Assembly (NCBI GenBank): GCA_030613375.1
Contig: JAUWMC010000001.1
Span: 1-62,379, forward strand
DNA from: Candidatus Micrarchaeota archaeon
GTDB lineage: Archaea; Micrarchaeota; Micrarchaeia; Anstonellales; Bilamarchaeaceae
Reading direction: 5' to 3'
DNA length: 62,379 bases
Shown here: one piece after another, positions 1-62,379 of the stretch
Layout of the letters: every line of letters begins with the position of its first letter
Position numbering within the stretch: position 1 is the stretch's first letter
Program-made: the position numbers and the translations under genes
The notes under the pieces: model-generated
Told to the model about the DNA's origin: nothing
Seen by the model: the letters and a program-made list of their open reading frames with translations, nothing else
The model's database searches: none

Positions 1-2686
1 CAACCCCAGATTCTCCATGGGTAATCTCAACCCCAAGCGCTTTCACTTCCAAAGGAAGTTTTACAGCATCACCTTCTCCCCCTTCAACCCAAAGCGTAAG
101 TTCCCCTTCCCCACGCTCAATTGCTTTTACAGGAATATACATCGAATGTGATTCCCCGCTTTCCAAACTAACATATCTAATCGGGCTTCCAAGAACCCAG
201 ATATTCTCGCTACTTTCCAGCGTAACCTTGAAGGTTTCTCTTTCTTCTCCATAATTGAATATACTTACAGGAATTGCTGCAGCATCATCTACAACCAATC
301 CTGCAGGAGGGCTCATCCTCCCAATTACATCTTTGGTTACTAGTACAGAGCTAGTTCCCATTCCCACACTAGTCCCTTCATTTGCAACTACAGTAATGTT
401 CCAGGTAGTAAGCGTATCCGGAATATGCCAGAGCACTTCCTTCTTTCCATTCTCCAAAATAATGTACGGAATCCAAAGAGCAGTCTCTATGAATTTTTCC
501 CTCACTTCAATCTCTTCCTTGCTTTTCGCTTCTGCATCCCCATTAAATGCCGCTTCAGGTACAGGCATTCCTGCCTCAGCATACACAAGACCATCCATCA
601 TTCCCCCTCTCCAGTAGTATGTATCTTCCCAACTAAATCTCACCTGGTAATTTTCCTGCGGATACCCGTAGAAATACTTGTAAATATCATTCCAATCCGC
701 TCCAGATAAATCAATAATCGCCTGGTCCACAATCGCAATTGATGCAGCAGCATTAGATCTAGAGCCAGCCTTTTCAGCATTAATCACAAGTCTTGCAATA
801 TCCCTAGGCCCATAAACAGATTCATGGTCTATCTCAACCTGAATCCAATTATTTCCCCTTACCATATAGTTTCCATAACCTCCATATTTGTTCCCATCTT
901 CAATCACGTAAAGCTGCAGGTTGCTTGTTTCATCAGCCTCAAGCACAATAGAATTAATCCCAGCCCTTATCTCAAAGAATTCAATTGAAGGCTCACTTCC
1001 CATGGAAACTACAATCAACTTCCCTCCAATCGGAGAAGTTACCGTAGCCTCAATTCCCTCCCCTTTAGAATACTCATCCTTATCCAACTGCACATCTAGA
1101 TAGTTCCAGTTCCACCAGCTCCACTCAGACACATAGAAGTATTGCGTAGTTTTAGCCCCATCCGCTTCCACAATAAGGTAATAGCTTCCGTATTCCTCAG
1201 GAGTAAACTCAAAGCTATAAGCTCCATCCACAGTTGAAAACTCAGACTCAAAAACAGGAACAGCGCTCTCATTTTCCTTTTGTTTATAATCTACATAATA
1301 GTAGTAATCCTCCCCCAAGTAAATCTTCACATTCCCGCTTACTTCAAGAGCCTCATCATGCTCATCATATGCAAGGACAGTAATCGTTCCGCTTTTGTTC
1401 GCTTCCATATCTGGAACAAGAATATCCAGATTAATCTCTTCCAGCACAGAAACAGTAGTCTCCGCCTCAGTTACAATCTCGCTTTCATCCGTAACCGAAA
1501 CTTTAATCTTATAATCCCCGGTTACATTAGTTCCGTTCCACGCAACCGTCCCAATCCCATTTTTTGTATACACAATCCCTTCTGCAACTAACTCTTCGCT
1601 CCACCATGGGCAGATGCAATAGTACGCCCGATAATATGGAACATAATGAGGACTTCTATAAATCTCAAAGTTCACTTCCGCGTCCGCAGCTCCCCCAAAA
1701 TAATAATCAGTATTCACATCCACATAAATCGTTTCATTTACTACAAATACTTCCTCCCTTGGCTTCAAACTCACAGCTATTTCCGGCCTCTTATACTCCT
1801 GCACCTCAAAGTTATACCACCCTGCATAATTATCTCCCTTCATTATGTTCACTGAATACCATCCAAGCGGAGCCTCTTCATCAATTGGAAAGTCTACAGT
1901 TACCCTGGAGTTCACAGAGCCTATAGGCTTGGAATAAACCGTATTGTAGTTTGGATCCCTTATCTCTACTGTAAAACTTCCCAAAACAGTTTCATACGTG
2001 GTCTCATTCTGCTTGAAAATTATAGATGAAATATGTACCGTTTCCCCTGGCTGGTAAAGCTCCTTATCACTAAACACATAACTGGTATGCCTTTCATAAT
2101 CTTCCCAGTATGGCTCAGGGTAATAGTTCTGGTAAATCTCAATTTCTGCAGATTCTCCCCCATATTCTCCGCGTATGTTCTCCAATCCTTCAGTTTCAAA
2201 GCTGAAAACCCCTCCAACTCCAGAAACAGTATCAAGAACTTCAATTTCCCCAGATTTGTTGTATGTAAGTAGTATTCTTCCCCCTTCAACTGGACTCCCA
2301 TCTTCTTTGTGCAGGAACATTCCCTTTCCTTCCGGTCCCAAAACAGCCATGATCCCTACTGAGCTCACACGGAACTCAGCGCTTTCCTCCTCTTCACCAT
2401 CTTTTGCAATTACAGTATAATCTCCGGAAGGAAGCTCCAGCTCAAAAGTCTCATATGAGTAGTAATAATAGTATTCCTCTTCCCCTTCTCGCTCAACAGT
2501 GCGCACTTCATGGAAAACATTTTCCCCCTCTGAATCCAGCACATCTACAACCAGCACTCCCTGTGCTCCATCTATGCTAAAGCTTATCATTTCCCCAGGC
2601 ATGTATTCCGGACTCATGCTTATCCAGAGCGAATAGTTAACACCAATCAGCAAAAGCAAAACTGCAAAAACCAAGTTCCTGTACAT
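1..2686 (-). CDS. alpha-2-macroglobulin-like / MG-domain large secreted protein, N-terminal ~895 codons (gene runs off the left edge)
   Basis: Absent from the ORF track because it has no stop in the window. The reverse strand reads open from ATG (2686..2684) to base 1. I hand-translated both ends: MYRNLVFAVLLLLIGV... (signal/TM-like start) and ...GTSSVLVTKDVIGRMSPPAGLVVDDAAAIPVSIFNYGEERETFKVTLESSENIW... at the left end, in the same frame. 'FEVQEYKRPE' and 'IAIVDQAIIDLSG' resemble MG-domain/A2M landmarks. The + strand ORFs 255..2420 are its shadows. Confidence 0.7.
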   Translation of the reverse strand, partial: MYRNLVFAVLLLLIGVNYSLWISMSPEYMPGEMISFSIDGAQGVLVVDVLDSEGENVFHEVRTVEREGEEEYYYYYSYETFELELPSGDYTVIAKDGEEEESAEFRVSSVGIMAVLGPEGKGMFLHKEDGSPVEGGRILLTYNKSGEIEVLDTVSGVGGVFSFETEGLENIRGEYGGESAEIEIYQNYYPEPYWEDYERHTSYVFSDKELYQPGETVHISSIIFKQNETTYETVLGSFTVEIRDPNYNTVYSKPIGSVNSRVTVDFPIDEEAPLGWYSVNIMKGDNYAGWYNFEVQEYKRPEIAVSLKPREEVFVVNETIYVDVNTDYYFGGAADAEVNFEIYRSPHYVPYYRAYYCICPWWSEELVAEGIVYTKNGIGTVAWNGTNVTGDYKIKVSVTDESEIVTEAETTVSVLEEINLDILVPDMEANKSGTITVLAYDEHDEALEVSGNVKIYLGEDYYYYVDYKQKENESAVPVFESEFSTVDGAYSFEFTPEEYGSYYLIVEADGAKTTQYFYVSEWSWWNWNYLDVQLDKDEYSKGEGIEATVTSPIGGKLIVVSMGSEPSIEFFEIRAGINSIVLEADETSNLQLYVIEDGNKYGGYGNYMVRGNNWIQVEIDHESVYGPRDIARLVINAEKAGSRSNAAASIAIVDQAIIDLSGADWNDIYKYFYGYPQENYQVRFSWEDTYYWRGGMMDGLVYAEAGMPVPEAAFNGDAEAKSKEEIEVREKFIETALWIPYIILENGKKEVLWHIPDTLTTWNITVVANEGTSVGMGTSSVLVTKDVIGRMSPPAGLVVDDAAAIPVSIFNYGEERETFKVTLESSENIWVLGSPIRYVSLESGESHSMYIPVKAIERGEGELTLWVEGGEGDAVKLPLEVKALGVEITHGESGV

Positions 2687-2787
2687 AAACTCCACACTCA
2701 ATTAATCCATTTAAATATTGCACCTTCCTTTCGGCCACTCCCGAACAACCTTAAATTTAAAAGGGTTTCCCTTCACACACCCCATCA

Positions 2788-3042
2788 ATGGACAAAAAAA
2801 TAATCAAACAGGGCGATGTGGAGATAAAAGTAAGGGTCTCTGGAGTACTCCAGAAGCACAAGTTTACCTTGAAGAAGGAGAACTCGGCTTTTGGAGACTA
2901 CTATGTTCTGGAAATAGACCAGCCTCTAATGCTTGCAGAGCTTATGCGCGCTGCAAATGAAGTTGGTTTCCCTATCCGTGCACCCACAGGATTCTTTTTC
3001 CCGAACGGAACGACCCCCAAAGACTTCCTCGTGAAAGGGTAG
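2788..3042 (+). CDS. hypothetical small protein (84 aa)
   Basis: ORF in an otherwise empty intergenic slot between convergent/divergent neighbours. No recognisable motif. Confidence 0.4.
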   Translation: MDKKIIKQGDVEIKVRVSGVLQKHKFTLKKENSAFGDYYVLEIDQPLMLAELMRAANEVGFPIRAPTGFFFPNGTTPKDFLVKG

Positions 3043-3102
3043 AAATCCCCCATTCTTTTAAACCTCGCCTTACAAATCTGTTTTCTGTGCGGGTGTGTTC
3101 TA

Positions 3103-4461
3103 ATGACAAAGAGAAGAGTCTATCCAATAAAGGGCTATTCAGAAGAAATGGTCTCTGTTGCATTTGCAAAAACCAGCAGGAGCCCCGAATCTTTTGACAA
3201 GATAATTTCCGAACTTGATCTCGAATCCACAAAGAAATTCCATGAGACCTGGGTACTTAAATTCGGCCATGGAAGCGTTGCAGAGCACGCTTCCCTCCAT
3301 ATTGCAGCAGAAAATATTTCCCGCCTTTCAGTAGAATGCATAGAAGGCAATCGTCTTGGAGCCTACACGGAAAAATCCACCCGTTACCAAGAACTAGATA
3401 AAGAGCACGTCTATTATCCAAAAGAGTTCAAAGGAACCAAGTACGAAGATTCATACAAGGAAACAATCAACCTTCTTTTTTCCACTTACGATTCAATTCT
3501 CGCAGGAATGGTTGAATACTACCGCAAATCCACTCCAAAGAAAGAAGAGGATTCCGAAAAGAAATACGAAGCAAATCTCAAGCTCATGGCATTAGATAAT
3601 GCCCGTTTCCTCCTTCCCAACGCTACTCTCGCAAACGTAGGAATCACATTCAATTCCCGCACGCTTATGCATGCACTAAGAAAGATGCTTTCCTCCCCGC
3701 TCGCAGAAGTCCGCGAAATCGCAAAGGAAATGGAGAAAGCATCCAGGGAAGTCCTTCCAACCCTCACAGGAGAACCGAAGCCTAGTGAATACCTCGAAGA
3801 AACCGGAATCCAGTTCCACTCAGAACTTTGGGATCAGCGTTCCCCATTCGAAAAGAAAGTTGAGCTAGTTGCCTACGAAAAGGACGCACTCGAAAAAATA
3901 GTTGCATCTTTCCTCTACAAATACTCTGACCTTTCCTTCCAGGATGCAGAATCCCGTTCCAAAAAAATGAACCAGGAAGAGCGCAAATCCACAATCCAGA
4001 AAGCCCTTGAAAAACTCTCAAAGGAGCCTCCAATGCGCGAATTTGAGCATGCCTACTACACGTTTGACTTAGTAATGGACCAGGGCGCATACGCAGAATT
4101 CAAGAGACATAGGATGCTCACCCTTACAACCCAGAACCCCACAGTGCATTTAGGCCACCACACTCCTGAAGACATCAAAAAAGCTGGATTGGAATCCGAA
4201 TACACAGCAGCCCTGGAAAAGGCTACAGAAGCCTTCAAGGACATGGAGCAGGATTTCCCATATGCAGCTGGATATGTATCCACAAATGCGCACTACCGCC
4301 GCTGCCTCGCCACTTTGAACCTAAGGGAGCTCAACCACTTCATACGGCTCCGCTCAACCCCCTGGGCTCATTTTACAATAAGGGAAATTGCAAAAGGAAT
4401 GCTTGAAGAAATACAAAAGGTCCACCCTGACCTCACATTCTGGATTGAATCAAGAAGCTGA
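3103..4461 (+). CDS. thyX: FAD-dependent thymidylate synthase ThyX, double-length (two ThyX-like halves)
   Basis: The C-terminal half carries the ThyX signature 'EFKRHRMLTLTTQ'. The N-terminal half has 'FGHGSVAEHASL...ISRLSVECIEGNRLGAYTEKSTRY', ThyX-like but with RHR degenerated to GNR. SD-like GGGTGTG lies upstream of the ATG. Confidence 0.8.
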   Translation: MTKRRVYPIKGYSEEMVSVAFAKTSRSPESFDKIISELDLESTKKFHETWVLKFGHGSVAEHASLHIAAENISRLSVECIEGNRLGAYTEKSTRYQELDKEHVYYPKEFKGTKYEDSYKETINLLFSTYDSILAGMVEYYRKSTPKKEEDSEKKYEANLKLMALDNARFLLPNATLANVGITFNSRTLMHALRKMLSSPLAEVREIAKEMEKASREVLPTLTGEPKPSEYLEETGIQFHSELWDQRSPFEKKVELVAYEKDALEKIVASFLYKYSDLSFQDAESRSKKMNQEERKSTIQKALEKLSKEPPMREFEHAYYTFDLVMDQGAYAEFKRHRMLTLTTQNPTVHLGHHTPEDIKKAGLESEYTAALEKATEAFKDMEQDFPYAAGYVSTNAHYRRCLATLNLRELNHFIRLRSTPWAHFTIREIAKGMLEEIQKVHPDLTFWIESRS

Positions 4462-4827
4462 TCCTATTTCCACCCTTCCATATACATTGCTTACACTAAA
4501 TCTATCCCCATCTTCATAACAAGAAACATCACAATGCTCAATATCACCAACCCCACTCTGCTCCCCCACAGTAGCCTTAATCACATCTCCAGAGCACTCA
4601 AGATCAACTTCCCATCCAAGCCCAACAATCCGGGAATTCCCATCTCCTAAAGCGCAAACCTCATCCCCAGCACTCTTCAAACTAGAAACAGCAATCTTAG
4701 CTTTCTCAGAAGAAGTAAGCTGAGTCTCAGCATCTCTAATAACAACAAGAGCCCCAACAGAAAACGCAATCAGCACTAAGCCTACTGAAAACAGAAGTAG
4801 ATACTCAACAGTCACTTGTCCTTTCAT
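4450..4827 (-). CDS. class III signal peptide (archaeal type IV pilin-like) protein
   Basis: The N-terminus 'MKGQVTVEYLLLFSVGLVLIAFSV' matches the archaeal prepilin pattern (K-G|Q then a hydrophobic helix). The ATG at 4827 overlaps the upstream gene's TGA (ATGA). Confidence 0.7.
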   Translation of the reverse strand: MKGQVTVEYLLLFSVGLVLIAFSVGALVVIRDAETQLTSSEKAKIAVSSLKSAGDEVCALGDGNSRIVGLGWEVDLECSGDVIKATVGEQSGVGDIEHCDVSCYEDGDRFSVSNVYGRVEIGSAS

Positions 4828-5060
4828 GAGCATCTATTGTCCGAGCAGCTTCCGGATTTGCAGTCTTCACCATCAACACAAGGGTCTCCTGCATCCCCCT
4901 TGGAAAGCTCATTTACATCCGAAAGCACATCTTTACCCTGCTCTTGGACCTGTTCTCCTGCACTCTTGCCCAAATCCATCAGATACACTGCGGCAATTGC
5001 AACAATCGCAATAACTACCGCAAGTAATATCAGCATCTCCGCGGATACTTGTCCTTTCAT
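4824..5060 (-). CDS. class III signal peptide (archaeal type IV pilin-like) protein, Cys-rich C-terminus
   Basis: 'MKGQVSAEMLILLAVVIAIVAIAAVYL' is a prepilin-like N-terminus. The C-terminus is 'DPCVDGEDCKSGSCSDNRCS'. Confidence 0.7.
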   Translation of the reverse strand: MKGQVSAEMLILLAVVIAIVAIAAVYLMDLGKSAGEQVQEQGKDVLSDVNELSKGDAGDPCVDGEDCKSGSCSDNRCS

Positions 5061-5064
5061 AAAT

Positions 5065-5814
5065 TCACCTAATATACGTAATGTCTTTTTGGCTTCCAGC
5101 CATCTGGTGCTCTACTTCTTTCTCGATTTTACTGATGACCTTCTCCCTAGTTTGAGCTTCTTTCTCAAGCTCAGAAATATCTATCTTGAAGTCCAGCAAT
5201 TCCGCAAGCTTCTCAACTACGTTCTTTGCAGATGTATGGTCCACATAACTTCCATGAGTCTCTCCCATGATGCAAATCCCATCCAGTTTCCTCAATTTAG
5301 CAAGCCCTGGAAGCAATCCCGCAACTCCTACAATAGATCCGCGAGTCTCCCCAAACACAACTCCTTTCTTTTCATACTCTCTCTTAAGTCTCTTGTTGTT
5401 TGCAGATCCAAATATTCTCCTGCTTTTCTCTACCTTTCCGGTACTATACCCCCCAATAGTAATCACAAGCTTCACTCCAAGTTTCTGTACATAATCCAAA
5501 AGTGCATCCGCAACCTCGTACTGCCCCACGCTTGAAACAGCCTGTACATCTCCAATTACTACAAGCAAATCCCGCTTTTTCGCTTTCACCTGGTATACCG
5601 TATTCTTAAGCAGCCTCATCCCTCCTTTTTTGTTCATCAGAACCTGATGCGGAAAGTGAGGTGAGTAAATCTCAGCAATTTTTTCCCCCTTCATCTTTTT
5701 GATCATGTATTTTGCAGCAACCTGCCCAACCAGACCGATTCCAGGAAGTCCGGTAACCATTACAGGGTCTTTTAGCTTAACTTTCCTTTTTTCCTTTATG
5801 AGTGTTTTATCCAT
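5065..5814 (-). CDS. PAC2-family proteasome assembly chaperone-like protein
   Basis: 'VMVTGLPGIGLVGQVAAKYM...VVIGDVQA...ITIGGYSTG...GVAGLLPGLA' is typical of archaeal PAC2/PbaA-B family proteins. The start is taken at MDKTLIK (5814), overlapping the Nop10 end. Position downstream of aIF2a-Nop10 matches the conserved archaeal cluster. Confidence 0.7.
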   Translation of the reverse strand: MDKTLIKEKRKVKLKDPVMVTGLPGIGLVGQVAAKYMIKKMKGEKIAEIYSPHFPHQVLMNKKGGMRLLKNTVYQVKAKKRDLLVVIGDVQAVSSVGQYEVADALLDYVQKLGVKLVITIGGYSTGKVEKSRRIFGSANNKRLKREYEKKGVVFGETRGSIVGVAGLLPGLAKLRKLDGICIMGETHGSYVDHTSAKNVVEKLAELLDFKIDISELEKEAQTREKVISKIEKEVEHQMAGSQKDITYIR

Positions 5815-5962
5815 CAGCAATCCCCTTCGCTTTCCTACGATACTTTGCATATCTATCGTTAGGATTATATTTAGGTGGGTGTGCAGAAATAGTTTTTTCC
5901 TCACAGTGCTTTTCCTCTAGAGTATACTCCCCACAGGAAACGCACTTGTTCATCTTTTTCAT
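5807..5962 (-). CDS. nop10: H/ACA RNP protein Nop10 (51 aa; not in ORF track)
   Basis: Hand translation: MKKMNKCVSCGEYTLEEKHCEEKTISAHPPKYNPNDRYAKYRRKAKGIADG. It has the Nop10 zinc-ribbon plus the 'AHPP.Y.P.D.Y..YR' motif. Its ATG overlaps the aIF2a TGA (ATGA at 5959-5962). Confidence 0.85.
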   Translation of the reverse strand: MKKMNKCVSCGEYTLEEKHCEEKTISAHPPKYNPNDRYAKYRRKAKGIADG

Positions 5963-6705
5963 TTTTCGTCCTCTGTGGAAAATTCATAATCCTTTCCACT
6001 GAGGCCCTTTTCCACAGAACTGATTAGCTTGTCCATCTTCTTGTTCGCACTCTTGTAATCATCAGCAGTAATCCTTACTCTGTATTTTCCAGGGCCAAGG
6101 TAGTGCGCATCTATCTTCCCAAGGGTTGAGCGTATTATCTCAACCCCATCGGGTTCATAGCATTTGACCATGATAATCTTGCTTACTTCAATAATCGGTT
6201 TCTTTACTGATTTTTTTACTATCTCCACAATCTCATCGTGGAGTGCTCCCTTTACATCTATTCCTTCAAATGATTTATCTCCCTCATCCCTTACATCTTC
6301 AAGAAAATCATAAAGAGTCTCATATTGTGCAAGAATCTCCTCCCGGAGTTTTTCAAAGGATTTCTTGGATTTTGCATTCTTTATTGCAACTCCAAGCAAT
6401 TTCGTAGCGCGTGTATTCCTTCGCACTGCCTCCAGTTTCCTCTTTTTCTCCTCCTCATTCACTCTCTTTATGGAAACATCAACCTGTGCTTTTTCCAAAT
6501 CAATGCGATGCACACGCACCACATGCGTTTGATTTACTGAAATAAATTCATGAATATTTTTTATCCAGCGAGGTGCAACCTCAGAAATATGCATAAACGC
6601 TTCTACGCCTTCATATTCCTTTAGGGAAAGAAACGCCCCATAGGGCATAATCTTAGTTATTGTAGCGATAACCAGCTCATCCCTCGCAGGATATTTTTGT
6701 GCCAT
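5959..6705 (-). CDS. translation initiation factor aIF2 alpha subunit
   Basis: The S1 domain start 'PARDELVIATITKIMPYGAFLSLKEYEGVEAFMHISEVAPRWIKNI' and the overall length are typical of aIF2-alpha. Confidence 0.9.
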   Translation of the reverse strand: MAQKYPARDELVIATITKIMPYGAFLSLKEYEGVEAFMHISEVAPRWIKNIHEFISVNQTHVVRVHRIDLEKAQVDVSIKRVNEEEKKRKLEAVRRNTRATKLLGVAIKNAKSKKSFEKLREEILAQYETLYDFLEDVRDEGDKSFEGIDVKGALHDEIVEIVKKSVKKPIIEVSKIIMVKCYEPDGVEIIRSTLGKIDAHYLGPGKYRVRITADDYKSANKKMDKLISSVEKGLSGKDYEFSTEDEK

Positions 6706-6706
6706 T

Positions 6707-6877
6707 TCACTCCTCCAGCTCTTTCACAACCGTTCCGTTGGTTATGATGGCCTTTCCTCCCGAGGGGGAAGCTAGCCTTTTCCCGCAAACCTTGCAGTCT
6801 ACTGGGCTGGATGCATGGCTAAATATGTTCTGTTCATTTCCACACTCACATTTTACAACTAGGAATTTGCTTGTCAT
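6707..6877 (-). CDS. rps27e: 30S ribosomal protein S27e (56 aa; not in ORF track)
   Basis: Hand translation: [56 protein letters not shown]. It has the C-x-C...C-x2-C zinc knuckle of S27e. It sits between L44e and aIF2a as in the conserved archaeal operon. Confidence 0.85.
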
Positions 6878-6882
6878 AATAA

Positions 6883-7164
6883 TTACCTCTGTATTTCCAC
6901 CTTTTTCTTGGTCCTTCCCCTTAGTACCCTAGGGGTTTTCTTGCTGCATTCTGGGCAAGTAAGCATTAATTTCTGCCTCTTTCCTTGTTTCTTCACAGTC
7001 TTTTCACCGGCTCTTTTTCCACCGTGCCCGAGAAGGGAGCGCTTGTGCTTTCTGTTACCAATAGCCATAGTTCTGGCCTTGCCCTTGCTCGCAACCTTCA
7101 CTTTCATCTTTACATGCTTCCGGCAGTGCGGACAGTATGTGTTAACTTCCTTTGGAAATTTCAT
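6883..7164 (-). CDS. rpl44e: 50S ribosomal protein L44e
   Basis: '[22 protein letters not shown]...LTCPECSKK' is a C4 zinc ribbon on a basic protein. The start is taken at MKFPKEV. Confidence 0.85.
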
Positions 7165-7180
7165 AAAAAACACCTTTTTT

Positions 7181-7702
7181 CTATGCAAGCAGCTCTGCCA
7201 TCTTCTCTTTCAGAAGCCATCTGGCCTCCTCTGATGGTAAATCCACTTCTTCACCCGTCTTAAAGGGTCCATATACGTTATCGTCTAAACCTTTATACGG
7301 GCTAATATCTTTGAGTAGCCTAACTCTTTTAATATTATCCTTTTTACCACTCCCGTTTTTCTCCTCGAAAATAAATGCCAATTGGGCCTCATTTGCTTCA
7401 ATCGCTCTGGAGAGATGCCCGAGGAAATCCGCTTCCTCGCTAGTCATACCGGTAGTCTCATTTTTCCCCCGGAGCGCAAGCAGAACCAATTTCTCATTTC
7501 TCTTGTTTACAATTGCCTTTGCAATCTTGCGCAAATTCTCATATTCTTTAATCACAAGAAGGTTTTGGGAATCCATTGCCTCATCCTTTTTCTCCTCAAG
7601 GAATGCTTTTACTTGAGAGTAGAAGTCCTCTTCCACCACACATAATTCGCTAGAGGATATCTCGGATCGCTGCATTTCTCTAAGTTTTGCATAATTAAGC
7701 AT
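7181..7702 (-). CDS. GINS subunit (Gins51/Gins15-like) replication protein
   Basis: The N-terminal pattern 'LREMQRSEISSSELCVVEEDFYSQVKAFLEE' resembles the archaeal Gins51 A-domain, and the size (~173 aa) fits. This is pattern recognition only. Confidence 0.55.
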   Translation of the reverse strand: MLNYAKLREMQRSEISSSELCVVEEDFYSQVKAFLEEKKDEAMDSQNLLVIKEYENLRKIAKAIVNKRNEKLVLLALRGKNETTGMTSEEADFLGHLSRAIEANEAQLAFIFEEKNGSGKKDNIKRVRLLKDISPYKGLDDNVYGPFKTGEEVDLPSEEARWLLKEKMAELLA

Positions 7703-7836
7703 TAAGTTCTCCCAAACCCCATTTTGTTCGGAAGTGCTTAAAAAACAGCCAGATGCCGAAGAAAAGAGGGAACCTTTAAATTACTGCCCAACATATTAAT
7801 TTAATTACAATACATTGGGTGGGTGTGTTTGGCATT

Positions 7837-8499
7837 ATGTCGCTTAGCCAAAAATCTGAAGTAGAGATACTTCCAGCAATTCTTGTAAAAGACAGGAGCC
7901 ACTTCCTGGAACAGCTAGAAATAGTCAAGCCTCATGTTAAGGGAGTACATATTGACATTATGGATGACGTTTTCGTTCCAAACAAAACACTTGGTCCAGA
8001 GGAGCTCAAGCCCCTCCCCCCAGGATTAGAGTATTCCCTCCATTGGATGGTTGAATCCCCTGAGGAATGGATTGCCAAACTTCCTGGCCCCCACATTCAT
8101 ATGATTCATGTGGAAACCGTAAAATCACCCTCTCATTTTGATGAAATCGAAAAAGCAGTCAAATCCGCGGGCGGAAAGCTTGCAATTTCCCTGAACCCTG
8201 GAACCCGCCTAGAAGATATTCTTCCTTACAAAGACCGCGTTATGCGTTTTCTTGTAATGTCTGTAATCCCTGGTTTCGATGGCCAAAAATATATCCAGGA
8301 AGTCGAGCCCAAAATAGAAAGACTCAGGGAGTGTTGTCCCCACCATGAAATCGAAGTAGATGGTGGTATCAATTTCGAAACCGCCCCCCGTGCAGCACAT
8401 GCAGGCGCAAACGTACTTGCAAGCGCCAGCACCATTTTCCGTGCAGATAACCCCGGGGAAGCAATCAAGAAACTCAAAAAACTTGCAGAAGAGGCGTAA
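7837..8499 (+). CDS. rpe: ribulose-phosphate 3-epimerase
   Basis: 'ILPAIL...HIDIMDDVFVPNKTLGP...HVE...LVMSVIPGFDGQKYI...EVDGGIN' are Rpe motifs. The ATG at 7837 is preceded by GGTGGGTG. Confidence 0.85.
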   Translation: MSLSQKSEVEILPAILVKDRSHFLEQLEIVKPHVKGVHIDIMDDVFVPNKTLGPEELKPLPPGLEYSLHWMVESPEEWIAKLPGPHIHMIHVETVKSPSHFDEIEKAVKSAGGKLAISLNPGTRLEDILPYKDRVMRFLVMSVIPGFDGQKYIQEVEPKIERLRECCPHHEIEVDGGINFETAPRAAHAGANVLASASTIFRADNPGEAIKKLKKLAEEA

Positions 8500-8501
8500 A
8501 A

Positions 8502-9362
8502 ATGCCAAGAAGATTCCCAAAAGTAAATGACCTAAAAAAGCTGAAGCTTATCGCCAACACGATAAGGAAGGACGTAATCCAGATGCTTGAAGAAGCAAAG
8601 TCCGGCCATTCTGCAGGATCTATTGGTCTCGCAGACATCTTCACCGCGCTTTACTTCAACGTGCTTTACCATGACCCCAAAGATCCAAATTGGGAGGAGC
8701 GCGACCGTTTTGTTCTTTCCAACGGCCACGTTTGTCCGGTAATGTATGCCGCACTCGCAAATGCAGGCTATTTTCCCAAGGAGGAACTTCTTACCCTAAG
8801 AAAACTGGGTTCAAGATTGCAGGGCCATCCACACAGAGGTTCCCTCCCAGGAATTGAGAACTCTTCCGGACCTCTAGGCCAGGGATTTTCTATTGCTGTA
8901 GGAATGGCCCTTGTTGCAAAAAAGGAGCGCAAACGCTGGAGAGTCTATACAATAGTCTCTGATGGAGAACAGCAGGAAGGCCAGGTTTGGGAAGCAGCAA
9001 TGCTCGCTTCTAAATATGGGCTCGGAAATCTTACTGCAATAATGGACCGCAACAATATCCAAATTGACGGATTCACAGAAGAAATAAACCCACTTGGGCC
9101 AATAGTTGCAAAATACCGCGCATTTGGCTGGCACGTAATTGAAGTTGACGGTCATAACATAAAAAGTCTGATAGATGCATGCGAGGAATCCAAGGCAATT
9201 TACGAAAGTCCTACAATGATTATTGCACACACAATCCCCGGAAAAGGAATCCCCTTTATGGAATTCCTTACTGAGTGGCACGGAAAATCTCCTACAAAGG
9301 AACAGGCAGCAGAAGCCTACAAAATACTCGAGCTTGATAGGCGCGAAGTGGAGGAGGAGTGA
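8502..9362 (+). CDS. transketolase, N-terminal subunit
   Basis: 'SGHSAGSIGLADIFTALYF...LSNGHVCPVMYAALA...GSRLQGHP...GPLGQGFS.AVGMAL...VSDGEQQEGQVWEA' is the TPP-binding half of a split archaeal transketolase. Confidence 0.9.
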   Translation: MPRRFPKVNDLKKLKLIANTIRKDVIQMLEEAKSGHSAGSIGLADIFTALYFNVLYHDPKDPNWEERDRFVLSNGHVCPVMYAALANAGYFPKEELLTLRKLGSRLQGHPHRGSLPGIENSSGPLGQGFSIAVGMALVAKKERKRWRVYTIVSDGEQQEGQVWEAAMLASKYGLGNLTAIMDRNNIQIDGFTEEINPLGPIVAKYRAFGWHVIEVDGHNIKSLIDACEESKAIYESPTMIIAHTIPGKGIPFMEFLTEWHGKSPTKEQAAEAYKILELDRREVEEE

Positions 9363-9367
9363 TTCAG

Positions 9368-10339
9368 ATGGCAGCAATTTCCTACAACAAAAACCCTGAA
9401 GAAAAGAAGGGCACCCGTGACGGATTCGGAAAGGCACTTGTAGAACTCGGCGAGAAAGATCCGAATGTATGGGCCCTCACCGCAGATGTTTCTGAATCCT
9501 CCCGTACTCATTGGTTTGCAGAGAAATTCCCCAGTAGATTCATACAGATCGGAATCGCAGAGCAGAATATGGCAGGAGTTGCAGCAGGAATCGCTTCCTG
9601 TGGAAAGCGCCCGTTTATTTCCGCATTTGGAGCATTTTCACCAGGAAGAAACTGGGAGCAAATTCGTGTCTCTATTTGCTACAACAACGTTCCGGTAGTA
9701 ATCCACGCATCCCACACCGGAATCACGGTTGGCCCGGACGGAGCATCTCACCAGATTCTTGAGGACATTGCAATGATCCGTTCTCTTCCGAACATAAATG
9801 TGCTTGTTCCTTGTGATATTGAACAGGCCAAGAAGGCCACTTGGATTCTTTACGAGCAAAATATGCCAGGATACATGCGCACAAGCAGGGAAAAAATCCC
9901 CACCATGACCAATGCAGAAACCCCAATGGAACTCGGTGGCTCAAATATTTATAAGGAAGGAAAGGATGTTGCAATCCTCTCCCATGGCCCAATCCTCTAC
10001 CAGTCTGTTCTTGCAGCAGAGGAACTTGAAAAAGAAGGCATCTCCGCAGCAGTTGTGGATATGTACTCCATAAAGCCCATAGACGAGATTCAGATTAAGG
10101 AAATGGCCAAGAACACAGGACTTATAGTAACAGCAGAAGAGCACCAGGTAGTCGGAGGTCTTGGAAGCGCAGTTGCCGAAGTTCTTTCTTCCTACAAGAA
10201 CGATACGATTCTCCGCAGGCATGGAATCTACAACCGCTTTTGCGAGTCCGGTTCTGCACAGGAGCTCATGGCTAAATATGAATTAGATTCAAAAGGAATT
10301 GCTAAAATAGTAAAAGAAGAGATAGAGAAAAAAGGGTGA
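9368..10339 (+). CDS. transketolase, C-terminal subunit
   Basis: '[29 protein letters not shown]...R..EQIR...[19 protein letters not shown]' is the pyrimidine-binding plus C-terminal domain. GGAGGAGG SD precedes the ATG. Confidence 0.9.
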
Positions 10340-10343
10340 AAAT

Positions 10344-10988
10344 ATGAAATTTTTCGTGGACACAGCTGATGTTGAAGAAATAAAGAAGGCAGTTGAGCTT
10401 GGAATATGTGATGGTGTTACAACCAACCCCTCACTTATTATGAAGTCCGGAAGGGACCAGAAGGAAGTAATCCTTGAAATCGTCAAGATCGTTTCCGGCC
10501 CCATTAGTGTAGAAGCTATTTCCGAAGATGCTGACGGCATGGTTAAGGAAGCAGAAGAGTTCGCTACCTGGGCTCCTAACATCGTAGTTAAGGTTCCCAT
10601 GACCAAGGAAGGAATTAAGGCAGTACGTATTCTCAAGGAAAAGAACATTCCAACCAATGTAACTCTAGTATTCTCAGCTTCCCAGGCTCTCTTAGCCGCT
10701 AAAGCAGGAGCAGCCTACGTTTCCCCATTTGTAGGAAGACTCGACGATATTTCCCAGGATGGAATGGCCCTAATTGAAGAAATAATGGAAATCTTTGACA
10801 ACTATGATTTCGAGGCCCAGGTAATCGTTGCCTCAATTCGTGACCCAATCCACGTAACTGAATCCGCAATGCTCGGAGCAGATATCGCAACCATTCCAGC
10901 CAAGGTAATGGAGAAACTTTGGAAACACCCCCTTACAGATAAGGGAATCGCTCAATTCTTAGCAGATTACGAAAAATCAAAGAAGTAG
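10344..10988 (+). CDS. tal: transaldolase (short TalC/FSA-type)
   Basis: '[32 protein letters not shown]...VKVPMT.EGIKA...[29 protein letters not shown]' matches the short transaldolase/FSA family. Confidence 0.9.
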
Positions 10989-10990
10989 TT

Positions 10991-11902
10991 TTACTTCTTT
11001 GTTTCCCCTTTTTCAGGCTTCAGCTCAACTTTCATCCCATCTTTTGCGCAAACAGATTTCTTGAAAACCTTCTTTGCTTCAGCTTCCAGCTCAGGCCCGC
11101 GGTATCTTGCTCCAATATGAGTAAGCACCAGCTGCTTCACCTTCGCCTTTTTCGCAATGGTTGCAGCCTCCTTAGCAGTAGAATGCCCCCTCATTTCCGC
11201 CTCCTCTTTCAAATCATCCCCAAAAGTAGAATCATGAATCAACAAATCCGCATCCTTTGCAATAGATGCAATCCCTTCATCATATATTGAATCCCCGGAA
11301 TACACAACTTTCATACCTTTCCGCACCCAGGAAACATCCTCCAATTTAACCGTTTTATTCCCAACCTTAACCTTTCCCTTTTCCTGTATCTCTTTGAACA
11401 TCCGCCCCTTCAGCCCAAGCTTCTTAGCCTTTGCTTCATGGAACTTATTCTTGTCATCCTCTTGGAAAACCAGCCCGAATGCATCCCTTTTCTGGTGCTT
11501 CACATGGAACCCGGAGATAGTGTAATCCTTACCCTTGTACAATTCCCCCTCCTTCATCTCCCGAATATCCAGAAAAGAAGGTTCCCAGCCCATTGTAGGG
11601 CTTATCCCTGCTAACATTCTCTCAAATCCCCTCGGAGCAAATATAGTAATTTTTTTCCTCTCCGTATTCATGCGCACGGTTTCAATTAGCCCAAAAACTC
11701 CCATCACATGGTCTAAATGCAAATGGGTAATAAACACTGCTTCAACTCCCCCATAGCCTACCCCATTTCTCATCATTTCCCTTTGGCAACCTTCCCCACA
11801 GTCCCACAGAAATAATTTATCATACTTCAAAGCTATTGCTGGCATTGCACGATAAGCACTGGGAACTGCTCCGCTGGTTCCAAGAAAGGTAACATTAAGC
11901 AT
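10991..11902 (-). CDS. rnz: ribonuclease Z (tRNA 3' endonuclease)
   Basis: 'FLGTSGAVPS...WDCGEGCQ...ITHLHLDHVMG' is the metallo-beta-lactamase HxHxDH motif in an RNase Z context, at 303 aa. Confidence 0.8.
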   Translation of the reverse strand: MLNVTFLGTSGAVPSAYRAMPAIALKYDKLFLWDCGEGCQREMMRNGVGYGGVEAVFITHLHLDHVMGVFGLIETVRMNTERKKITIFAPRGFERMLAGISPTMGWEPSFLDIREMKEGELYKGKDYTISGFHVKHQKRDAFGLVFQEDDKNKFHEAKAKKLGLKGRMFKEIQEKGKVKVGNKTVKLEDVSWVRKGMKVVYSGDSIYDEGIASIAKDADLLIHDSTFGDDLKEEAEMRGHSTAKEAATIAKKAKVKQLVLTHIGARYRGPELEAEAKKVFKKSVCAKDGMKVELKPEKGETKK

Positions 11903-11950
11903 AACTCAATTTACAGAAAGAGAAATTAATAAAATAAGGGGGTAGAAGGC

Positions 11951-12325
11951 CTAAGCCCTCTTTTTTGGTTTAGCTTTGCTCTTGACAATTTTAACTTTTG
12001 ATGGGGTCAATATGACAAGATCCTGGGTAAGGAGGGCAATGTCCCCATTTGTTTTTTCACAAGTCATCTTGAGCTTGCCAATAATTGTCTTGAGCCTGTT
12101 GGGCTGCTTTGAAAGTGCATGCACATTCAGGATGATAATATTCTTCGAAGTGAGTTCCTTCATTGCAAGGTTTGCATCCCCTTCATTTCTAAGTTCAATC
12201 CTTTTCACATAAAAGTCCGCTGGGGGATTTACTGCATCTCCTTCGTCTTCCAAATCGAGATAATGCTCGAGGTCAGGAACTTCTTCCTTATCTTTTCCGC
12301 CCATAATTTTATCGAATATACCCAT
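11951..12325 (-). CDS. sepF: cell division protein SepF
   Basis: The N-terminal amphipathic 'MGIFDKIMGG', followed by 'VKRIELRNEGDANLAMKELTSKNIIILNV...GDIALLTQDLVILTP', is typical of the SepF core. Confidence 0.8.
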   Translation of the reverse strand: MGIFDKIMGGKDKEEVPDLEHYLDLEDEGDAVNPPADFYVKRIELRNEGDANLAMKELTSKNIIILNVHALSKQPNRLKTIIGKLKMTCEKTNGDIALLTQDLVILTPSKVKIVKSKAKPKKRA

Positions 12326-12459
12326 TGTAACACCTTGTCTAGAGAGTTAGCCTATTTAGATAAACAAATTTAAATACCTTCTTATTTTATCGAATATCCT
12401 AGAATACCGGAAGATAGATTTATTAATCATTTCCACTAATCTAGTTTGGAGTTGGGCAT

Positions 12460-13644
12460 ATGCCTTCTTTTGATGAATTCATAACCGAATCAAGGATATT
12501 CAAGGATAGGGACGTTCTTTCCCCGCATTATATACCGGATAATTTACATTTTCGGGACCACCAGATACGGGAGCTGATGTCCTCGCTTGCTCCAGCACTA
12601 ATGGGAAAGAAACCCCGCAATCTTTTCATTTATGGGAAAACAGGAACTGGCAAAACCTGTTCAGTAAAGCAAGTTACCCAAAAATTCGAAGAAAAATCCG
12701 CAGGAAGTTCTAGAACCGTATACATAAACTGTAGAATCCACAACAAGCCCTACCGTGTAATGCTCAAGGTAGCAAAAGCAGTAATGGAAGGCTTTGACAA
12801 GCAAGGTTATGGCCTTCCCCATATTTATGAGCGCATCCTTGAATGGGTAGGCAATGGAAAGCAGCTAATCATAATCCTGGATGAAATAGACATGGTGAAA
12901 AACCTTGATGAGCTTCTTTATCTGATTACCCGTGCAAATGATGAACTCGAAGCAGGCGGCCTTTCAGTAATTGGAATCTCCAATAGGCTCCTCTTCAAAG
13001 AGGATTTGGACCCAAGGAGCAAATCTAGCCTCTACGAGCGAGAAATGGTTTTTCCACCCTATACTGCAAACCAACTCCAAACAATCCTTAAGCAACGCGC
13101 AGAGCTGGGTTTCCGCCCAAACGCCTTCACTTCTGGCGCAATAAACCTTGCAGGTGCAGTTGCAGCCCAGGAATCTGGAGATGCAAGATATGCACTCAAG
13201 ATCCTATCCCGCGCAGCAGAAATAGCAGAGGAATCCGAAAAAGACAAGCTCACAGATGAGGATGTTAAATCCGCCCGTGAACTTGTAGAGCTAGATATAG
13301 TAAAGGAAGCAATCGAAAAACTTCCTGAAAACCATCAGATGGTGCTATATGCAGTTGCAAGGCTTTCCCTTTCCGGAAGCAAGTATGCAAGACTTGATGA
13401 AACCAAGGATAGCTATCTTTTCTCAGGGGAAGTTTACGAAGAATACTCAGAACTCTGCAAAAGGCTCAAGAAATCTTCCAAGACCGCGCGCAGCTACCGC
13501 AGCTACCTTAATGATCTGGAAATGCTCGGCCTTCTCACTTCGGTGGAAAGTGGGAAGGGAATCCGTGGCCACACTAAGCTCATAAAACTCGGCCATCCAC
13601 CCCAGGAACTCATAAAAATAGTTTCCAAATCTCTGGAGGCATGA
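12460..13644 (+). CDS. cdc6: Orc1/Cdc6 replication initiator
   Basis: It has 'L.P.YIPD.L.FRD.Q', Walker A 'GKTGTGKT', Walker B 'IIILDEID', and a C-terminal winged helix. Confidence 0.9.
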   Translation: MPSFDEFITESRIFKDRDVLSPHYIPDNLHFRDHQIRELMSSLAPALMGKKPRNLFIYGKTGTGKTCSVKQVTQKFEEKSAGSSRTVYINCRIHNKPYRVMLKVAKAVMEGFDKQGYGLPHIYERILEWVGNGKQLIIILDEIDMVKNLDELLYLITRANDELEAGGLSVIGISNRLLFKEDLDPRSKSSLYEREMVFPPYTANQLQTILKQRAELGFRPNAFTSGAINLAGAVAAQESGDARYALKILSRAAEIAEESEKDKLTDEDVKSARELVELDIVKEAIEKLPENHQMVLYAVARLSLSGSKYARLDETKDSYLFSGEVYEEYSELCKRLKKSSKTARSYRSYLNDLEMLGLLTSVESGKGIRGHTKLIKLGHPPQELIKIVSKSLEA

Positions 13645-14168
13645 AAATGGACATAATCGATTTTCTCTATCAGGCTGGATCCCTTAAGGATGTAGACCGC
13701 TCAGGCTGGAAAACAGTAGGGATACAACCAGAGAGCGTCTCAGAACATAGCTATCGTACTGCTCTCATTGCATATTTCCTTGCAAAGGAAGAAGGAATCA
13801 AGGATCTGGAAGGGGTACTCCTTGCAGCATTACTCCATGATGTGCACGAAGCCCTTACTACTGATTTGCACTTGGTTGCAAAAAAATACGCAACCATGAA
13901 CGAGCAAAAAGCGCGAGACGACTCATTAAATTTCTTCCCAGATCTTCAGCGTCCGTTCAAAGATGAAAAAATAATGCAAATCGTAAATGATGCAGACAAG
14001 CTTGAGTGCATTTTTCAGGCAAAGGAATACCAGGATTTGGGCAATCCTTATGTAAAGGACTGGATAAAGAACGCATCTGCATCCCTTAAAACTCATTCTG
14101 CGAAATCACTTTGCGAAAAAGCGCTCAAGCGCGATGCGTTCAAGTGGCTTTTCGAGGCGAGAAAATGA
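13641..14168 (+). CDS. HD-domain phosphohydrolase (YfbR-like)
   Basis: 'R.GW......ESVSEHSYR.A.IA......LLHDV.E..T.D' is the HD motif. Its ATG overlaps the orc1 stop. Confidence 0.7.
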   Translation: MKMDIIDFLYQAGSLKDVDRSGWKTVGIQPESVSEHSYRTALIAYFLAKEEGIKDLEGVLLAALLHDVHEALTTDLHLVAKKYATMNEQKARDDSLNFFPDLQRPFKDEKIMQIVNDADKLECIFQAKEYQDLGNPYVKDWIKNASASLKTHSAKSLCEKALKRDAFKWLFEARK

Positions 14169-14662
14169 ATGGACTCATGTTTTCCCTGGCGCTACTCTTA
14201 CTTTTTACCGGCTGCATCCAGATGAAAACAGATGAGGAGTGCGAATCAATAACCCAGGAAGAGATTGCATCCCAGACAGCATGGGGTTATGCGCCTGCAG
14301 TAGTGGATGACCATTATGTAGTGAAAGCAACGGTTACCTGCTGGCATAATGCAGCCCTTGCCCATGCGGCTATGAACAATCGCATGAATGCAACCAATGC
14401 ATGCAACCAGATTCTTTCAGTTACGTCAGCCTCTGAAAGCCAGAATATCCTTGAGCGTGAGCAGGTGTACTGCATGGATGCAATTGCAAAACGCCTTAGG
14501 GACGAGAGCATCTGCGAAGAAATAGATGAAGATGAGTACGCATTTGAAAAGAGCAGATGCATATCAAACTCGGAAATGGAAGATCCTGTCTGTGTTCTCA
14601 CAACGTTCGCATTGCTTTCGCTAGCAGTTTCACTTTTTCTCCTAAGGCACAAAGAGGATTAA
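14165..14662 (+). CDS. lipobox-bearing secreted protein, unknown function
   Basis: 'MNGLMFSLALLLLFTGC' is a signal peptide plus lipobox (L-F-T-G-C). There is a C-terminal TM 'VCVLTTFALLSLAVSLFLL'. ATGA overlap with the HD gene. Confidence 0.6.
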   Translation: MNGLMFSLALLLLFTGCIQMKTDEECESITQEEIASQTAWGYAPAVVDDHYVVKATVTCWHNAALAHAAMNNRMNATNACNQILSVTSASESQNILEREQVYCMDAIAKRLRDESICEEIDEDEYAFEKSRCISNSEMEDPVCVLTTFALLSLAVSLFLLRHKED

Positions 14663-14955
14663 TCGGATTTTTCCATATCCATTATTTCCAATGCTTTCCC
14701 TACACTCATTCCTTCCCGTATTCCTAGGTCATCTGCCCACGAGGTCGTTTCCTTTATTTTCGCTTTAAAAAATGCAGAGTAATCTTTTACCCCTGAAACA
14801 AATGCTGCAACATCCCCTACCTTTTCCGCAGTGGCTTTGTTTACGTAGCTGCACGCAATGTATCCGCGTTTTGCGCGGACAATAATCAGTGGGAGGTTTC
14901 CGATTTGTTGTTTTATTCCATTGTAAGATTTTCCATTAAACTCAACGGGCTCCAC
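14659..14955 (-). CDS. DUF1805 (YunC-like) protein
   Basis: 'LPLIIVRAKRGYIACSYVN...AEKVGDVAAFVSGVK' is typical of DUF1805. The start is proposed at GTG 14955, 1 nt after the S26e stop; the ATG of the track ORF would overlap S26e by 80 nt. Confidence 0.6.
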   Translation of the reverse strand: MEPVEFNGKSYNGIKQQIGNLPLIIVRAKRGYIACSYVNKATAEKVGDVAAFVSGVKDYSAFFKAKIKETTSWADDLGIREGMSVGKALEIMDMEKSD

Positions 14956-14956
14956 G

Positions 14957-15211
14957 CTAGAACCCCCCTTCTCTTCTCTCTCGCCTTCGTTCAGCTTGTT
15001 TCTTCTTTTTCTCGAAAATCTTTCTGTGCTTTGCACAGCTTATGCAATAGTATTCAGTAGTGCTTGAAAATGCAGTAACGTTTTCCCGATCCCTGAAATC
15101 AGTGGTAAAAGAACTCCTTCTTTCATAATCGACTGCTTTGCTCCTTGGCACTGCGCGCCCACAGGAAACACAAGTCATGCTCCTGTCTTTTCCACGCCTT
15201 TTTTTACCCAT
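14957..15211 (-). CDS. rps26e: 30S ribosomal protein S26e
   Basis: 'MGKKRRGKDRSMTCVSCGRAVPRSKAV...YYCISCAKHRKI' aligns by eye with eukaryotic eS26 (KKRR..., C-x2-C-x-R-x-VP-x-x-KA, Y-C-[VI]-SCA-x-H-x-K). Confidence 0.8.
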   Translation of the reverse strand: MGKKRRGKDRSMTCVSCGRAVPRSKAVDYERRSSFTTDFRDRENVTAFSSTTEYYCISCAKHRKIFEKKKKQAERRRERREGGF

Positions 15212-15406
15212 GTCAAAACCTCTTGAATAGTTCACCCAGCTTCCCAATTTTTGTTCCACCAAGCGTATATACTATTGCTGTATTGAGTTTAAAAACTTGT
15301 TCCTTAAAATCGATCCAAGCCCCTCGGTTTTGACAATATTTGTGCCAAGCAGCGGATTAACTGAAAGCATCAAAACCAGTTTCTTTTCCAATTAGAAATT
15401 TAACCA

Positions 15407-15589
15407 TCACTTTACCTTAACTGCATACCTTCCTGGAGATTTCACATCAGAAATCTTTGCAATCTCGGATTTTTCCGCATCAATCACAATAAGCAATCCG
15501 GTGAACCTGTCACTCAAGTCATCGGACTGGCATGCAGGGCAGGTTTCTCCTTCATCAACCATTTTCTTGCAGTTTCTGCATGCCTTCAT
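15407..15589 (-). CDS. spt4: transcription elongation factor Spt4 (RpoE'')
   Basis: 'CRNCKKMV....CPACQS..LSDRFTGLLIVIDAEKSEIAK......GRYAVKV' is the zinc ribbon plus NGN-binding pattern. It overlaps the rpo7 stop. Confidence 0.85.
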   Translation of the reverse strand: MKACRNCKKMVDEGETCPACQSDDLSDRFTGLLIVIDAEKSEIAKISDVKSPGRYAVKVK

Positions 15590-16155
15590 TTTTTAGCCTC
15601 CCTCTTTGCTTTCTTTGCTTCTCTCTTTTCTTTGTCCCAGCGCATTACTCCAAGCCCATCCGAGCGCATAGTAAGCCCAATCTTTGTATCAGATGTAGTT
15701 CCCTTCAGGCTTACAGTTGAAACCTTAAGCAGCACAGCATCTCCTTTCTTGAGGCTTCTTCCCCTCTTTGTGCTAAGTGCCCTTGTTTTTTTGTCATAGA
15801 AAAATTTCTCATTCCCAATTTGGGAAATGTGTATAAGTCCATCCAAAGGACCAATTGAGGCAAATGCTCCAAACTCTACGATCTCCCTTACTTGTCCTGT
15901 ATAAACCTCATTTACATGCGGCAGGAAAGAAATCGCATTAAACTGCACTTTATAGTAGATTCCTCCATCTCCAGGGATTACAATCCCCTGTTCTCCTACA
16001 TCCACATCTTCCACTGCGATAATCATGCCCAGCTCTTTGAAAATCCTTCTCTCGTATTTATCCCGGAGTATCTTTGTGATTGCATCGTTGAGCTTCATTA
16101 CCAGCATGCTTGGAGGTACTCTTACAGTATCCTCGGTCTTTAGTTCATAATACAT
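15586..16155 (-). CDS. rpoE: RNA polymerase subunit Rpo7 (RpoE')
   Basis: 'MYYELKTEDTVRVPPS' is the Rpb7-like N-terminus, followed by the S1 domain 'VYTGQVREIVEFGAFASIGPLDGLIHISQI'. Confidence 0.9.
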   Translation of the reverse strand: MYYELKTEDTVRVPPSMLVMKLNDAITKILRDKYERRIFKELGMIIAVEDVDVGEQGIVIPGDGGIYYKVQFNAISFLPHVNEVYTGQVREIVEFGAFASIGPLDGLIHISQIGNEKFFYDKKTRALSTKRGRSLKKGDAVLLKVSTVSLKGTTSDTKIGLTMRSDGLGVMRWDKEKREAKKAKREAKK

Positions 16156-16245
16156 AATAAGTCACCGGCAAGCCATTATTTACATGCATAATATTTAAAA
16201 AGGGCGTTCAGGGCAACTCTTCTCCTTTCTTTGCGCCCTTGCCCC

Positions 16246-16659
16246 TTAGAAATTCTGCAAATCCAGCTCCGCTCCATAAGCAATAATCAGCTCCGTCACG
16301 CTTCCAATATGGCCAGCCATGCTTTCAATCATAAGGGGAGTCAATCCATTCTCATCTTGCACATTAACATCAGCCCCCGCTTCAAGAAGCCTTTTTATCT
16401 TCGCTTCCCTCCCTTCGGTATCGAGACTATGAACAATAGTGATAAGCTCAGAGTCCAGCCTCTTTTTTTCCTCTTCCGAAAGCCCAACTCTTTTGATTTT
16501 TCTTCCCAGTACAAAAGCAGGATTCGCAGAATCAGGAATTCCCTTTTTCTCAACAATCCTTTTCGCCATTTTCCATTTCTCTAGTTTTGCAACTGCCCGT
16601 TTTCTTAATTCAGCCGGAGAAAGGATCTTCCATCTCACTTGCCTACTCCCCCCAAACAA
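16246..16659 (-). CDS. ankyrin-repeat protein (137 aa)
   Basis: 'LLEAGADVNVQDENGLTPLMIESMAGHIGSVTELIIAYGAELD' matches the ANK consensus. The N-terminus is basic. Confidence 0.75.
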   Translation of the reverse strand: MFGGSRQVRWKILSPAELRKRAVAKLEKWKMAKRIVEKKGIPDSANPAFVLGRKIKRVGLSEEEKKRLDSELITIVHSLDTEGREAKIKRLLEAGADVNVQDENGLTPLMIESMAGHIGSVTELIIAYGAELDLQNF

Positions 16660-17122
16660 TGCGTTCTATTGCATCAGCAACTCTTTCTTCCTGTTCAGGA
16701 GTTAGGGGTGGAAGTGGAATTATACTATTTCCAGCACCAAGCTTCCCAACAGTAAGAAGCAAATCAGCAGTTTTTTTATGCCCTCCACCATATGCTTCAG
16801 TAAATGCAGTTCTGCTTGCAAAATTCTTTATGCTCACTTCAACCCCAGAATCAATCATCTTCTGCACAAGCCTTGTTTGTCCTTCAGAAGCAGCATAAGT
16901 AAGTGCACTAAATCCAGCCGTAGTTTTCTCTTCTGCCTTTGCACCTGCATCAAGAAGCGTTTCCATCCTTTTCCATTCTTTTCTTTTTGCAGCCTTCAAA
17001 AGATTTATATCCAGGGTCTTTTGGATCATTGGGCTAAGAATTCGCGGCTCTTCTGCTACATCGGGAATTTTTGGTGCGGGTTTGCTCTCTCTCCTCGGAG
17101 TTTCTTTCTGTGTTTGGACCAT
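16643..17122 (-). CDS. ankyrin-repeat protein (159 aa)
   Basis: 'LLDAGAKAEEKTTAGFSALTYAASEGQTRLVQKMIDSGVEVSIKN..SRTAFTEAYGGGHKKTADLL' contains ANK repeats. Confidence 0.75.
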   Translation of the reverse strand: MVQTQKETPRRESKPAPKIPDVAEEPRILSPMIQKTLDINLLKAAKRKEWKRMETLLDAGAKAEEKTTAGFSALTYAASEGQTRLVQKMIDSGVEVSIKNFASRTAFTEAYGGGHKKTADLLLTVGKLGAGNSIIPLPPLTPEQEERVADAIERIVWGE

Positions 17123-17217
17123 TGGGGATATTTAGGAAACAGAATAAATAAAAAGGTGCAGTTTTTGGTAATTTGTAGAAAAACAACTCTTTTAAGCACC
17201 TTCAGGAATCAAACATT

Positions 17218-18393
17218 ATGCAGAAACTAATTGCAATCTTCCTATTTGCACTTTTTTTGTTCAGCGGCTGCACAAAACAAGAACCCATCGAGCCGCTTCC
17301 CCTTGAGCAGCCTTCAGAAGAGCCACAGATTGAGCCCGCAGCTGCACCCGAAGTCAAGTATCCTAAAATTGCAAGCTGGCTTGCAAAAAAAGATGAGATC
17401 ATCCAGAGCAAAAAACCATACTCGCTTGTAATGGCAGGCTGGTTTACCCCAGAAGAAGCAAACCAGATCAAATCCCAGACTCCCAATTCCCTCCTTCTTG
17501 CAGGTCTGAGCACAAACTGGATTTGGGGAAATAAAGATTGGATGGAATTTCTGGAAACTGTTGCAAGCCATGGAAAAGAAGTCCCGCTTGAAATAACAGA
17601 AAGCATGTATCTGAAAACACCCTCCGGGGAAAAATGCGCGTTTGGATGGGCATCTGAGGAATGGGGCCACGAAGAGATATATTCAATGGATCCGCGCAGC
17701 CAGGAATGGAAAGAGCTAATCATTTCATTTTACAAAAATGTTCTTGACCAGCCCCAGCATGATGGAATAATTGTGGATATGGTCGTGGAAAAGCAATACT
17801 GGTGCCCTGATGCAATAAGCGATGAAGAATGGCTTTTTGCAACAAAAGAGATTATGCAGGAAATCAGCGAGCAGAACACTCAGGGAAAATTAGTGGTTTT
17901 CAATGCAGGCCTAAAGTATGAAGACATTGATGAATACAAAGAATACATGGATGGGTATGTAATGGAAAATTTCCTTGGGGAATGGGGCGCAGACTACGAA
18001 ACAGGATTGGAAGCTGCAAATAGCGATTACATCATAATTTATGCAGTAGATACCGATGATACTGGAGAAACAGACCTGAAAAGGATGCGCCTTGGGCTCA
18101 CACTAAGCCTTCTGAACGACAATACATACTTTACTTATGATTTTGGCCCGCGAGACCATGGGCAGGCTTGGTGGTTTTCTGAATATGATGCAGAACTGGG
18201 AGAACCGATTGGAGTATATTATTCTACGAGTGGTGCATACTGGAGGGAGTTTGAAAACGGTGTTGTTGTAAGCTCCCCCCACGAAAACATCTCCATTGTT
18301 TTTGAAGAGGAATACACCGATGCAACAACGGGAGAAAGCTCCAAAACCTTTTCAATTGAAGAAGGAGACGGAAGAATATTCATAAAGAAGTGA
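17218..18393 (+). CDS. lipobox lipoprotein, putative glycoside-hydrolase-like TIM-barrel domain
   Basis: 'LFALFLFSGC' is a lipobox. The body has 'DGIIVDMV', 'VVFNAGL' and 'DGYVMENFLGEW', reminiscent of GH114/GHL-type barrels. The family call is weak. Confidence 0.45.
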   Translation: MQKLIAIFLFALFLFSGCTKQEPIEPLPLEQPSEEPQIEPAAAPEVKYPKIASWLAKKDEIIQSKKPYSLVMAGWFTPEEANQIKSQTPNSLLLAGLSTNWIWGNKDWMEFLETVASHGKEVPLEITESMYLKTPSGEKCAFGWASEEWGHEEIYSMDPRSQEWKELIISFYKNVLDQPQHDGIIVDMVVEKQYWCPDAISDEEWLFATKEIMQEISEQNTQGKLVVFNAGLKYEDIDEYKEYMDGYVMENFLGEWGADYETGLEAANSDYIIIYAVDTDDTGETDLKRMRLGLTLSLLNDNTYFTYDFGPRDHGQAWWFSEYDAELGEPIGVYYSTSGAYWREFENGVVVSSPHENISIVFEEEYTDATTGESSKTFSIEEGDGRIFIKK

Positions 18394-18397
18394 ACAC

Positions 18398-19393
18398 ATG
18401 AATAAGATAATCTTTCTTGGAATGTTTTTGGTTTTATTTTTTGGGTGCTGCCAGGAAACTACCCCGAAAATTCCTGCTTCACCGAGTCCTGAACCTGCAC
18501 CCGAGCCTGAATCTGATTTGATAACCTATCCAAGAGAATCCACAATCCCCAAAGACGCAATTAAAATGACTCCTGAAATAGACAAGCTTCCCCCAATACT
18601 TCACTCAGATGAATATGAAGAGCCAGTTCCTATGCCCTACCCAATAAACACAAAAGGAGCAGAGGATTCCGCATTCATTACTCCTGATGGAAATAATTTT
18701 TATGTCTGGTTCACACCAGATCCAAATATTCCTGTGGTGGAGCAACTAACTGATGGGGTAACCGCGATCTACTGGTCCAAGAAAGTAAATGGGGAATGGC
18801 AGGAGCCGGAAAGATTAATCCTAAATGATGACCTGTCTCTGGATGGATGTCTTTTTGTGCAGGGAAACAAAATGTGGTTCTGCTCAGCACGTGTTGGAAA
18901 CAAGAGGGAACTAGACATCTGGACTGCAGAATTGGTGGATGGAAAATGGTCCAACTGGGAAAACGCAGGAGAGCCAATCAATCTGGAATATGAAGTAGGG
19001 GAAATGCACATCAGCTCTGATGGAATGCAGACGTATTACCACTCAGAACGAGAAGGTGGCAAAGGAGGCTATGATATCTACGTTATCGAAAAAGTTAATG
19101 GAGAATGGCAGCCCCCTGAACCAGTAGAATCAGTAAACACCGAAGAATATGAAGGATGGCCATTTGTAACTGAAGAAATGGACGAGCTTTGGTTCACCCG
19201 CACTTATCTGGGAACTCCTGCAATTTACAAATCCAAAAACCTAAACGGAACCTGGCAGGAACCACAACTAATAGTCTCCCAATTTGCAGGTGAGCCCACT
19301 TTGGACAATGAAGGGAATCTTTATTTTGCACATCATTTCTATGAAAACGGAACAATGCTTGAAGCAGATATCTATGTAGCATACAGAAAGTAA
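18398..19393 (+). CDS. lipobox lipoprotein with TolB/PD40-like beta-propeller repeats
   Basis: 'FLVLFFGCC' is a lipobox. Repeated 'S.DG...Y+......GG.DIYV' / 'FITPDGNNFYVWF' / 'PTLDNEGNLYFA' blades are present. Confidence 0.5.
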   Translation: MNKIIFLGMFLVLFFGCCQETTPKIPASPSPEPAPEPESDLITYPRESTIPKDAIKMTPEIDKLPPILHSDEYEEPVPMPYPINTKGAEDSAFITPDGNNFYVWFTPDPNIPVVEQLTDGVTAIYWSKKVNGEWQEPERLILNDDLSLDGCLFVQGNKMWFCSARVGNKRELDIWTAELVDGKWSNWENAGEPINLEYEVGEMHISSDGMQTYYHSEREGGKGGYDIYVIEKVNGEWQPPEPVESVNTEEYEGWPFVTEEMDELWFTRTYLGTPAIYKSKNLNGTWQEPQLIVSQFAGEPTLDNEGNLYFAHHFYENGTMLEADIYVAYRK

Positions 19394-19427
19394 ATCATCC
19401 ACGAGTCCCATTTCTAGCTCCGCCCTC

Positions 19428-20354
19428 TCACTCCAAACGTTCCAAATATCTGATTACACTGTCAACATACTGGTATCCTCTCTCTCTTACAACCAGTGCA
19501 TAATCCTCTGCAGTTCCCACCCGTCCTTTAATCCCAGGATCAGCGTTTCTCTCTTCAATCAGATACTTCACACCAGGAAGGAACCCTTTTTCTGCACATC
19601 TCATAAGTGCAGTTTTCCCACGGTAGGCAGCATTAACATGACCGAGAGCTTTCAACATGATCATTGCATTATCCCGCAATTCGCCCCTCTCTATTCCCGT
19701 TGCCTTTCTCCATTCTTTCACTGTTTTTGATAATTCAAGGAGCTTCTCTTTATCCGTTTTATTTTTCCACGGGTTTGTATCCTCCTTTTCTTTTTCTGCT
19801 GCATGCCATTCTCTTTCCAGTTCTCTAAGTCTGTTCTCAATGCTCCAATGGTCTGCCCATGCTGCATGCCCAGCTGCAGTCTCCCCACTATTATCCTTGA
19901 TGGTAGGGTCTGCACCCAACTCAAGCAGCCTAAATACTGCCATGGGCCAACCTACCCATGCACATAATATCAGTGCAGTTCTCCCTTTGTGGTCAACAGA
20001 ATTTACATCAGAAAGTTCATCTATCATTTTCAATATCTTTCTCTCAAACCCATGCCTTTCATTTTGCATATAGCAGTTTCTCAACTCATCAATCCGTCTT
20101 TTGAGTTCCAAGAGTATTTCCTTGTCAGTTCTCGTTTCCGCTTTCCTTGTTATCCCTTCAGGTTCAGCCTTTGCAGGCCCAACTACCTTCTCAAGAGGAG
20201 GCTTTCTTATTCCGGTCCCCGGCTTTTGATCGTGACTATGCCCAGCAGCTTTCTGTCTTTCCGCATGCCCATTGCGCAATTCCCTTTCCTTTACCTTAAC
20301 TTTCATCTGCCTTTCCCTTTTCCAAGATACCCTGCCTCTGCTTCCCTTTCCCAT
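19428..20354 (-). CDS. ankyrin-repeat protein (308 aa)
   Basis: 'DHKGRTALILCAWVGWPMAVFRLLELGADPTIKDNSGETAAGHAA' and 'YRGKTALMRCAEKGFLPGVKYLIEERNADP' are ANK repeats. There is a long basic N-terminal extension. A TATA-like 'TATATAG' lies ~25 nt upstream of ATG 20354. Confidence 0.75.
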   Translation of the reverse strand: MGKGSRGRVSWKRERQMKVKVKERELRNGHAERQKAAGHSHDQKPGTGIRKPPLEKVVGPAKAEPEGITRKAETRTDKEILLELKRRIDELRNCYMQNERHGFERKILKMIDELSDVNSVDHKGRTALILCAWVGWPMAVFRLLELGADPTIKDNSGETAAGHAAWADHWSIENRLRELEREWHAAEKEKEDTNPWKNKTDKEKLLELSKTVKEWRKATGIERGELRDNAMIMLKALGHVNAAYRGKTALMRCAEKGFLPGVKYLIEERNADPGIKGRVGTAEDYALVVRERGYQYVDSVIRYLERLE

Positions 20355-20436
20355 AAAAATCACAATTAGAGAGTACCTATATACAGCAATTCTTTAAAAG
20401 GGGTATTTTTTGGTATTTTGGGACAACAAGAATAAT

Positions 20437-21021
20437 CTAAGCCTCAGCTTTCTTCCCAGAAAAGAACTTCCCAACTTTGTAAAACATCCCTTCTTCAACC
20501 CACCTCTGCTCAAGCTTTTGGTAGGTTTCCGGATGTCCTTCATAGAGCCATGGTGCCCAGCGGGCTTCATCAAGCGCGGTTTCCAGCAGCATGTTTCTTG
20601 CCCTTACGCGCGCCCCATTATCAAGAAGTGCATATATCATTTTGGGCCTCATTCCATACCTCACCGCGAGCATAAGGGGAGTCATTAAGTTGCGGTCTCT
20701 TGCATTCGGGTCTGCACCATATTCCAGAAGGAGCCTCACTGTTCGTGTATATCCCTTTACTGCAGACACCATTAATGCAGTGTCCCTCCATTCTTCCCTT
20801 TTTTCATTGGGGTTCACCCCCTCTTTCTCAAGCCAGTGCTTTACTTCCACCACTTCTCCGTTCTCTGCTGCATGGAAGAATTTGGCTAACTTTTGGGGGT
20901 CACGGCACATTCTTTCAGGCTCCATTTTTGCAGATCTGCCGATCCTGCTAACCCTAAGGCTACGCCTGGTTGATACATTTCCAGGAGAAATTGTTTTTTT
21001 CTCTACCTTCCGCAGTGCCAT
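20437..21021 (-). CDS. ankyrin-repeat protein (194 aa)
   Basis: 'WRDTALMVSAVKGYTRTVRLLLEYGADPNARDRNLMTPLMLAVRYG...YALLDNGARVRARNMLLETALDEA' contains ANK repeats. Confidence 0.8.
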   Translation of the reverse strand: MALRKVEKKTISPGNVSTRRSLRVSRIGRSAKMEPERMCRDPQKLAKFFHAAENGEVVEVKHWLEKEGVNPNEKREEWRDTALMVSAVKGYTRTVRLLLEYGADPNARDRNLMTPLMLAVRYGMRPKMIYALLDNGARVRARNMLLETALDEARWAPWLYEGHPETYQKLEQRWVEEGMFYKVGKFFSGKKAEA

Positions 21022-21123
21022 TGCACGGTGTTAAGAATAATAGTTATTTAAAAGGTGCCCCTTTCTGGCATTTTGGGTAACTTATTACACTCGCCTTTTT
21101 AATCCCACATTCGTTACTCATGC

Positions 21124-21966
21124 ATGCCCAAAAAAGCAAAGGTGCGCTTTGGTTCAGCCGGGATTCCTCATCAATGTAATGGCGGAAGCTTAGAAGCAAT
21201 AGAATGTTCTCATGATTTGGGATTGGGTGCAATGGAACTTGAATTTGTAAGAGGTGTAAAACTAAAAGAAGAAAATGCAAAAAAGCTCAAACCTGCTTCC
21301 GAAAAATTCGATGTCCGCCTATCCGCCCACGCACCCTATTGGGTAAACTGCTGTTCTCCAGATAAAACCAAGCAGGAAACAACCAAGCGCAACCTTTTCC
21401 AGGCAGTGCAGGCATGTGCATGGGCAGGCGCAAGGGTTGCAGTATTTCACCCCGGCTATTACCAGGGGAAAACCCCTGGTGAATGCTTCACACTCACAAA
21501 AAAGTTATTCAAACAGCTTAAAACGCACATGGGCAAGCACAACGTAAAAGGAGTAAAACTGGGTGCAGAAACCGTAGGAAAAAAATCCCAGTATGGCTCG
21601 CTGGATGAATGCATCGAACTCCATAACAAAATACCTGAAATAATGCTGGTAATAGATTTCGCTCACCTTTTAGCAAGGGGAGACTGGCCCTGCAAAACTG
21701 AATCCGATTACTCAAAACTTTTCGTACACATAGAAAAGAAAATCCCAGGTTACATGAAGGATTTTCATGCACACTTTTCCTGCATAAATTATTCTGAAAA
21801 AGGAGAGCGAAACCACCTTCCATTAGAAGGAAAAAACCCTCCTCCTTACAAACCCTTAATGAAGGTTTTAGCAGAAAATGGATATGGGGGAGTAATAATT
21901 TCAGAATCTCCGAAACTGGAAATTGATGCACTAAAGATGAAGAAGGAATATGAAAAATATCTCTGA
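21124..21966 (+). CDS. AP endonuclease family 2 / endonuclease IV-like TIM-barrel protein
   Basis: The motif order 'SAHAPYWVN', 'VFHPG', 'LGAETVGKK..YGS', 'VIDFAHL', 'HAHFS', 'NHLPL', 'IISESP' parallels the Nfo metal-ligand blocks. Confidence 0.55.
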   Translation: MPKKAKVRFGSAGIPHQCNGGSLEAIECSHDLGLGAMELEFVRGVKLKEENAKKLKPASEKFDVRLSAHAPYWVNCCSPDKTKQETTKRNLFQAVQACAWAGARVAVFHPGYYQGKTPGECFTLTKKLFKQLKTHMGKHNVKGVKLGAETVGKKSQYGSLDECIELHNKIPEIMLVIDFAHLLARGDWPCKTESDYSKLFVHIEKKIPGYMKDFHAHFSCINYSEKGERNHLPLEGKNPPPYKPLMKVLAENGYGGVIISESPKLEIDALKMKKEYEKYL

Positions 21967-22770
21967 TTATCTTTTCACTTCTACAACTTTGCCAGGGATA
22001 ACCCCTTTTTGCTGCAACCGTTTAAGCACAGCCCTTTTTTTCACATTTCCCCCACGCCCCAGGTTGTGCAATACATTATAGCCCATACTTTTTCTCAGGA
22101 CTATTTCTGCAATTTCCCTGAGCCCTTCCGCTTGTTTTTGCCTGCCCTCTGCCAGGGATGCAACTGCGTCCCGCAACAAGCAGATATCCACACCGTGTTC
22201 TATTGCCTCATCAACAATCCTAAGGCAGCGCATCCTGGTTTCTACATTAATTTCTTCATTTGAAATAACCTTGGCAAGTATCCTCAATTGCGAATCCAAC
22301 ATCACCGGTTTTTCGCACACAACTGCCTCATAGCATGCTCCCATTGCAAATGCAACCAGCTCGGGAGTAATGCAATTCTGCATATTCATCTCAAGTTTCC
22401 GGAATAAGTCCACAGCCTGCCCCGAATCTTTTTTCATTACAGAGAGAATTAGCTGGAGCATCTGAATTTTTAGGCTTAGCAGTTCCCCTTGGCTTAATCT
22501 AATTGAATATGTTTCTGAAGGATGCATGCTACTATCACACATTTTAGCAATTCTGCCAATCTCAGGGGTTTCCATCGGTTTTAACCAGTCTGTAGCCAGA
22601 AATGCCTCAGCTATTCTCCCCAGGGTTATTTGTGGAGGAATCTTTCCAGTTTTTATGTATTCTGTGCACAGATAACTGAAATATCTTATGCGTTCTCCCC
22701 TTTTTTCCGGGATAATCCCGTCAGTCTGCTCTGAAAGGGAAATAACTGGCAGCACTGTTCCTGCATTCAT
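21967..22770 (-). CDS. hypothetical all-helical protein (267 aa)
   Basis: Long ORF with no recognisable motif. The C-terminal tail is basic. Confidence 0.5.
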   Translation of the reverse strand: MNAGTVLPVISLSEQTDGIIPEKRGERIRYFSYLCTEYIKTGKIPPQITLGRIAEAFLATDWLKPMETPEIGRIAKMCDSSMHPSETYSIRLSQGELLSLKIQMLQLILSVMKKDSGQAVDLFRKLEMNMQNCITPELVAFAMGACYEAVVCEKPVMLDSQLRILAKVISNEEINVETRMRCLRIVDEAIEHGVDICLLRDAVASLAEGRQKQAEGLREIAEIVLRKSMGYNVLHNLGRGGNVKKRAVLKRLQQKGVIPGKVVEVKR

Positions 22771-22926
22771 TAAATGTGTTTATTTATGGAAGGATTTATA
22801 ATCAGTCTGGAAATTCAAAAGCCGTAAGCCACCAATATGTTTTTATTCTTTCCAAGCAGTCTCCAGGTTAATTTTAGGGCAGAAACACTTTATAAAAGTT
22901 GTTTTTGGTGTTTTTTTGTATTAAAA

Positions 22927-23562
22927 TTAAGCCCGAACAACTTTCTCAGCACGTACAACAGTAGGTCGCCCGGGCTTCAATTTCTCCTGTGGTCTCATAA
23001 GCCCTTGCAGGTTCCTGAGCTGAGAAATCTCCTCTTTTGCTTCTCTCCTGACAATTGCCTGTCGCATTTTCCCCCATACTTCCTTGAATTCCCCACTTGC
23101 GCCAAACACCCTCCGTATATTCAGGAAAATGGCATCCCTCATCTGCGTTGGCTTTTCATCCTTTTCCACCAGGGATGCAAGAACATCAAAAGGTTCCTCC
23201 CCACAGAATCCATGTCGTATTGCAATCATAGAAGCTGCAATGAAGAATCCAATCACATCCTTGGTAGGCTCTTTCTCAGCTTCAATGCGCATCTTGTAGA
23301 AAAGCTCACCAGTTCCGAGATTGTTCTGGAGGTATTTGTAAATAAGCTCCTGGCAGACTTCCCGCGCATGCCAGTCCCTTTCTTTTACTGCAACCTCAAA
23401 AAGCTCATTCCACACAGGAATTGAAGACAAGCCATAATTATGTGATGTTTTAAAAATAGCACCAATCGCAGCATTCTGAAGCCAGGGATTATCACCAACT
23501 AGAAACTCACGTATTTTTCCAATGTCTACAGGCGGTCGCCCAGCAGTGCCCACACTACTCAT
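22927..23562 (-). CDS. hypothetical helical protein (211 aa)
   Basis: Long ORF with no recognisable motif. The C-terminal tail is basic. Confidence 0.5.
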   Translation of the reverse strand: MSSVGTAGRPPVDIGKIREFLVGDNPWLQNAAIGAIFKTSHNYGLSSIPVWNELFEVAVKERDWHAREVCQELIYKYLQNNLGTGELFYKMRIEAEKEPTKDVIGFFIAASMIAIRHGFCGEEPFDVLASLVEKDEKPTQMRDAIFLNIRRVFGASGEFKEVWGKMRQAIVRREAKEEISQLRNLQGLMRPQEKLKPGRPTVVRAEKVVRA

Positions 23563-23655
23563 CTGGACAAGCTATTCTCAGCAAATGTTTTTTAAGTTAT
23601 CTCAGGTTTTTGGCACCGGGCGCGCATTTTTATTACTTATATGCATTCTACCTGC

Positions 23656-25371
23656 ATGCGTTTCAGGGAGGTTGCAGAGGCATTCAACGAAATCGAAAAG
23701 CGCAGCGGACGCCTTGAAATGACCAACCTTCTTGCAAGAATTTTCGAAAAATCAACCCCTGAAGAAGCGGAAAGAATTGCATATATAATCCAGGGAGAAC
23801 TCCGTCCCCCATACGAAGGCATTGATTTAGGAATGGGAGAAAAATTCGTGCTGGAAGCAATCCGAAAAGCCTCAGGCTACCCAAAAAGCAAGGTTGAGCA
23901 TGAATTCGAAAAAGAAGGGGATTTAGGTTTGGTTGCAGAAAAACTCCTTGGAAAAAAGAAGCAGCAGTCTCTTTTTCAGAAATCACTCAGCATACTTTCA
24001 GTTTACAATTCAATGTTCAAGATTTCCAAAGCAACAGGCACAGGTTCGCAAACCATGAAAATTAACCGTCTTGTGGAAGTATATAATAATGCAACTCCGT
24101 TGGAAGCAAAATACGTAACCAGGTTTGTGCTAGGACAGCTCCGCTTAGGAGTCGGAGACCCAACAATTCTGGATGCCCTAAGTGTTTCACATGAAGGAGA
24201 CAAATCCTGGAGGGAACCCATAGAACGTGCATACAATCTCTCCTCAGACATCGGCTATGTTGCCCGTGTTTTTTTGGAAGACCCATCTAAAATCAAGAAG
24301 TTCAAGATTGAAGTTTTCAAGCCAATCATGCCTGCGATGGCAGAGCGTCTTGCAAATCCAAAGGAAATAATTGCAAAACTTGGAAAATGCGCAGTTGAAT
24401 ACAAATATGATGGATTCCGAATTGCAATCCATAAGAAGGGAAACAGAGTTGAAATCTATTCTAGAAGATTGGAAAAAATGACCCATATGTTTCCGGATGT
24501 AGTAAAAGCAGTTCAAAAACTCAAGCCAAAAGAAGCAATATTCGAAGGGGAAGCACTCGCATATAACGAAGAGGATAAGCGTTTCTATTCATTCCAGGAA
24601 ACAATGCACCGCAGGCGCAAATACGGCCTAGACAAAGCCGCAAGCAAATACCCCTTGTACGTATTCGCATTTGATTTGCACTATTTAGATGGGGAAGACT
24701 GCACCACAAGCCCCTACCTAGAAAGAAGAAAAAAACTGGAATCATTTATCTCCCAGAAGGGAACAATCAAGCCCAGCAAAATGCGCATCGTAAAAACAGA
24801 AAAGGAAATCAATTCTCTTTTCCAGGCAGCGCTCAGCATGAAGCTTGAAGGGATAATAGCAAAGGACCTAAAAGCTCCCTACACCGCAGGAAAAAGGAAA
24901 TTCGCATGGATAAAGCTCAAGAAATCTTATGGAACGGAAATGGACACTATTGATGCAGTAATAGTAGGCTATTATCGCGGAAAAGGCGCACGTGCAAAGT
25001 TTGGATTCGGCGGAATACTCGTAGCAGTATACAATGACGACACCACCAGGTTTGAAACAATCGCAAAAGTAGGAAGTGGTTTCACTGAAGACGAGATGGC
25101 CAAATTCCAGAAAATGCTGGAAGAAGATAAGGTCAAACGCCCACCAGTTACTTTAGATTATGAAATGGAACCTGATTTCTGGGTCCACCCCAGGCACGTT
25201 GTGGAAGTTGCATACGATAACATAACCCGTTCTCCAATCCACACTTGTGGAAGGGAAAAAGGCAAAGGTTTAGCCTTAAGATTCCCGAGAATGATTAGAT
25301 TGAGGGATGACAAGGGTCCGTTCAACGCAACCACAACTAAAGAAGTAGAAGAAATGCACAAATTTTCTTAA
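23656..25371 (+). CDS. lig: ATP-dependent DNA ligase
   Basis: It has the adenylation motif 'VEYKYDGFRIAIH', 'FEGEALAY', 'YVFAFDL', 'EGIIAK' and 'WIKLKK'. The start is taken at MRFREVAEAF, ~25 nt from a TATA-like TTTTTATTA. Confidence 0.9.
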   Translation: MRFREVAEAFNEIEKRSGRLEMTNLLARIFEKSTPEEAERIAYIIQGELRPPYEGIDLGMGEKFVLEAIRKASGYPKSKVEHEFEKEGDLGLVAEKLLGKKKQQSLFQKSLSILSVYNSMFKISKATGTGSQTMKINRLVEVYNNATPLEAKYVTRFVLGQLRLGVGDPTILDALSVSHEGDKSWREPIERAYNLSSDIGYVARVFLEDPSKIKKFKIEVFKPIMPAMAERLANPKEIIAKLGKCAVEYKYDGFRIAIHKKGNRVEIYSRRLEKMTHMFPDVVKAVQKLKPKEAIFEGEALAYNEEDKRFYSFQETMHRRRKYGLDKAASKYPLYVFAFDLHYLDGEDCTTSPYLERRKKLESFISQKGTIKPSKMRIVKTEKEINSLFQAALSMKLEGIIAKDLKAPYTAGKRKFAWIKLKKSYGTEMDTIDAVIVGYYRGKGARAKFGFGGILVAVYNDDTTRFETIAKVGSGFTEDEMAKFQKMLEEDKVKRPPVTLDYEMEPDFWVHPRHVVEVAYDNITRSPIHTCGREKGKGLALRFPRMIRLRDDKGPFNATTTKEVEEMHKFS

Positions 25372-25412
25372 TGAAAATGAGGAGGGGATGCGCCGAAACG
25401 CAGAGCCCTACT

Positions 25413-25487
25413 TGTCGCCTGCCTCACCTCCCACTTCGACCAGAAGTGGGTCGTCGCTTTGGACCTCCAAAGCGTCTGTCGCTTGCC
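25413..25487. repeat. 11-nt direct repeats (TGTCGCCTGCC / TGTCGCTTGCC) flanking two perfect 8-bp hairpins
   Basis: Hairpin 1 is CCCACTTC(25430-37)/GAAGTGGG(25443-50). Hairpin 2 is CGCTTTGG(25455-62)/CCAAAGCG(25467-74). The direct repeats are at 25413-23 and 25477-87. This is a G+C-rich island between the convergent lig and vapC stops. Confidence 0.5.
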
Positions 25488-25508
25488 AACCGATTTAATG
25501 AGCTTGAA

Positions 25509-25889
25509 TTATACGAAGTTCAGCCCCTTGATTCCTTCATATGGCTGCCGTTTTCCCGTTAGTAGCAGTGCTTTATTGGACATGCATACAGATGCAATTA
25601 CCAGCTCCCTCATCCCGAGCTTCAGGTGCTCTTCGATTGCGTGTTCGTATATTTTAGAAGCCCTCACCGCAGCTTTGCGGTCAAAGTTCATCATCTCCAT
25701 TTTTTCCACCACACCAAGGACATCCCAACGGGGAGAGCCATGTATTACCGTCAACAGCTCAAAGTAGGAAAGGGAAGTAATGCAAAGAATGTCTGCTTGC
25801 GAATACTGCCGGATTTTCTGGACCGTTTTCATCTCTCCCTTGAAAAAATCAAGGATAACGTCGGTATCCAGGCAAATCCTAATCGCCAC
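25509..25889 (-). CDS. vapC: PIN-domain toxin VapC
   Basis: 'ICLDTDVILDF' gives the first acidic PIN residue and 'SYFEL' follows; the size (126 aa) fits. It overlaps the upstream antitoxin ORF by 11 nt. Confidence 0.75.
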   Translation of the reverse strand: MAIRICLDTDVILDFFKGEMKTVQKIRQYSQADILCITSLSYFELLTVIHGSPRWDVLGVVEKMEMMNFDRKAAVRASKIYEHAIEEHLKLGMRELVIASVCMSNKALLLTGKRQPYEGIKGLNFV

Positions 25890-26094
25890 TTCCCCACCTT
25901 TTCAGGCGATACAATGCACGCCTGTCGATATCTGTTTCTTTGAGCTTTCCTGCATGGTCAAGCAATCCTTCCCGCGTGAGTTTGCTCTCGTTAAGAAGCA
26001 TGTCTATAGCCACTGAAAAGCTCATCGCATGCCTCTTTTTCAAAGTGCTCAGACGGTTATAGACATCATCACGGATTGTTATTACCCTAACCAT
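25879..26094 (-). CDS. vapB: VapB-type antitoxin
   Basis: A 71-aa ORF immediately upstream of, and overlapping, vapC. 'ITIRDDVYNRLSTLKK...SFS..I..LL' is typical of small archaeal VapB-like antitoxins. Confidence 0.65.
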   Translation of the reverse strand: MVRVITIRDDVYNRLSTLKKRHAMSFSVAIDMLLNESKLTREGLLDHAGKLKETDIDRRALYRLKRWGSGD

Positions 26095-26256
26095 GTAAAT
26101 ACATGCAGTGCATACATTTATATTCTTTCCGACGTGCTTCTAAAAATTTGTTTATTTCGCTCTAAATTTGTGTAACTCCTCCACCGACGGGAATCTCAAA
26201 CTATTTAAACAATCGTCCCCCGGTTCTACTTCACCAATCGATAGAGGATAGATAAA

Positions 26257-27336
26257 ATGGATGAACTAGTAAAATCAGTAGTTGGAGAAAAGGCGCCAGA
26301 AACATCGGTAGACGATGATATGGATAGCTCGGAGACAATCAAGATTGTCACCGTTGGTGTAGGTGGTGCAGGAAACAACACCATCAACAGGCTTGTAAAA
26401 TCTGGAGTAAAAGGCAGCCAGCTTGTCGCAATTAACACGGATAAGCAGCACCTTAAGCAGGTACACGAGAAAGCATCAAAAGTGCTCATTGGAAGAAGCA
26501 TTACCAAGGGTCTTGGTGCAGGTGGTTACCCAGACCTCGGTGCAAAATCCGCCGAAGTTGACCGCCCGCTCATTGAAAGAGAACTTGAAGGCGCACACCT
26601 TGTATTCATCTGCGCTGGTATGGGAGGAGGAACAGGAGGCGGAGCAGCCCCTATCGTTGCACAGATTGCAAAGGAACAGGGCGCAATTACCGTAGCCATG
26701 GTTACTTACCCGTTCGCTTTGGAAAGAGCAAGGAGGAAGAAGGCAGATGAGTCTATCGCAAAACTAAGGCAGAACTGTGATTCTGTAATTATCGTAGACA
26801 ACAACCGCCTTGTGCAGTTGGTACCAAATCTTCCAATGTCCGAAGCATTTGCAGTTGCAGACGAAGTTCTTGCAAGGGCAATCAGTGGACTTGTTTGGAC
26901 AATTACTCAGCCATCACTCATCAACATTGACTTTGCAGATGTTCGTGCAATCATGCAGGGCGGAGGCGTAGGATTCATCGCAGTTGGTGAAGGAAAGGGA
27001 ACTGATAAGGTTACCAGCTCTGCAGAAGCAGTGGTGAAGAACAGGCTCCTGGATGTAGACTTTGAAGGTGCAAAGGGTGCAATCATCCACATTTCCGGTG
27101 GAAGCGACCTTTCTCTTGGAGATGCAATCAAAGCCGGTGAAATCATCACCGAAAGGATGGATGCAGAAGCCAACGTAAAGTGGGGAGCCCGCATTATGCA
27201 GAACTATGAGGGCAAGCTCGAAATCGTTGCAATTGTAACTGGGGTGAAGGGCGCATCAATCCTTGGAAGGGATTATGCAAGCGAGGAAGAATCTTCAATG
27301 CCTTCATTCTCAAGCGACCTTGAAATGCTTGGATGA
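26257..27336 (+). CDS. ftsZ: cell division GTPase FtsZ (paralogue A)
   Basis: It has 'VGVGGAGNN', 'NTD', the tubulin signature '[12 protein letters not shown]' and the T7 loop '[13 protein letters not shown]'. The C-terminal tail is '[14 protein letters not shown]'. Confidence 0.92.
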
Positions 27337-27351
27337 ACGCTCCAATAAAGT

Positions 27352-27398
27352 CCCGTTTTCTTCGGAAAACGGGCAAACTCCTTTCTTTTCTATTTCCT
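27352..27398 (+). terminator. UUCG-capped 9-bp hairpin plus T-rich tract after ftsZ-A (repeat copy A)
   Basis: The stem is CCCGTTTTC(27352-60), the loop TTCG, then GAAAACGGG(27365-73), followed by CTCCTTTCTTTTCTATTTCC. Confidence 0.5.
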
Positions 27399-27460
27399 AC
27401 TTTTTAACCACAAATAACAACATTTATAAACACTCCAGCATATAATATATATGTGGTAAA

Positions 27461-28804
27461 ATGGCTAAACTAATGTTTAAGAAAGAAGAGGGAAAGGACT
27501 CGGGTACTTCGGCTCCTAAGCAACTTAAGGTGGTCCGGGTCGTCCGAGTCGCTGTCGAAGGCCCTGCTAAGAAGGGAGCCCCTGTTCAGGTAGATCCTGT
27601 TTTGCTGGGAGAAGTCAGGAAACTTAAATTGGGCATCAATTCTAATCAAGCCCGCGCGTTCTGGCAGGGAAAGATCCGTGATTCCAAGGCCGTCCCTCCA
27701 CTCACACAGGAGGCGGCAATCGGCCTGCTACTCGAAACGAAATCAGAGGACGGCATATTCATAGGCTGGTCTCTATTGCGGCAGAACCTGAAGCACATCA
27801 TTATCCCCATGGCTAACAACCCCTCAGCAGCTAAAGTGAAGTTCCTTGTCAAGGCAGTAAAAAGCAATCCACCTATAGCCGTAGCGGCATTCAAGGCTGC
27901 AGCTGCCTCAAGGCCCATATCCGCAAAAATAATCACGATTGCGAAAGAAATGAAGGCGAAGGAGGCCGAACTCGCAAAGGACGAATATACGGCGCCTGTG
28001 CTTTCTGCCGCGGTTGAATTCCTCGAAGTTGATAATCTCATGAACGGCATCGCAAAGGGCCTAGGAGAACAGCTTGCTGCGATGGACCAGCTGTTCAGCA
28101 TGTATGCGAGCGATCATGGGAAGAGGTTCGGTTACCTGGCAGATTTCCTCATACACAGGAGAGCACGGTCCATGCGGTTTGCGATTGAAGGCAAAAAAAC
28201 AATAGATCAGGAGCATGCCATATCAGTTTTGAGGCTTTTTGAGAAACACAAGATCGTAGTAGATGGGACTAAAGAGCACGTCAGGATAGCTGTTGATGCG
28301 CTTCTGGAGAAGGGGCCGGAAGGTTGGAAAGGAGTACTAGTGAGCAAATTCTCCGAACTGGCGCCGCTCATCGCCACGAGCAACTCGCTTAACAAAGGCC
28401 ATTTCCTGGCATCCGTGGTAAAAGGCTGCGAGCCTGCACTGGTGTCACGTGCACTGGATCTGGTATTTATGTTAGAGCAAGTCCCCGCAGAGGTGGTTAA
28501 AGCGGCAATGGATGTGAAAGACGACCCCAGGGTGAAATCAATATCAATTGACTTCCTCCAAACACTCCAGCTGCTCCAGGCCCTAGAAAAGAGCGGAGAC
28601 CAACAGTTCGCTGCGGCGGAGGCCTTGGTGAAGAAAGCAAGGCTCGACAAGCCAGGGTTCAGGATGGTCCTTCACGAGCTTGGCGCAGAGATGAAGGACG
28701 TATCAATGGAACCTGCAGGACCCACTCCAGAGGAAATGCAACACCAGAAGGATTCAGCTGAGCGGGTGCTCGCCATGCTTGCTAAGGCTGGCATAGATGT
28801 TTAG
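27461..28804 (+). CDS. hypothetical Ala/Lys-rich helical protein (447 aa), compositionally atypical
   Basis: Long clean ORF with no recognisable domain. By eye it is clearly richer in G+C and in CpG codons (TCG, CCG, GCG, CGG, GTC) than both flanking ftsZ genes. Confidence 0.6.
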   Translation: MAKLMFKKEEGKDSGTSAPKQLKVVRVVRVAVEGPAKKGAPVQVDPVLLGEVRKLKLGINSNQARAFWQGKIRDSKAVPPLTQEAAIGLLLETKSEDGIFIGWSLLRQNLKHIIIPMANNPSAAKVKFLVKAVKSNPPIAVAAFKAAAASRPISAKIITIAKEMKAKEAELAKDEYTAPVLSAAVEFLEVDNLMNGIAKGLGEQLAAMDQLFSMYASDHGKRFGYLADFLIHRRARSMRFAIEGKKTIDQEHAISVLRLFEKHKIVVDGTKEHVRIAVDALLEKGPEGWKGVLVSKFSELAPLIATSNSLNKGHFLASVVKGCEPALVSRALDLVFMLEQVPAEVVKAAMDVKDDPRVKSISIDFLQTLQLLQALEKSGDQQFAAAEALVKKARLDKPGFRMVLHELGAEMKDVSMEPAGPTPEEMQHQKDSAERVLAMLAKAGIDV

Positions 28805-28847
28805 ATTTTTCTTCTCATAGCTGAACGCGCATGCGTTCATAAAAAGT

Positions 28848-28900
28848 CCCGTTTTCTTCGGAAAGCGGGCAAACCCTTTTATTTCTTCTTTTCTATTTCT
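28848..28900 (+). terminator. UUCG-capped hairpin plus T-rich tract (repeat copy B)
   Basis: The stem is CCCGTTTTC(28848-56), the loop TTCG, then GAAAGCGGG(28861-69). The one change from copy A keeps a G-U pair. CCCTTTTATTTCTTCTTTTCTATTTCT follows. Confidence 0.5.
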
Positions 28901-28916
28901 CTAATGGTGACCATGA

Positions 28917-30092
28917 ATGCTTGACGGAATAGTTAAAGATGTGATTTCTGAAAAAGAGGCTCAGAAAAAAGAAGATATAGTTCCTGTTTTCGAAGAGAAA
29001 TCTGCAGAAAAAGCAGAGAATCCTCATGGAGAAATAGCTCTTCCAATTGAAGAAAAACCAAAAGAAGTTATCGAAGAGCCAAAAGAAATAGAAGAAAATT
29101 CCTCAGTTCGTATCAAGGTTATTGGTGTAGGGGGAGCTGGATGCAATAGCGTAAGCAGAATCACAAAGCAGGGAATCAAGAGCGCAAAAACCCTTGCAGT
29201 AAATACAGATAAACTTCACCTAAGCGTAATTGAAGCGCATGGAAAACATCTTCTGGGCAGAACGGTCACCAAGGGCCTGGGAAGCGGAGGAGATCCTTTA
29301 CTCGCAGCAAAGGCAGCAGATGCAGACAGAGGAGCCCTCCGAAAGATTATCGGGGAAAACGAAATCGTATTCGTATGTGCAGGAATGGGGGGCGGAACCG
29401 GAACCGGTGCCTCTCCACTAATCGCGCAGATCGCGAGGGAACAGGGTGCCACAGTAATTGGCATAGTTACTTACCCGTTCAAAATTGAGCGTTCAAGGCT
29501 TCATCGCGCAAGAGACGGATTAAAGGAATTAATGAAGCACGCAGACACCGTAATCGTAATCGAGAACGACCGCCTTTTATCCTATGCTCCGAATCTTCCA
29601 ATCGACAAAGCATTCGCACTTGCAGACGAAATTGCTTCAAAGGCAGTTCGCGGAATTTCTGACCTCGTAGTCCTCCCAAGCATGATGAATGTGGACTATG
29701 CAGATGTAAGGGCAATTATGAAAGATGGAGGGATCGCAATGATTTCTATTGGAAAGGGCTCAGGAACCGGAGTGGGAATGGTTGAAAGCGTAGTAAACAG
29801 CACAAGGAACAATCCTCTTTTGGAGGTTTCCTACGAAGGCGCAAAGGGTGCACTTATCCACGTTGCAGGTGCAAGCAGCCTCTCTTTGGGTGATGCAACC
29901 CAAATCTGCATGGGCATTTCCGAGGATTTCCACGATGACGCTGAAGTGAAAATGGGTGCAAGAATCGATGAGGATCTCTCAAACACAATAGAGGTAACTG
30001 CAGTAATTACAGGAGTGAAAGCCTCTCATCTTTTTGAGGACCAGAAACCACAGGAAGAGATGCAGAGCGAAATGCTCAGCTCCATCCTCTAG
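28917..30092 (+). CDS. ftsZ: cell division GTPase FtsZ (paralogue B), acidic/Lys-rich N-terminal extension
   Basis: It has 'IGVGGAGCNS', 'NTD', 'GMGGGTGTGASP' and the T7 loop 'MMNVDYADVRAIM'. GGTGA SD lies 6 nt upstream of the ATG. Confidence 0.92.
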   Translation: MLDGIVKDVISEKEAQKKEDIVPVFEEKSAEKAENPHGEIALPIEEKPKEVIEEPKEIEENSSVRIKVIGVGGAGCNSVSRITKQGIKSAKTLAVNTDKLHLSVIEAHGKHLLGRTVTKGLGSGGDPLLAAKAADADRGALRKIIGENEIVFVCAGMGGGTGTGASPLIAQIAREQGATVIGIVTYPFKIERSRLHRARDGLKELMKHADTVIVIENDRLLSYAPNLPIDKAFALADEIASKAVRGISDLVVLPSMMNVDYADVRAIMKDGGIAMISIGKGSGTGVGMVESVVNSTRNNPLLEVSYEGAKGALIHVAGASSLSLGDATQICMGISEDFHDDAEVKMGARIDEDLSNTIEVTAVITGVKASHLFEDQKPQEEMQSEMLSSIL

Positions 30093-30156
30093 TCCTGCCC
30101 CCTTTTAAATTTTTTCAATTATTACAGTTCTAATTCTATTCAATGTGGGTGTACTA

Positions 30157-33100
30157 ATGTTTGAATTCGACCCTCTTTACCTACTGCTGTGGATCTTCCT
30201 GGGATTCTTTATCCCGGGTGCACTGTTATCACTTGCACTGCTCAAGAAAAAAGAGCTTCCGCTTTTTGATAAGACAGCAATAGGCTTTGGTCTCGGCCTG
30301 ATTATTCCTGCATTCTTTGCATTTGCACTTTTCCTCGTTGGAGTATCATTCACATATTCAATTGCAGCGCTCTCCATCGGGCTTTTTTACCTAATTGCAA
30401 TTGCATTTTTCATAAAGGAAAAAGCCTGGGAAGGATTTTCCCTCCCAACTGATTACAAAACACTTGCACCCTCAGCCGCACTCGCACTCATACTCATTCT
30501 TGCCTTCCTTGTAAGGATGGGCACATACGGTCCTATTTTCATGGAGCTTGATCCATATTATTATATCCAACACACTACGCTCATCCTCTCAGATGGAGGG
30601 GCGCCTTTGGTGGATTATTCTGCCTGGTACCCTCACGAATCCTCCCATAGGGTCGCACCTATGAAAGCGTATCTGGAAGCCGTAACGTATGGATTGTACA
30701 ATAGCAGTACTGATTTCGACAGGTATATGCTTTCTGCGATTGCAGGAATGCTCCCTCCTATTTTTGCAGCACTCGCAGTGTTTTTCCTTTACCTATTCGT
30801 TTCATCTGAATACAAGAGAACCTATGGAATTGCCGCGGCGGGTGTTGCCGCATTTATCCCAATGTTTGTAATGAAACTTATGGCAGGAGAATCCGAAATC
30901 CAGCCATATGCCTTTTTCGGCCTTGCATTCTTCTTAGGGCTCTACGCACTTGCAGTAAAAAGAAAGGACCTTATGTTTGCAACTCTTGCAGGCCTTGCAT
31001 TTTTTGCAACCTTCTTGGGTTCAAGCTCAGCAGTCGTTCTCGTAACAACTCTCCTAATATTCATCCCATTACAAGCAATCTTCCTCTTTTTCATGAAGGA
31101 AGACCTGCTTGAAAATGCAAAAGTAAACGGAATAATTCTTCTTCTTGGCCCGGTTCTTTCAACAATATTCAACAATCTTTTCCATGAGAACTTTATACTT
31201 AATGGAATTTTCTCAGGTTATACCCTCATTCTCTTAGCTGTATACGCATTCTCGCTTTTGCTCTTGCTCTTACAGGTTCTTGCAAAGGTGTCCAAACTCA
31301 AGCTACCCATAAGCAACCTTCCAGAATTTAGCATGGATGACATGAAGAAAGTTTATCCTGCAATTGCAGGAGTTGTAGTAGTAGCCTTACTATTAGTAGC
31401 ATTCACCCCAATAGGAGACCCAATTTTCTCCATGGCAAGAAGCGCACTTGGCATAACTCAGTTCAACCAATCACTGGACCGTACAATTGCAGAGCAGGGT
31501 GTAGCAGGAGCAAGCTTCCAATCCGGCCTTGGATTCATAGGAATGGATTTCACAACCCTTCCTTCATTCGATCAGCTTCTTGATTTCTCAAATAAGAATA
31601 TCATAATAGCCGTATTCGAACTGATAGTTGGAATACTCCAGCACCTGTTTGCACTGGTTGCTATTTTCCTTACTGCAATTTCCAACTTGATCCTGGGAGC
31701 AATAGTCGGAATCCTCAACACAATATTTGGCACAGACCTCCAGTATCAAGACAAAAACAACAGCATGCTCATGGTAATCTTCTTTGGGATGTTCGTAGCA
31801 ATATTCCACTCAATTTACATAAAATTCAAAACAAAAGAACAGAGGCTTGCTCTTCTTTTTGCAGCATTTATATTCCCGATTTCAATAATTGGACTATTCA
31901 AAACCAAGTATGTAATCTACCTGGGTTTTGCAATAGCCACAGGCCTAGGAGTTATATTGGGAGAGCTTTCCCAGTTCCTTGGAAACCTGATAAACAAAAT
32001 GAAGGATGAAGAGAAGAGGAAAGTTTATGCAAATTACCTAATGCTTGGACTCACTCTCATAAGTTTCTTCTTTGTTTATTTCGAATGGAACCAGGGAATC
32101 GCAGACACACTTTTCTTTAGCTCGTTCCAGCCAAGGTTCCAAGACAATCCTGAAGCGCTCCAATCCAAGATGCAAGAGCTCTGTACACTCAGTGGGTATG
32201 CTCCCGCATGCAGTGCAGCAGAGGATCCAGTAGGTTTTGCGTCCCAGGGAATAACTTCTCAATATGACCAAACCCTTTGCGTATATTCACTTTTCTCAGA
32301 CATAACCGCACCCACAAGTAAAGAGCAGACTGCAGCATCTTTGAGATGCAACATGATGACAAACTATTGGATTGAATTTACAGAATGGCAGTTTGAAGAA
32401 TCACCAGAAGATGCAAGATTTACTTCCTGGTGGGACTATGGTCACTGGACCAACTACTTTGGGCAGAGGCCAACCGTTCTAAGGAACGACCACTCGCGCC
32501 ATGACATGATTCTGGAGGTTGCTCATGGATTCATCTATGGAACCCCAGAGGAACTCAAGAAAACAATGCAGGACTATGGTTCAGAATATGTGTTCTTTGA
32601 CCGGGAAATAATCTACAATGCCGATGGGAGTTTTGGAGGCAAATTCCATGCACTCAATTATCTCTCTTGTTCAAGGAATGAAGAAACATCCGTTGCATAT
32701 TCTCCAGGACAGTCTACCTGTGAAGCAGAACATAGGTGGGAGCAGATTGCAATACCCGCAACCCAACAACCCTGCTCAATCTCACAGCTTTCAGGAAAAG
32801 TTGGGATAACTGCATACGATGCGATATCCGGAATCCCAAAATATTGCATAGGAGAAACAACTCTCCTTACAGGGGAAACAACCGCAGCTCCGTATAAACT
32901 CGATGAAAAATACGAAAATGGTGACCTCAAGCTACACAAGGGATTCCTGAGGCAGGTTGCAGTAACACAGGATGGAACAAGCGTATACGATGTGTATTAT
33001 ACAAAGGATCAGGTCTGGATGGAAAATGGAGAAGTAAAATCAGGCTGGGAAGATCGCGCAACCAAGTTTTATGATTCCACTCTATACCAAGCTTTCGTTC

Positions 33101-33177
33101 TTGAACAGCTTGATGGGTTTACTCAGGTTTACAAAACAAGCGATGGTGCGGTGAAGCTCTACAAAATATCAGGATGA
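30157..33177 (+). CDS. aglB: oligosaccharyltransferase AglB (STT3 family)
   Basis: There are ~13 N-terminal TM helices and a soluble C-terminal domain with the 'WWDYGHW' catalytic motif. The size is ~1000 aa. Confidence 0.9.
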   Translation: MFEFDPLYLLLWIFLGFFIPGALLSLALLKKKELPLFDKTAIGFGLGLIIPAFFAFALFLVGVSFTYSIAALSIGLFYLIAIAFFIKEKAWEGFSLPTDYKTLAPSAALALILILAFLVRMGTYGPIFMELDPYYYIQHTTLILSDGGAPLVDYSAWYPHESSHRVAPMKAYLEAVTYGLYNSSTDFDRYMLSAIAGMLPPIFAALAVFFLYLFVSSEYKRTYGIAAAGVAAFIPMFVMKLMAGESEIQPYAFFGLAFFLGLYALAVKRKDLMFATLAGLAFFATFLGSSSAVVLVTTLLIFIPLQAIFLFFMKEDLLENAKVNGIILLLGPVLSTIFNNLFHENFILNGIFSGYTLILLAVYAFSLLLLLLQVLAKVSKLKLPISNLPEFSMDDMKKVYPAIAGVVVVALLLVAFTPIGDPIFSMARSALGITQFNQSLDRTIAEQGVAGASFQSGLGFIGMDFTTLPSFDQLLDFSNKNIIIAVFELIVGILQHLFALVAIFLTAISNLILGAIVGILNTIFGTDLQYQDKNNSMLMVIFFGMFVAIFHSIYIKFKTKEQRLALLFAAFIFPISIIGLFKTKYVIYLGFAIATGLGVILGELSQFLGNLINKMKDEEKRKVYANYLMLGLTLISFFFVYFEWNQGIADTLFFSSFQPRFQDNPEALQSKMQELCTLSGYAPACSAAEDPVGFASQGITSQYDQTLCVYSLFSDITAPTSKEQTAASLRCNMMTNYWIEFTEWQFEESPEDARFTSWWDYGHWTNYFGQRPTVLRNDHSRHDMILEVAHGFIYGTPEELKKTMQDYGSEYVFFDREIIYNADGSFGGKFHALNYLSCSRNEETSVAYSPGQSTCEAEHRWEQIAIPATQQPCSISQLSGKVGITAYDAISGIPKYCIGETTLLTGETTAAPYKLDEKYENGDLKLHKGFLRQVAVTQDGTSVYDVYYTKDQVWMENGEVKSGWEDRATKFYDSTLYQAFVLEQLDGFTQVYKTSDGAVKLYKISG

Positions 33178-34368
33178 GAACATATGTGGATACTGTCCTT
33201 TTACAGTATCTATCGCATCCAGTATTGTCCTTAGCTTTTCAAGCGCCAAAGTATAATCTCCCCTAGTAATCATATCATATAGTGAAAGAAGAGAGGCATC
33301 TCCCTGCCCTCCAACACTCTTCTTGAAATCAGAAACCATCTCTCTCCCTTCATTTCCAAATGAATATTTTTTTTCTCCCATTATTAGATAATTTTTTTTG
33401 CATACCTGAAGCACGAATCTGCACATGCGATCCATCCCCTCTATTTCTTTCCCAACGCTGAAAAGTTTGTTTATCTCTTTTGCCTGCATCTCCTCCAGCC
33501 CGTGGCTCTTGAAATATCCAAGGTATGATTCCATAATATATTCTCCAGGAGGGGACACAGAAGCAACTTTCTTCCTCGCATCGTACACAGTTTCCTTCAG
33601 GCCCAGCGTTATCCTATTTGACTTTTGGGAAAGATCCTGGAGCCCAAACTCAAACAAAAGGTTTGCAACCCTCGCAGCCCTTTTTTTATTCTCGAAAGTA
33701 ATCCTTGTAATTCCCCCATTTTCTACATAATCTTCGAGCTTGCCCAGCACTGCATTTCCCACATACATTCCATATATCGAAGAGAGTATGCTGGAAAGCG
33801 GCCCCCATCTAACTCCCTCTCGCATTTCTATGAGCTCTTTTGGGGTGTTTGTGCTGAAAAATGTGGGGTATTCAGCCCATGCCCCTTCAGGGGGAACTTG
33901 GAATTCTTCAGCAAACCACCGGTAATATTCTTTTTCAATATCACTCTCTTTTTGGATTACTGCAACAAGCGAATCAAACCTGAATTCCCTGTGTTCAATT
34001 CGTGCATCCCCATATTGTACAAGGTATCCGTAAAATTCCCCGAGCCTCGCATTATCCTCCGTCATCTTGCTCAGCATGATGGTCAAGTTTTCGCACCCAA
34101 TCCTTTTCGTCCCCAACCCATACATAAAGTAAATTAACGTTTTCAGGAAAAGCATTCTCTCTCGTTTTTTTGCCCTTTTGTAAGAACCCCTTAGCCATTC
34201 CTTTTCTTTTTTCCCAAAGATGGAAAAGAGATTAACCCTGTTTCGTTTGTCCCTGTACTCAATCTTTGCATCTTTACCCTTCAGCCAGGATTCGAATGAA
34301 CGTGCAAGACTCCTTGCATTCTCCCATGCAATCTCTTCCTGTGCCTTTTTGGCTTTCTTGCCATCCAT
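33169..34368 (-). CDS. hypothetical protein (399 aa)
   Basis: Long ORF. Its 3' end overlaps the aglB 3' end by 9 nt (convergent). The palindromic TATA 'TTTATAAA' lies ~25 nt upstream of the ATG. No firm domain call. Confidence 0.5.
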   Translation of the reverse strand: MDGKKAKKAQEEIAWENARSLARSFESWLKGKDAKIEYRDKRNRVNLFSIFGKKEKEWLRGSYKRAKKRERMLFLKTLIYFMYGLGTKRIGCENLTIMLSKMTEDNARLGEFYGYLVQYGDARIEHREFRFDSLVAVIQKESDIEKEYYRWFAEEFQVPPEGAWAEYPTFFSTNTPKELIEMREGVRWGPLSSILSSIYGMYVGNAVLGKLEDYVENGGITRITFENKKRAARVANLLFEFGLQDLSQKSNRITLGLKETVYDARKKVASVSPPGEYIMESYLGYFKSHGLEEMQAKEINKLFSVGKEIEGMDRMCRFVLQVCKKNYLIMGEKKYSFGNEGREMVSDFKKSVGGQGDASLLSLYDMITRGDYTLALEKLRTILDAIDTVKGQYPHMFSS

Positions 34369-34475
34369 CAGTTTTCCTACTCAGCCTTTGTTTATAAATT
34401 TTACATTTTCTTGATGGAGCGCAGATAGCTTTTTATTTATTTCCTAACTTCCCATAATCGCCTGGGTCGATAACT

Positions 34476-34562
34476 ATGGTGGCATTCGATGAAGATGATG
34501 ACTGGGAAGATGAAGATTTCGACGATGATGAATCAGAAACTAGCTCCGACGAAGACTTCTGA
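34476..34562 (+). CDS. candidate micro-protein, 28 aa, hyper-acidic (MVAFDEDDDWEDEDFDDDESETSSDEDF)
   Basis: An ATG..TGA ORF in a 297-nt gap. A TATA-like TTTTATTTAT (34431-40) lies upstream. A 7-bp hairpin plus T-tract follows directly downstream (34585-34613). Confidence 0.35.
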   Translation: MVAFDEDDDWEDEDFDDDESETSSDEDF

Positions 34563-34584
34563 ATCTTCAGCATAAAATATCGAC

Positions 34585-34613
34585 TGGCGGATCTGTCCGC
34601 CATTCTCTTTTTC
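34585..34613 (+). terminator. hairpin plus T-tract
   Basis: TGGCGGA(34585-91), loop TCTG, TCCGCCA(34596-602), then TTCTCTTTTTCC. Confidence 0.45.
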
Positions 34614-34665
34614 CCTCGTTCTCACCAGAAAGCTTTTAATTCTCTATTTAGTAATAAGTGGACAC

Positions 34666-34773
34666 GGGCCCGTAGCGCAGCCTGGATAGCGCGGCTGCCT
34701 TCTAAGCAGTAGGTCGTGGGTTCAAAACATATTTTGGAAAAATCCAAGAAATGTGAAAGTCCCACCGGGCCCG
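34666..34773 (+). tRNA. tRNA-Arg(UCU) with a ~33-nt non-canonical intron in the T-loop
   Basis: Hand fold: acceptor GGGCCCG/CGGGCCC, D arm GCGC/GCGC, anticodon arm GCUGC-CUUCUAA-GCAGU, T stem GUGGG(34716-20)/CCCAC(34761-65). The T stem is interrupted by ~34727-34759, which itself folds (CATATTT/AAATGTG, TGGA/TCCA). Confidence 0.8.
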
Positions 34774-34803
34774 TTATTTTAACTGAAAATGGGAGGTGTG
34801 GTA

Positions 34804-35049
34804 ATGGCTTCGGTCGAAGAAATTATAGAACTTATAAATGGAGTAATCGAGGATTCATCTGTTCCAAAGAACATAAGGAAGGCAATGAGTGAGGCAAAGG
34901 AACGGCTTCGGACTGATGATGAACAGGTTGTGAAGGTAAGCGCAGCCATTTACTCCTTGGAATCTGTTGCTGAGGACGTGAACATGCCCCCTCATGCACG
35001 CATGCAGATTTGGAGCATAATGAGCGAGCTGGAATCCCTCAAGGAATAA
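34804..35049 (+). CDS. UPF0147-family small helical protein
   Basis: 'VEEIIELINGVIEDSSVPKNIRKAMSEAKERL...IYSLESVAEDVNMPPHARMQIWSIMSELE' is the characteristic UPF0147 pattern. GGAGGTG SD precedes ATG 34804. Confidence 0.7.
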   Translation: MASVEEIIELINGVIEDSSVPKNIRKAMSEAKERLRTDDEQVVKVSAAIYSLESVAEDVNMPPHARMQIWSIMSELESLKE

Positions 35050-35051
35050 CC

Positions 35052-36500
35052 ATGTTCATGGAGGGCCTCAAAAAGCACGGAATACGAATCGCTCTCGATG
35101 CAGAAGAGTTCATAACTCAGCATTCCATAACTGAATCTGAAATCATATCCATAAACAAAAAGTTTATCTCCAAAGAAGATCTGGGGCCCATTCTCAAAAA
35201 GAGGGAAGAGGAAAAAGATCTCAAGCCAGAGCCCAAAAAAGCAGAGGTTTCCCTCCCCGCAGACTTCAAGCCACTTGCAAAGGAATATGGTCCAGAAATA
35301 AAAGTTCGCGAGTCTCTGGATGTAACCGGAAAATCACGCACAGAAGGGGGTGTATCTGATTTTGTAAATTATTTCCGCAACCGATATGAACGACTTTCCG
35401 CCCTTCTCCGCACCTACAGCGGCAGATATCCAGAAGCAGATTTGGAAGGAATTTCCAAGCTCGTAGGGCAGAAGGTGCGTGTAATCGTAATGGTTTCCGA
35501 AATCCGTGAAACCAAAAAAGGAAACATTCTCCTTCAGGTGGAAGACCTTACCGGCCAATTCAAAATCGTTATTTCCCAAAGAGACGAAATCGCATTTACC
35601 AAGGCCAAAAACCTTGTAAACGATGAGGTAATTCTTGTTTATGGAAAAGTTCTTCCTGCCTTTATAGTTGCGGAGGACCTTGAATGGCCAGATCTCTCAG
35701 TAACCCGTGAAAAGAAAAAGCCCGAGCGAGACCTCGCAGCAGTTTACCTTTCCGATCTCCATTTTGGAAGCAAACAATTCCTTGGTGGATACTTCAATCG
35801 TTTCACAGACTGGATGAGTGGAAGGGGCGAAAACCAGGAGCTTGCAGGAAAAGTAAAGTATGTTTTTGTTGCAGGGGACATTGTAGATGGAATCGGAATT
35901 TACCCTAATCAGGAAAAAGACCTGGATATTGTGGATGTATTCAAGCAATACGAACTCTTTACTGATTTTGTGCAAGAACTTCCGGATTACGTGGAAGTAA
36001 TCGTATGTCCAGGAAACCACGATGCAGTAAGAAGAGCAGAGCCCATGCCCGCACTTTCAAAAGAAATCCTGAATTGCGATGTCCTAAGTTTAGGAAGCCC
36101 TTCCACACTCTGCGTTGAAAACTCCGAGCATCTTCTTTACCACGGAACTTCCGCAGATGGGTGGATTGCAACCCTTTCCCACCTGAGCTATGACAAGCCC
36201 GAAAAAGTTATGGTTGAATGCCTAAAGAGGCGTCACCTCTCCCCCATGTTTGGGGGAAATGCAATCGTTCCAGAAAAGATGGACTACCTAGTAATCGAAA
36301 AAGAGCCGGATATAGTCCATTTTGGACACGTGCACAAAAATGGATATACTCGCTACCGCGATTCCCTCATAATCAATTCTGGAACCTTCCAGGACACAAC
36401 AGAATTCCAGCAAAAGCAGGGACATATTCCCACCCCTGCAAAAGTTCCAATATATGAGTTTATGCACGACAAGTTGCGCACACTTGACTTCACACGGTGA
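35052..36500 (+). CDS. DNA polymerase II (PolD) small subunit DP1
   Basis: An OB-fold region is followed by the calcineurin-like phosphoesterase motifs 'YLSDLHFGS', 'FVAGDIVDG', 'CPGNHD' and 'HFGHVH'. It lies directly upstream of DP2. Confidence 0.9.
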   Translation: MFMEGLKKHGIRIALDAEEFITQHSITESEIISINKKFISKEDLGPILKKREEEKDLKPEPKKAEVSLPADFKPLAKEYGPEIKVRESLDVTGKSRTEGGVSDFVNYFRNRYERLSALLRTYSGRYPEADLEGISKLVGQKVRVIVMVSEIRETKKGNILLQVEDLTGQFKIVISQRDEIAFTKAKNLVNDEVILVYGKVLPAFIVAEDLEWPDLSVTREKKKPERDLAAVYLSDLHFGSKQFLGGYFNRFTDWMSGRGENQELAGKVKYVFVAGDIVDGIGIYPNQEKDLDIVDVFKQYELFTDFVQELPDYVEVIVCPGNHDAVRRAEPMPALSKEILNCDVLSLGSPSTLCVENSEHLLYHGTSADGWIATLSHLSYDKPEKVMVECLKRRHLSPMFGGNAIVPEKMDYLVIEKEPDIVHFGHVHKNGYTRYRDSLIINSGTFQDTTEFQQKQGHIPTPAKVPIYEFMHDKLRTLDFTR

Positions 36501-36504
36501 AAAG

Positions 36505-39500
36505 ATGGATTATTTCGAAACACTCAGGAAAGATCTGGACCGGGTTTATACCCTTGCCCAGGAGGCCCGCAGGCAGGGCCTTGACCCTGAGAATAAGGTC
36601 GAAATCCCAATCGCAAAGGATGTTGCCGCGCGCGTTGAAGGTCTTGTAGGCCCTCGTGGAATAGCTTCCATAATCCGTGATATGGAACAAGGAGGGATGT
36701 CCCGCCCGGAAATTGCATTCAACATTGCAGAAAAGCTTGCCTCAGGTGAAATACTCCAAGGAGACAAGCGCACTCTTATCGAGCAGGCAATTCGCACAAG
36801 CGTAGGAATCCTCACCGAAGGAGTCCTCGTAGCTCCAACAGAAGGAATCGCAGATGTCCAGATAAACCAAAATCCAGATGGAAGCGATTACGTTTCAGTA
36901 TTATTTGCAGGCCCAATTCGAAGTGCGGGCGGAACCGTTGCAGCACTCAGCGTTGCTCTCGCAGACCATGCCCGCAAGAAAGCAGGAATAGGGGATTTCC
37001 GCCCCACAGAGACTGAGATCGCCCGCTATGTGGAAGAAGTAAATGTTTATGAGCACAGGTGTGTGCATCTTCAGTACAAGCCTCCGGATGAGCATGTTGC
37101 GCACATAATCCGCAATTGTCCGGTATGCATAGATGGCGATCCCACAGAAGAAGTTGAGGTTTCAGTGCATAGGGACCTGGAGCGCATAAAGAGCAACCGC
37201 ATCCGCGGAGGCGTGGCCCTTGTTACCTGTGAAGGAATTGCTGCAAAGGCACCCAAAGTGCTCAAGTTCACCAAAAAATTCGGCTTAGGGTGGGACTGGC
37301 TCCAGGAAGTAATCAAGGTAAAGAAAAAAGCCGACAAGGTTGAAATCAAGCCCGACCTTTCATATCTTGAAGGCCTTGTTGCAGGCCGTCCAGTATTTTC
37401 CTACCCCATGGAAAAAGGAGGATTCCGCCTCAGATACGGCCGCAGCCGCACCAATGGAATAATGGGCAGGAATGTTCATCCTGCTACTATGTACCTCCTT
37501 GATTCTTTTGCTGCAAACGGTACCCACGTAAAAGTGGAGCGCCCGGGAAAAGGAGCAATACTAACAGCATGCGACTCAATTGAAGGCCCGGTTGTAAAGC
37601 TCAAGGATGGCTCAGTTGTAAAAGTGAAAACTAGCCAACAGGCAGAAGAACTCCATGATGATGTGGAACAAGTTCTCTTTATAGGAGACATGCTCGTCAC
37701 TTATGGGGATTTCTACAAAACTAACCATCCAATGATGCCTGCAGGTTATTGCCTGGAATGGTGGGTGCAGGAAGCCCAGGAAGCTGGTATTGAAAATCCG
37801 CCCGAAACCCCTTCCGCAAAAGAAGCCTTCGAGCTTTCCAGAAAAAACAAAGCACCACTTCACCCGGATCACACTTACCCCTGGAATGATTCAAGCAATG
37901 AAAAGCTCCTCGCCCTTTCCACATCCCTCTCAGAAGGAATAATGAAGTTAGATGGAGGGGAAATTGTGGGTCTAGAACTTCCAACATTAGATGGAAAGGA
38001 AATCCTTGAAGAGCTCTTAGTAGAGCACAAGGTTTTGGATTCCAAAATCCTTTTTGATGGGGACTCTGCATTCACCCTCCTTTCTTCCTTTGGAATGCTC
38101 TCAGGAAGGGAAATCTCCCCACCCCCCCAGCTGAATGATGAACTCACTCCTCTCGAAAACATTAATTCCCTTTCCGAAATCACAATCAGAAACAAAAACC
38201 CCACATACATAGGCGCAAGGATGGGAAGACCTGAAAAAGCCAGGGAAAGAATGATGGATGGCCGTCCCCACGTGCTCTTTCCTACTGCAACCATGAAGGA
38301 TCGCAGCATTACTAAACGCTACAAAAGCCTCAAGGCAAGGGAAAAAGAACGCTCCATAAACGCTGATATCGCCCGTTACAAATGCACAGGATGCGGCATC
38401 ACCACGTTCTATGCACGCTGTCACTCTTGTGGAGAGGTTGCAAAGCAGGAACGAATCTGCCAGAAGTGCAGCGCAGTAACTACGGAAAAAGAACACTGCG
38501 AAATGCCCACACTCTTTCACGACCGCCGTCCGGTCCCGCTTGTAGAGATGTACGAAGCTGTAAAGAGCGAGCTCGGGTTTGCCCCTCCAGAAGTACGCGG
38601 CGTAAAAGGAATGATTAGCATGAACAAGATTCCAGAACGCCTGGAAAAGGGTTTCCTCCGTGCAAAGCACGACGTATATGTATTCAGGGACGGAACTTGT
38701 AGGTTCGATGCTACGGATGCCCCAATGACCCATTTCCGCATTTCCGAAATCGGGCAAACTCCCGAAGGAATCAGAAAACTTGGGTATACTCAGGATCACA
38801 AGGGAAAGCCCATAACAACCGCAGACCAGGTAATCGCGCTTAACTGCCAGGACATCATTATCGCCTCATCAGGAATGGACTACATGGCCAGGATGACGGA
38901 CTTTATGGATGATCTTCTTGTAAACCTTTATGGAATGAAGCCATTCTACGAAGTTCAAAATCGTGAGGATCTTTTCGGCCATTTAGTTGTGGGCCTTTCC
39001 CCGCACACTTCCGGAGGTGTTCTTGGCCGCATAATCGGATACACAGATGCAAACGTATGCTATGCCCACCCCTATTTCCATACTGCAAAGCGCCGAAACT
39101 GTGACGGTGACGAAGATACAATAATACTTTTGCTTGATTGTCTCATCAACTTCTCCCGAGCCTACCTTTCCAACCGGAGAGGGGGCACAATGGATGCACC
39201 CCTTACGATTACTCCTCAGATAAACCCGAATGAAGTGGATGATGAAGTGCATTGTATGGAAGTATTGAACAAGTATCCTTTGGAATTCTACCGCGCCTGC
39301 GAGCGCAACGTATTCCCAGGAGAAATCAAACTTAAAACAGTACAAGATCTTCTTGGGAAGGATGAAGAGTATGGAGATCTAGGATTTACTCATGATACTG
39401 AAACAATAAACGATGGCCCGATGCGGACAAGTTACGTAACTTTAGGTTCAATTCCAGAAAAAATCAAAGCAGAATTCGAGCTCCACGAAAAACTTAGGCC

Positions 39501-39846
39501 CGTGAATATGCAAAATGCTGCAGAGCGTTTAATCCTGAGCCACTTTATTCCAGACCTCTACGGAAATTTGCGCTCTTATTCCAGGCAGACCTTCCGCTGT
39601 GTAGGTTGCAATACAATCTTCAGAAGAACCCCGCTTTCAGGAAAATGTACCCATTGTGGAGGAAAACTCACCCTTACTATCCACAAAGGAGGCATAATGA
39701 AATACCTTGAAATCTCCAAGCGCATGGTTGAAGAGTACTCCCTTCCTCTCTACTTAGGCCAGAGGCTCGAGCTCCTTGAAAAGGAAATCGGAAGCATCTT
39801 TGAAGATGAGAAAATCAAGCAGACTGGTCTTTCTGATTTTATGTGA
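36505..39846 (+). CDS. DNA polymerase II (PolD) large subunit DP2
   Basis: 'MDYFETL......A...GLDP...VEIP.A.D.A.RVEGLVGP', 'LFAGPIRSAGGT' and Cys clusters (CTGCG...CHSCG; CVGCN...CTHCGG) are present. At 1113 aa there is no room for an intein. GGTGA SD precedes the ATG. Confidence 0.92.
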   Translation: MDYFETLRKDLDRVYTLAQEARRQGLDPENKVEIPIAKDVAARVEGLVGPRGIASIIRDMEQGGMSRPEIAFNIAEKLASGEILQGDKRTLIEQAIRTSVGILTEGVLVAPTEGIADVQINQNPDGSDYVSVLFAGPIRSAGGTVAALSVALADHARKKAGIGDFRPTETEIARYVEEVNVYEHRCVHLQYKPPDEHVAHIIRNCPVCIDGDPTEEVEVSVHRDLERIKSNRIRGGVALVTCEGIAAKAPKVLKFTKKFGLGWDWLQEVIKVKKKADKVEIKPDLSYLEGLVAGRPVFSYPMEKGGFRLRYGRSRTNGIMGRNVHPATMYLLDSFAANGTHVKVERPGKGAILTACDSIEGPVVKLKDGSVVKVKTSQQAEELHDDVEQVLFIGDMLVTYGDFYKTNHPMMPAGYCLEWWVQEAQEAGIENPPETPSAKEAFELSRKNKAPLHPDHTYPWNDSSNEKLLALSTSLSEGIMKLDGGEIVGLELPTLDGKEILEELLVEHKVLDSKILFDGDSAFTLLSSFGMLSGREISPPPQLNDELTPLENINSLSEITIRNKNPTYIGARMGRPEKARERMMDGRPHVLFPTATMKDRSITKRYKSLKAREKERSINADIARYKCTGCGITTFYARCHSCGEVAKQERICQKCSAVTTEKEHCEMPTLFHDRRPVPLVEMYEAVKSELGFAPPEVRGVKGMISMNKIPERLEKGFLRAKHDVYVFRDGTCRFDATDAPMTHFRISEIGQTPEGIRKLGYTQDHKGKPITTADQVIALNCQDIIIASSGMDYMARMTDFMDDLLVNLYGMKPFYEVQNREDLFGHLVVGLSPHTSGGVLGRIIGYTDANVCYAHPYFHTAKRRNCDGDEDTIILLLDCLINFSRAYLSNRRGGTMDAPLTITPQINPNEVDDEVHCMEVLNKYPLEFYRACERNVFPGEIKLKTVQDLLGKDEEYGDLGFTHDTETINDGPMRTSYVTLGSIPEKIKAEFELHEKLRPVNMQNAAERLILSHFIPDLYGNLRSYSRQTFRCVGCNTIFRRTPLSGKCTHCGGKLTLTIHKGGIMKYLEISKRMVEEYSLPLYLGQRLELLEKEIGSIFEDEKIKQTGLSDFM

Positions 39847-39901
39847 TCAATCGCTAATTGTAGAAGAATAAGAAAAAGAGAAAAAGAAAAAATTAAGGAA
39901 T

Positions 39902-40342
39902 TTATACGTATTTCCTTGCCATCGGTCCGATGTATGGAAGCTCATATTCCTCTCCATTGAATGCTTTGTATGCACAATAGAGGGCCGCTACACATGCAAC
40001 AAGCCAAATCGCAATTCCTGCAAGTCCGAATACGCATGCAAGCACTCCAATTACGGGAATGAAGCCTACAATCGTGCTGATAATGAAGAGCACAACAGCG
40101 ACAACGAATGTCCCTACCCAGAGAAGAATTGACTGCATTGAGTGGAACCTCAGAGACTTGTCATCCTTCTTAACTAGGTACATAATAATTGCGATCAGCC
40201 CGATAATATAACCCACAGCTGCCAGAAGGTTGCTTTCACTGGCTCCTCCGGAGGAAGCCGCTGGTTTACTTTCCACTGGCTTCTTTTCCACAGGCTTTTC
40301 TGCAGGCGTCTCGGCTTTAGTTTCAGTTTTCTTTTCAGCCAT
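39902..40342 (-). CDS. DUF4870-like small membrane protein
   Basis: The start is taken at MAEKK (40342). A Lys/Pro/Glu-rich N-terminus is followed by 'LLAAVGYIIGLIAIIMYLVKKDDKSLRFHSMQSILLW' and 3 further TM helices. Confidence 0.6.
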   Translation of the reverse strand: MAEKKTETKAETPAEKPVEKKPVESKPAASSGGASESNLLAAVGYIIGLIAIIMYLVKKDDKSLRFHSMQSILLWVGTFVVAVVLFIISTIVGFIPVIGVLACVFGLAGIAIWLVACVAALYCAYKAFNGEEYELPYIGPMARKYV

Positions 40343-40436
40343 TAAACCACCATTATTCGAACCTACATAGTGCAGGATGTTTTTAAATGTTTTCCAGTTT
40401 CCCTCTTTCCTCTGTCCGGAGCCATATAAGGAAACA

Positions 40437-40446
40437 TTTATATTTA
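40437..40446 (+). promoter_or_regulatory. TATA box for the leaderless giant ORF
   Basis: TTTATATTTA is centred ~26 nt upstream of ATG 40467. No SD is present. Confidence 0.5.
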
Positions 40447-40466
40447 TCAACAGTCGCAATTTATTC

Positions 40467-43400
40467 ATGCAGTCTACGGCTACCCTCCGCAAAAAGAAAA
40501 AACCAGGAAGCAAGCTTGAGGGCGTAGTTGCATCACGAACAGAGTTTCCCCCTATCGTAAGCGAAGTAACGGACCATACAATCGCAGAGCTAGAAACTGC
40601 AGTAGCCCTTCTTGAAGGATCAATCGGCCCTGATCTTTTGGATGATGCATACCTCATTATACTTGGAAATGAGCCCTCACTCCTAAGCAAAGAATTCCTG
40701 GAGTTTAAAAAAGGCTCAGAGGTGATCCCCCTCCCTCCAAAAGGCGAGGAAATCCGTGGTTATCTGGAAATGTACTCAAAGCAAAGGCAGGACATTATGG
40801 AAAAGCAGATTGCAGGGGAAAAAACTAAGGAGGAACCATCATTTCTAAACATTGAAATTCTAGAGGATAAGGGCCTGTTGATAATCACCAACACGCGTTA
40901 CATCCCTCCGGGCATCAGGGAAAAGGCAAAAAATCTAGCCCCTCTTTTGGAGAAGATACTTTCTTCAGGAAACGAGGAACAGATTCTTACGGCATTCAGC
41001 TGCTGGGAGGAACTCAAGTTTTCCATGGAGCAGCACTCATATTATAAAGCCAGGGTCGGGACAGAAATATCTAGGAACAAGGTAGCTTTTGCAGAGGTCA
41101 CGGCAGAGATCTCTGAAACATATGGCAAAATAGCAGAAGAAATGATTAACAGGCTTACCGACCTTGCAGAAGGCAGACAAATTTCTCAGATTTCCACGCT
41201 TGCCACTTCCTCGTTGCAGACAAAGCTGACGAATTTGAAGGGAAAGGCTGCAGATATGCAAATGGAGAGTGCCACACGCAAATTCACAGGGATAGATGCA
41301 ATCGAGCGCATAGAACGGGGGATCGAGTTTGGCTTGTATTCCAATGTGGAAATTGTGATGTACAAGCAGATTGCAGGGGAACTGAAAGCAGCGCTTGGCA
41401 GGGTAAAAGGGTTCTCTAAAACCGCACTCGACCGCATCAGCCTGGACGGATACGAGGGCCTTGCAGGCTGGCAGAAAAAGGAAGTTGAACGCTCAATAGG
41501 CCTTGTAGCCCACCTTGAATGCATCGCATGGAAAATAGACCTGAAAGACAGGGTAAGTGCATTGAAGGGAAAGATGCCCGCCAACCGCAATGTGCCCAGT
41601 ATAGGCAGGCTGATTGCATCACAGCACATTCCCATGAACCAGCTCACGGTTCAGTCCAGGAAAGAAATGATGCTCTTAGGGAAACGCGCAAAAGAGCACT
41701 TTTCTTACCTTAAATCATTCATATACCATGCAGGAGATCTAACCAAAGAAGAAAAGGAAAAATATACTGCAAAGCTTGACCAGATGTCCAAAAACATCAC
41801 AAAGTTCCAGCTTCCAGGGGAATTTTCCACAACTTCCAAGAAACTTACCACGGCGCTTGAGGGAGTAGAGCAGGTCCTTGGGGAGCGCCATTTGGAACGT
41901 GTTGCAGAGGATGAGCAGAACCCCTGGAATGTACGCACCTCAGCTTACACTAAGCTTTATGTGCTAAGGCACAGCCTTGAGATAATCGGAGCAACCACTG
42001 CAATCGGTGGGGTTGCAGGAGGAATAAGTTCACGGAGCCCTGCAGGCGCATGGGCCGGAGCCAAGGTAGGAGCAGGAGCCGGAAGCCTGATTGTTGCTGC
42101 AGCAGGCGCATTTGTAACCGGGGATGCAATGTACCGCTACTTCTCAGGAACAGGAGACCTGGAACAGGCAGTTGAAGATATGCGTCTCGGTGCCACATAT
42201 ATGCTCTTTGGGCTTGGAGGGGGTCCGATAGCCGCGATAAGCACTCCCATAAAACTCATTGCAGGAGGCGGTGCAGCGCTTGCAAACACCCTACTTATGT
42301 GGGAAGACATAAAACGGGGCAACTACTGGGAGATTCCTGCAGACGTTGCCTATATGGCAATTGGGGGCGTTGCATTCTTCCGTGTTGCAGGGGGTGTTCT
42401 GATGGCAACTCGCCTTGCGAAACCCCTCAAGTCCGCAATGGTAATCGTAAACTCATCCGGGGTTGCCCGCATTTCATTAAAGGGGCTAAAGAAGCTGGAA
42501 ACCATCAGCACCCGCGCACTAAAAGTAGGATATACTCCTACCTGGATTGGTCTGAATGCCGCGTTTGGAGGCCTTTCCCAGTGGCACAACATCTCAACCG
42601 CAATAGAAAATGGAAATTATGGAATTGCATTTAGCTACCTGAACCGTGGCTTTGCTGAAGTTACCCGTGGAATGGTAGGATTTGATTTTGCACTCTTTGG
42701 GGTTGCAGGCTCCACTCTGAAAGCAGGCGCAGCTCCTGTTGCCCGATACTTCCGTGTAGCAGTTCCCGCTGCACAGGCAAGAGCAGTTAATCTCTTGAGT
42801 GCCGAAGGCCTTTACGAACGTGTTTCTGATCTTGCGCGCAAAGCAGGCGCCAAGACCTTCCAGCCTAAAACCAATGCACAGCTTCTTGAGCTTGCATTTG
42901 CAAGCGAAGGGAGGGTTTCTGCAGAATTCGTGCAGGCTACGCTTGGCCTGGAAAGCCGTGCAGCTGCCCACACCATTTCCACTGAGATAAACACTAGCTG
43001 GCGCCTCGCAAGGAGGATTCTTGCAAAAGGTAAGGCCGCAGGAAAGATCGCATGGAACAAGGTTGGAAGAAACATGAAGCGGATTGCAAAAACCCGCGCA
43101 GCAAGGCTTGCTGCACATGGAGCAAAGGGAGCAGTGCTTATTGGTGCAGTTGGCTACATGGAATTCGAGAATATTGAATCCCGGAAACTTGCAACAGAAC
43201 TGAACAACCTGATGAATAAGAGTGAAGCACAATTCCTCAATTACCTTCTTGCTTCCCCCCATCCTGAATTCGGAACTTCCCAGCTTGAGATGGCAAAAGT
43301 TGTAAATGCAATGAGCCTGGTCAATTCAATATCAGATGATGTTGATGATGGGGTGCACCCGCTTGCACTTCAGCTCGAGCTTGGAGGGGATATTGAAAAA

Positions 43401-43898
43401 AGAAAGCGCCTCCTGCTTTCCGGGGCAATTTCCCTGATGATGGAGGGGCATGAAGTTACTGATGAAAACCTTTCTTCCATTATCTCCGAAATGGACAGCC
43501 TTTTCACTAGAACCGGAATCGAGCTGAAGGTGCATACCCCCACCGGGACCCTTGCGCTTATGGGTTCAATCCTGCTGCAGGAAGGCCCAGACCAGTTCGC
43601 AGAAGCATATGCTTCTATGTCCAGGAATACTTCAGAGCCGCAATATCTGGACTACATGGTTTCCTCATATTACTGTGCTTCAACATTAGGGAGAAGCACG
43701 AACTGGGCTTCAGATGTTTCCTTTGAAGTGTTCCAGGCACTTATAGAGAATGACATGGAGGGCAAGGTGCTCGGATGGCCTCTTGTACGGACATTCCAGG
43801 CGCTGGAAGGACGTGCACATTCCCCTGAGCGGATAGTTGCTGCTGCGAAAAGGGCAATATGGGAAGGGAGGACAGGAGCCTTTGCAAGAGAGGAATAA
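40467..43898 (+). CDS. giant hypothetical protein (1143 aa): helical N-terminal half, Gly/Ala-rich multi-TM core, helical C-terminal region
   Basis: Uninterrupted ORF with no catalytic or known domain motif recognised. The antisense track ORFs within it are low-complexity shadows. Confidence 0.7.
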   Translation: MQSTATLRKKKKPGSKLEGVVASRTEFPPIVSEVTDHTIAELETAVALLEGSIGPDLLDDAYLIILGNEPSLLSKEFLEFKKGSEVIPLPPKGEEIRGYLEMYSKQRQDIMEKQIAGEKTKEEPSFLNIEILEDKGLLIITNTRYIPPGIREKAKNLAPLLEKILSSGNEEQILTAFSCWEELKFSMEQHSYYKARVGTEISRNKVAFAEVTAEISETYGKIAEEMINRLTDLAEGRQISQISTLATSSLQTKLTNLKGKAADMQMESATRKFTGIDAIERIERGIEFGLYSNVEIVMYKQIAGELKAALGRVKGFSKTALDRISLDGYEGLAGWQKKEVERSIGLVAHLECIAWKIDLKDRVSALKGKMPANRNVPSIGRLIASQHIPMNQLTVQSRKEMMLLGKRAKEHFSYLKSFIYHAGDLTKEEKEKYTAKLDQMSKNITKFQLPGEFSTTSKKLTTALEGVEQVLGERHLERVAEDEQNPWNVRTSAYTKLYVLRHSLEIIGATTAIGGVAGGISSRSPAGAWAGAKVGAGAGSLIVAAAGAFVTGDAMYRYFSGTGDLEQAVEDMRLGATYMLFGLGGGPIAAISTPIKLIAGGGAALANTLLMWEDIKRGNYWEIPADVAYMAIGGVAFFRVAGGVLMATRLAKPLKSAMVIVNSSGVARISLKGLKKLETISTRALKVGYTPTWIGLNAAFGGLSQWHNISTAIENGNYGIAFSYLNRGFAEVTRGMVGFDFALFGVAGSTLKAGAAPVARYFRVAVPAAQARAVNLLSAEGLYERVSDLARKAGAKTFQPKTNAQLLELAFASEGRVSAEFVQATLGLESRAAAHTISTEINTSWRLARRILAKGKAAGKIAWNKVGRNMKRIAKTRAARLAAHGAKGAVLIGAVGYMEFENIESRKLATELNNLMNKSEAQFLNYLLASPHPEFGTSQLEMAKVVNAMSLVNSISDDVDDGVHPLALQLELGGDIEKRKRLLLSGAISLMMEGHEVTDENLSSIISEMDSLFTRTGIELKVHTPTGTLALMGSILLQEGPDQFAEAYASMSRNTSEPQYLDYMVSSYYCASTLGRSTNWASDVSFEVFQALIENDMEGKVLGWPLVRTFQALEGRAHSPERIVAAAKRAIWEGRTGAFAREE

Positions 43899-43944
43899 TT
43901 TATAAATAATTAATGACGCAATACTATTGACTGATGGTGAAATA

Positions 43945-46695
43945 ATGGGCGGAAAACAAAAACAACCACAATCTGAATATGGCATGGTGGACGAAAGAAA
44001 ATTGGCAGGGAAAACACCCAGAAGGGTAAATATGCCACCAATACCTACACAAGACCAGATTCTCAACAAAGTTGCAAAGGCATTTAAGGTAAAGCTTGAA
44101 GGTATGGGCACTGTTACTGCAGGAGAATATGTGGAAGCATTAGAGGCAATGACAGAAAGGACGGAAAGAGTCCTTGAGCACATGGCTGAGACATACTCTC
44201 CGGAAAAGATTTATGGGGAAAATGCAGGAAAGAAACTCGCAGGAACTCCAAAATTCCCAAAATCTGACATAAAAGTTCTCACCAAAAAGCAGCTTATGCA
44301 GGCACTTGCTGAACGTGCAGAAATTCTTTCTATTGCAGAATCGCTTGAGGGGATGGGCCTTAGGAAAGTTTGTGAAGATTTAGTTTCAAGAGTAAAGGAC
44401 GCAAAAAACGTTTCAAAAATGGAGTATGAATCATTTCTAAACAGGTTCATTGCGGGGGAGGAACGCATCGAAGCTATCCTCAAGGACATTACTTTGGATA
44501 AGGGTGAAAGGGCAGGAATAAATGCACTGCTTAAGCGGAAGGACAACCTCGGTATTCTTGAAATGGGCCGGAATTTTAATGCGGTGAAAGGCTTCAACTA
44601 TCCCACGGCAGGAATCAAGGACTGGGCCTTGAAAAAAGCAGATTGGCTTGCTAGGGTTAATCTTGCAGATGCATTAGGGGGAGCAAAATGGGCGTTAAAG
44701 TTTTCATTTGTAGATTCTTCTGCGAAACTTGGAGAAGAAGTTGCAAAACAATATGAGAAAAAGCATGCTAAATTTACAAGAAAAATAAGCCTTCTTAACA
44801 TTGGGAAAGTGGCTGTTGCAGCAGCAGTTGTTCTTGGTGCAGGATACCTATTCAGGTGCGTTGGCGGATTTTTCATTGGCAGTGATAAAGGGGAAGAGGG
44901 CAGCAGGTCTTCAGTAAAAAAGAAGAAAAGGACCCCAGTCTCCCCGGCAGAAATCGAACTCTACAAAAATCCCTTGTTCAGGGCCAAGGACAAAACCGGG
45001 ACCCCAAAATTCGTTGCCATTGCCAAGCACATGACTGCCATGAAGCTATCTGAGGAAGCGCAGGTAAAGGTTGCAAAAATCCTGAACAAGCTCCCTGGCC
45101 AGTTTGTAAGGGGCATGGACCTGAGGGAGTCAGTTGAGCTTGCAATAATACTTAGAAAACTTTCACCCGGCGTGTTCATCCAGAAACTTGCAGATACAGT
45201 TGTTTCAATACAGCAGTATATCGATTCTTCCAAAACAAAAGATTTTGCTTGGACTCTTGTGAAATCCGACAAAGCCAAGAAAGGGGATGTAAACTACTGG
45301 ATTGAGAATCCCCCTTATAAAAATATCCTGACTGAAGCGTGGTATACTAGGCCGTTCCCTGCATTTGTCAAGGCAGGCTTTAAGCCAGAAACAAAATTTC
45401 TTGGAGTTCTTTTCAGTACGGTGAGAAAGGCCAAAGTGAAGAAAGGCAAGGCAATGGTTCCGCTAACGTTTGCAGAGCAGAATGAACTTGCAGGTTCACT
45501 GGCAACATATTATTTCTCTACCAAAAAGAAGAAAATTCCTGAAACGTACCAAAAAGACCTCGAAGTAATCCTGAAGCTGAGGGCCAAAGGTTTCAGGATG
45601 GGCAAAGTAGTTGCAATCCTGGCAAAATTGGATTCAATCTACAAGCCTGAGCACAGGGATCGCGTTTTCAATAGTATGCTGCCAAGGTTAGCCCCAGACA
45701 TGAAAGAGGGGGCCCTAGTTGTAGCCCTAGAAGCGCCCGCAGTCAAGAATCCTAAATTGGCAGCAAAACACTGGGAATCCGCCCAAGGGATCCAAAGGCA
45801 GCAGTTCCTCACCCTAACCGAACAAGGCTTCAAAAAACCGAAAGCAGAGGAAATAGTCTCAAACTTGCAGGCTGTCTATAAGCCGGAACATTTGGATAGC
45901 GTTTTCAAGATTATTCTGCCAAAGCTCAAGCCTGGCATGAAAGAAGAGGCTAGGGTTGTCGCGATCGAAGCATCCGCAGTCAAGAATCCTAAATTGGCAG
46001 TAACAGGCTGGAAACCCCTCCAAGCGACCTTAAGGCGATACAACCTCAGCTTAATTGAACAAGGCTTCAAAAAACCGAAAGCAGAGGAAATAGTCTCAAA
46101 CTTGCAGGCTGTCTATAAGCCGGAACATTTGGATAGCGTTTTCAAGATTATTCTGCCAAAGCTCAAGCCAGGCATGAGTGAAGGTGAGTTCAGGATAACT
46201 ATAGAGGCACCAGCATTCAGGAACAGGTCAATGGGGAATAAACACTGGGTTTCTTCTATAGACTCGCGCCTTTCATTCCTTCTGGAAAAAAATGCAAAGA
46301 TCATAAGCAAAACCCTGAGGGAAAACTCTCAGGTTTATTATGAGAAATCCATAGGGATTGTACTTGCGCTTTCGAAATTGTGGCAGAAAGAATATGGGCA
46401 ATTTACAGCTAAGGAGTTTAAGGTTCTCCATCCACAGATTGCCTCCCTTTCCAGGTCTGATTCATTAGCCCATTTGACTCCGGCTGAATTGGCAAAAATC
46501 CTGATAGTTATTTCATCATCAGTGAAACCAAAAACTATCAACATAGGTTCCGGAAAGAATAGGAAGCGTGTGACTCCAAGGGAAGAAGTGCTTAGGCATC
46601 TGGAGAACAAGTTCACAGGGCAGAAGCCAACCGTTGCAGCAATCCTTGCTGAAATGGTCAGCTATCTTGAGGCAAACCCGGAGTATACATTCTAG
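43945..46695 (+). CDS. giant hypothetical protein (916 aa): one TM segment, Lys-rich, three 79-aa tandem repeats
   Basis: The ATG at 43945 is preceded by GGTGA. The TM is 'IGKVAVAAAVVLGAGYLFRCVGGFFIG'. The repeats are listed separately. Confidence 0.7.
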   Translation: MGGKQKQPQSEYGMVDERKLAGKTPRRVNMPPIPTQDQILNKVAKAFKVKLEGMGTVTAGEYVEALEAMTERTERVLEHMAETYSPEKIYGENAGKKLAGTPKFPKSDIKVLTKKQLMQALAERAEILSIAESLEGMGLRKVCEDLVSRVKDAKNVSKMEYESFLNRFIAGEERIEAILKDITLDKGERAGINALLKRKDNLGILEMGRNFNAVKGFNYPTAGIKDWALKKADWLARVNLADALGGAKWALKFSFVDSSAKLGEEVAKQYEKKHAKFTRKISLLNIGKVAVAAAVVLGAGYLFRCVGGFFIGSDKGEEGSRSSVKKKKRTPVSPAEIELYKNPLFRAKDKTGTPKFVAIAKHMTAMKLSEEAQVKVAKILNKLPGQFVRGMDLRESVELAIILRKLSPGVFIQKLADTVVSIQQYIDSSKTKDFAWTLVKSDKAKKGDVNYWIENPPYKNILTEAWYTRPFPAFVKAGFKPETKFLGVLFSTVRKAKVKKGKAMVPLTFAEQNELAGSLATYYFSTKKKKIPETYQKDLEVILKLRAKGFRMGKVVAILAKLDSIYKPEHRDRVFNSMLPRLAPDMKEGALVVALEAPAVKNPKLAAKHWESAQGIQRQQFLTLTEQGFKKPKAEEIVSNLQAVYKPEHLDSVFKIILPKLKPGMKEEARVVAIEASAVKNPKLAVTGWKPLQATLRRYNLSLIEQGFKKPKAEEIVSNLQAVYKPEHLDSVFKIILPKLKPGMSEGEFRITIEAPAFRNRSMGNKHWVSSIDSRLSFLLEKNAKIISKTLRENSQVYYEKSIGIVLALSKLWQKEYGQFTAKEFKVLHPQIASLSRSDSLAHLTPAELAKILIVISSSVKPKTINIGSGKNRKRVTPREEVLRHLENKFTGQKPTVAAILAEMVSYLEANPEYTF
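45589..46299 (+). repeat. three tandem 237-bp (79-codon) repeats inside the 916-aa ORF
   Basis: Units start at 45589, 45826 and 46063 (GF[RK]..K...I...L...YKPEH.D.VF...LP+L.P.M.E). 45820-45940 and 46057-46177 are identical except for 1 nt. Units 1 and 2 share an identical 25-mer, GCAGTCAAGAATCCTAAATTGGCAG. Confidence 0.9.
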
Positions 46696-46743
46696 CTTTC
46701 TCCAACCTTACCTTTTTTATATTCTTTTTCCAATCATAGGTTT

Positions 46744-48135
46744 GTGAAGATATACAATTCTCTCTCCAGGCAGACAGATGAATTTGAGCCAATTGAAAAA
46801 GGCAAAGTTTACATGTATGTATGTGGCCTTACTCCCTATGACCACGCTCACTTGGGCCATGCAAGAACCTATATTTCCATGGACACAATAAAGCGATATT
46901 TTCTCCACAAGAAATTTGAAGTGCTTCATATCCAAAACATCACGGACATTGAAGACAAGATTTTCAACCGCTCAAAGGAAACAGGCAAATCTCCATTAGA
47001 ACTTTCGGAAAAGTTCCAGGGCGAGGCAATGGAAGAATTCGACCGCCTCAATATACTTCCCGCAGACCATTATCCAAAGGTAAGCGAGCACATTCCGGAA
47101 ATCATTGAAATGATAAAAAAACTTATTGAAAACGGGCATGCTTACGAAACCAAAACTGGAGTCTATTATTCAGTCTCCTCTTTTTCGGAATATGGAAAAC
47201 TTTCCGGGCAAAAACTCGAGGAAATGGAGCATGGTTGCAGGCTGAAAGTGGACGAAACCAAAAAAGACCCCGCGGATTTCGCGCTCTGGAAAAAAGGCCC
47301 GGATGTATTAACTTTCGACAGCCCATGGGGGGAAGGAAGGCCAGGTTGGCATATTGAATGCTCTGCAATGGGCATGAAATATACAAACGGAAGAACTTTG
47401 GATATCCATGGAGGGGGAAGGGACCTTATGTTCCCCCACCACGAAAATGAAATAGCCCAGGCAGAAGGTGCGCTAAACCAGAAATTTGTAAAATGCTGGA
47501 TGCACACAGGATTTCTCACAGTAAAGGGGGAGAAAATGTCCAAATCCTTAGGGAATTTCATAATCCTCAAAGATCTTCTGGAAAAATACCCTCCTTATGC
47601 ATTAAGACTATTCTTCCTACACAGCCATTATAGAAGCCCGGTAAACTATAGTGAGGAGAACATCTCCTCTGCACAAACAACCGCAGAAAGGATGTTCAAC
47701 TTTATTGAGCACGCAGATGAGCTCCCTGTTTCAGGAGGAACGGAAAACACAGAGCTCAGAAAAAAGCTCCACGGAGAAGTGGATGGATTTTATAAAGTAA
47801 TGGACAATGATTTCGACACCCCAAATGCACTTTCCCATATGTTCGGCATAATGACCGAATGTTTTTCGGAAATGCGAAAGGAGCAGCCGGATTACCCTGC
47901 AATTGCAGAAGCAAAAGAAGATTTCAAGAAGATGATGTGGATACTGGGCCTGGAAAAAGAAAAGAAGAAAATCGACCCAGAAAAAGAAAAAGAAATAGAT
48001 TCTCTTGTCCAAGACAGGGAAAATGCCAGAAAGGAAAAGAATTTCAAGCTGGCGGATGAGATAAGGGATAAGCTCTCTGAAATGGGAGTGATATTGGAAG
48101 ATACAGATAAAGGACCTAGATGGAAACTAAAATGA
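46744..48135 (+). CDS. cysS: cysteinyl-tRNA synthetase
   Basis: It has 'MYVCGLTPYDHAHLGHARTY' (HIGH), 'GWHIECSAM' and 'KMSKSLGN' (KMSKS). The start is GTG. Confidence 0.92.
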   Translation: MKIYNSLSRQTDEFEPIEKGKVYMYVCGLTPYDHAHLGHARTYISMDTIKRYFLHKKFEVLHIQNITDIEDKIFNRSKETGKSPLELSEKFQGEAMEEFDRLNILPADHYPKVSEHIPEIIEMIKKLIENGHAYETKTGVYYSVSSFSEYGKLSGQKLEEMEHGCRLKVDETKKDPADFALWKKGPDVLTFDSPWGEGRPGWHIECSAMGMKYTNGRTLDIHGGGRDLMFPHHENEIAQAEGALNQKFVKCWMHTGFLTVKGEKMSKSLGNFIILKDLLEKYPPYALRLFFLHSHYRSPVNYSEENISSAQTTAERMFNFIEHADELPVSGGTENTELRKKLHGEVDGFYKVMDNDFDTPNALSHMFGIMTECFSEMRKEQPDYPAIAEAKEDFKKMMWILGLEKEKKKIDPEKEKEIDSLVQDRENARKEKNFKLADEIRDKLSEMGVILEDTDKGPRWKLK

Positions 48136-48144
48136 GGTGTAAAA

Positions 48145-49290
48145 ATGCGTTGGATACTTGCGATATTTCTCATAGGGCTGCTTCTTGTTGCAGGCTGCCC
48201 CCAGGAAGAAGTGGTTGAGGCTGAGCCTGAACCAGAGCCGGAGCCAGAACCGGAACCGGAACCAGAACCGGAGCCTGAACCCGAAGTAATAACGATTGGG
48301 TATATTGGCCCGCTTTCAGGAGACAATTCCCTTGAAGGAACCGAAGCACTTAATGCAATCAAGCTCGCAGCTTCAGAACTTTCAACTCAGGACTATATCT
48401 ATGAAATAGCAGAGCAGGATGGACAGTGTACTGAAGAAGGTGCAGCATCCGCTCTCCAGTCCCTCGTAGATTTCCGTGGAGTAAATGTAATTATCGGAGG
48501 AGTATGTACTGAAGAAGTAGATGGGATAGCACCGCTTCTTGAGCAAAATAATGTGGTGCTTATCTCCCTTGCAACCGGAAACGCTGACAATGATTATGCA
48601 ATGAACTTTGCAGGCTCACCTGAACTTATTGGGGAAGAGATTGCCCAGTTCTGCGTGAATAATGCCTGGCTCAGGACGATGACCATAACTGACGGGACCC
48701 CAGATGCGGAAGCAAAAGAGGCCCTTTTCGATGCAGCAGCAAAGGCAGCCAAGCTTTCTACACAGCCAGCCCAAACCTACAATGAAAATTTCGCTTCCAC
48801 AGTTTCAATAATCAAAGGATACCAGCCTCAGGTTGTGCTGGTATTTGCATCTGATGGAGCAACTGCAGCGGACATTGTGAACCAACTCAAGGATGGAGGA
48901 ATTGAATCTGAAATAATCGGGGATGAAAACATTGTTTCCTCATCCGCAATCTCCGCAATGGGTGCAAATGGAGAGGGAGTGCATGCAATCCTTCCCGAAT
49001 TTGATGCAACCGACCCTGCGGCTTCCTATTTCATGAACAGCTATGTTTCAAGGTATGGGAATCCTTCAAACCAAGTGCTGGTTGCAGATGCAAGGAACGC
49101 GATGTACCTTCTTTCACAGGCAGAGGAGTTCTATTACTACAAAGCAACCGTACAGGACTTCCAGCAGTATTGGACGAACCTGGAAAGCTGGGCAGGAATG
49201 GGTGCGACACTTACATTCGAGAATGGAGACAGGGTTGCTTCGTTCAGGATGGTTAAAGTGAGCGGCGGGACCACGCAACAGGTCTCGTAA
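48145..49290 (+). CDS. lipobox lipoprotein, type-1 periplasmic-binding-protein fold (LivK-like solute-binding protein)
   Basis: The lipobox 'LLLVAGC' is followed by an (EP)10 linker, then 'ITIGYIGPLSGDNSLEGTEALNAIKLA...DGQC....A..A...L....GV.VIIGGVC' as in Leu/Ile/Val-binding proteins. No permease or ATPase gene is adjacent. Confidence 0.6.
   Translation: MRWILAIFLIGLLLVAGCPQEEVVEAEPEPEPEPEPEPEPEPEPEPEVITIGYIGPLSGDNSLEGTEALNAIKLAASELSTQDYIYEIAEQDGQCTEEGAASALQSLVDFRGVNVIIGGVCTEEVDGIAPLLEQNNVVLISLATGNADNDYAMNFAGSPELIGEEIAQFCVNNAWLRTMTITDGTPDAEAKEALFDAAAKAAKLSTQPAQTYNENFASTVSIIKGYQPQVVLVFASDGATAADIVNQLKDGGIESEIIGDENIVSSSAISAMGANGEGVHAILPEFDATDPAASYFMNSYVSRYGNPSNQVLVADARNAMYLLSQAEEFYYYKATVQDFQQYWTNLESWAGMGATLTFENGDRVASFRMVKVSGGTTQQVS
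48223..48285 (+). repeat. hexanucleotide GAR-CCN x10 repeat encoding the (Glu-Pro)10 linker
   Basis: Read directly: gag cct gaa cca gag ccg gag cca gaa ccg gaa ccg gaa cca gaa ccg gag cct gaa ccc gaa. Confidence 0.9.
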
Positions 49291-49350
49291 CCCTTTTTAT
49301 TCCTTTTTCTTCATTTTATCCTTCACCATTTTACTTTTATGAAGTAGATT

Positions 49351-49425
49351 GGGCCTGTAGCTCAGCTTGGTTAGAGCACCGGACTCTTAATCCGGGTGTC
49401 GGGGGTTCGAATCCCCTCAGGCCCG
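49351..49425 (+). tRNA. tRNA-Lys(CUU)
   Basis: Hand fold: GGGCCUG/CAGGCCC acceptor, GCUC/GAGC D stem, CCGGA-CUCUUAA-UCCGG anticodon arm, GGGGG-UUCGAAU-CCCCU T arm. Confidence 0.9.
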
Positions 49426-49556
49426 CTTCTTCTTTTCTGCCAAAAAACAGGAGACATCTTCACAAGAGTCTTGTGATCTCAGTGGTCAAAAAAATATGGT
49501 GCCCCATGGGAGATTTATAAACAAGAATATGCATATTATTCTAGGTGGGAGAGCAA

Positions 49557-50207
49557 ATGGAAGAGCTAAACCTCACGCTTGTTCCTGTAGCGCATATCTC
49601 GAAGAAAAGCGCGGAACTTGTAAGGGAAACAATAGAGCAGGAAAACCCTCAGATTATAGGCCTGGAATTGTGCAGGGAGAGGCTGGAAGGTCTAGTGAGA
49701 GGGGGAACCAGGTCAATGGATTTCCGCACAGTAATCAGCCACCCCACATCTGCATTAATGTTCGCAGCACAGCAGATTCTGGGAAAATGGTGGCATATAC
49801 AGCCGGGAAGCGAGATGATTGAAGCCCTAAGGGCTGCAAGAGACATAGAAAAGCCCATAATACTTCTGGATAAGCCGATACGGGTAATCGCAAGAGACAT
49901 AGAAAAAATCCCCCTTAAGGAAAAGATAGGAATGATCTTTTCTGGAGGAAACCCCATCAAAAAGAAAATGGGCCTGAAAGAAATGATGCAGCCTGAGAAC
50001 CTCAATATTCTCCTTTCCAAGCTGGAGGGGGAGTTTCCCATATCCTACAGCGTTTTTGTGGATTCCAGAAACAAATACATGTTCAGGAAACTTCTTTTTC
50101 ACAAACCAGAAAGTGCAGTGGTAATCGTAGGGGCCGCCCATGTTCCCGGTCTGCAGAAACTCGCGGAAGAATCCGAGCAAAAAATAAATGTAAAGGTTGC
50201 AAGGTGA
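49557..50207 (+). CDS. TraB/PrgY-family protein
   Basis: 'LVPVAHISKKSAELVRETIEQENPQIIGLELCRERL' and the C-terminal 'VVIVGAAHVPGL' are the TraB family hallmarks. Confidence 0.7.
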   Translation: MEELNLTLVPVAHISKKSAELVRETIEQENPQIIGLELCRERLEGLVRGGTRSMDFRTVISHPTSALMFAAQQILGKWWHIQPGSEMIEALRAARDIEKPIILLDKPIRVIARDIEKIPLKEKIGMIFSGGNPIKKKMGLKEMMQPENLNILLSKLEGEFPISYSVFVDSRNKYMFRKLLFHKPESAVVIVGAAHVPGLQKLAEESEQKINVKVAR

Positions 50208-50211
50208 GCAA

Positions 50212-50463
50212 ATGGACATCGTTCTAAGGACAAAACCAGCAAATGTTTTCCTTTTTCTCAAGGGAAGGGATTCCGCATACCTTTCTGAAATAGCAAAAGA
50301 AACCGGCACAACATACGTGTACATAACAAATTTCGTTTCAAGGCTTCTGGAAACGGGTTTTGTTTCAGTTGAATCCAAAGGAAAAAAGAAAATGGTTAAG
50401 CTTACTGAAAAAGGAAGGGAAATTGCATCTCATTTGGAAGAAATAAGGAGGAAATCCGAATGA
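50212..50463 (+). CDS. small winged-helix transcriptional regulator
   Basis: 'AYLSEIAKETGTTYVYITNFVSRLLETGFVSVESKGKKKMVKLTEKG' is an HTH plus wing pattern. Confidence 0.6.
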   Translation: MDIVLRTKPANVFLFLKGRDSAYLSEIAKETGTTYVYITNFVSRLLETGFVSVESKGKKKMVKLTEKGREIASHLEEIRRKSE

Positions 50464-51068
50464 TTGAAGTATTCAAGGGAATCTCAACCCACCCGGTAAG
50501 GGGAGCAAGCGGTACAGTTGCAACAGGGTACACAATCGGGAATTTTGCAGTAGATGCCCCAGAAGGCGTAAATTATCCCGGTTCCCCATTAATCCTGCTG
50601 ACGCATGCGCATTGTGACCACATCTGCGGTTTGTCCCTCCACAACCATCCCTATGCATGCTCTGAATTCACTGCAAAAGCAATAACGGAAGTAAGAGAAG
50701 AAGCAACCCTTTGTACTCATTTAGGGTTCCAGATTCCAAGAAGGCCCCCGCAGCAAATCCTGAAGGATGGTCAGATTCTCCAGGGAGATGGATTTACAAT
50801 AGAAGTAATCTCTACCCCTGGGCATTGTGAAGGTGCACTATGTTTCTACGTTCCGGAGCTCAAAGCACTATTCACTGGAGACACTGTATTTGGGGGACGG
50901 GCGCTCCCTTCAGTCAGTCTCCCTACGAGCGATCCCCAAGCTCTAATTAACTCATATGAAAAGCTCTCAGCTTACGAAACAGAAAAAATTTATCCAGGCC
51001 ACGGGATCCCGTTTTCCGCAAAGGGCTACATCCGCGACCTGCTCTCAACCTTGAACGAATTTATATAA
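50460..51068 (+). CDS. metallo-beta-lactamase-fold hydrolase
   Basis: 'LLTHAHCDHICG' (HxHxDH), 'TPGHCEG', 'FTGDTVF' and 'YPGHG' are present. Confidence 0.8.
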   Translation: MIEVFKGISTHPVRGASGTVATGYTIGNFAVDAPEGVNYPGSPLILLTHAHCDHICGLSLHNHPYACSEFTAKAITEVREEATLCTHLGFQIPRRPPQQILKDGQILQGDGFTIEVISTPGHCEGALCFYVPELKALFTGDTVFGGRALPSVSLPTSDPQALINSYEKLSAYETEKIYPGHGIPFSAKGYIRDLLSTLNEFI

Positions 51069-51498
51069 TCCTGAGCTTCACGGTTTTTCCCGCTTGCTCA
51101 AGCACTTTATTGTAGTTGAGATAATGGGCATATACAGTAATCTTTATTGGAATCTCTCCAGGTGCTGTCATGCGGCTCCCATGGATGTTTATGGAGAATG
51201 TTTTAGTTCCTCCAGCAGCCACTTCCCCCATCCTTTCCTCATGGTGCTTCTGCCCGGATGTCACATCAAAACCAAGCTTCTGCCCACGGGGCAATTCAAC
51301 ATCAACGGAAACAAGGTGTTTTTCCCCTGAAGTATTCTTCACGGTTATGCTCATCCCAACCTTTGAATCCTTGTGAGATTTCATCCTCAAAGAGCTGAAT
51401 TTATGTGAAATCTTGAAAGGACTGGAACCCCTTGAAGGGATCTCTGCATGTTCTTCGGATTCTTCTCTTCTCCCGCTTAACCAATCAAACAGACCCAT
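51061..51498 (-). CDS. hypothetical protein with SepF-like N-terminal 'MGLFDWLSG' and a beta-rich body
   Basis: The start is taken at the ATG at 51498. The track ORF begins at a TTG at 51570. The start is uncertain. Confidence 0.45.
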   Translation of the reverse strand: MGLFDWLSGRREESEEHAEIPSRGSSPFKISHKFSSLRMKSHKDSKVGMSITVKNTSGEKHLVSVDVELPRGQKLGFDVTSGQKHHEERMGEVAAGGTKTFSINIHGSRMTAPGEIPIKITVYAHYLNYNKVLEQAGKTVKLRII

Positions 51499-51664
51499 AA
51501 TATCACGATAGAAAACTGTCAGGTTATGTTTAAAACGCTTTGCCCTTCTCTCGAAGTAAAAACCACACAATCACACCACTCAACCCTATAGTAGAAACAT
51601 TTAAATACCTGTTACAGTTCAATAGGAAGTTGCGTATTTTGGGGAGGAACTGGTCGCCTTGCCA

Positions 51665-51708
51665 GCCAGCGCAGTTAAATGCGCTGGCCTAATTCTTTTT
51701 CTCTTTTC
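51665..51708 (+). promoter_or_regulatory. 9-bp hairpin plus T-tract in the rtcA upstream region
   Basis: GCCAGCGCA(51665-73), loop GTTAAA, TGCGCTGGC(51680-88), then CTAATTCTTTTTCTCTTTTCCC. The rtcA SD AGGTGA (51712-17) and ATG 51725 follow. Confidence 0.45.
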
Positions 51709-51724
51709 CCGCAGGTGAAAATTT

Positions 51725-52696
51725 ATGACGGAAATGATTGAGATTGATGGTTCTTTTGGCGAGTCTGGAGGCCAGATTGTCCGCACTTCCCTATCACTTT
51801 CTGCACTTACAGGAATTCCAATTACTATAAGTAATATACGGGCAGGAAGAAGCCCATCTGGTCTCAAGCCCCAGCATATGGCGGGGGCACGTGCGGTCCG
51901 CTCAATTTGTAGAGGAACTCTTGAAGGAGTAGAAGAAGGAAGCAGCAAACTTACCTACACTCCGGGAAAAATCTACGGGGGAAAATATGATTTTCATATA
52001 GGAACCGCAGGCTCCACAATCCTTCTTGCACAGACAATTCTTCCCCTCCTTTTTGCATCCTCCAAGAAAAGCAGGGTAACAATAACCGGGGGGACAGATG
52101 TGCCCAAAGCCCCCACTTACGATTACTTCAAGGAGATCTTCCTTCCTGCACTTTCCCTTTTCGGGCTGAATGCAAAATGCTCACTTGAAAAAGCAGGCCA
52201 TTTTCCAAAGGGAGGAGGCACAATAACGCTCGAAATTGAGCCCGCAAAACCCAAACCGGTTTCTTACTGGTCCAGAGAATCTATTCCAAAAGCAATAATC
52301 TCAATCTCCGGTCTCCCATTAGGGATTGCAATGCGCGAGAAAAAAGTTCTCCTCAACAACAAAATAGAAGAGGTTTACATAAGGGAAAGGAATGCGCTTG
52401 ACCCTGGAAATGCACTCCTTTTGTACAGGGGCTTGGTGGGAAGCGCAGTGCTTGGGAAAAAAGGCCTGCGTGCAGAAACGGTTTCCCAGAATGCAATAGA
52501 TTTCCTGAAAGAAGAAGGAGATGTGGATGTTGACCATAATCTTGCAGACCAGCTTCTCATTTACTCTGCACTTGCAGGAAAAACAAGCTTTAAAACTTCT
52601 CACATCTCAAAGCATACGGAAACCAACATGCATATAATTGAGAAATTCCTCGGGAAGCAGTTCTCTGTTGATGGAACTATTGTAAAGGTGGAATAA
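51725..52696 (+). CDS. rtcA: RNA 3'-terminal phosphate cyclase RtcA
   Basis: 'IEIDGSFGESGGQIVRTSLSLSALTGIPITISNIRAGRSPSGLKPQH' is the canonical RtcA N-terminus. The size fits. Confidence 0.9.
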   Translation: MTEMIEIDGSFGESGGQIVRTSLSLSALTGIPITISNIRAGRSPSGLKPQHMAGARAVRSICRGTLEGVEEGSSKLTYTPGKIYGGKYDFHIGTAGSTILLAQTILPLLFASSKKSRVTITGGTDVPKAPTYDYFKEIFLPALSLFGLNAKCSLEKAGHFPKGGGTITLEIEPAKPKPVSYWSRESIPKAIISISGLPLGIAMREKKVLLNNKIEEVYIRERNALDPGNALLLYRGLVGSAVLGKKGLRAETVSQNAIDFLKEEGDVDVDHNLADQLLIYSALAGKTSFKTSHISKHTETNMHIIEKFLGKQFSVDGTIVKVE

Positions 52697-53319
52697 TGGT
52701 TGCAATGCTTGACAAGCCCGGACTTGCACTCACAATCATTTTCGGATTGGCCATACTCCTCCTTGGGGATTTTTCCTATTTGCTCCTTGTATTCATATTC
52801 TTGATCCTTTCAATAATGGCTACAAAATACGGTTACCATGAAAAAAAGGAAATGGGAATATATGAGCACGATCGGAGCTGGGAAAATGTGCTTTCCAATG
52901 GCCTGGTTCCCACAATTGTGGTGGTGGCGGGATTTTTCATGGGATGGGGTCCGATCCCATACATATGTGCGATAGCTGCAGTAACCTCAGACAAGTTCGC
53001 TTCGGAGCTCGGAGTCTTGGGGGGCAACCCAATCTCATTGGATGGATTCAAAAGAGTTAAAGCAGGAACCAGTGGAGCAGTAAGCAGTACTGGGACCCTG
53101 ATGTCCCTTGCAGGTTCTGCAGCAGTGGGAATTGCAGCAATGTTTCTTTTTGGGATAAGCCCAAGCACAGCCCTTCTTGTGACCCTTGCAGGATTTGCAG
53201 GGAGTTTGGTTGACACACTGTTTGGGGTGTTTGAAGAAAAAGGTTTCGGTACGAAAGGTACAACGAACATTATATGCTCTATTGTAGGAGCATTGATTGG
53301 TTTAATGGTGATATCATGA
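52696..53319 (+). CDS. DUF92 (TMEM19-like) integral membrane protein
   Basis: A multi-TM protein with 'SDKFASELGVL', 'GTSGAVS..GT' and 'GSLVDTLFG' blocks typical of DUF92. Confidence 0.6.
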   Translation: MVAMLDKPGLALTIIFGLAILLLGDFSYLLLVFIFLILSIMATKYGYHEKKEMGIYEHDRSWENVLSNGLVPTIVVVAGFFMGWGPIPYICAIAAVTSDKFASELGVLGGNPISLDGFKRVKAGTSGAVSSTGTLMSLAGSAAVGIAAMFLFGISPSTALLVTLAGFAGSLVDTLFGVFEEKGFGTKGTTNIICSIVGALIGLMVIS

Positions 53320-54056
53320 AAGCAGTAGTATTATGCGGAGGGGAAGGAACAAGGCTCAGGCCTTATACATACACAGTCCCAAAACCCATGCTGTGGCTTG
53401 GAGGGAGACATATCCTCGAATATGCGGTTGAACACCTTAGGAAGAGTGGAATAACTGACATAATTCTCTCAGTTGGATATCTCAAGGAGCAGATAATGGA
53501 CCATTTTGGAGATGGAAGCAAATTCGGAGTGAACATTGAATATTTTGTGGAGGATGAAGCCCTTTTTACTGCAGGGGCAATCTACCCGCACAAAAGCAAG
53601 CTCAAAGATGAAAGATTCCTTGTATTCATGGGGGACCACGTAACAAACATAAACATAGATAAGTTTCTGAAAACCCATGAAAAAACCGGGGCAATTGCAA
53701 CAATTGCAGTAAGGAAGAAAAAGGTCTCTCTGGAGTACGGAATGATTGAAGCAAACGAGAAATCCAAGATTGTAAAAAGCTTCCAGGAAAAGCCGGTCAT
53801 GAATTACTTAATCAATACAGGAATGTATGTCTTTGAGCCCAAGGCCTTGGATTACATAAAGCCTAAAGAAGACTTTGCAAAGGATATTTTCCCAAGGATG
53901 CTGGAAGCAAAGGAAAAGCTCGGAGTGTACAAGTTCAGCAGGGAATATTGGATAGACATTGGAAGAGTAAAGGACTACGAAAGAATGAGGGAACTCTTCA
54001 GCGTAATCGACCTTGCAAGAGACCTGTCCCCGCCCCTAGATATGTACGAAGAGTAG
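53316..54056 (+). CDS. sugar-phosphate nucleotidyltransferase
   Basis: 'MKAVVLCGGEGTRLRPYTYTVPKPML' is the glycine-rich NTP-transferase signature. ATGA overlap with the DUF92 stop. GGTGAT SD is present. Confidence 0.85.
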   Translation: MKAVVLCGGEGTRLRPYTYTVPKPMLWLGGRHILEYAVEHLRKSGITDIILSVGYLKEQIMDHFGDGSKFGVNIEYFVEDEALFTAGAIYPHKSKLKDERFLVFMGDHVTNINIDKFLKTHEKTGAIATIAVRKKKVSLEYGMIEANEKSKIVKSFQEKPVMNYLINTGMYVFEPKALDYIKPKEDFAKDIFPRMLEAKEKLGVYKFSREYWIDIGRVKDYERMRELFSVIDLARDLSPPLDMYEE

Positions 54057-55025
54057 AATCACCCCTACTCCTACAAGGGCTTGTAGGCACATCATTACCA
54101 AAACTAATTTGTATTCTTCCATTCCCCCAGTAAGTTTCAGCACTAAATCAACAAGCCCCCTCGGCTTCCCTTTTTGGGGCATGAGCTTTCCATATTTCAA
54201 ATCAACAAATGTTTTCGGGAGCTTATTGGGCAACTTAATTAGGAAGTCCAGCACATAAAGCGCAAGAATGAGTGCCCCCGCACTTTCTAGATTTCCTATA
54301 ATCACTCCAGTTGCAAGCACAGCCCCGATCATAAGCGTTCCCACATCCCCCGGGAAAACACTTGCAGGGTACCAGTTTTTTGGAAGGAATCCAAGCACAG
54401 CCCCTAACATTGGAATAAATAATACAAGCATCTCCGGGCTTCCATGCACCCATGCAATTATGCTCATGCATGCAAACAAAACAGCACCCATTCCGGTTTC
54501 AATCCCGTTGAATCCTGCAAGCATATTTGTAAGGTTTGAAGCAACCGCAACCCCCACCGGAAGCAGAATAAGAATATACAGAATTCCGAAGTCCACCATC
54601 CCTATAAACGGAAGCATCATAGAAGTGCTTCCTGCAGCCTTCACAGCAATTAATGGAATTGCAGAAAGTAGTGGAATGAATGCCTTTGCCCACTGTGGAA
54701 CATCTAAAATATCATCGAGTATCCCGATAAATGCAAGGGTCTGAATCGTAAGCAGCCCTGCAAGCACAAAAACAATATTGAAAGTAAGCCCACTGAACGT
54801 GCTCAGCATAATCGCAAGCAATATTCCCGAGGAAAAACCCACAACAATGGAAATTCCCCCCATCTCCGCAACTTCTGGCTTGTGGGCCTTGTGCATATCC
54901 TTCCCGACAAACCCAAACTTTTTCAGCCTAGGCACAAGTGCTATGGAAAATGCATAGCTGGTTCCTATTGAAACTAAGAAAATGGCAATATATGCAAAAA
55001 GATCATTCTCAAAAATTGAAAGCAA
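54036..55025 (-). CDS. glycosyltransferase family 4 (polyprenyl-phosphate HexNAc-1-phosphate transferase, AglH/WecA-like)
   Basis: There are ~10 TM helices plus 'ILDDILD', 'NLTNMLAGFNGIE' and 'FPGDVGTL' motifs of the MraY/WecA/GPT superfamily. Confidence 0.8.
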   Translation of the reverse strand: MLSIFENDLFAYIAIFLVSIGTSYAFSIALVPRLKKFGFVGKDMHKAHKPEVAEMGGISIVVGFSSGILLAIMLSTFSGLTFNIVFVLAGLLTIQTLAFIGILDDILDVPQWAKAFIPLLSAIPLIAVKAAGSTSMMLPFIGMVDFGILYILILLPVGVAVASNLTNMLAGFNGIETGMGAVLFACMSIIAWVHGSPEMLVLFIPMLGAVLGFLPKNWYPASVFPGDVGTLMIGAVLATGVIIGNLESAGALILALYVLDFLIKLPNKLPKTFVDLKYGKLMPQKGKPRGLVDLVLKLTGGMEEYKLVLVMMCLQALVGVGVILLFVHI

Positions 55026-56282
55026 CTATCCACCCCTCAATTTCTCGAGTATTTCCTTTGCAGCTTCAGTAGAGTAATCATTTTTTTCTACCATCTTTTC
55101 CACAACGTTTTTTACTTCATCTTCCTTTGCGCCTGCAGCCACTGCAAGGTTTGCTGCATGAAGCTTCATATGCCCTTTCTGTATTCCCACGGTTGAAAGC
55201 GCATTGAGCGCTGCAAAGTTCTGCGCAAGCCCCACAGCGGCCATAACCATAGAAAGCTCCTGCGCACCTTTAACATCTAGAATCTTAAGTGAGATACCTG
55301 CAATCGGGCTCGTATTTATCGCCCCCCCAACTGTACCTACTGTAAGCGGAAGCTCAATCTCACCAACCAAATCCCCATTCTCATCCTTGTAAAACTTATT
55401 CAAGGGTTTATACCCATCCATCGCCGCATACGCGTGTACGGATGCCTCCACAGCCCTCCAGTCGTTTCCGGTAGCAACTGCAACAGCATCTACTCCATTC
55501 ATTATTCCCTTGTTGTGCGTGCAGCACCTGTAAATGTCATTTGCAGCAAATTCATATCCATCCAGCATCTTCTCAATCGCATCTTCCCCAACCACTTCTT
55601 TTTTCCAGACACATTTTGCGCGTGCCTTCCTCTTGGTTGCAAGGTTCGTGAGTATTCTCAGCCGCACTTTCCCACCGATTTTCTCTTCAAGCAGCGGCGC
55701 AATTCCCTCAAGAAGCGTATTGATTGTATTTGCGCCCATTGCGTCCCGTACATCTACATAGAAAATCGCAATCAGCATCTTCCCTCTGGAAGTATCCAGG
55801 ATATGCGCTTCACATTCCTTATATCCTCCCCCATACATTTCCATTCCGGATGCAAGCTCCTTCGCCTTCACTGCAATTTCCTCTTTATTAAAATTAAACT
55901 TCTCAAGGGCATCATCAGAAATCCCAACAAGCTGCACTTGTCCGGTCATAACAGGTTCATCTGCATCAGCAGTAAAACCACCACACTTTGCAGCAAGCTT
56001 TGCAGCTTTCGCAGCCCCCGCAACAACTGAAGGCTCTTCTATGCACATTGGTACTACGTATTCCTTTCCATTAATCACAAAACCTGGTACAATCCCCAAA
56101 GGAAGGTGGTTTATTCCAACCACATTCTCAATCATGCGGTTTGCAGTATCCAGATCAAGTGCACCTGAGTCCAGAAGCACTTTCGCCTCATCATCGCTAA
56201 TCCCCCTCTCTTTTTTGAGTATCTCTATACGCTCTTGAATATTCTTTTTGTAGAATCCTGAGAATGCGTTCATAGGGTTCAC
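55026..56282 (-). CDS. hmgA: HMG-CoA reductase, class-II-like (short, no membrane domain)
   Basis: 'RMIENVVGINHLPLGIVPGFVINGKEYVVPMCIEEPSVVAGAAKAAKLA', 'DAMGANTIN' and 'THNKGIMNG' are present. At 418 aa it abuts the GT4 gene start by 0 nt. Confidence 0.85.
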   Translation of the reverse strand: MNPMNAFSGFYKKNIQERIEILKKERGISDDEAKVLLDSGALDLDTANRMIENVVGINHLPLGIVPGFVINGKEYVVPMCIEEPSVVAGAAKAAKLAAKCGGFTADADEPVMTGQVQLVGISDDALEKFNFNKEEIAVKAKELASGMEMYGGGYKECEAHILDTSRGKMLIAIFYVDVRDAMGANTINTLLEGIAPLLEEKIGGKVRLRILTNLATKRKARAKCVWKKEVVGEDAIEKMLDGYEFAANDIYRCCTHNKGIMNGVDAVAVATGNDWRAVEASVHAYAAMDGYKPLNKFYKDENGDLVGEIELPLTVGTVGGAINTSPIAGISLKILDVKGAQELSMVMAAVGLAQNFAALNALSTVGIQKGHMKLHAANLAVAAGAKEDEVKNVVEKMVEKNDYSTEAAKEILEKLRGG

Positions 56283-56309
56283 TTTAGCCCCAAAAACCTT
56301 TATAATTGA

Positions 56310-56753
56310 CTATTTTTCCATGGAATCCAGCGCCTTTCCTATGTTCTCAAAGGCCTCATCAAACTCTTTCTCGTAAACCTTCCTGATTGCGTCTCGTAGT
56401 TTTTCCTTGTCCTTGGAAATAAAGTACTGACCTTTTTCTCTTTGGATAAGACCCATATTTGCAAGCTTCTGCAAATGGTAATACACTGTTTTCTCGGAAA
56501 CAGAGTTCTTCCTTTTCTTGCTCACTTTATCGTAAATCTCTTTGGTTGTAGGCTTCTTTCCATGTGAAAACTCCTTCAGCAACACATCCAGCACATCAAT
56601 CACAATAGTCCTGCTTTCATTCGGGGAAATCAACCCCAAAGAAAGGGCAATCCAACGTACAAGGGATTTGCGGGTAAGCCTCACATCATCTGTAAGTGCC
56701 ATGTTTCGCACTACAAGCTCCCGTTTAATCAGCTCAGCCTCTGGAATCATCAA
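56310..56753 (-). CDS. winged-helix (ArsR/TrmB-like) transcriptional regulator
   Basis: 'KEIYDKVSKKRKNSVSEKTVYYHLQKLANMGLIQRE' is an HTH plus wing pattern. Confidence 0.6.
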   Translation of the reverse strand: MMIPEAELIKRELVVRNMALTDDVRLTRKSLVRWIALSLGLISPNESRTIVIDVLDVLLKEFSHGKKPTTKEIYDKVSKKRKNSVSEKTVYYHLQKLANMGLIQREKGQYFISKDKEKLRDAIRKVYEKEFDEAFENIGKALDSMEK

Positions 56754-56812
56754 AATCTATTCAACAGCAACAATTAAATTCCTTGGTTGCCCCATATTCT
56801 ACAGGTGGGAAC

Positions 56813-57166
56813 ATGAAAGTATCTTTAAGCACTTATCCTGAAGCTATACCCGCATACCCGGGAAAAACAATAAATCTTATTATTGATGCGAACTCCACAA
56901 GTGAGAATGCAACCTGGCTTGAAGCTCAAATAACTCTCGAAGCAGGCCTTTCTCTCCAAGCACACAAGAGCGTGCATGCAGGAAGGTTTAGAGTTGGAAT
57001 TTGTGAAGGAAGGGAATCTTGTTCCAAGCCCATAAAGATTTATGCGGAGCACAATGTGCGTTCTCATCTCTACAAATGCCACGTTTCCGTATTTGCTTAC
57101 AACAAAAAAGGCGAATCAAACGGAAGGATTGATGAGCACACCCTAATCAAGTGCGACTCTAAATAA
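56813..57166 (+). CDS. hypothetical protein (117 aa)
   Basis: The ATG at 56813 is preceded by AGGTGG. No motif recognised. Confidence 0.4.
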   Translation: MKVSLSTYPEAIPAYPGKTINLIIDANSTSENATWLEAQITLEAGLSLQAHKSVHAGRFRVGICEGRESCSKPIKIYAEHNVRSHLYKCHVSVFAYNKKGESNGRIDEHTLIKCDSK

Positions 57167-57197
57167 TAAGCAATTTAAACCAGCAGAAAAAATTGAT

Positions 57198-57272
57198 TAG
57201 CGGGAGATGGATTTGAACCATCGACCTCCGGGTTATGAGCCCGGCGGGAACTCCAGACTCCCCTATCCCGCT
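57198..57272 (-). tRNA. initiator tRNA-Met(CAU)
   Basis: The reverse strand folds as AGCGGGA/UCCCGCU acceptor (A1:U72), CCGGG-CUCAUAA-CCCGG anticodon arm with three G:C pairs next to the loop, and GAUGG-UUCAAAU-CCAUC T arm. These are archaeal initiator hallmarks. Confidence 0.88.
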
Positions 57273-57389
57273 GTTTAATGTTTAAGGAGTTGGTACTGTT
57301 AACGTTCATTTGTCTTTATAAATATTCCCAATGCGATTGTTTCTCCCGTAAAACAAAAAGATTAGAGTAAAACAGAAGAAAATTTTTTA

Positions 57390-57549
57390 TGGACTTAGGG
57401 GGATTCGCACCCCCGGCCTCTCGCGTTCTTGCAGGCAATCCTTTATCCAACGTTGCTGGAGGGAGCGCACGGGGGGGTGCGCGGGTAGCAACATTGTAAG
57501 ACGGACAGCCTGTTGCAAGGCGAGCGCTCTACTGCTGAGCTATAAGCCC
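57390..57549 (-). tRNA. tRNA-Ala(UGC) with an 88-nt intron at 37/38 (intron = 57426..57513)
   Basis: Reverse strand: GGGCUUA/UAAGUCC acceptor with G3:U70, anticodon arm CUCGC-CUUGCA|intron|C-GCGAG. A perfect hBHBh' is present: helix CUCGC/GCGAG, bulge AAC, 4-bp helix CUUG/CAAG, bulge CAA, helix CAGGC/GCCUG. Confidence 0.88.
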
Positions 57550-57615
57550 TTAACACTTCAAATTAACTGTTTTGAAGTTTGAAAATAATGAGGCGAAATA
57601 CTTAAAAGCTAAGCT

Positions 57616-58584
57616 TCACTCTTGCCCTTCATCCGTTACTACACTAAATGGTTTTCTTCTCTCCACATAGATAGCAGCCACTCCAACCTCAAGCGTAGTA
57701 ACCATGTCCTTTGCAAGCAAAAGCGCGTCATCTACCTCCCCCATCTTTCCTAGATATTCCAAAGTTTCGGGGCAAACGTAAACCTCTTCCCCATTTTTAT
57801 CAAGCTCAACTTTCCCGAGCATGTTCTCTTTGAACCAGTTCATGAGCTCAGTTCTCCCAATACCCAGAGAATCTTCATTTCTTTTAAGGACCATCCTCTT
57901 TCCTGAGTTCTTTTCATGCTTCGCAAGCTCTTTTTCGCATGCAAATATTTCAGACACAAGTTCATCATATCTCTCGAGCTTTTCATCTATGCGGGTAAAC
58001 TCCTCCGCTTCCCAAATCTGCTTTGCCAAATCTCGGGCTTCTTTCAACATAATCAAAATGGCGTTTATAAGTGTTGATCCATCGGAAGTTTTCTCCCTGA
58101 GGTCTATACTTCTAGGGCAGCCTTTGTCTAGGTTGTTGATTATTTGTGTGGCAGTTCTTTTTTCATTGAAGTCAATGCAAAAATGATCCCTCATTTCCCT
58201 GAACTTTGATATGATTTTTTCTTTACGGATGCTTACGATCTTTTTTGAAGGAACTCTATAACCACCATCGATTGGCCTCAATCTGGACACTGCCCTCTCT
58301 TTTGGATTAAGACCTTTCTTGATTCCCAATATTTGGTTCAAGATCTCTTCAATCTCTTCTGAAATAGCTTTATACTTCTCCAGTGATTTAGGGTCAACAG
58401 TTGGAATTAGTAATGAGTACCTTGATGCCATGGTATGTAACAATGCTTTTTTTATTGGGGGAATAGAAGAAGGCCTTACCCTTGTTCTCCTGCTCCTTTC
58501 TCCGGCTTTAAATATTACCGGTCCAGGGGGGACACTAGAAACTGGTTTTGGCCCCCCGGGTTCCCCCGGTACTTCTTTAACCAT
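57616..58584 (-). CDS. hypothetical protein (322 aa), Pro/Gly-rich basic N-terminus
   Basis: The start is taken at MVKEVPGEP (58584). No domain recognised. Confidence 0.5.
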   Translation of the reverse strand: MVKEVPGEPGGPKPVSSVPPGPVIFKAGERSRRTRVRPSSIPPIKKALLHTMASRYSLLIPTVDPKSLEKYKAISEEIEEILNQILGIKKGLNPKERAVSRLRPIDGGYRVPSKKIVSIRKEKIISKFREMRDHFCIDFNEKRTATQIINNLDKGCPRSIDLREKTSDGSTLINAILIMLKEARDLAKQIWEAEEFTRIDEKLERYDELVSEIFACEKELAKHEKNSGKRMVLKRNEDSLGIGRTELMNWFKENMLGKVELDKNGEEVYVCPETLEYLGKMGEVDDALLLAKDMVTTLEVGVAAIYVERRKPFSVVTDEGQE

Positions 58585-58607
58585 GGTGATTATTCGTGTA
58601 TGAGTAT

Positions 58608-58617
58608 GTTTAAATAG
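58608..58617 (-). promoter_or_regulatory. TATA box (CTATTTAAAC on the minus strand) ~28 nt upstream of ATG 58584
   Basis: The spacing is typical of an archaeal leaderless promoter. Confidence 0.45.
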
Positions 58618-58640
58618 CTTTCTAGCGACAAACTTTCCCA

Positions 58641-59234
58641 CTATTTACGCGCAAACACAAGATACGCAGTGTGCGTAAGCCCTACATGCTTGGGCCGCAC
58701 TCCGTACACCCGTACTTCATAATCCCTCACTATACTCTCCAGCATAAACACTTCTGAAAACTTTTCCTTTTCACATTCAAGGTAGAAATTCTTTGCCTGT
58801 TCCATATTTGGAAGGAAGCCTACAAGGTAACCATCTTTTACAAGCGCCTTGTATGCGTGTCCTACGGCCTTATCTGCTTCAGGCATATCCAAGAGCACTA
58901 GATCCACCTCTTTCTCCGTAATCCCTTTTTCCAGGAGATCTCCTTTCTTTATTTTCACGTTTTTGAGCCCTGCCTTTTCCACATTCTTTTTTGCAAGCTC
59001 GCAGAACTCTTCATTTCTTTCATAGGATACAACGCTCTTCACGATATTTCCCAGCACAATTGTTGCAAATGCGGAGCCAGCTCCGGCTTCAACAACCTTA
59101 CTTTTCTTTCCAATACCCGTATAGGATATAACCATCCCGATATCCTTCGGTATAATAACCGCAGGCCCTCTTTTCATGCCCTTCAGAATCTGTGGAAACC
59201 TAATCTCTACCCCCTGCCTCTTTTTTCTTGCCAT
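58641..59234 (-). CDS. trmI: tRNA (adenine-N1)-methyltransferase TrmI (GCD14 family)
   Basis: 'RGPAVIIPKDIGMVISYTGI...KVVEAGAGSAFATIVL' is the SAM motif I. 'VLLDMPEADKAV' and 'RPKHVGLTHTAYLVFARK' follow. The start is at MARKK. Confidence 0.8.
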   Translation of the reverse strand: MARKKRQGVEIRFPQILKGMKRGPAVIIPKDIGMVISYTGIGKKSKVVEAGAGSAFATIVLGNIVKSVVSYERNEEFCELAKKNVEKAGLKNVKIKKGDLLEKGITEKEVDLVLLDMPEADKAVGHAYKALVKDGYLVGFLPNMEQAKNFYLECEKEKFSEVFMLESIVRDYEVRVYGVRPKHVGLTHTAYLVFARK

Positions 59235-59378
59235 GTCGTTAGTGTGAATGCCAATGCTTAATAGTATTTTGGGAAAAGTGCATGTTTTTTGAAGTTTTTC
59301 TGTGCCCATCATATCCCTAGAAAAATAACTTATGTTTATAAACTTTACTTTCCACAAATTATTACTAATTATGGTGAT

Positions 59379-60767
59379 ATGATGAGCAGAACAAAAGAAC
59401 CAGTACAAAAGGAGGAAATGGTGGCAAAGGGCAGAAGGCCCGTAGGGCGTGCTATTGTAAGGGATTCAAACGGAAGGCACGGAAGAGGGATTGTTGCTGA
59501 TATCACTGAAGAAGAAGGGCTTGCAAGGGAACCAAAAGGAAAAGCAGTTATTCGTGCTATTGGAGCTGGGGCAGCAGTAGTTCTTTTTGCATGTGGGGTA
59601 GGTTCTGTTCTTGTTGCATGTAGTGAAGGCGGTGGCCTCAAGGACCCGGACGCAGGCATGGACACAGACACTGAAACCGATACTGGTTCTGAAGTTGATA
59701 CTGATACTGGAACCGGGGAAGAAGCACTTGTTTGCGAACACCACGAAGGTCCCCTGTATGACTATGAAGCAAAGCTCGCAGAAGGGGACACGGCAAGGCT
59801 CACAGTTGAAGGCCACGAAATAGAATTAATCGTCCTTGATGTGGGAAACCAGACCGTCCAGGTCCACGTAACAGATGGTGAAGGAAACCCAATCCTCAAT
59901 GGAGACTCAGACTTCATTTTTGAAGGCACAGAAACCGAAATCACCTTTGACCTTGATGGGGAGATGGTCACCCTTACTCTTTGTTGGGTAGTTGAAGTTC
60001 CTGAAGGGGCAGATGCGGGTGTTGAAGACGCAGGCACAGAAGGCCTTGCCCCAGGAATCTACGCAAAGTTCATCACTGATGGTGAACACGGATTTGTGCA
60101 CTGCGAGGAAGCAGATGAGTACACCTCCACAGAAACTGAATACCTTGTGGATGTAAACACTGTCCAGACAATTACAAAAACCTACTATAATGAGGGTGAA
60201 ACCGGAGATGCGGAATGTGAAGGCGTCACAACTGAATTCCACATGGAAGTCTCTTCATTTGAAGCACCCCTCCCCATTCAGGAAAACCTTCCCGGAGGCG
60301 AGGATAAATCTGTGAAAGTGCGCGGAGCCACCCTAAATCTTCTGGAAGTGAGCTTCAATAGCAGTATCTTAGGTGCAAGGTTGGGCAAGCAGCTTGCAAG
60401 CGGAAACCTCCATGAGGATGAATCCGTAACCGGAGCCTCCCTGGAAGTAGAATACAAGGGAACCGGAACAAGTACTGGGCCGGACTTTGCATTCAAGTAC
60501 CCTGGAATTGATGAGGATACTGACCTTTGGGTAGAAAACACGGGAGACAATGAGAAGACGATCTACGTTCTTACTTCAACAGATCTTCTGGTGTTTACGC
60601 TCAGGTTTGGAAACGCCAATTGGGACGGATCAATTGATGTGAGCCTTCTCAAGGACGTGCAGAGAATGGAGAATGGCACTTTCACTGTTGGCGGGGCAGA
60701 GTATGAAGTTGGGATGGATGTAACCCCAACTGAAATATTAGGATGGACCCTCACACCAGTTGATTAG
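59379..60767 (+). CDS. hypothetical type-II membrane-anchored surface protein, acidic Asp/Thr-rich stalk
   Basis: A basic cytoplasmic N-terminus is followed by the TM 'AIGAGAAVVLFACGVGSVLVAC', then 'DAGMDTDTETDTGSEVDTDTGTGEE' and a ~340-aa acidic beta-rich domain. The start could also be 59418. Confidence 0.55.
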   Translation: MMSRTKEPVQKEEMVAKGRRPVGRAIVRDSNGRHGRGIVADITEEEGLAREPKGKAVIRAIGAGAAVVLFACGVGSVLVACSEGGGLKDPDAGMDTDTETDTGSEVDTDTGTGEEALVCEHHEGPLYDYEAKLAEGDTARLTVEGHEIELIVLDVGNQTVQVHVTDGEGNPILNGDSDFIFEGTETEITFDLDGEMVTLTLCWVVEVPEGADAGVEDAGTEGLAPGIYAKFITDGEHGFVHCEEADEYTSTETEYLVDVNTVQTITKTYYNEGETGDAECEGVTTEFHMEVSSFEAPLPIQENLPGGEDKSVKVRGATLNLLEVSFNSSILGARLGKQLASGNLHEDESVTGASLEVEYKGTGTSTGPDFAFKYPGIDEDTDLWVENTGDNEKTIYVLTSTDLLVFTLRFGNANWDGSIDVSLLKDVQRMENGTFTVGGAEYEVGMDVTPTEILGWTLTPVD

Positions 60768-60800
60768 GGGCATTAATCCCCTCTTTTTTACTTTTCTTTT
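60767..60800 (+). terminator. short hairpin plus T-tract
   Basis: GGGG(60767-70), loop CATTAAT, CCCC(60778-81), then TCTTTTTTACTTTTCTTTTC. Confidence 0.4.
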
Positions 60801-60816
60801 CTAATCTTTTCCAAAA

Positions 60817-61257
60817 TCAGCCTTTCATCTTTTCCCGGTAATCGACTAGCTTTTTCTCAATCGCATTATCCTGCAACGCAAGAATCTGCAGCGCAAGCAA
60901 CGCAGCATTTTTTCCATTGTCTATTCCCACTGCGGCTACAGGGATTCCTGGAGGCATCTGCACAATACTCAACAATGCGTCCATTCCATCTAGCTTTGCG
61001 GAAACCGGAACTCCAATAACCGGAGTAAGCGTATGTGCTGCGATAACTCCTGGAAGCGCAGCAGAGAGTCCCGCAACAGCAATAATCACATCGGCAAAAG
61101 TGCTCTTTACAAGTTTCTCCACTTTCTGAGGGTTTCTATGCGCGGATGCAACCTCATATTTGTAGTCTACCTTAAACTCATCCAGCACATCAGTAATCTT
61201 CTTCACGATTTTCTCATCGCTCTTGCTTCCGGAAATAATCAGGATTTTCTCTGCCAT
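60817..61257 (-). CDS. purE: PurE-family (AIR carboxylase/mutase fold) protein, 146 aa
   Basis: '[10 protein letters not shown]', 'VASAHRNP', '[26 protein letters not shown]' and '[16 protein letters not shown]' are present. Confidence 0.8.
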
Positions 61258-61347
61258 GGTAGGCTAAAGGACAGAAAGATTAAAATTGTGTTCATGTAAC
61301 CATGGTTACACATATCCCCTTTAAACACATCCCCCCATCATCTTTTC

Positions 61348-61668
61348 ATGACGCTAAAACCTTCCCAGAGACTAAAGAAGCGATACATCTCATTCACCCT
61401 AAAAGGGAGTTTCACTGAAGATGAGCTTTCGCACGCAATCTACAAATACTCACTCAGATTTTTTGGAGAGTATGGCCTTTCCTCCCGCACAATCAAGCTA
61501 ATCGAATTCAATGAAAATGAAGGAATCCTGCTCGTAAATAGAGATTCTACAGAAGAGGTTCTCGGGATGCTTGCCCTCATAAATGAACTCGCAGGAAAGC
61601 CCACCCGTATAATTTCCAGGAGAACAAGCGGCACCATTTCCTCGCTTAAAGATAAAGATAAGGCTTAA
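61348..61668 (+). CDS. RNase P protein component 2 (Pop5/Rnp2)
   Basis: 'LKPSQRLKKRYISFTL' is the Pop5 N-terminus. 'LRFFGEYGLS......IEF' follows. The size is 106 aa. Confidence 0.75.
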   Translation: MTLKPSQRLKKRYISFTLKGSFTEDELSHAIYKYSLRFFGEYGLSSRTIKLIEFNENEGILLVNRDSTEEVLGMLALINELAGKPTRIISRRTSGTISSLKDKDKA

Positions 61669-61693
61669 AAGTTCATAGTTCTATTTTTTACAC

Positions 61694-62269
61694 ATGACAC
61701 TAGAATTAGGAGGAACCCTTTGTATTGGGGCAATAGTTGTTGGTGGAGCGATAATTGTGGCAGGAATACTCTATTTTGTGTACAACCGCATGGTAACGCT
61801 CAAGAACAGGGCTGAGAACGCATGGGCTCAGATAGATGTGCAGCTCAAGAAGAGGAATGATCTTGTTCCCAATCTGGTTGAAACTGTAAAGGGCTATGCA
61901 ACACACGAAAAGAGCACATTTGAAAATGTTACAAAAGCAAGGGCCCAGATGATGGCCGCAGGGACAGTTGCAGGAAAGGCAAAAGCAAGCGGAATGCTTA
62001 CAAATGCGCTCAAATCTCTGTTTGCAGTTTCCGAAAATTACCCGGACCTCAAAGCAAGCCAGAACTTTATGATGCTTCAGGAGGAACTCTCTGGAATTGA
62101 GAACAAGATTGCATACGCAAGGACCGCATACAACGATTCAGTGTATCATTACAACAATACGCAGGAAGTTCTTCCCTACGTAATCTTCGCAGCGATGCTT
62201 GGGCACAAGAAGCAGGAATACTTTGAAACTGCGGAAGTGGAAAAGAAAGTGCCTGCAGTTAAGTTCTGA
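61694..62269 (+). CDS. lemA: LemA-family membrane protein
   Basis: An N-terminal TM is followed by 'YNRMVTLKNRAENAWAQIDVQLKKRNDLVPNLVETVKGYA.HEK..FE.VT.AR' and 'ENYPDLKASQNF..LQEEL...ENKIAYAR..YN'. Confidence 0.9.
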   Translation: MTLELGGTLCIGAIVVGGAIIVAGILYFVYNRMVTLKNRAENAWAQIDVQLKKRNDLVPNLVETVKGYATHEKSTFENVTKARAQMMAAGTVAGKAKASGMLTNALKSLFAVSENYPDLKASQNFMMLQEELSGIENKIAYARTAYNDSVYHYNNTQEVLPYVIFAAMLGHKKQEYFETAEVEKKVPAVKF

Positions 62270-62279
62270 GTGAATTTAA

Positions 62280-62379
62280 ATGGTCGAGAAAAAAGCCCCC
62301 CCGGAGCATGCTCCCCAGGAGTATGTTCCCAGGGAACCCGGCCAAAGCTTTTTCGATGCAATCAATGCAAATAAGAGAA
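62280..62379 (+). CDS. 5' end of a gene running off the right edge; possibly an M48/HtpX-like peptidase partnered with LemA
   Basis: Hand translation: MVEKKAPPEHAPQEYVPREPGQSFFDAINANKR... The 'FFD.I..NKR' start and the position after lemA resemble LemA-associated M48 peptidases. Only 33 codons are visible. Confidence 0.35.
   Translation, partial: MVEKKAPPEHAPQEYVPREPGQSFFDAINANKR

Follow-up and report, generated by a model that had tools for sequence, protein, structure and literature searches.

In the genome of a Candidatus Micrarchaeota archaeon (DPANN), two ftsZ paralogues lie in tandem and enclose a single ORF of 447 aa. This raises the question whether the middle ORF (MID) belongs to the division machinery or is a passenger between two division genes. 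The window analysed here comprises 62,379 nt of a MAG contig and contains the following features around the locus:

11951-12325, minus strand: SepF (PF04472, 42 bits at a gathering cut-off of 27), head-to-head with cdc6/orc1
12460-13644: cdc6/orc1, with Cdc6 domains
25509-25889, minus strand: vapC (PIN-domain; Pfam PIN), divergent from ftsZA
25879-26094, minus strand: vapB (Pfam VAPB_antitox); the vapBC pair (25509..26094) is divergent from ftsZA
26257-27336, plus strand: ftsZ A (ftsZ2a), 359 aa
27332..27402, plus strand: spacer copy 1, a degenerate direct repeat, aligned with the spacer of L005, L006, L085 and L086, which is present there in one copy
27403..28819, plus strand: inserted cassette of 1417 nt (TATA-like box, 447-aa ORF, T-rich tail)
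27461-28804, plus strand: MID, 447 aa
28820..28898, plus strand: spacer copy 2, near-pristine, one mismatch to L085 2788-2866
28917-30092, plus strand: ftsZ B (ftsZ2b), 391 aa
30145..33177, plus strand: AglB/STT3 oligosaccharyltransferase (Pfam STT3 and AglB core)

Both ORFs described as full FtsZ genes in the initial annotation were found exactly at these coordinates. Their products match Pfam Tubulin and FtsZ_C and exceed the NCBIfam TIGR00065 cut-off of 295 bits (381 bits for A, 359 bits for B). The G-boxes (GGGTGGG in A, GGGTGTG in B), the T7 loop NxDxxD (NVDYADVRAIM in B, likewise present in A) and the C-terminal tails pointed out before are all present in the translations. No third FtsZ-like gene was detected elsewhere in the window. 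SepF, previously placed 14 kb away, lies 13.9 kb from ftsZA on the upstream side. FtsZ A and FtsZ B share 44% identity over 349 aa and a short N-terminal peptide (MDELVKSVV and MLDGIVKDVI, respectively). FtsZ A carries the C-terminal peptide SSDLEMLG; that of FtsZ B is degenerate. The N-terminal extension of about 60 aa formerly ascribed to B is indeed Glu/Lys/Pro-rich, but it is rather a spacer of about 50 aa between the shared peptide and the core.

Judged by its sequence, FtsZ A is an orthologue of the euryarchaeal FtsZ2. It clusters with the cdrS-linked FtsZ2 of Methanofollis, FtsZ2 of Methanocellales and FtsZ of Iainarchaeota (85% bootstrap), showing 53-57% identity to these FtsZ2-side references versus 38-44% to FtsZ1 references, and it scores 475 bits with the FtsZ2 HMM versus 313 bits with the FtsZ1 HMM (+162). 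Its T6-H6 triplet is DNN (VDNNRL), as in all A-type orthologues matched by pattern search; DNN is a mark of FtsZ2 (Liao et al. supplement, bioRxiv 10.1101/2020.06.04.133736).

The two genes had been taken implicitly for the canonical archaeal pair of FtsZ1 and FtsZ2, in which B would be the FtsZ1. Some features of B agree with this. Its triplet END is similar to the xN(D/E) pattern found in FtsZ1 and in FtsZ of bacteria (M. jannaschii PNE, Odin PND, one bacterium SND), a long N-tail spacer is commoner in FtsZ1, and two B-type matches carry the source name 'FtsZ 1'. However, the FtsZ1 reference clade (M. jannaschii 1W58, Odin 9V7V, L042_other; 88.5% support) excludes all B-type genes, which branch beside the FtsZ2 clade with 49-70% support in a neighbour-joining tree of weak basal support. 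All B-type genes score 65-147 bits more with the FtsZ2 HMM than with the FtsZ1 HMM (378 versus 307 bits for FtsZ B). Slow-evolving positional orthologues of B (L014, L018, L020, L036, L073) have the triplet DNN, and their identity to FtsZ2 references is 53-61%, versus 39-48% to FtsZ1. Furthermore, one genome, L042, possesses the tandem pair plus a separate FtsZ1-like gene (5086-6177), and the published counts for ARMAN-2 are two FtsZ1 and two FtsZ2. Based on the neighbour-joining tree, pairwise identities and small HMMs, with three FtsZ1 references only, ftsZ B thus appears to be a fast-evolving, Micrarchaeota-specific duplicate derived from FtsZ2, and we regard its assignment to FtsZ1 as unlikely. 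Both genes score as members of the FtsZ2 family by identities and HMMs.

The dual FtsZ1/FtsZ2 division system of archaea, as in Haloferax volcanii (Liao et al., bioRxiv 10.1101/2020.06.04.133736; Pende et al. PMC8178401) likewise comprises two paralogues, which are about 44-46% identical. It is similar to the locus studied here in the N-terminal amphipathic peptide, charged spacer, GTPase core and short C-terminal peptide, and in having SepF in the genome region. In that system, ftsZ1 and ftsZ2 are normally unlinked, ftsZ1 lying by translation genes and ftsZ2 by an RHH gene, whereas the pair studied here is adjacent and scores as FtsZ2-family in both its members; the FtsZ1-like gene, where seen (L042), is located elsewhere. 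In the cdrS-ftsZ2 operon of Euryarchaeota (Darnell et al., PMC7439475), an arrangement also shown by the Methanofollis locus L084, the orthologue of gene A stands behind the RHH gene cdrS. In contrast, no co-oriented RHH (cdrS/parD-like) gene is present directly upstream of ftsZA in our window, where the divergent vapBC pair is found; this feature is contextual and not required. The position of vapBC upstream of ftsZA is kept in L005, L006, L085-L087 and the clade of L001/L089. Downstream of ftsZB, aglB is syntenic in L005, L006, L014 and L085-L087.

The initial annotation regarded tandem placement of the two genes as unusual, which does not hold for Micrarchaeota. We scanned genome contigs with FtsZ-A as the query and obtained 80 loci, nearly all from Ca. 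Micrarchaeota. Tandem placement is the norm for this phylum, since a second ftsZ follows directly downstream (≤500 nt) in 46 of 66 informative micrarchaeal loci; ftsZ B is the positional orthologue of this downstream gene. A description of the tandem pair as two FtsZ2-type paralogues was not found in the literature searchable here.

The spacer between ftsZA and ftsZB is a permissive site: in several lineages it contains inserts that are 0.6 to 8.6 kb long. Genes unrelated to MID are found there in L053 (toxin-antitoxin modules with Fic/Doc, ParE and NTase-HEPN), L025 (a DEAD helicase), L015 (an ORF with asparaginase domain) and L014 (8.6 kb with ORFs which, read by eye, resemble housekeeping enzymes). 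Therefore, ftsZA and ftsZB would not need to be co-transcribed.

The comparison with relatives proposed in the initial annotation showed ftsZA and ftsZB to be adjacent and MID to be missing in the five closest ones, L085 (FtsZ-B 99% aa, about 92% nt over 8.6 kb), L086 (91%), L005 (85%), L087 (81%) and L006 (66%). All of them exhibit the order vapBC-ftsZA-[92-97 nt]-ftsZB-aglB; they are MAGs or short contigs, and the absence of MID applies to the ftsZA-ftsZB spacer. Positions 1-2866 of L085 align with 24547-27402 of the window and positions 2788-8659 with 28820-34690. Hence 79 nt of L085 align twice, indicating a spacer duplication of about 79 nt flanking the cassette.

The two copies differ in their preservation. 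Compared to L085, copy 1 shows two deletions and about 7 substitutions, copy 2 a single difference. Copy 1 begins 2 nt ahead of the stop codon of ftsZA. It lacks 9 nt of a first, small hairpin as well as 6 nt of a TATA-like tract; the hairpin CCCGTTTTC-TTCG-GAAAACGGG at 27352-27373 is retained, as is a T-rich tail. Copy 2 still has a remnant of the end of ftsZA (GC-TGA) and, at 28822-28839, the small hairpin (TGAACGC-GCAT-GCGTTCA). The conserved hairpin is found at 28848-28869 and the TATA-like tract, TTTTATTT, at 28877-28884; a Shine-Dalgarno-like GGTGA (28906-28910) follows between copy 2 and ftsZB. The hairpin motif occurs twice in the window, in the two spacer copies, with 0 occurrences expected by chance. 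Its pairing is kept by compensatory changes in relatives (G-C to A-U in L005/L087, C-G to U-A in L006), and it looks terminator-like.

As the window stems from a MAG contig and the insert differs in GC3 and is bracketed by repeats, an assembly chimera joined via the repeated spacer had to be considered. We judge this barely credible, as an independent Logan contig (L004, SRR12623517) has identical junctions of the ftsZA 3' end, MID and the ftsZB 5' end. Moreover, copy 1 is a diverged version seen in no relative, so that it is no collapsed repeat, and the identity to L085 stays level right up to the two cassette junctions.

The direct repeats would also be a substrate for deletion, which would leave one spacer copy as observed in the relatives. 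MID could therefore be ancestral to the clade and have been deleted in the relatives. This is very improbable, because it would demand independent losses in L085, L086, L005, L087 and L006, which are of graded relatedness, and in 46 more distant loci. The GC3 mismatch between MID and its host also speaks against it, as does the stop-codon relic of ftsZA in copy 2, which identifies the end of ftsZA as the origin of the duplicated spacer.

The GC3 of MID is 0.562, compared to 0.41-0.47 in the neighbouring genes. Resident MID homologues have a GC3 that tracks that of their host. By this measure the composition of the cassette is foreign. The nearest MID homologue is encoded in L003 (69% aa identity), where the genes have a GC3 of 0.57-0.66. 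The cassette is 77% identical at nucleotide level to L003 1982-3379, including the promoter: the TATA-like box TTTATAAA (27423-27430) and the MAKLM start of MID are conserved. The context in L003 is different, with rubrerythrin, YjbQ and CDF as neighbours. A donor with more than 77% nucleotide identity to the cassette was not found. The dN/dS value of MID versus L003 is 0.45, indicating a real gene. Most likely, the cassette was acquired horizontally from a micrarchaeal relative of higher GC content.

The alternative offered by the initial annotation, a selfish insertion into a division locus, is borne out as far as the insertion is concerned, by the empty site in five relatives, the duplication of about 79 nt, the foreign composition and homologues in unrelated contexts. 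The selfish part is not. The insert consists of a single ORF and contains no transposase, integrase or recombinase domain, a repeat search found no terminal inverted repeats around the cassette, and MID has no match in IMG/VR, INPHARED phages, PLSDB plasmids, PHROGs or BFVD. A mobile hitchhiker had been expected to be missing from relatives and to occur in viral or plasmid contigs; absence from the site and homologues in other contexts were observed, viral or plasmid copies were not. In these searches, the cassette was not recognised as an IS, integrative element, virus or plasmid. It resembles an IS with its target-site duplication or an integron attC cassette in being a single gene between direct repeats with a hairpin in each. 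However, about 79 nt is far longer than the target-site duplications of transposases, and there is no integrase. The hairpin is native to the spacer of relatives without the cassette, and thus was discarded as a cassette-borne attC.

In agreement with the initial annotation, which reported exactly one unknown gene between the two ftsZ genes, MID has no match in Pfam or NCBIfam, nor in PADLOC or PDB sequences; the PADLOC defence models match neither MID nor two long homologues. MID is the short form of a small, unannotated family with 49 representatives among 1.84 billion proteins, and all of its named members come from Micrarchaeota. A disordered stretch of 41 residues is predicted at the N-terminus, followed by an all-alpha solenoid. 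The AF2 model (all-alpha, about 24 helices) has a high mean pLDDT of 88.1 and a pTM of 0.82, and this confident model predicts an ARM/HEAT-like alpha-solenoid repeat scaffold. ARM/HEAT proteins (importin-alpha, beta-catenin, AP2, designed armadillo proteins) are the sole structural neighbours detected by Foldseek. These matches are generic (E about 2e-3, TM about 0.2), and MID differs from those proteins in lacking Pfam or PDB sequence membership and in having its own C-terminal module. This module corresponds to the last 130-170 residues or so of MID, and long members of the family contain up to 7 repeats of it. Two distant long homologues show weak, sub-threshold matches to HEAT / HEAT_2.

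The more distant long forms are encoded in a conserved block of aIF5B, the MID homologue and an ORF of 82-90 aa (L001, L089/90, L091, L093/94, L096 and one JGI contig), in which the long-form gene is divergent from aIF5B and followed by the small HEAT-like ORF. In one sister clade, this conserved block places the homologue 5.5-12 kb upstream of ftsZA.

Solenoids of the ARM/HEAT type serve generally as scaffolds that bind peptides. With its position between two ftsZ genes, MID might thus be a division-associated scaffold binding the FtsZ tails or SepF and placed there for co-regulation, and the neighbourhood of ftsZA in the sister clade may be a functional hint. We consider such a role improbable. 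The five closest relatives use the same two FtsZ for division and have no MID at the site. The gene has its own promoter and terminator-like signals, which give no sign of operon-like coupling. The nearest homologue of MID adjoins rubrerythrin, the conserved neighbours of the family are aIF5B and the small HEAT-like ORF and not ftsZ, other Micrarchaeota carry unrelated genes at the same site, and its composition is foreign. The proposal that MID acts in division and is regulated together with the two ftsZ genes received no positive support. Equally doubtful is a broader version, in which the whole family is tied to the FtsZ2 machinery and the short form could be an adaptor for FtsZ tails.

Taken together, the locus is likely to be a phylum-typical tandem pair of the FtsZ2 family with a lineage-specific passenger insertion. 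A single-gene cassette of 1.42 kb would have entered the spacer of 92-97 nt, and only in the lineage that led to this genome, bringing along its own TATA-like promoter, the predicted alpha-solenoid ORF and a T-rich tail, and duplicating about 79 nt of the spacer. A duplication of this length fits the single-crossover integration of a circle with spacer homology better than a transposase, and a repair or template-switch event would fit likewise. After the insertion, ftsZA would still end in a terminator-like hairpin and T-tract, the second hairpin copy would now stand behind MID, and ftsZB would retain its native upstream sequence (TATA-like tract, GGTGA). As each gene keeps its own terminator-like or upstream signals, ftsZA, MID and ftsZB are apparently separate transcription units, and ftsZ expression need not be disturbed. 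The ancestral home of the MID family would be the aIF5B locus and not the ftsZ locus, and MID is for this reason best read as a passenger.

Most likely, MID is thus a recent passenger and not a dedicated cell-division factor, and its position by itself is no ground for annotating it, or following it up, as a division gene. It belongs to an uncharacterised family of repeat proteins whose stable neighbour is aIF5B. The tandem pair, apparently of FtsZ2 type in both genes, bears on the division of these very small symbiotic archaea.

The two ftsZ genes and the gene between them lie exactly where the initial annotation had placed them, all on the + strand, and SepF lies 13.9 kb upstream of ftsZA, in agreement with the 14 kb given there:

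26257-27336, + strand, ftsZA (359 aa)
27461-28804, + strand, middle ORF, here called MID (447 aa)
28917-30092, + strand, ftsZB (391 aa)
11951-12325, - strand, SepF, head-to-head with cdc6/orc1

Both ftsZ products are full FtsZ proteins, as had been claimed. They match Pfam Tubulin and FtsZ_C, score 381 (A) and 359 bits (B) with the NCBIfam FtsZ equivalog model (cut-off 295) and share 44% identity; the G-box and T7 loop were found, as were the C-terminal tails that had been quoted. The Glu/Lys/Pro-rich region described as an N-terminal extension of about 60 residues in B is present, too, but it is a spacer of about 50 residues between a short N-terminal peptide, common to A (MDELVKSVV) and B (MLDGIVKDVI), and the core. 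It is an enlarged form of the archaeal FtsZ N-tail spacer (Liao et al., supplement). No third FtsZ was found in the window. MID, described as an unknown gene, indeed has no match in Pfam or NCBIfam.

The remaining genes of the window are those of an ordinary chromosome (thyX, aIF2-alpha, pentose-phosphate genes, DNA ligase, AglB, PolD, CysRS). SepF (-) and cdc6/orc1 (+), together spanning 11951-13644, are separated by a spacer of 134 nt, which is a plausible site for a replication origin; if the origin is located there, a division gene lies directly at it. Two adjoining very large ORFs (40377-43898 and 43927-46695, + strand, 1173 and 922 aa) have no Pfam match at E <1e-4. Rfam detected a 160-nt tRNA at 57390-57549 (- strand), which probably contains an intron, and a weak 59-nt tRNA-like match of 31 bits at 34666-34724 (+ strand), missed by ARAGORN and 95% conserved in the relative L016 (3082-3144). 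In the relative L087 an intein bearing a LAGLIDADG domain interrupts the PolD large subunit (11838-15292); PolD of the window is encoded at 36454-39846.

The premise that tandem placement of ftsZ genes is not the norm does not hold for this phylum. A scan with FtsZ-A of one genome per species yielded 80 loci, nearly all from Candidatus Micrarchaeota (DPANN), with a top identity of 96%. FtsZ-A-like and FtsZ-B-like genes were placed in each locus by tblastn, and 66 loci had enough downstream sequence. Since another ftsZ follows in 46 of these at no more than 500 nt downstream, often at 0-150 nt, the tandem is the rule for Micrarchaeota and no oddity. The second gene is 0.6-8.6 kb away in six further loci and absent within the fetched flank in 14, most of which belong to a clade with FtsZ-A 81-82% identical to that of the window. 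The sole locus of this clade showing a second ftsZ, L014, has it together with aglB 8.6 kb downstream.

Assignment of the pair to FtsZ1 or FtsZ2, suggested in the initial annotation, pointed away from FtsZ1 for both genes. FtsZ2 is marked by the T6-H6 triplet DNN, at which FtsZ1 and bacterial FtsZ differ (Liao et al., supplement). Gene A carries it (VDNNRL) and gene B has END; the triplets of the references are PNE (M. jannaschii FtsZ1), PND (Odin FtsZ1) and SND (one bacterial FtsZ). The best euryarchaeal matches of A are FtsZ2. The FtsZ2 reference was typed through the Methanofollis locus L084, where a co-oriented ribbon-helix-helix ORF directly upstream gives the cdrS-ftsZ2 arrangement; the Methanofollis FtsZ also carries MQTIINEAM and DNN, and that of Methanocellales EDFEEFG and DNN, with IDIIR as its tail. 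A neighbour-joining tree of 320 columns with 200 bootstraps (numpy) groups the A-type genes with Methanofollis/Methanocellales FtsZ2 and Iainarchaeota FtsZ (85% support) and sets the FtsZ1 references 1W58 and 9V7V apart in another clade (88.5%), which contains no B-type gene. The B-type genes come out next to the FtsZ2 clade, at a weakly supported position (49-70%). The slow-evolving ones have DNN and 53-61% identity to FtsZ2 references vs 39-48% to FtsZ1, and every B-type gene scores 65-147 bits higher on an HMM built from non-micrarchaeal FtsZ2 than on one built from the FtsZ1 references (378 vs 307 bits for gene B of the window). With moderate confidence, these sequence comparisons identify the tandem pair as FtsZ2 and an FtsZ2-derived duplicate. 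Such a pair can be reconciled with the gene count published for ARMAN-2 (two FtsZ1, two FtsZ2) and agrees with the reported branching of micrarchaeal FtsZ2 among Euryarchaeota. The FtsZ1 clade does include the third FtsZ of one micrarchaeal genome (L042, 5086-6177), located 3.8 kb upstream of the tandem pair and 53% identical to M. jannaschii FtsZ1, so that a true FtsZ1 does occur in this phylum beside the pair.

The initial annotation had proposed asking whether relatives have the two genes directly adjacent and whether the middle gene co-occurs. Adjacency was found in all five nearest FtsZ-B relatives, the middle gene at this site in none; they all show the order vapBC-ftsZA-[92-97 nt]-ftsZB-aglB:

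L085, empty site, FtsZ-B 99% aa identity, about 92% nt identity over 8.6 kb
L086, empty site, FtsZ-B 91%
L005, empty site, FtsZ-B 85%
L087, empty site, FtsZ-B 81%
L006, empty site, FtsZ-B 66%

L085 aligns cleanly with the window in two blocks, L085 1-2866 with 24547-27402 and L085 2788-8659 with 28820-34690. These blocks overlap in L085, and thus the window carries 79 nt of spacer in two copies, along with 1417 nt (27403-28819) that L085 lacks. The duplicated segment begins 2 nt ahead of the stop codon of ftsZA, and the second copy (28820-28898) retains GC-TGA and differs from L085 at one position. The first copy (about 27332-27402) is missing two pieces, of 9 nt and 6 nt, and shows about seven substitutions, but its hairpin is retained. 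The same junctions occur in an independent assembly contig (Logan contig L004, from SRR12623517). That a divergent donor supplied the insert and adjoining ftsZ sequence together was rejected, as identity to L085 shows no drop beside the junctions.

In the clade of the window four elements follow one another in the single-copy spacer. The first is a small hairpin overlapping the stop codon of ftsZA, the second a hairpin with a 9-bp stem and a TTCG loop, and the third a T-rich tract in which TTTTATTT precedes the ftsZB start by about 35 nt; GGTGA comes last. The 9-bp hairpin follows just after ftsZA in L005, L006 and L085-L087, and compensatory changes preserve its stem (G-C to A-U in L005 and L087, C-G to U-A in L006). 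In the window its motif occurs at 27352-27373 and 28848-28869 and nowhere else, with 0 occurrences expected by chance. Rfam gave no family other than tRNA across the window and no match at the hairpin. In distant Micrarchaeota ftsZA is followed by unrelated GC-rich hairpins and T-tracts or by very short spacers. The 9-bp hairpin may be a terminator, an mRNA 3' end stabiliser or a regulator. Reading the repeated hairpin as an integron attC site fails, as the same hairpin is native to the spacer of cassette-free relatives and an integrase is absent. After the insertion, hairpin and T-tract still follow ftsZA, the cassette has a TTTATAAA box of its own, located 31-38 nt ahead of the MID ATG (conserved in L003, the contig with the nearest homologue) and ends at the second hairpin, and ftsZB retains its full native upstream sequence. 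These signals suggest that ftsZA, MID and ftsZB would be three separate transcription units.

Composition sets MID (GC 51.6%, GC3 56.2%) apart from its neighbours (GC3 41-47%). Only two close homologues were found among 5.8 billion clustered sequences. The nearest, P0002 on L003 (69% aa and 77% nt identity, promoter included), adjoins rubrerythrin, YjbQ and a cation-efflux gene on a contig with GC3 57-66%; the GC3 of resident family members tracks the host. The dN/dS of 0.45 between both indicates purifying though relaxed selection on the MID ORF. An exhaustive HMMER search gave a family of 49 representatives (88-1327 aa), in which the C-terminal module (the final ~130-170 residues of MID) often occurs several times within one protein; every named member is a 'hypothetical protein [Candidatus Micrarchaeota archaeon]'. 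AlphaFold2 (31-sequence alignment, pLDDT 88, pTM 0.82) predicts 41 disordered N-terminal residues followed by about 24 helices, and the Foldseek matches are solely ARM/HEAT solenoids (E about 2e-3, TM about 0.2), e.g. designed armadillo proteins, beta-catenin, importins and AP2. The family profile had no match among PDB sequences, and BLASTP detected no internal repeat within the 447 aa. On this model MID is predicted to be a repeat scaffold. Four clustered ankyrin-repeat ORFs (Pfam Ank families) lie at 16246-17122 and 19428-21021 (- strand) of the window; repeat scaffolds seem to be common in this small genome.

In the five long forms inspected (P0003, P0004, P0005, P0007, P0013), where flanks were covered and the upstream gene annotated, the gene is divergent from aIF5B and followed by an ORF of 82-90 aa. 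This HEAT-like ORF (LSSKSVVERKKAIKEL...HDPSYTVRN) stands immediately after every inspected long form; the short form of the window has no such partner:

L001 3060-3332, HEAT-like ORF
L089 12283-12555, HEAT-like ORF
L091 5363-5617, HEAT-like ORF
L093 11718-11966, HEAT-like ORF
L096 8237-8485, HEAT-like ORF

P0008 has the same downstream block and an unannotated upstream neighbour. None of the genes of this block was found in the window. On long contigs aIF5B and the long form lie in a conserved block ending at vapBC-ftsZA, 5.5-12 kb away. This location of the family's home block near ftsZA in one clade is the main ground for a division role of the middle gene, which we nevertheless regard as very improbable. 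Unrelated genes have entered the same spacer, between tandem ftsZ genes, in Micrarchaeota other than that of the window:

L053 1204-4345, three toxin-antitoxin modules (Fic/Doc, ParE, NTase-HEPN)
L025 1065-3122, DEAD-box helicase
L015 11083-11820, asparaginase-domain ORF
L014 11086-19683, 8.6 kb with housekeeping-like ORFs (e.g. NAD kinase), read by eye

These inserts are independent, and the ftsZA-ftsZB spacer is evidently a permissive site, which makes position a weaker guide to function.

MID had no match in IMG/VR, phage and plasmid records (tblastn), PHROGs or PADLOC, its structure gave nothing meaningful against BFVD (Foldseek), and of two metagenome contig scans one gave none and the other only the already known L090. 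Neither a recombinase nor a terminal inverted repeat was found in the insert. Most of what the initial annotation had named as speaking for a hitchhiker was found, the gene being absent from relatives and present in unrelated contexts, but these are chromosomal instead of viral or plasmid. Most probably the middle gene is an orphan alpha-solenoid gene that was recently inserted, as a passenger, into a phylum-typical tandem FtsZ2 pair. The by-product of this analysis that is likely to last longer is the tandem arrangement of FtsZ2 paralogues in Micrarchaeota, together with the conserved hairpin of the spacer.

What the first reader, a model, noticed from the sequence alone, without database searches (positions are those of the whole stretch)
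40467..46695. Pair of giant, domain-less ORFs (1143 + 916 aa) forming a 6.2-kb two-gene unit
The two co-oriented ORFs are 46 nt apart (stop at 43898, ATG at 43945). The first is leaderless, with a TATA box 26 nt upstream. The second has a GGTGA SD, consistent with a single transcript. I recognise no enzymatic, nucleotide-binding or known structural motif in either. Both start with basic Lys/Pro-rich N-termini, are dominated by long helical stretches and contain membrane segments, yet neither has a signal peptide. Together they take up ~10% of the window. Very large orphan membrane-associated proteins in reduced archaeal genomes are prime candidates for cell-cell contact, membrane remodelling or effector delivery. 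This is the largest unexplained coding block in the window.
Basis: inference. Interest (0 to 1): 0.7.

Follow-up and report, generated by a model that had tools for sequence, protein, structure and literature searches.

The report
Orphan two-protein module of Micrarchaeota
Two large neighbouring genes encode fast-evolving, all-helical proteins found only in a rare group of tiny symbiotic archaea (Micrarchaeota); they match no known family or fold, and their conserved glycine-zipper core suggests they act at a membrane.

Summary
ORF1 (40467-43898, 1143 aa) and ORF2 (43945-46695, 916 aa) are real genes under purifying selection (dN/dS 0.15-0.29). They evolve 4-8 times faster than the flanking PolD and CysRS genes.

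No family was found by Pfam, NCBIfam, PHROGs, PADLOC, PDB profile searches or Foldseek on the AlphaFold2 models. A profile search of 1.84 billion representatives found only 14 ORF1 relatives, and every relative whose source record names an organism is from Micrarchaeota.

The pair stays adjacent, typically 44-49 nt apart, in every locus with an ORF1 relative of comparable size (1140-1406 aa), including two with unrelated neighbourhoods.

- ORF2 has its own conserved TATA box directly after the ORF1 stop, so a single transcript is not required.
- The "membrane segments" are marginal, well short of the true membrane helices encoded in the same window.

The best-conserved part of ORF1 is a Gly/Ala-rich core with an invariant GxxxG...GxxxGxxxG zipper hairpin, followed by a cationic amphipathic helix. 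ORF2 is a lysine-rich helical protein (net +59) with one short hydrophobic segment and a recent 79-aa repeat expansion.

Best guess (about 0.4): a cytoplasmically made complex that associates with a membrane. A role at the host contact is possible but untested.

The parts
40430..40445 (+). ORF1 promoter: BRE-like GGAAAC plus TATA box (TTTATATT at 40437-40444). It is centred about 26.5 nt before the ATG, with no SD, which implies a leaderless mRNA.
   Evidence: The block GGAAACATTTATAT is near-identical in L001, L002, L003, L008, L014 and L020, and recognisable in L006, L012, L013 and L016.
40467..43898 (+). ORF1, 1143 aa, an all-alpha orphan protein (founding member of a Micrarchaeota-only family).
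40467..41906 (+). ORF1 aa 1-480. A basic N-terminal tail (MQSTATLRKKKKPGSK), a small alpha/beta unit (aa ~84-142), then helical bundles. This is the fastest-evolving part: mean identity to relatives is 31-36%, and dN/dS reaches 0.27 in aa 1-160.
41907..42746 (+). ORF1 aa 481-760. Gly/Ala-rich (16.5% A, 15.8% G), weakly hydrophobic helical core. It is the most conserved region of the family (51-55% mean identity, dN/dS 0.07-0.12).
   Evidence: The distant relatives match mainly profile positions ~450-1100.
42006..42083 (+). Glycine zipper hairpin: G514-x3-G518, an R-S-P turn, then G527-x3-G531-x3-G535-x3-G539. G514, G518, G527, G531 and G535 are invariant in all 14 aligned family members, down to 21% identity.
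42957..43094 (+). ORF1 aa 831-876. A cationic, Trp-bearing amphipathic helix (hydrophobic moment 0.62-0.63, net +9) inside the Ala/Arg/Lys-rich region aa 761-900 (net +14). Candidate helix that binds the membrane surface.
   Evidence: W845 is conserved in at least 90% of the 14 sequences.
43167..43895 (+). ORF1 aa 901-1143. Acidic (net -15) helical C-terminal domain, AlphaFold2 pLDDT mostly 60-82.
43899..43908 (+). TTTATAAATA, a TATA box directly after the ORF1 stop. Candidate independent promoter of ORF2.
   Evidence: Present at the same place in 10 of 12 loci. The spacer is 44-49 nt in most loci with both genes, including L021/L022.
43936..43940 (+). GGTGA Shine-Dalgarno sequence, 4 nt before the ORF2 ATG.
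   Evidence: (GAT)GGTGA is conserved in most relatives.
43945..46695 (+). ORF2, 916 aa. A lysine-rich (12.7% K, net +59) all-alpha orphan protein.
44785..44880 (+). ORF2 aa 281-312. The only hydrophobic segment (VAVAAAVVLGAGYLF + RCVGGFFIG). It has a basic N-flank and an acidic-then-polybasic C-flank. Its position and flank pattern are kept in most partners, but its hydrophobicity is marginal.
44881..44979 (+). ORF2 aa 313-345. Conserved basic motif SVKKKKRTPVSPAEIELYKNPLF.
45589..46299 (+). Three tandem 79-aa helical units: R1 45589-45825, R2 45826-46062, R3 46063-46299. Relatives have one unit. R2 is a hybrid: its first 37 codons are 99% identical to R3 and its second half resembles R1. This indicates a recent unequal crossover.
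39902..40342 (-). Divergently transcribed small DUF4870 (MamF/MmsF-like) membrane protein. It is a conserved neighbour in most loci but absent in two (L016, L017), so it is probably synteny rather than part of the module.

Best explanation
ORF1 and ORF2 are a vertically inherited two-gene module restricted to Micrarchaeota. Each gene has its own promoter. They encode two large all-alpha proteins made in the cytoplasm that most likely work together at a membrane.

ORF1 is built around a strongly conserved core of about 280 aa, rich in Gly and Ala. The core has an invariant glycine-zipper helix-turn-helix (GxxxG / RSP turn / GxxxGxxxGxxxG) and further weakly hydrophobic helices with low hydrophobic moment. 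A cationic, Trp-bearing amphipathic helix follows immediately.

I infer that this core is an amphitropic element that inserts into a membrane and drives oligomerisation. Its helices are too weakly hydrophobic for ordinary co-translational membrane insertion. They resemble the hydrophobic hairpins that soluble proteins use to enter a bilayer after translation, packing tightly through small residues. The fast-evolving N-terminal and C-terminal helical domains would stay in the cytoplasm.

ORF2 is a polybasic helical-repeat protein with one short, positionally conserved hydrophobic segment. I infer it is the partner, anchor or adaptor, and that it binds an anionic surface (lipid head groups, or the acidic C-terminal domain of ORF1).

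Shown here:
- the genes are real and under purifying selection;
- the family is orphan;
- the pair is linked across relatives;
- the promoter layout is conserved;
- the zipper is invariant;
- hydrophobicity is marginal;
- the protein charge pattern.

Inferred:
- membrane association;
- physical interaction of the two proteins;
- cytoplasmic location of the bulk of both proteins;
- a structural or channel-like role rather than an enzymatic one.
For: Genes and selection:
- dN/dS is 0.15-0.29, against 0.03-0.05 for the flanking DP2 and CysRS. Amino-acid identity is 59-78% (ORF1) and 43-62% (ORF2) where the flanks are 86-94%.

Linkage:
- An ORF2 homologue lies a short spacer (typically 44-49 nt) downstream of the ORF1 homologue in L001-L008, L012-L014, L020 and L021/L022.
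- In L016 the surrounding genes are unrelated, yet an ORF2 homologue still follows after 47 nt (hhalign E 3.7e-8).
- In L017 and L023 a partner with the same layout and spacing follows, but homology is not detectable.

Core:
- G514, G518, G527, G531 and G535 are invariant in 14 sequences down to 21% identity.
- The core is the most conserved region and has the lowest dN/dS (0.07-0.12).
- The zipper helices have low hydrophobic moment (0.19-0.34) and positive mean hydrophobicity. Helix 831-871 that follows has moment 0.62 and net +9.

Weak leads only, all pointing at Gly-zipper membrane hairpins:
- Sub-threshold DUF6861 in 3 of 14 members, best 23.2 bits against a cut-off of 28. DUF6861 is described as a glycine-zipper membrane domain of toxins in 10.1101/2022.08.23.504947.
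- Hbl-L1 head hairpin, E 0.1. NheB, E 0.14, in one member.

Cytoplasmic synthesis:
- No signal peptide; both N-termini are basic.
- N-x-S/T sequons are at or below chance (0-7 per ~1150 aa in ORF1).

ORF2:
- Net +59 in the window, +22 to +73 in most relatives. The hydrophobic segment is positionally conserved and has a basic N-flank.
Against: - No hydrophobic window in either family reaches the range of true membrane helices from the same genome. ORF1 family: +2.2 to +4.4. ORF2 family: +2.8 to +9.2, and two clear ORF2 homologues have essentially no such segment.
- The AlphaFold2 model of the ORF1 core has pLDDT below 50, so nothing structural supports a membrane hairpin.
- Adjacency is the only evidence that the two proteins interact.
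- ORF2's positive charge is not universal (+5 in L013).
- The weak DUF6861, Hbl and NheB hits may be compositional.
- There are no localisation, expression or phenotype data.
Confidence: 0.4

Rival explanations
1. The two proteins form a purely soluble cytoplasmic scaffold or a nucleic-acid-associated pair. In this reading the Gly/Ala-rich helices are only tightly packed interior helices. The polybasic ORF2 would bind DNA or RNA (nucleoid organisation, replication or ribosome-related) next to the replication genes.
For: - Hydrophobic windows lie between the membrane and soluble controls.
- ORF2 carries net +59 with 12.7% Lys.
- There are no signal peptides, and sequons are scarce.
- The genes sit in conserved synteny with PolD DP1/DP2, CysRS and nearby FtsZ genes.
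- All regions are under purifying selection.
Against: - No nucleic-acid-binding domain was detected. The tRNA_bind and MetG_C hits are below threshold, cover about 30 aa, and occur in only one family member.
- The pair stays linked when the replication genes are not adjacent (L016, L017).
- ORF2's charge falls to +5 in L013.
- An invariant multi-turn glycine zipper followed by a cationic Trp-bearing amphipathic helix is more typical of membrane-interacting segments (my own knowledge).
Confidence: 0.25
2. The pair would be a host-directed, contact-dependent binary system. ORF1 would insert its glycine-zipper hairpins into the host membrane to form a pore, bridge or fusion-like structure. ORF2 would act as an exposed, repeat-bearing partner that binds the host surface.
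For: - Glycine zippers underlie membrane permeabilisation or translocation in contact-dependent bacterial systems: Tde1 (PMC10240207), the two-protein CdzC/CdzD bacteriocin (PMC5380434), TelE (10.1101/2022.09.07.506920) and EsxX (PMC12744356). I took these from titles and abstracts only.
- Marginal hydrophobicity fits proteins that are soluble and then insert into a membrane.
- The pair evolves 4-8 times faster than its neighbours.
- ORF2 shows a recent repeat expansion.
- The flanks of the ORF2 hydrophobic segment (basic N-side, acidic C-side) would favour an N-in/C-out orientation.
- The family is restricted to a phylum of presumed obligate symbionts.
Against: - There is no signal peptide, and no recognisable secretion-related domain in the neighbouring genes scanned with Pfam or covered by the precomputed annotations. 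Several neighbouring ORFs have no hit at all.
- No region has dN/dS above 0.40, so there is no arms-race signal at this resolution.
- Sequons are not enriched.
- The genes are single-copy, in housekeeping synteny, with constitutive-looking promoters.
- No relative turned up in the profile search outside the few contigs listed, although I did not check which Micrarchaeota genomes the library holds.
- The host or hosts of this lineage are unknown.
Confidence: 0.15
3. The pair is a domesticated remnant of a virus or mobile element, for example a protein like a phage tape-measure or ejection protein. Those are also long, all-alpha, and carry Gly-rich hydrophobic segments.
For: - The overall architecture resembles tape measure proteins (my own knowledge).
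- The top non-significant BFVD Foldseek matches to the ORF2 model include tape measure and minor tail proteins (E >= 0.03).
Against: - No PHROG hit for the window proteins, and only noise-level single hits across the family.
- No relative in 2.9 million IMG/VR contigs, 50,697 phage records or 72,556 plasmids.
- No recognisable tail, capsid or integrase gene among the neighbours surveyed; the annotated neighbours are housekeeping genes.
- The chromosomal position is stable across relatives.
Confidence: 0.03
4. These are chance or mis-called ORFs, or decaying pseudogenes.
For: None beyond the absence of annotation.
Against: - Uninterrupted 1143- and 916-codon frames.
- Full-length homologues in about 20 assemblies.
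- dN/dS of 0.07-0.40 in every region.
- Conserved promoters and SD.
Confidence: 0.01

Closest known systems
Glycine-zipper membrane modules of bacterial contact-dependent and polymorphic toxins (Pfam DUF6861; Tde1, TelE, EsxX, CdzC/CdzD)
   Same: - Repeated GxxxG motifs in Gly/Ala-rich, weakly hydrophobic helices.
- Sub-threshold DUF6861 matches fall exactly on the ORF1 zipper in 3 of 14 members.
- CdzC/CdzD is also a two-protein system (PMC5380434).
   Different: - No member reaches the Pfam cut-off, and the window protein gives no hit at all.
- ORF1 is far larger than the small zipper toxins such as CdzC/CdzD (my own knowledge), and its zipper is central rather than terminal.
- No toxin, immunity or recognisable secretion-related domain was found in or next to the pair.
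- It is archaeal, chromosomal, single-copy and vertically inherited.
ClyA-family alpha-pore-forming toxin components (Hbl-L1, NheB; binary YaxAB-type systems)
   Same: - Long helices carry a Gly/Ala-rich hydrophobic helical hairpin at their tip.
- They are soluble proteins that insert after translation, and the components are encoded by adjacent genes (my own knowledge).
- The top PDB profile hit aligns the ORF1 hairpin to the Hbl-L1 head region.
   Different: - E = 0.1-0.15, not significant.
- Foldseek gives no match.
- ORF1 and ORF2 are about three times longer.
- They have no signal peptide.
- They are not homologous to each other.
Phage tail tape measure and ejection proteins
   Same: Large, all-alpha, no enzymatic domain, Gly-rich marginally hydrophobic segments, no signal peptide (my own knowledge).
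   Different: - No PHROG, IMG/VR or phage-genome match.
- There is no tail gene cluster.
- The chromosomal position between PolD and CysRS is stable.
Giant lineage-specific surface proteins of other DPANN archaea (e.g. SPEARE of Nanohaloarchaeota, PMC6642349; fam00969 of Woese-/Pacearchaeota, PMC8204110)
   Same: Large, restricted to one lineage, no function prediction, and proposed by analogy to mediate host interaction.
   Different: - Those proteins are several thousand residues long and carry recognisable protease, adhesin, nuclease or transglycosylase domains and export signals (fam00969; SPEARE: my own knowledge).
- ORF1 and ORF2 have none of these and are purely helical.

Membership tests
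Pfam DUF6861 (glycine-zipper integral membrane domain of polymorphic toxins) | Whole-protein score at or above the Pfam gathering cut-off (28 bits) | tested here: not met
   The window ORF1 gives no hit at E <= 1. The best family member (P0018) scores 23.2 bits; two others score 10-12 bits.
Pfam DUF6861 (glycine-zipper integral membrane domain of polymorphic toxins) | N-terminal position, fused to a C-terminal toxin domain | tested here: not met
   The zipper is central (aa 514-539 of 1143). No toxin domain is found in any member.
Transmembrane glycine zipper motif ((G/A/S)xxxGxxxG) | Conserved GxxxGxxxG pattern in a hydrophobic helix | tested here: met
   G527/G531/G535(/G539) and G514/G518 are invariant in 14 sequences.
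Transmembrane glycine zipper motif ((G/A/S)xxxGxxxG) | The helix actually spans a membrane | tested here: inconclusive
   Additive insertion energy is +2.2 to +4.4 kcal/mol for the best ORF1-family windows. That lies between the membrane and soluble controls. The AlphaFold2 core has pLDDT below 50.
ClyA/Hbl/Nhe alpha-pore-forming toxins | Significant sequence or profile match to a family member | tested here: not met
   Hbl-L1 (7nmq) E = 0.1 with the 14-sequence profile. NheB E = 0.14 in 1 of 14 members.
ClyA/Hbl/Nhe alpha-pore-forming toxins | Elongated helical bundle with head hairpin, seen by structure comparison | tested here: inconclusive
   Foldseek against PDB gave no hit at E <= 0.001. 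However, the model is low-confidence in the relevant region.
Phage tape measure proteins | Match to a viral protein family, or location in a tail gene module or viral contig | tested here: not met
   No PHROG hit for the window proteins and only noise-level single hits in the family. No hit in IMG/VR or the phage genomes. The neighbours are housekeeping genes.
Secreted or surface proteins of archaea (S-layer, adhesins, DPANN giant surface proteins) | N-terminal Sec/Tat/class III signal peptide | tested here: not met
   Both N-termini are basic and hydrophilic, with no hydrophobic core. This rests on reading the sequence, since no dedicated predictor was available.
Secreted or surface proteins of archaea (S-layer, adhesins, DPANN giant surface proteins) | Recognisable adhesin, protease or beta-rich extracellular domains, and enriched N-glycosylation sequons | tested here: not met
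   No domains; all-helical models; sequons at or below chance.
Anti-phage defence systems (PADLOC) | Significant match to a defence protein model | tested here: not met
   Only noise: ZorB E 0.015 (12.8 bits) and RmrT E 0.0026 (15.7 bits, no stretch passing on its own).

The most novel reading that the evidence does not exclude
ORF1 and ORF2 would be a previously unknown archaeal two-component, amphitropic glycine-zipper system. It would build the membrane conduit (pore, bridge or fusion-like junction) through which these Micrarchaeota exchange lipids, metabolites or cytoplasm with their hosts. ORF1 would form the oligomeric element that inserts into the membrane. The rapidly diversifying, repeat-expanding ORF2 would be the surface-binding partner.
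Probability: 0.12. Interest if true: 0.85.

Novelty: categorically new. Interest (0 to 1): 0.45.

Why it matters
DPANN archaea depend on hosts, yet the molecules that build their cell-cell contacts are largely unknown. Most DPANN lineage-specific protein families also have no predicted function (PMC8204110).

This pair takes up 10% of the window. It is one of the rarest families in the databases searched: 14 representatives among 1.84 billion. It is conserved as a linked module even where the surrounding synteny is lost.

Its most constrained part is an invariant glycine zipper, which gives a precise and mutable target for experiments. If the module acts at a membrane or at the host contact, it would define a new kind of archaeal membrane machinery. 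If it turns out to be a cytoplasmic scaffold, it is still a new fold family that marks one Micrarchaeota lineage.

Tried and rejected
1. Family libraries gave nothing above threshold. This covers Pfam, NCBIfam, PHROGs and PADLOC on the window proteins, and Pfam, NCBIfam and PHROGs on all 14 ORF1-family members. The tRNA_bind and MetG_C hits to the ORF2 repeat are rejected: about 30 aa, below cut-off, in one member only, and on a region predicted helical.
2. PDB sequence and profile searches with four alignments gave nothing significant.
3. AlphaFold2 plus Foldseek against PDB (both models) and BFVD (ORF2) gave no hit at E <= 0.001. Caveat: the alignments had only 7 and 4 sequences, so mean pLDDT was 54 and 66.
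4. ORF1 and ORF2 are not paralogues of each other (hhalign E 0.14).
5. A viral or plasmid origin is rejected.
6. There is no RNA family and no notable DNA repeat in or around the genes apart from the ORF2 tandem repeat.
7. Antisense ORFs inside the two genes (up to 262 aa) were not pursued. The sense frames carry the conservation and the dN/dS signal.
8. I first read L023 as a natural 'split ORF2' that could reveal topology. On inspection it is a tandem duplication of ORF2-like genes with duplicated promoter cassettes, so it does not inform topology.
9. A scan of JGI metagenome contigs added only two more loci, both with the same arrangement.
Full report
**1. The observation**

ORF1 runs from ATG 40467 to the stop at 43896-43898 (1143 aa). 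ORF2 runs from ATG 43945 to the stop at 46693-46695 (916 aa). They are 46 nt apart.

A longer reading of ORF1 from ATG 40377 is possible, and one database entry uses it (P0005). However, 6 of 7 close homologues and most distant ones start at the position of 40467, many with a conserved MQ[ST]xA followed by basic residues. The extra 30 codons would also translate the promoter.

The neighbours identify a core chromosomal region of an archaeon:
- two FtsZ genes;
- AglB/STT3;
- PolD small and large subunits (the large subunit at 36454-39846);
- a divergent DUF4870 membrane protein (39902-40342, minus strand);
- downstream, CysRS (46744-48135) and a Peripla_BP_6 protein.

Every related contig whose source record names an organism is labelled Candidatus Micrarchaeota or Micrarchaeia. 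The one exception is a MAG recorded as 'bacterium'.

**2. These are real genes that evolve fast under constraint**

I compared the window with five related contigs.

| Gene | dN/dS | Amino-acid identity |
|---|---|---|
| ORF1 | 0.15-0.21 | 59-78% |
| ORF2 | 0.21-0.29 | 43-62% |
| PolD DP2, CysRS (same contigs) | 0.03-0.05 | 86-94% |

Region by region, no part exceeds 0.40. The pair therefore evolves 4-8 times faster than its neighbours at the protein level, but there is no sign of decay or of strong positive selection at this resolution.

**3. Orphan status**

- Pfam, NCBIfam, PHROGs and PADLOC give nothing above threshold for either protein.
- Scanning every member of the wider alignments does not change this.
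- Profile searches of all PDB sequences give nothing significant.
- The word-indexed search of 5.8 billion proteins found 6 relatives of ORF1 and 3 of ORF2.
- The exhaustive HMMER profile search of 1.84 billion cluster representatives found only 14 ORF1 relatives at E <= 0.001.
- Scans of one genome per GTDB species found 7 loci, and scans of JGI metagenomes found 2.
- IMG/VR, phage genomes and plasmids hold none.

The AlphaFold2 models are almost entirely helical but of limited confidence:
- ORF1 has mean pLDDT 54, and its core is below 50.
- ORF2 has mean pLDDT 66, and its C-terminal half is at 70-90.

Foldseek found no match at E <= 0.001 in the PDB for either model, or in BFVD for ORF2. 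The negative structural result is therefore meaningful for the ORF2 C-terminal half and for the ORF1 N- and C-terminal domains. It is weak for the ORF1 core.

**4. The pair is a linked module**

- In all close relatives the order is DP1, DP2, DUF4870 (minus strand), ORF1, ORF2, CysRS.
- The same order holds in relatives whose ORF1 is only 31-37% identical: L012, L013 and L014. Their downstream protein matches the ORF2 profile at E 5e-10, 1e-4 (weak) and 6e-63.
- In L016 the neighbourhood is unrelated (RFC, S6e, eIF2-gamma). Even so, a 1324-aa ORF1 relative is followed 47 nt later by an 1182-aa ORF2 relative (E 3.7e-8).
- In L017, a relative with a strongly acidic, halophile-like proteome, a 732-aa protein follows after 45 nt. 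In L023, two tandem ORF2-like genes follow. Homology there is no longer detectable, but the layout is kept: a helical N-domain, then one short hydrophobic segment with a basic N-flank.
- Only the most distant hit stands alone. P0024 is 675 aa and matches the zipper core only.

**5. Transcription signals**

Upstream of ORF1, the block GGAAACATTTATAT (40430-40445) is conserved, and its TATA box is centred about 26.5 nt before the ATG. No SD follows.

It begins, directly after the ORF1 stop, with a conserved TTTATAAATA (43899-43908). It ends with (GAT)GGTGA 4-6 nt before the ORF2 ATG. Its length is 44-49 nt in 8 of the 10 loci measured, and 45 nt in L021 and L022.

That geometry is what an independent promoter with a leader of about 15 nt carrying the SD would need (archaeal promoter spacing is from established knowledge). 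ORF2 probably has its own promoter. Read-through co-transcription is not excluded, but it is not required.

In L023 this promoter/SD cassette is itself duplicated in front of two ORF2-like genes.

**6. Anatomy of ORF1**

- **aa 1-32:** basic tail.
- **aa 33-480:** a small alpha/beta unit and helical bundles. This is the least conserved part (31-36% mean identity to relatives).
- **aa 481-760:** a core with 16.5% Ala and 15.8% Gly. It is the best conserved part (51-55% identity, dN/dS 0.07-0.12).
- **aa 761-900:** Ala/Arg/Lys-rich helices, net +14.
- **aa 901-1143:** an acidic helical domain, net -15.

In the core, G514, G518, G527, G531 and G535 are invariant in all 14 aligned sequences, down to 21% overall identity. 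They form GxxxG, an R-S-P turn, then GxxxGxxxG(xxxG), which is a glycine-zipper helix-turn-helix.

The core helices have low hydrophobic moment (0.19-0.34) and positive mean hydrophobicity. Helix 831-871 that follows is strongly amphipathic (moment 0.62), carries net +9, and contains conserved Trp.

**7. Are these membrane proteins?**

I calibrated an additive Hessa-type insertion scale on proteins of the same window.

| Protein | Best 19-residue window (kcal/mol) |
|---|---|
| DUF4870 | -2.75 |
| AglB | -2.94 |
| Lipoprotein signal peptide | +1.4 |
| ORF1 family | +2.2 to +4.4 |
| ORF2 family | +2.8 to +9.2 |
| FtsZ (soluble) | +5.6 |
| DP2 (soluble) | +6.7 |
| CysRS (soluble) | +12.2 |

They are more hydrophobic than anything in the soluble controls, but short of helices that insert on their own.

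ORF2 keeps one short hydrophobic stretch, typically about 15 uncharged residues. It sits at a conserved position, with a basic N-flank and an acidic-then-polybasic C-flank.

Neither protein has a signal peptide. N-x-S/T sequons are at or below chance.

**8. Anatomy of ORF2**

- It contains 12.7% Lys and carries net +59. Most relatives carry +22 to +73, but L013 carries +5.
- After the hydrophobic segment comes a conserved motif, SVKKKKRTPVSPAEIELYKNPLF, and then helical repeats.
- The window copy is about 170 aa longer than its relatives because a 79-aa unit is present three times (45589-46299).
- R2 and R3 are 99% identical over their first 37 codons, while the second half of R2 resembles R1. 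This points to a recent unequal crossover.

**9. What it most likely is**

I commit, at about 0.4, to the following. The pair is a cytoplasmically synthesised two-protein complex that associates with a membrane. The ORF1 zipper core is an amphitropic element for insertion and oligomerisation. The cationic amphipathic helix docks on anionic lipid. ORF2 is a polybasic partner or anchor.

The supporting leads are weak but point the same way:
- Sub-threshold DUF6861 matches fall on the zipper. DUF6861 is described as a glycine-zipper membrane domain of toxins (10.1101/2022.08.23.504947).
- Noise-level matches align the same hairpin to the head hairpin of Hbl-L1 and to NheB.
- Glycine zippers mediate membrane translocation or permeabilisation in Tde1, TelE, EsxX and the two-protein CdzC/CdzD system (PMC10240207, 10.1101/2022.09.07.506920, PMC12744356, PMC5380434). 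I saw only their titles and abstracts.

None of these amounts to family membership. Every membership test I could run failed or was inconclusive.

**10. Rivals**

- **Soluble scaffold or nucleic-acid-binding pair (0.25).** This fits the marginal hydrophobicity and the charge. It does not explain the invariant zipper with its amphipathic cationic helix, or the fact that linkage survives away from the replication genes.
It fits the fast evolution, the repeat expansion and the amphitropic character. It lacks any export signal, secretion machinery, positive-selection signal or localisation data.
- **Viral relic (0.03) and spurious ORFs (0.01).** Both are effectively refuted.

**11. Novelty and score**

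No known family, fold or system accommodates either protein, so I rate the pair categorically new as a protein module. Its function is unproven.

Interest is moderate (0.45), for these reasons:
- Lineage-specific orphans are common in DPANN genomes (PMC8204110).
- This one, however, is unusually large and extremely rare.
- It is tightly linked as a pair.
- It offers a sharp experimental handle in the invariant zipper.

Noticed in passing
window 45589-46299 (ORF2 aa 549-785): Three tandem 79-aa units where relatives have one. R2 is a hybrid: its first 37 codons are 99% identical to R3 and its second half is 73% identical to R1. This indicates a very recent unequal crossover or gene conversion inside a coding repeat.
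   Followed up: yes
L023 9267-9325 and 10532-10587: In the P0014 locus, two ORF2-like paralogues follow the ORF1 relative. Each is preceded by a near-identical cassette of about 58 nt (AAAC.GTTTTAAGCTTCCCCTGCCCCAAT...GGATGGTGAAG.GACATG). The first paralogue is only 401 aa and ends just after the hydrophobic segment.
   Followed up: partly
L006 2564-7285; L013 4113-8870; L023 1-4206: The PolD large subunit upstream of the pair carries an intein (Intein_splicing plus LAGLIDADG) in L006. It is similarly enlarged in L013 and L023. The window's DP2 (36454-39846) has no intein.
   Followed up: no
window 40377-40466: The longest ORF1 reading starts at ATG 40377 and translates the BRE/TATA promoter. 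One public entry (P0005, 1174 aa) uses the equivalent start, which is probably a mis-called start codon.
   Followed up: yes
window 27461-28804 (+) and 33169-34368 (-): Two more domain-less ORFs. One is 447 aa and lies between the two FtsZ genes. The other is 399 aa; ORFs of 399-401 aa occupy the same place in L001, L002, L003 and L020.
   Followed up: partly
window 48145-49290: A Peripla_BP_6 solute-binding protein with an N-terminal hydrophobic segment ending in Cys, followed by a run of about 14 Glu-Pro repeats. It looks like a lipoprotein held on a long acidic proline-rich linker.
   Followed up: no
L017 10001-16150: The most divergent full-length ORF1 relative (P0022) and its partner are strongly acidic (net -58 and -21; partner 1% Lys). 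This suggests a salt-adapted Micrarchaeota-related lineage. Here the pair lies next to AglB and two FtsZ genes on the opposite strand, so the region is rearranged relative to the window.
   Followed up: partly
L018 10001-12028: P0024 (675 aa) is a short, solitary protein that matches only the glycine-zipper core (E 5.7e-8). It sits on a 234-kb Micrarchaeota contig next to a HEPN/nucleotidyltransferase toxin-antitoxin pair. It may be a minimal version of the ORF1 core.
   Followed up: partly
window 40423-40432: A second TATA-like element (CATATAAGG) lies just upstream of the ORF1 BRE/TATA and is equally conserved in relatives. It may be the divergent promoter of the DUF4870 gene on the minus strand.
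   Followed up: no
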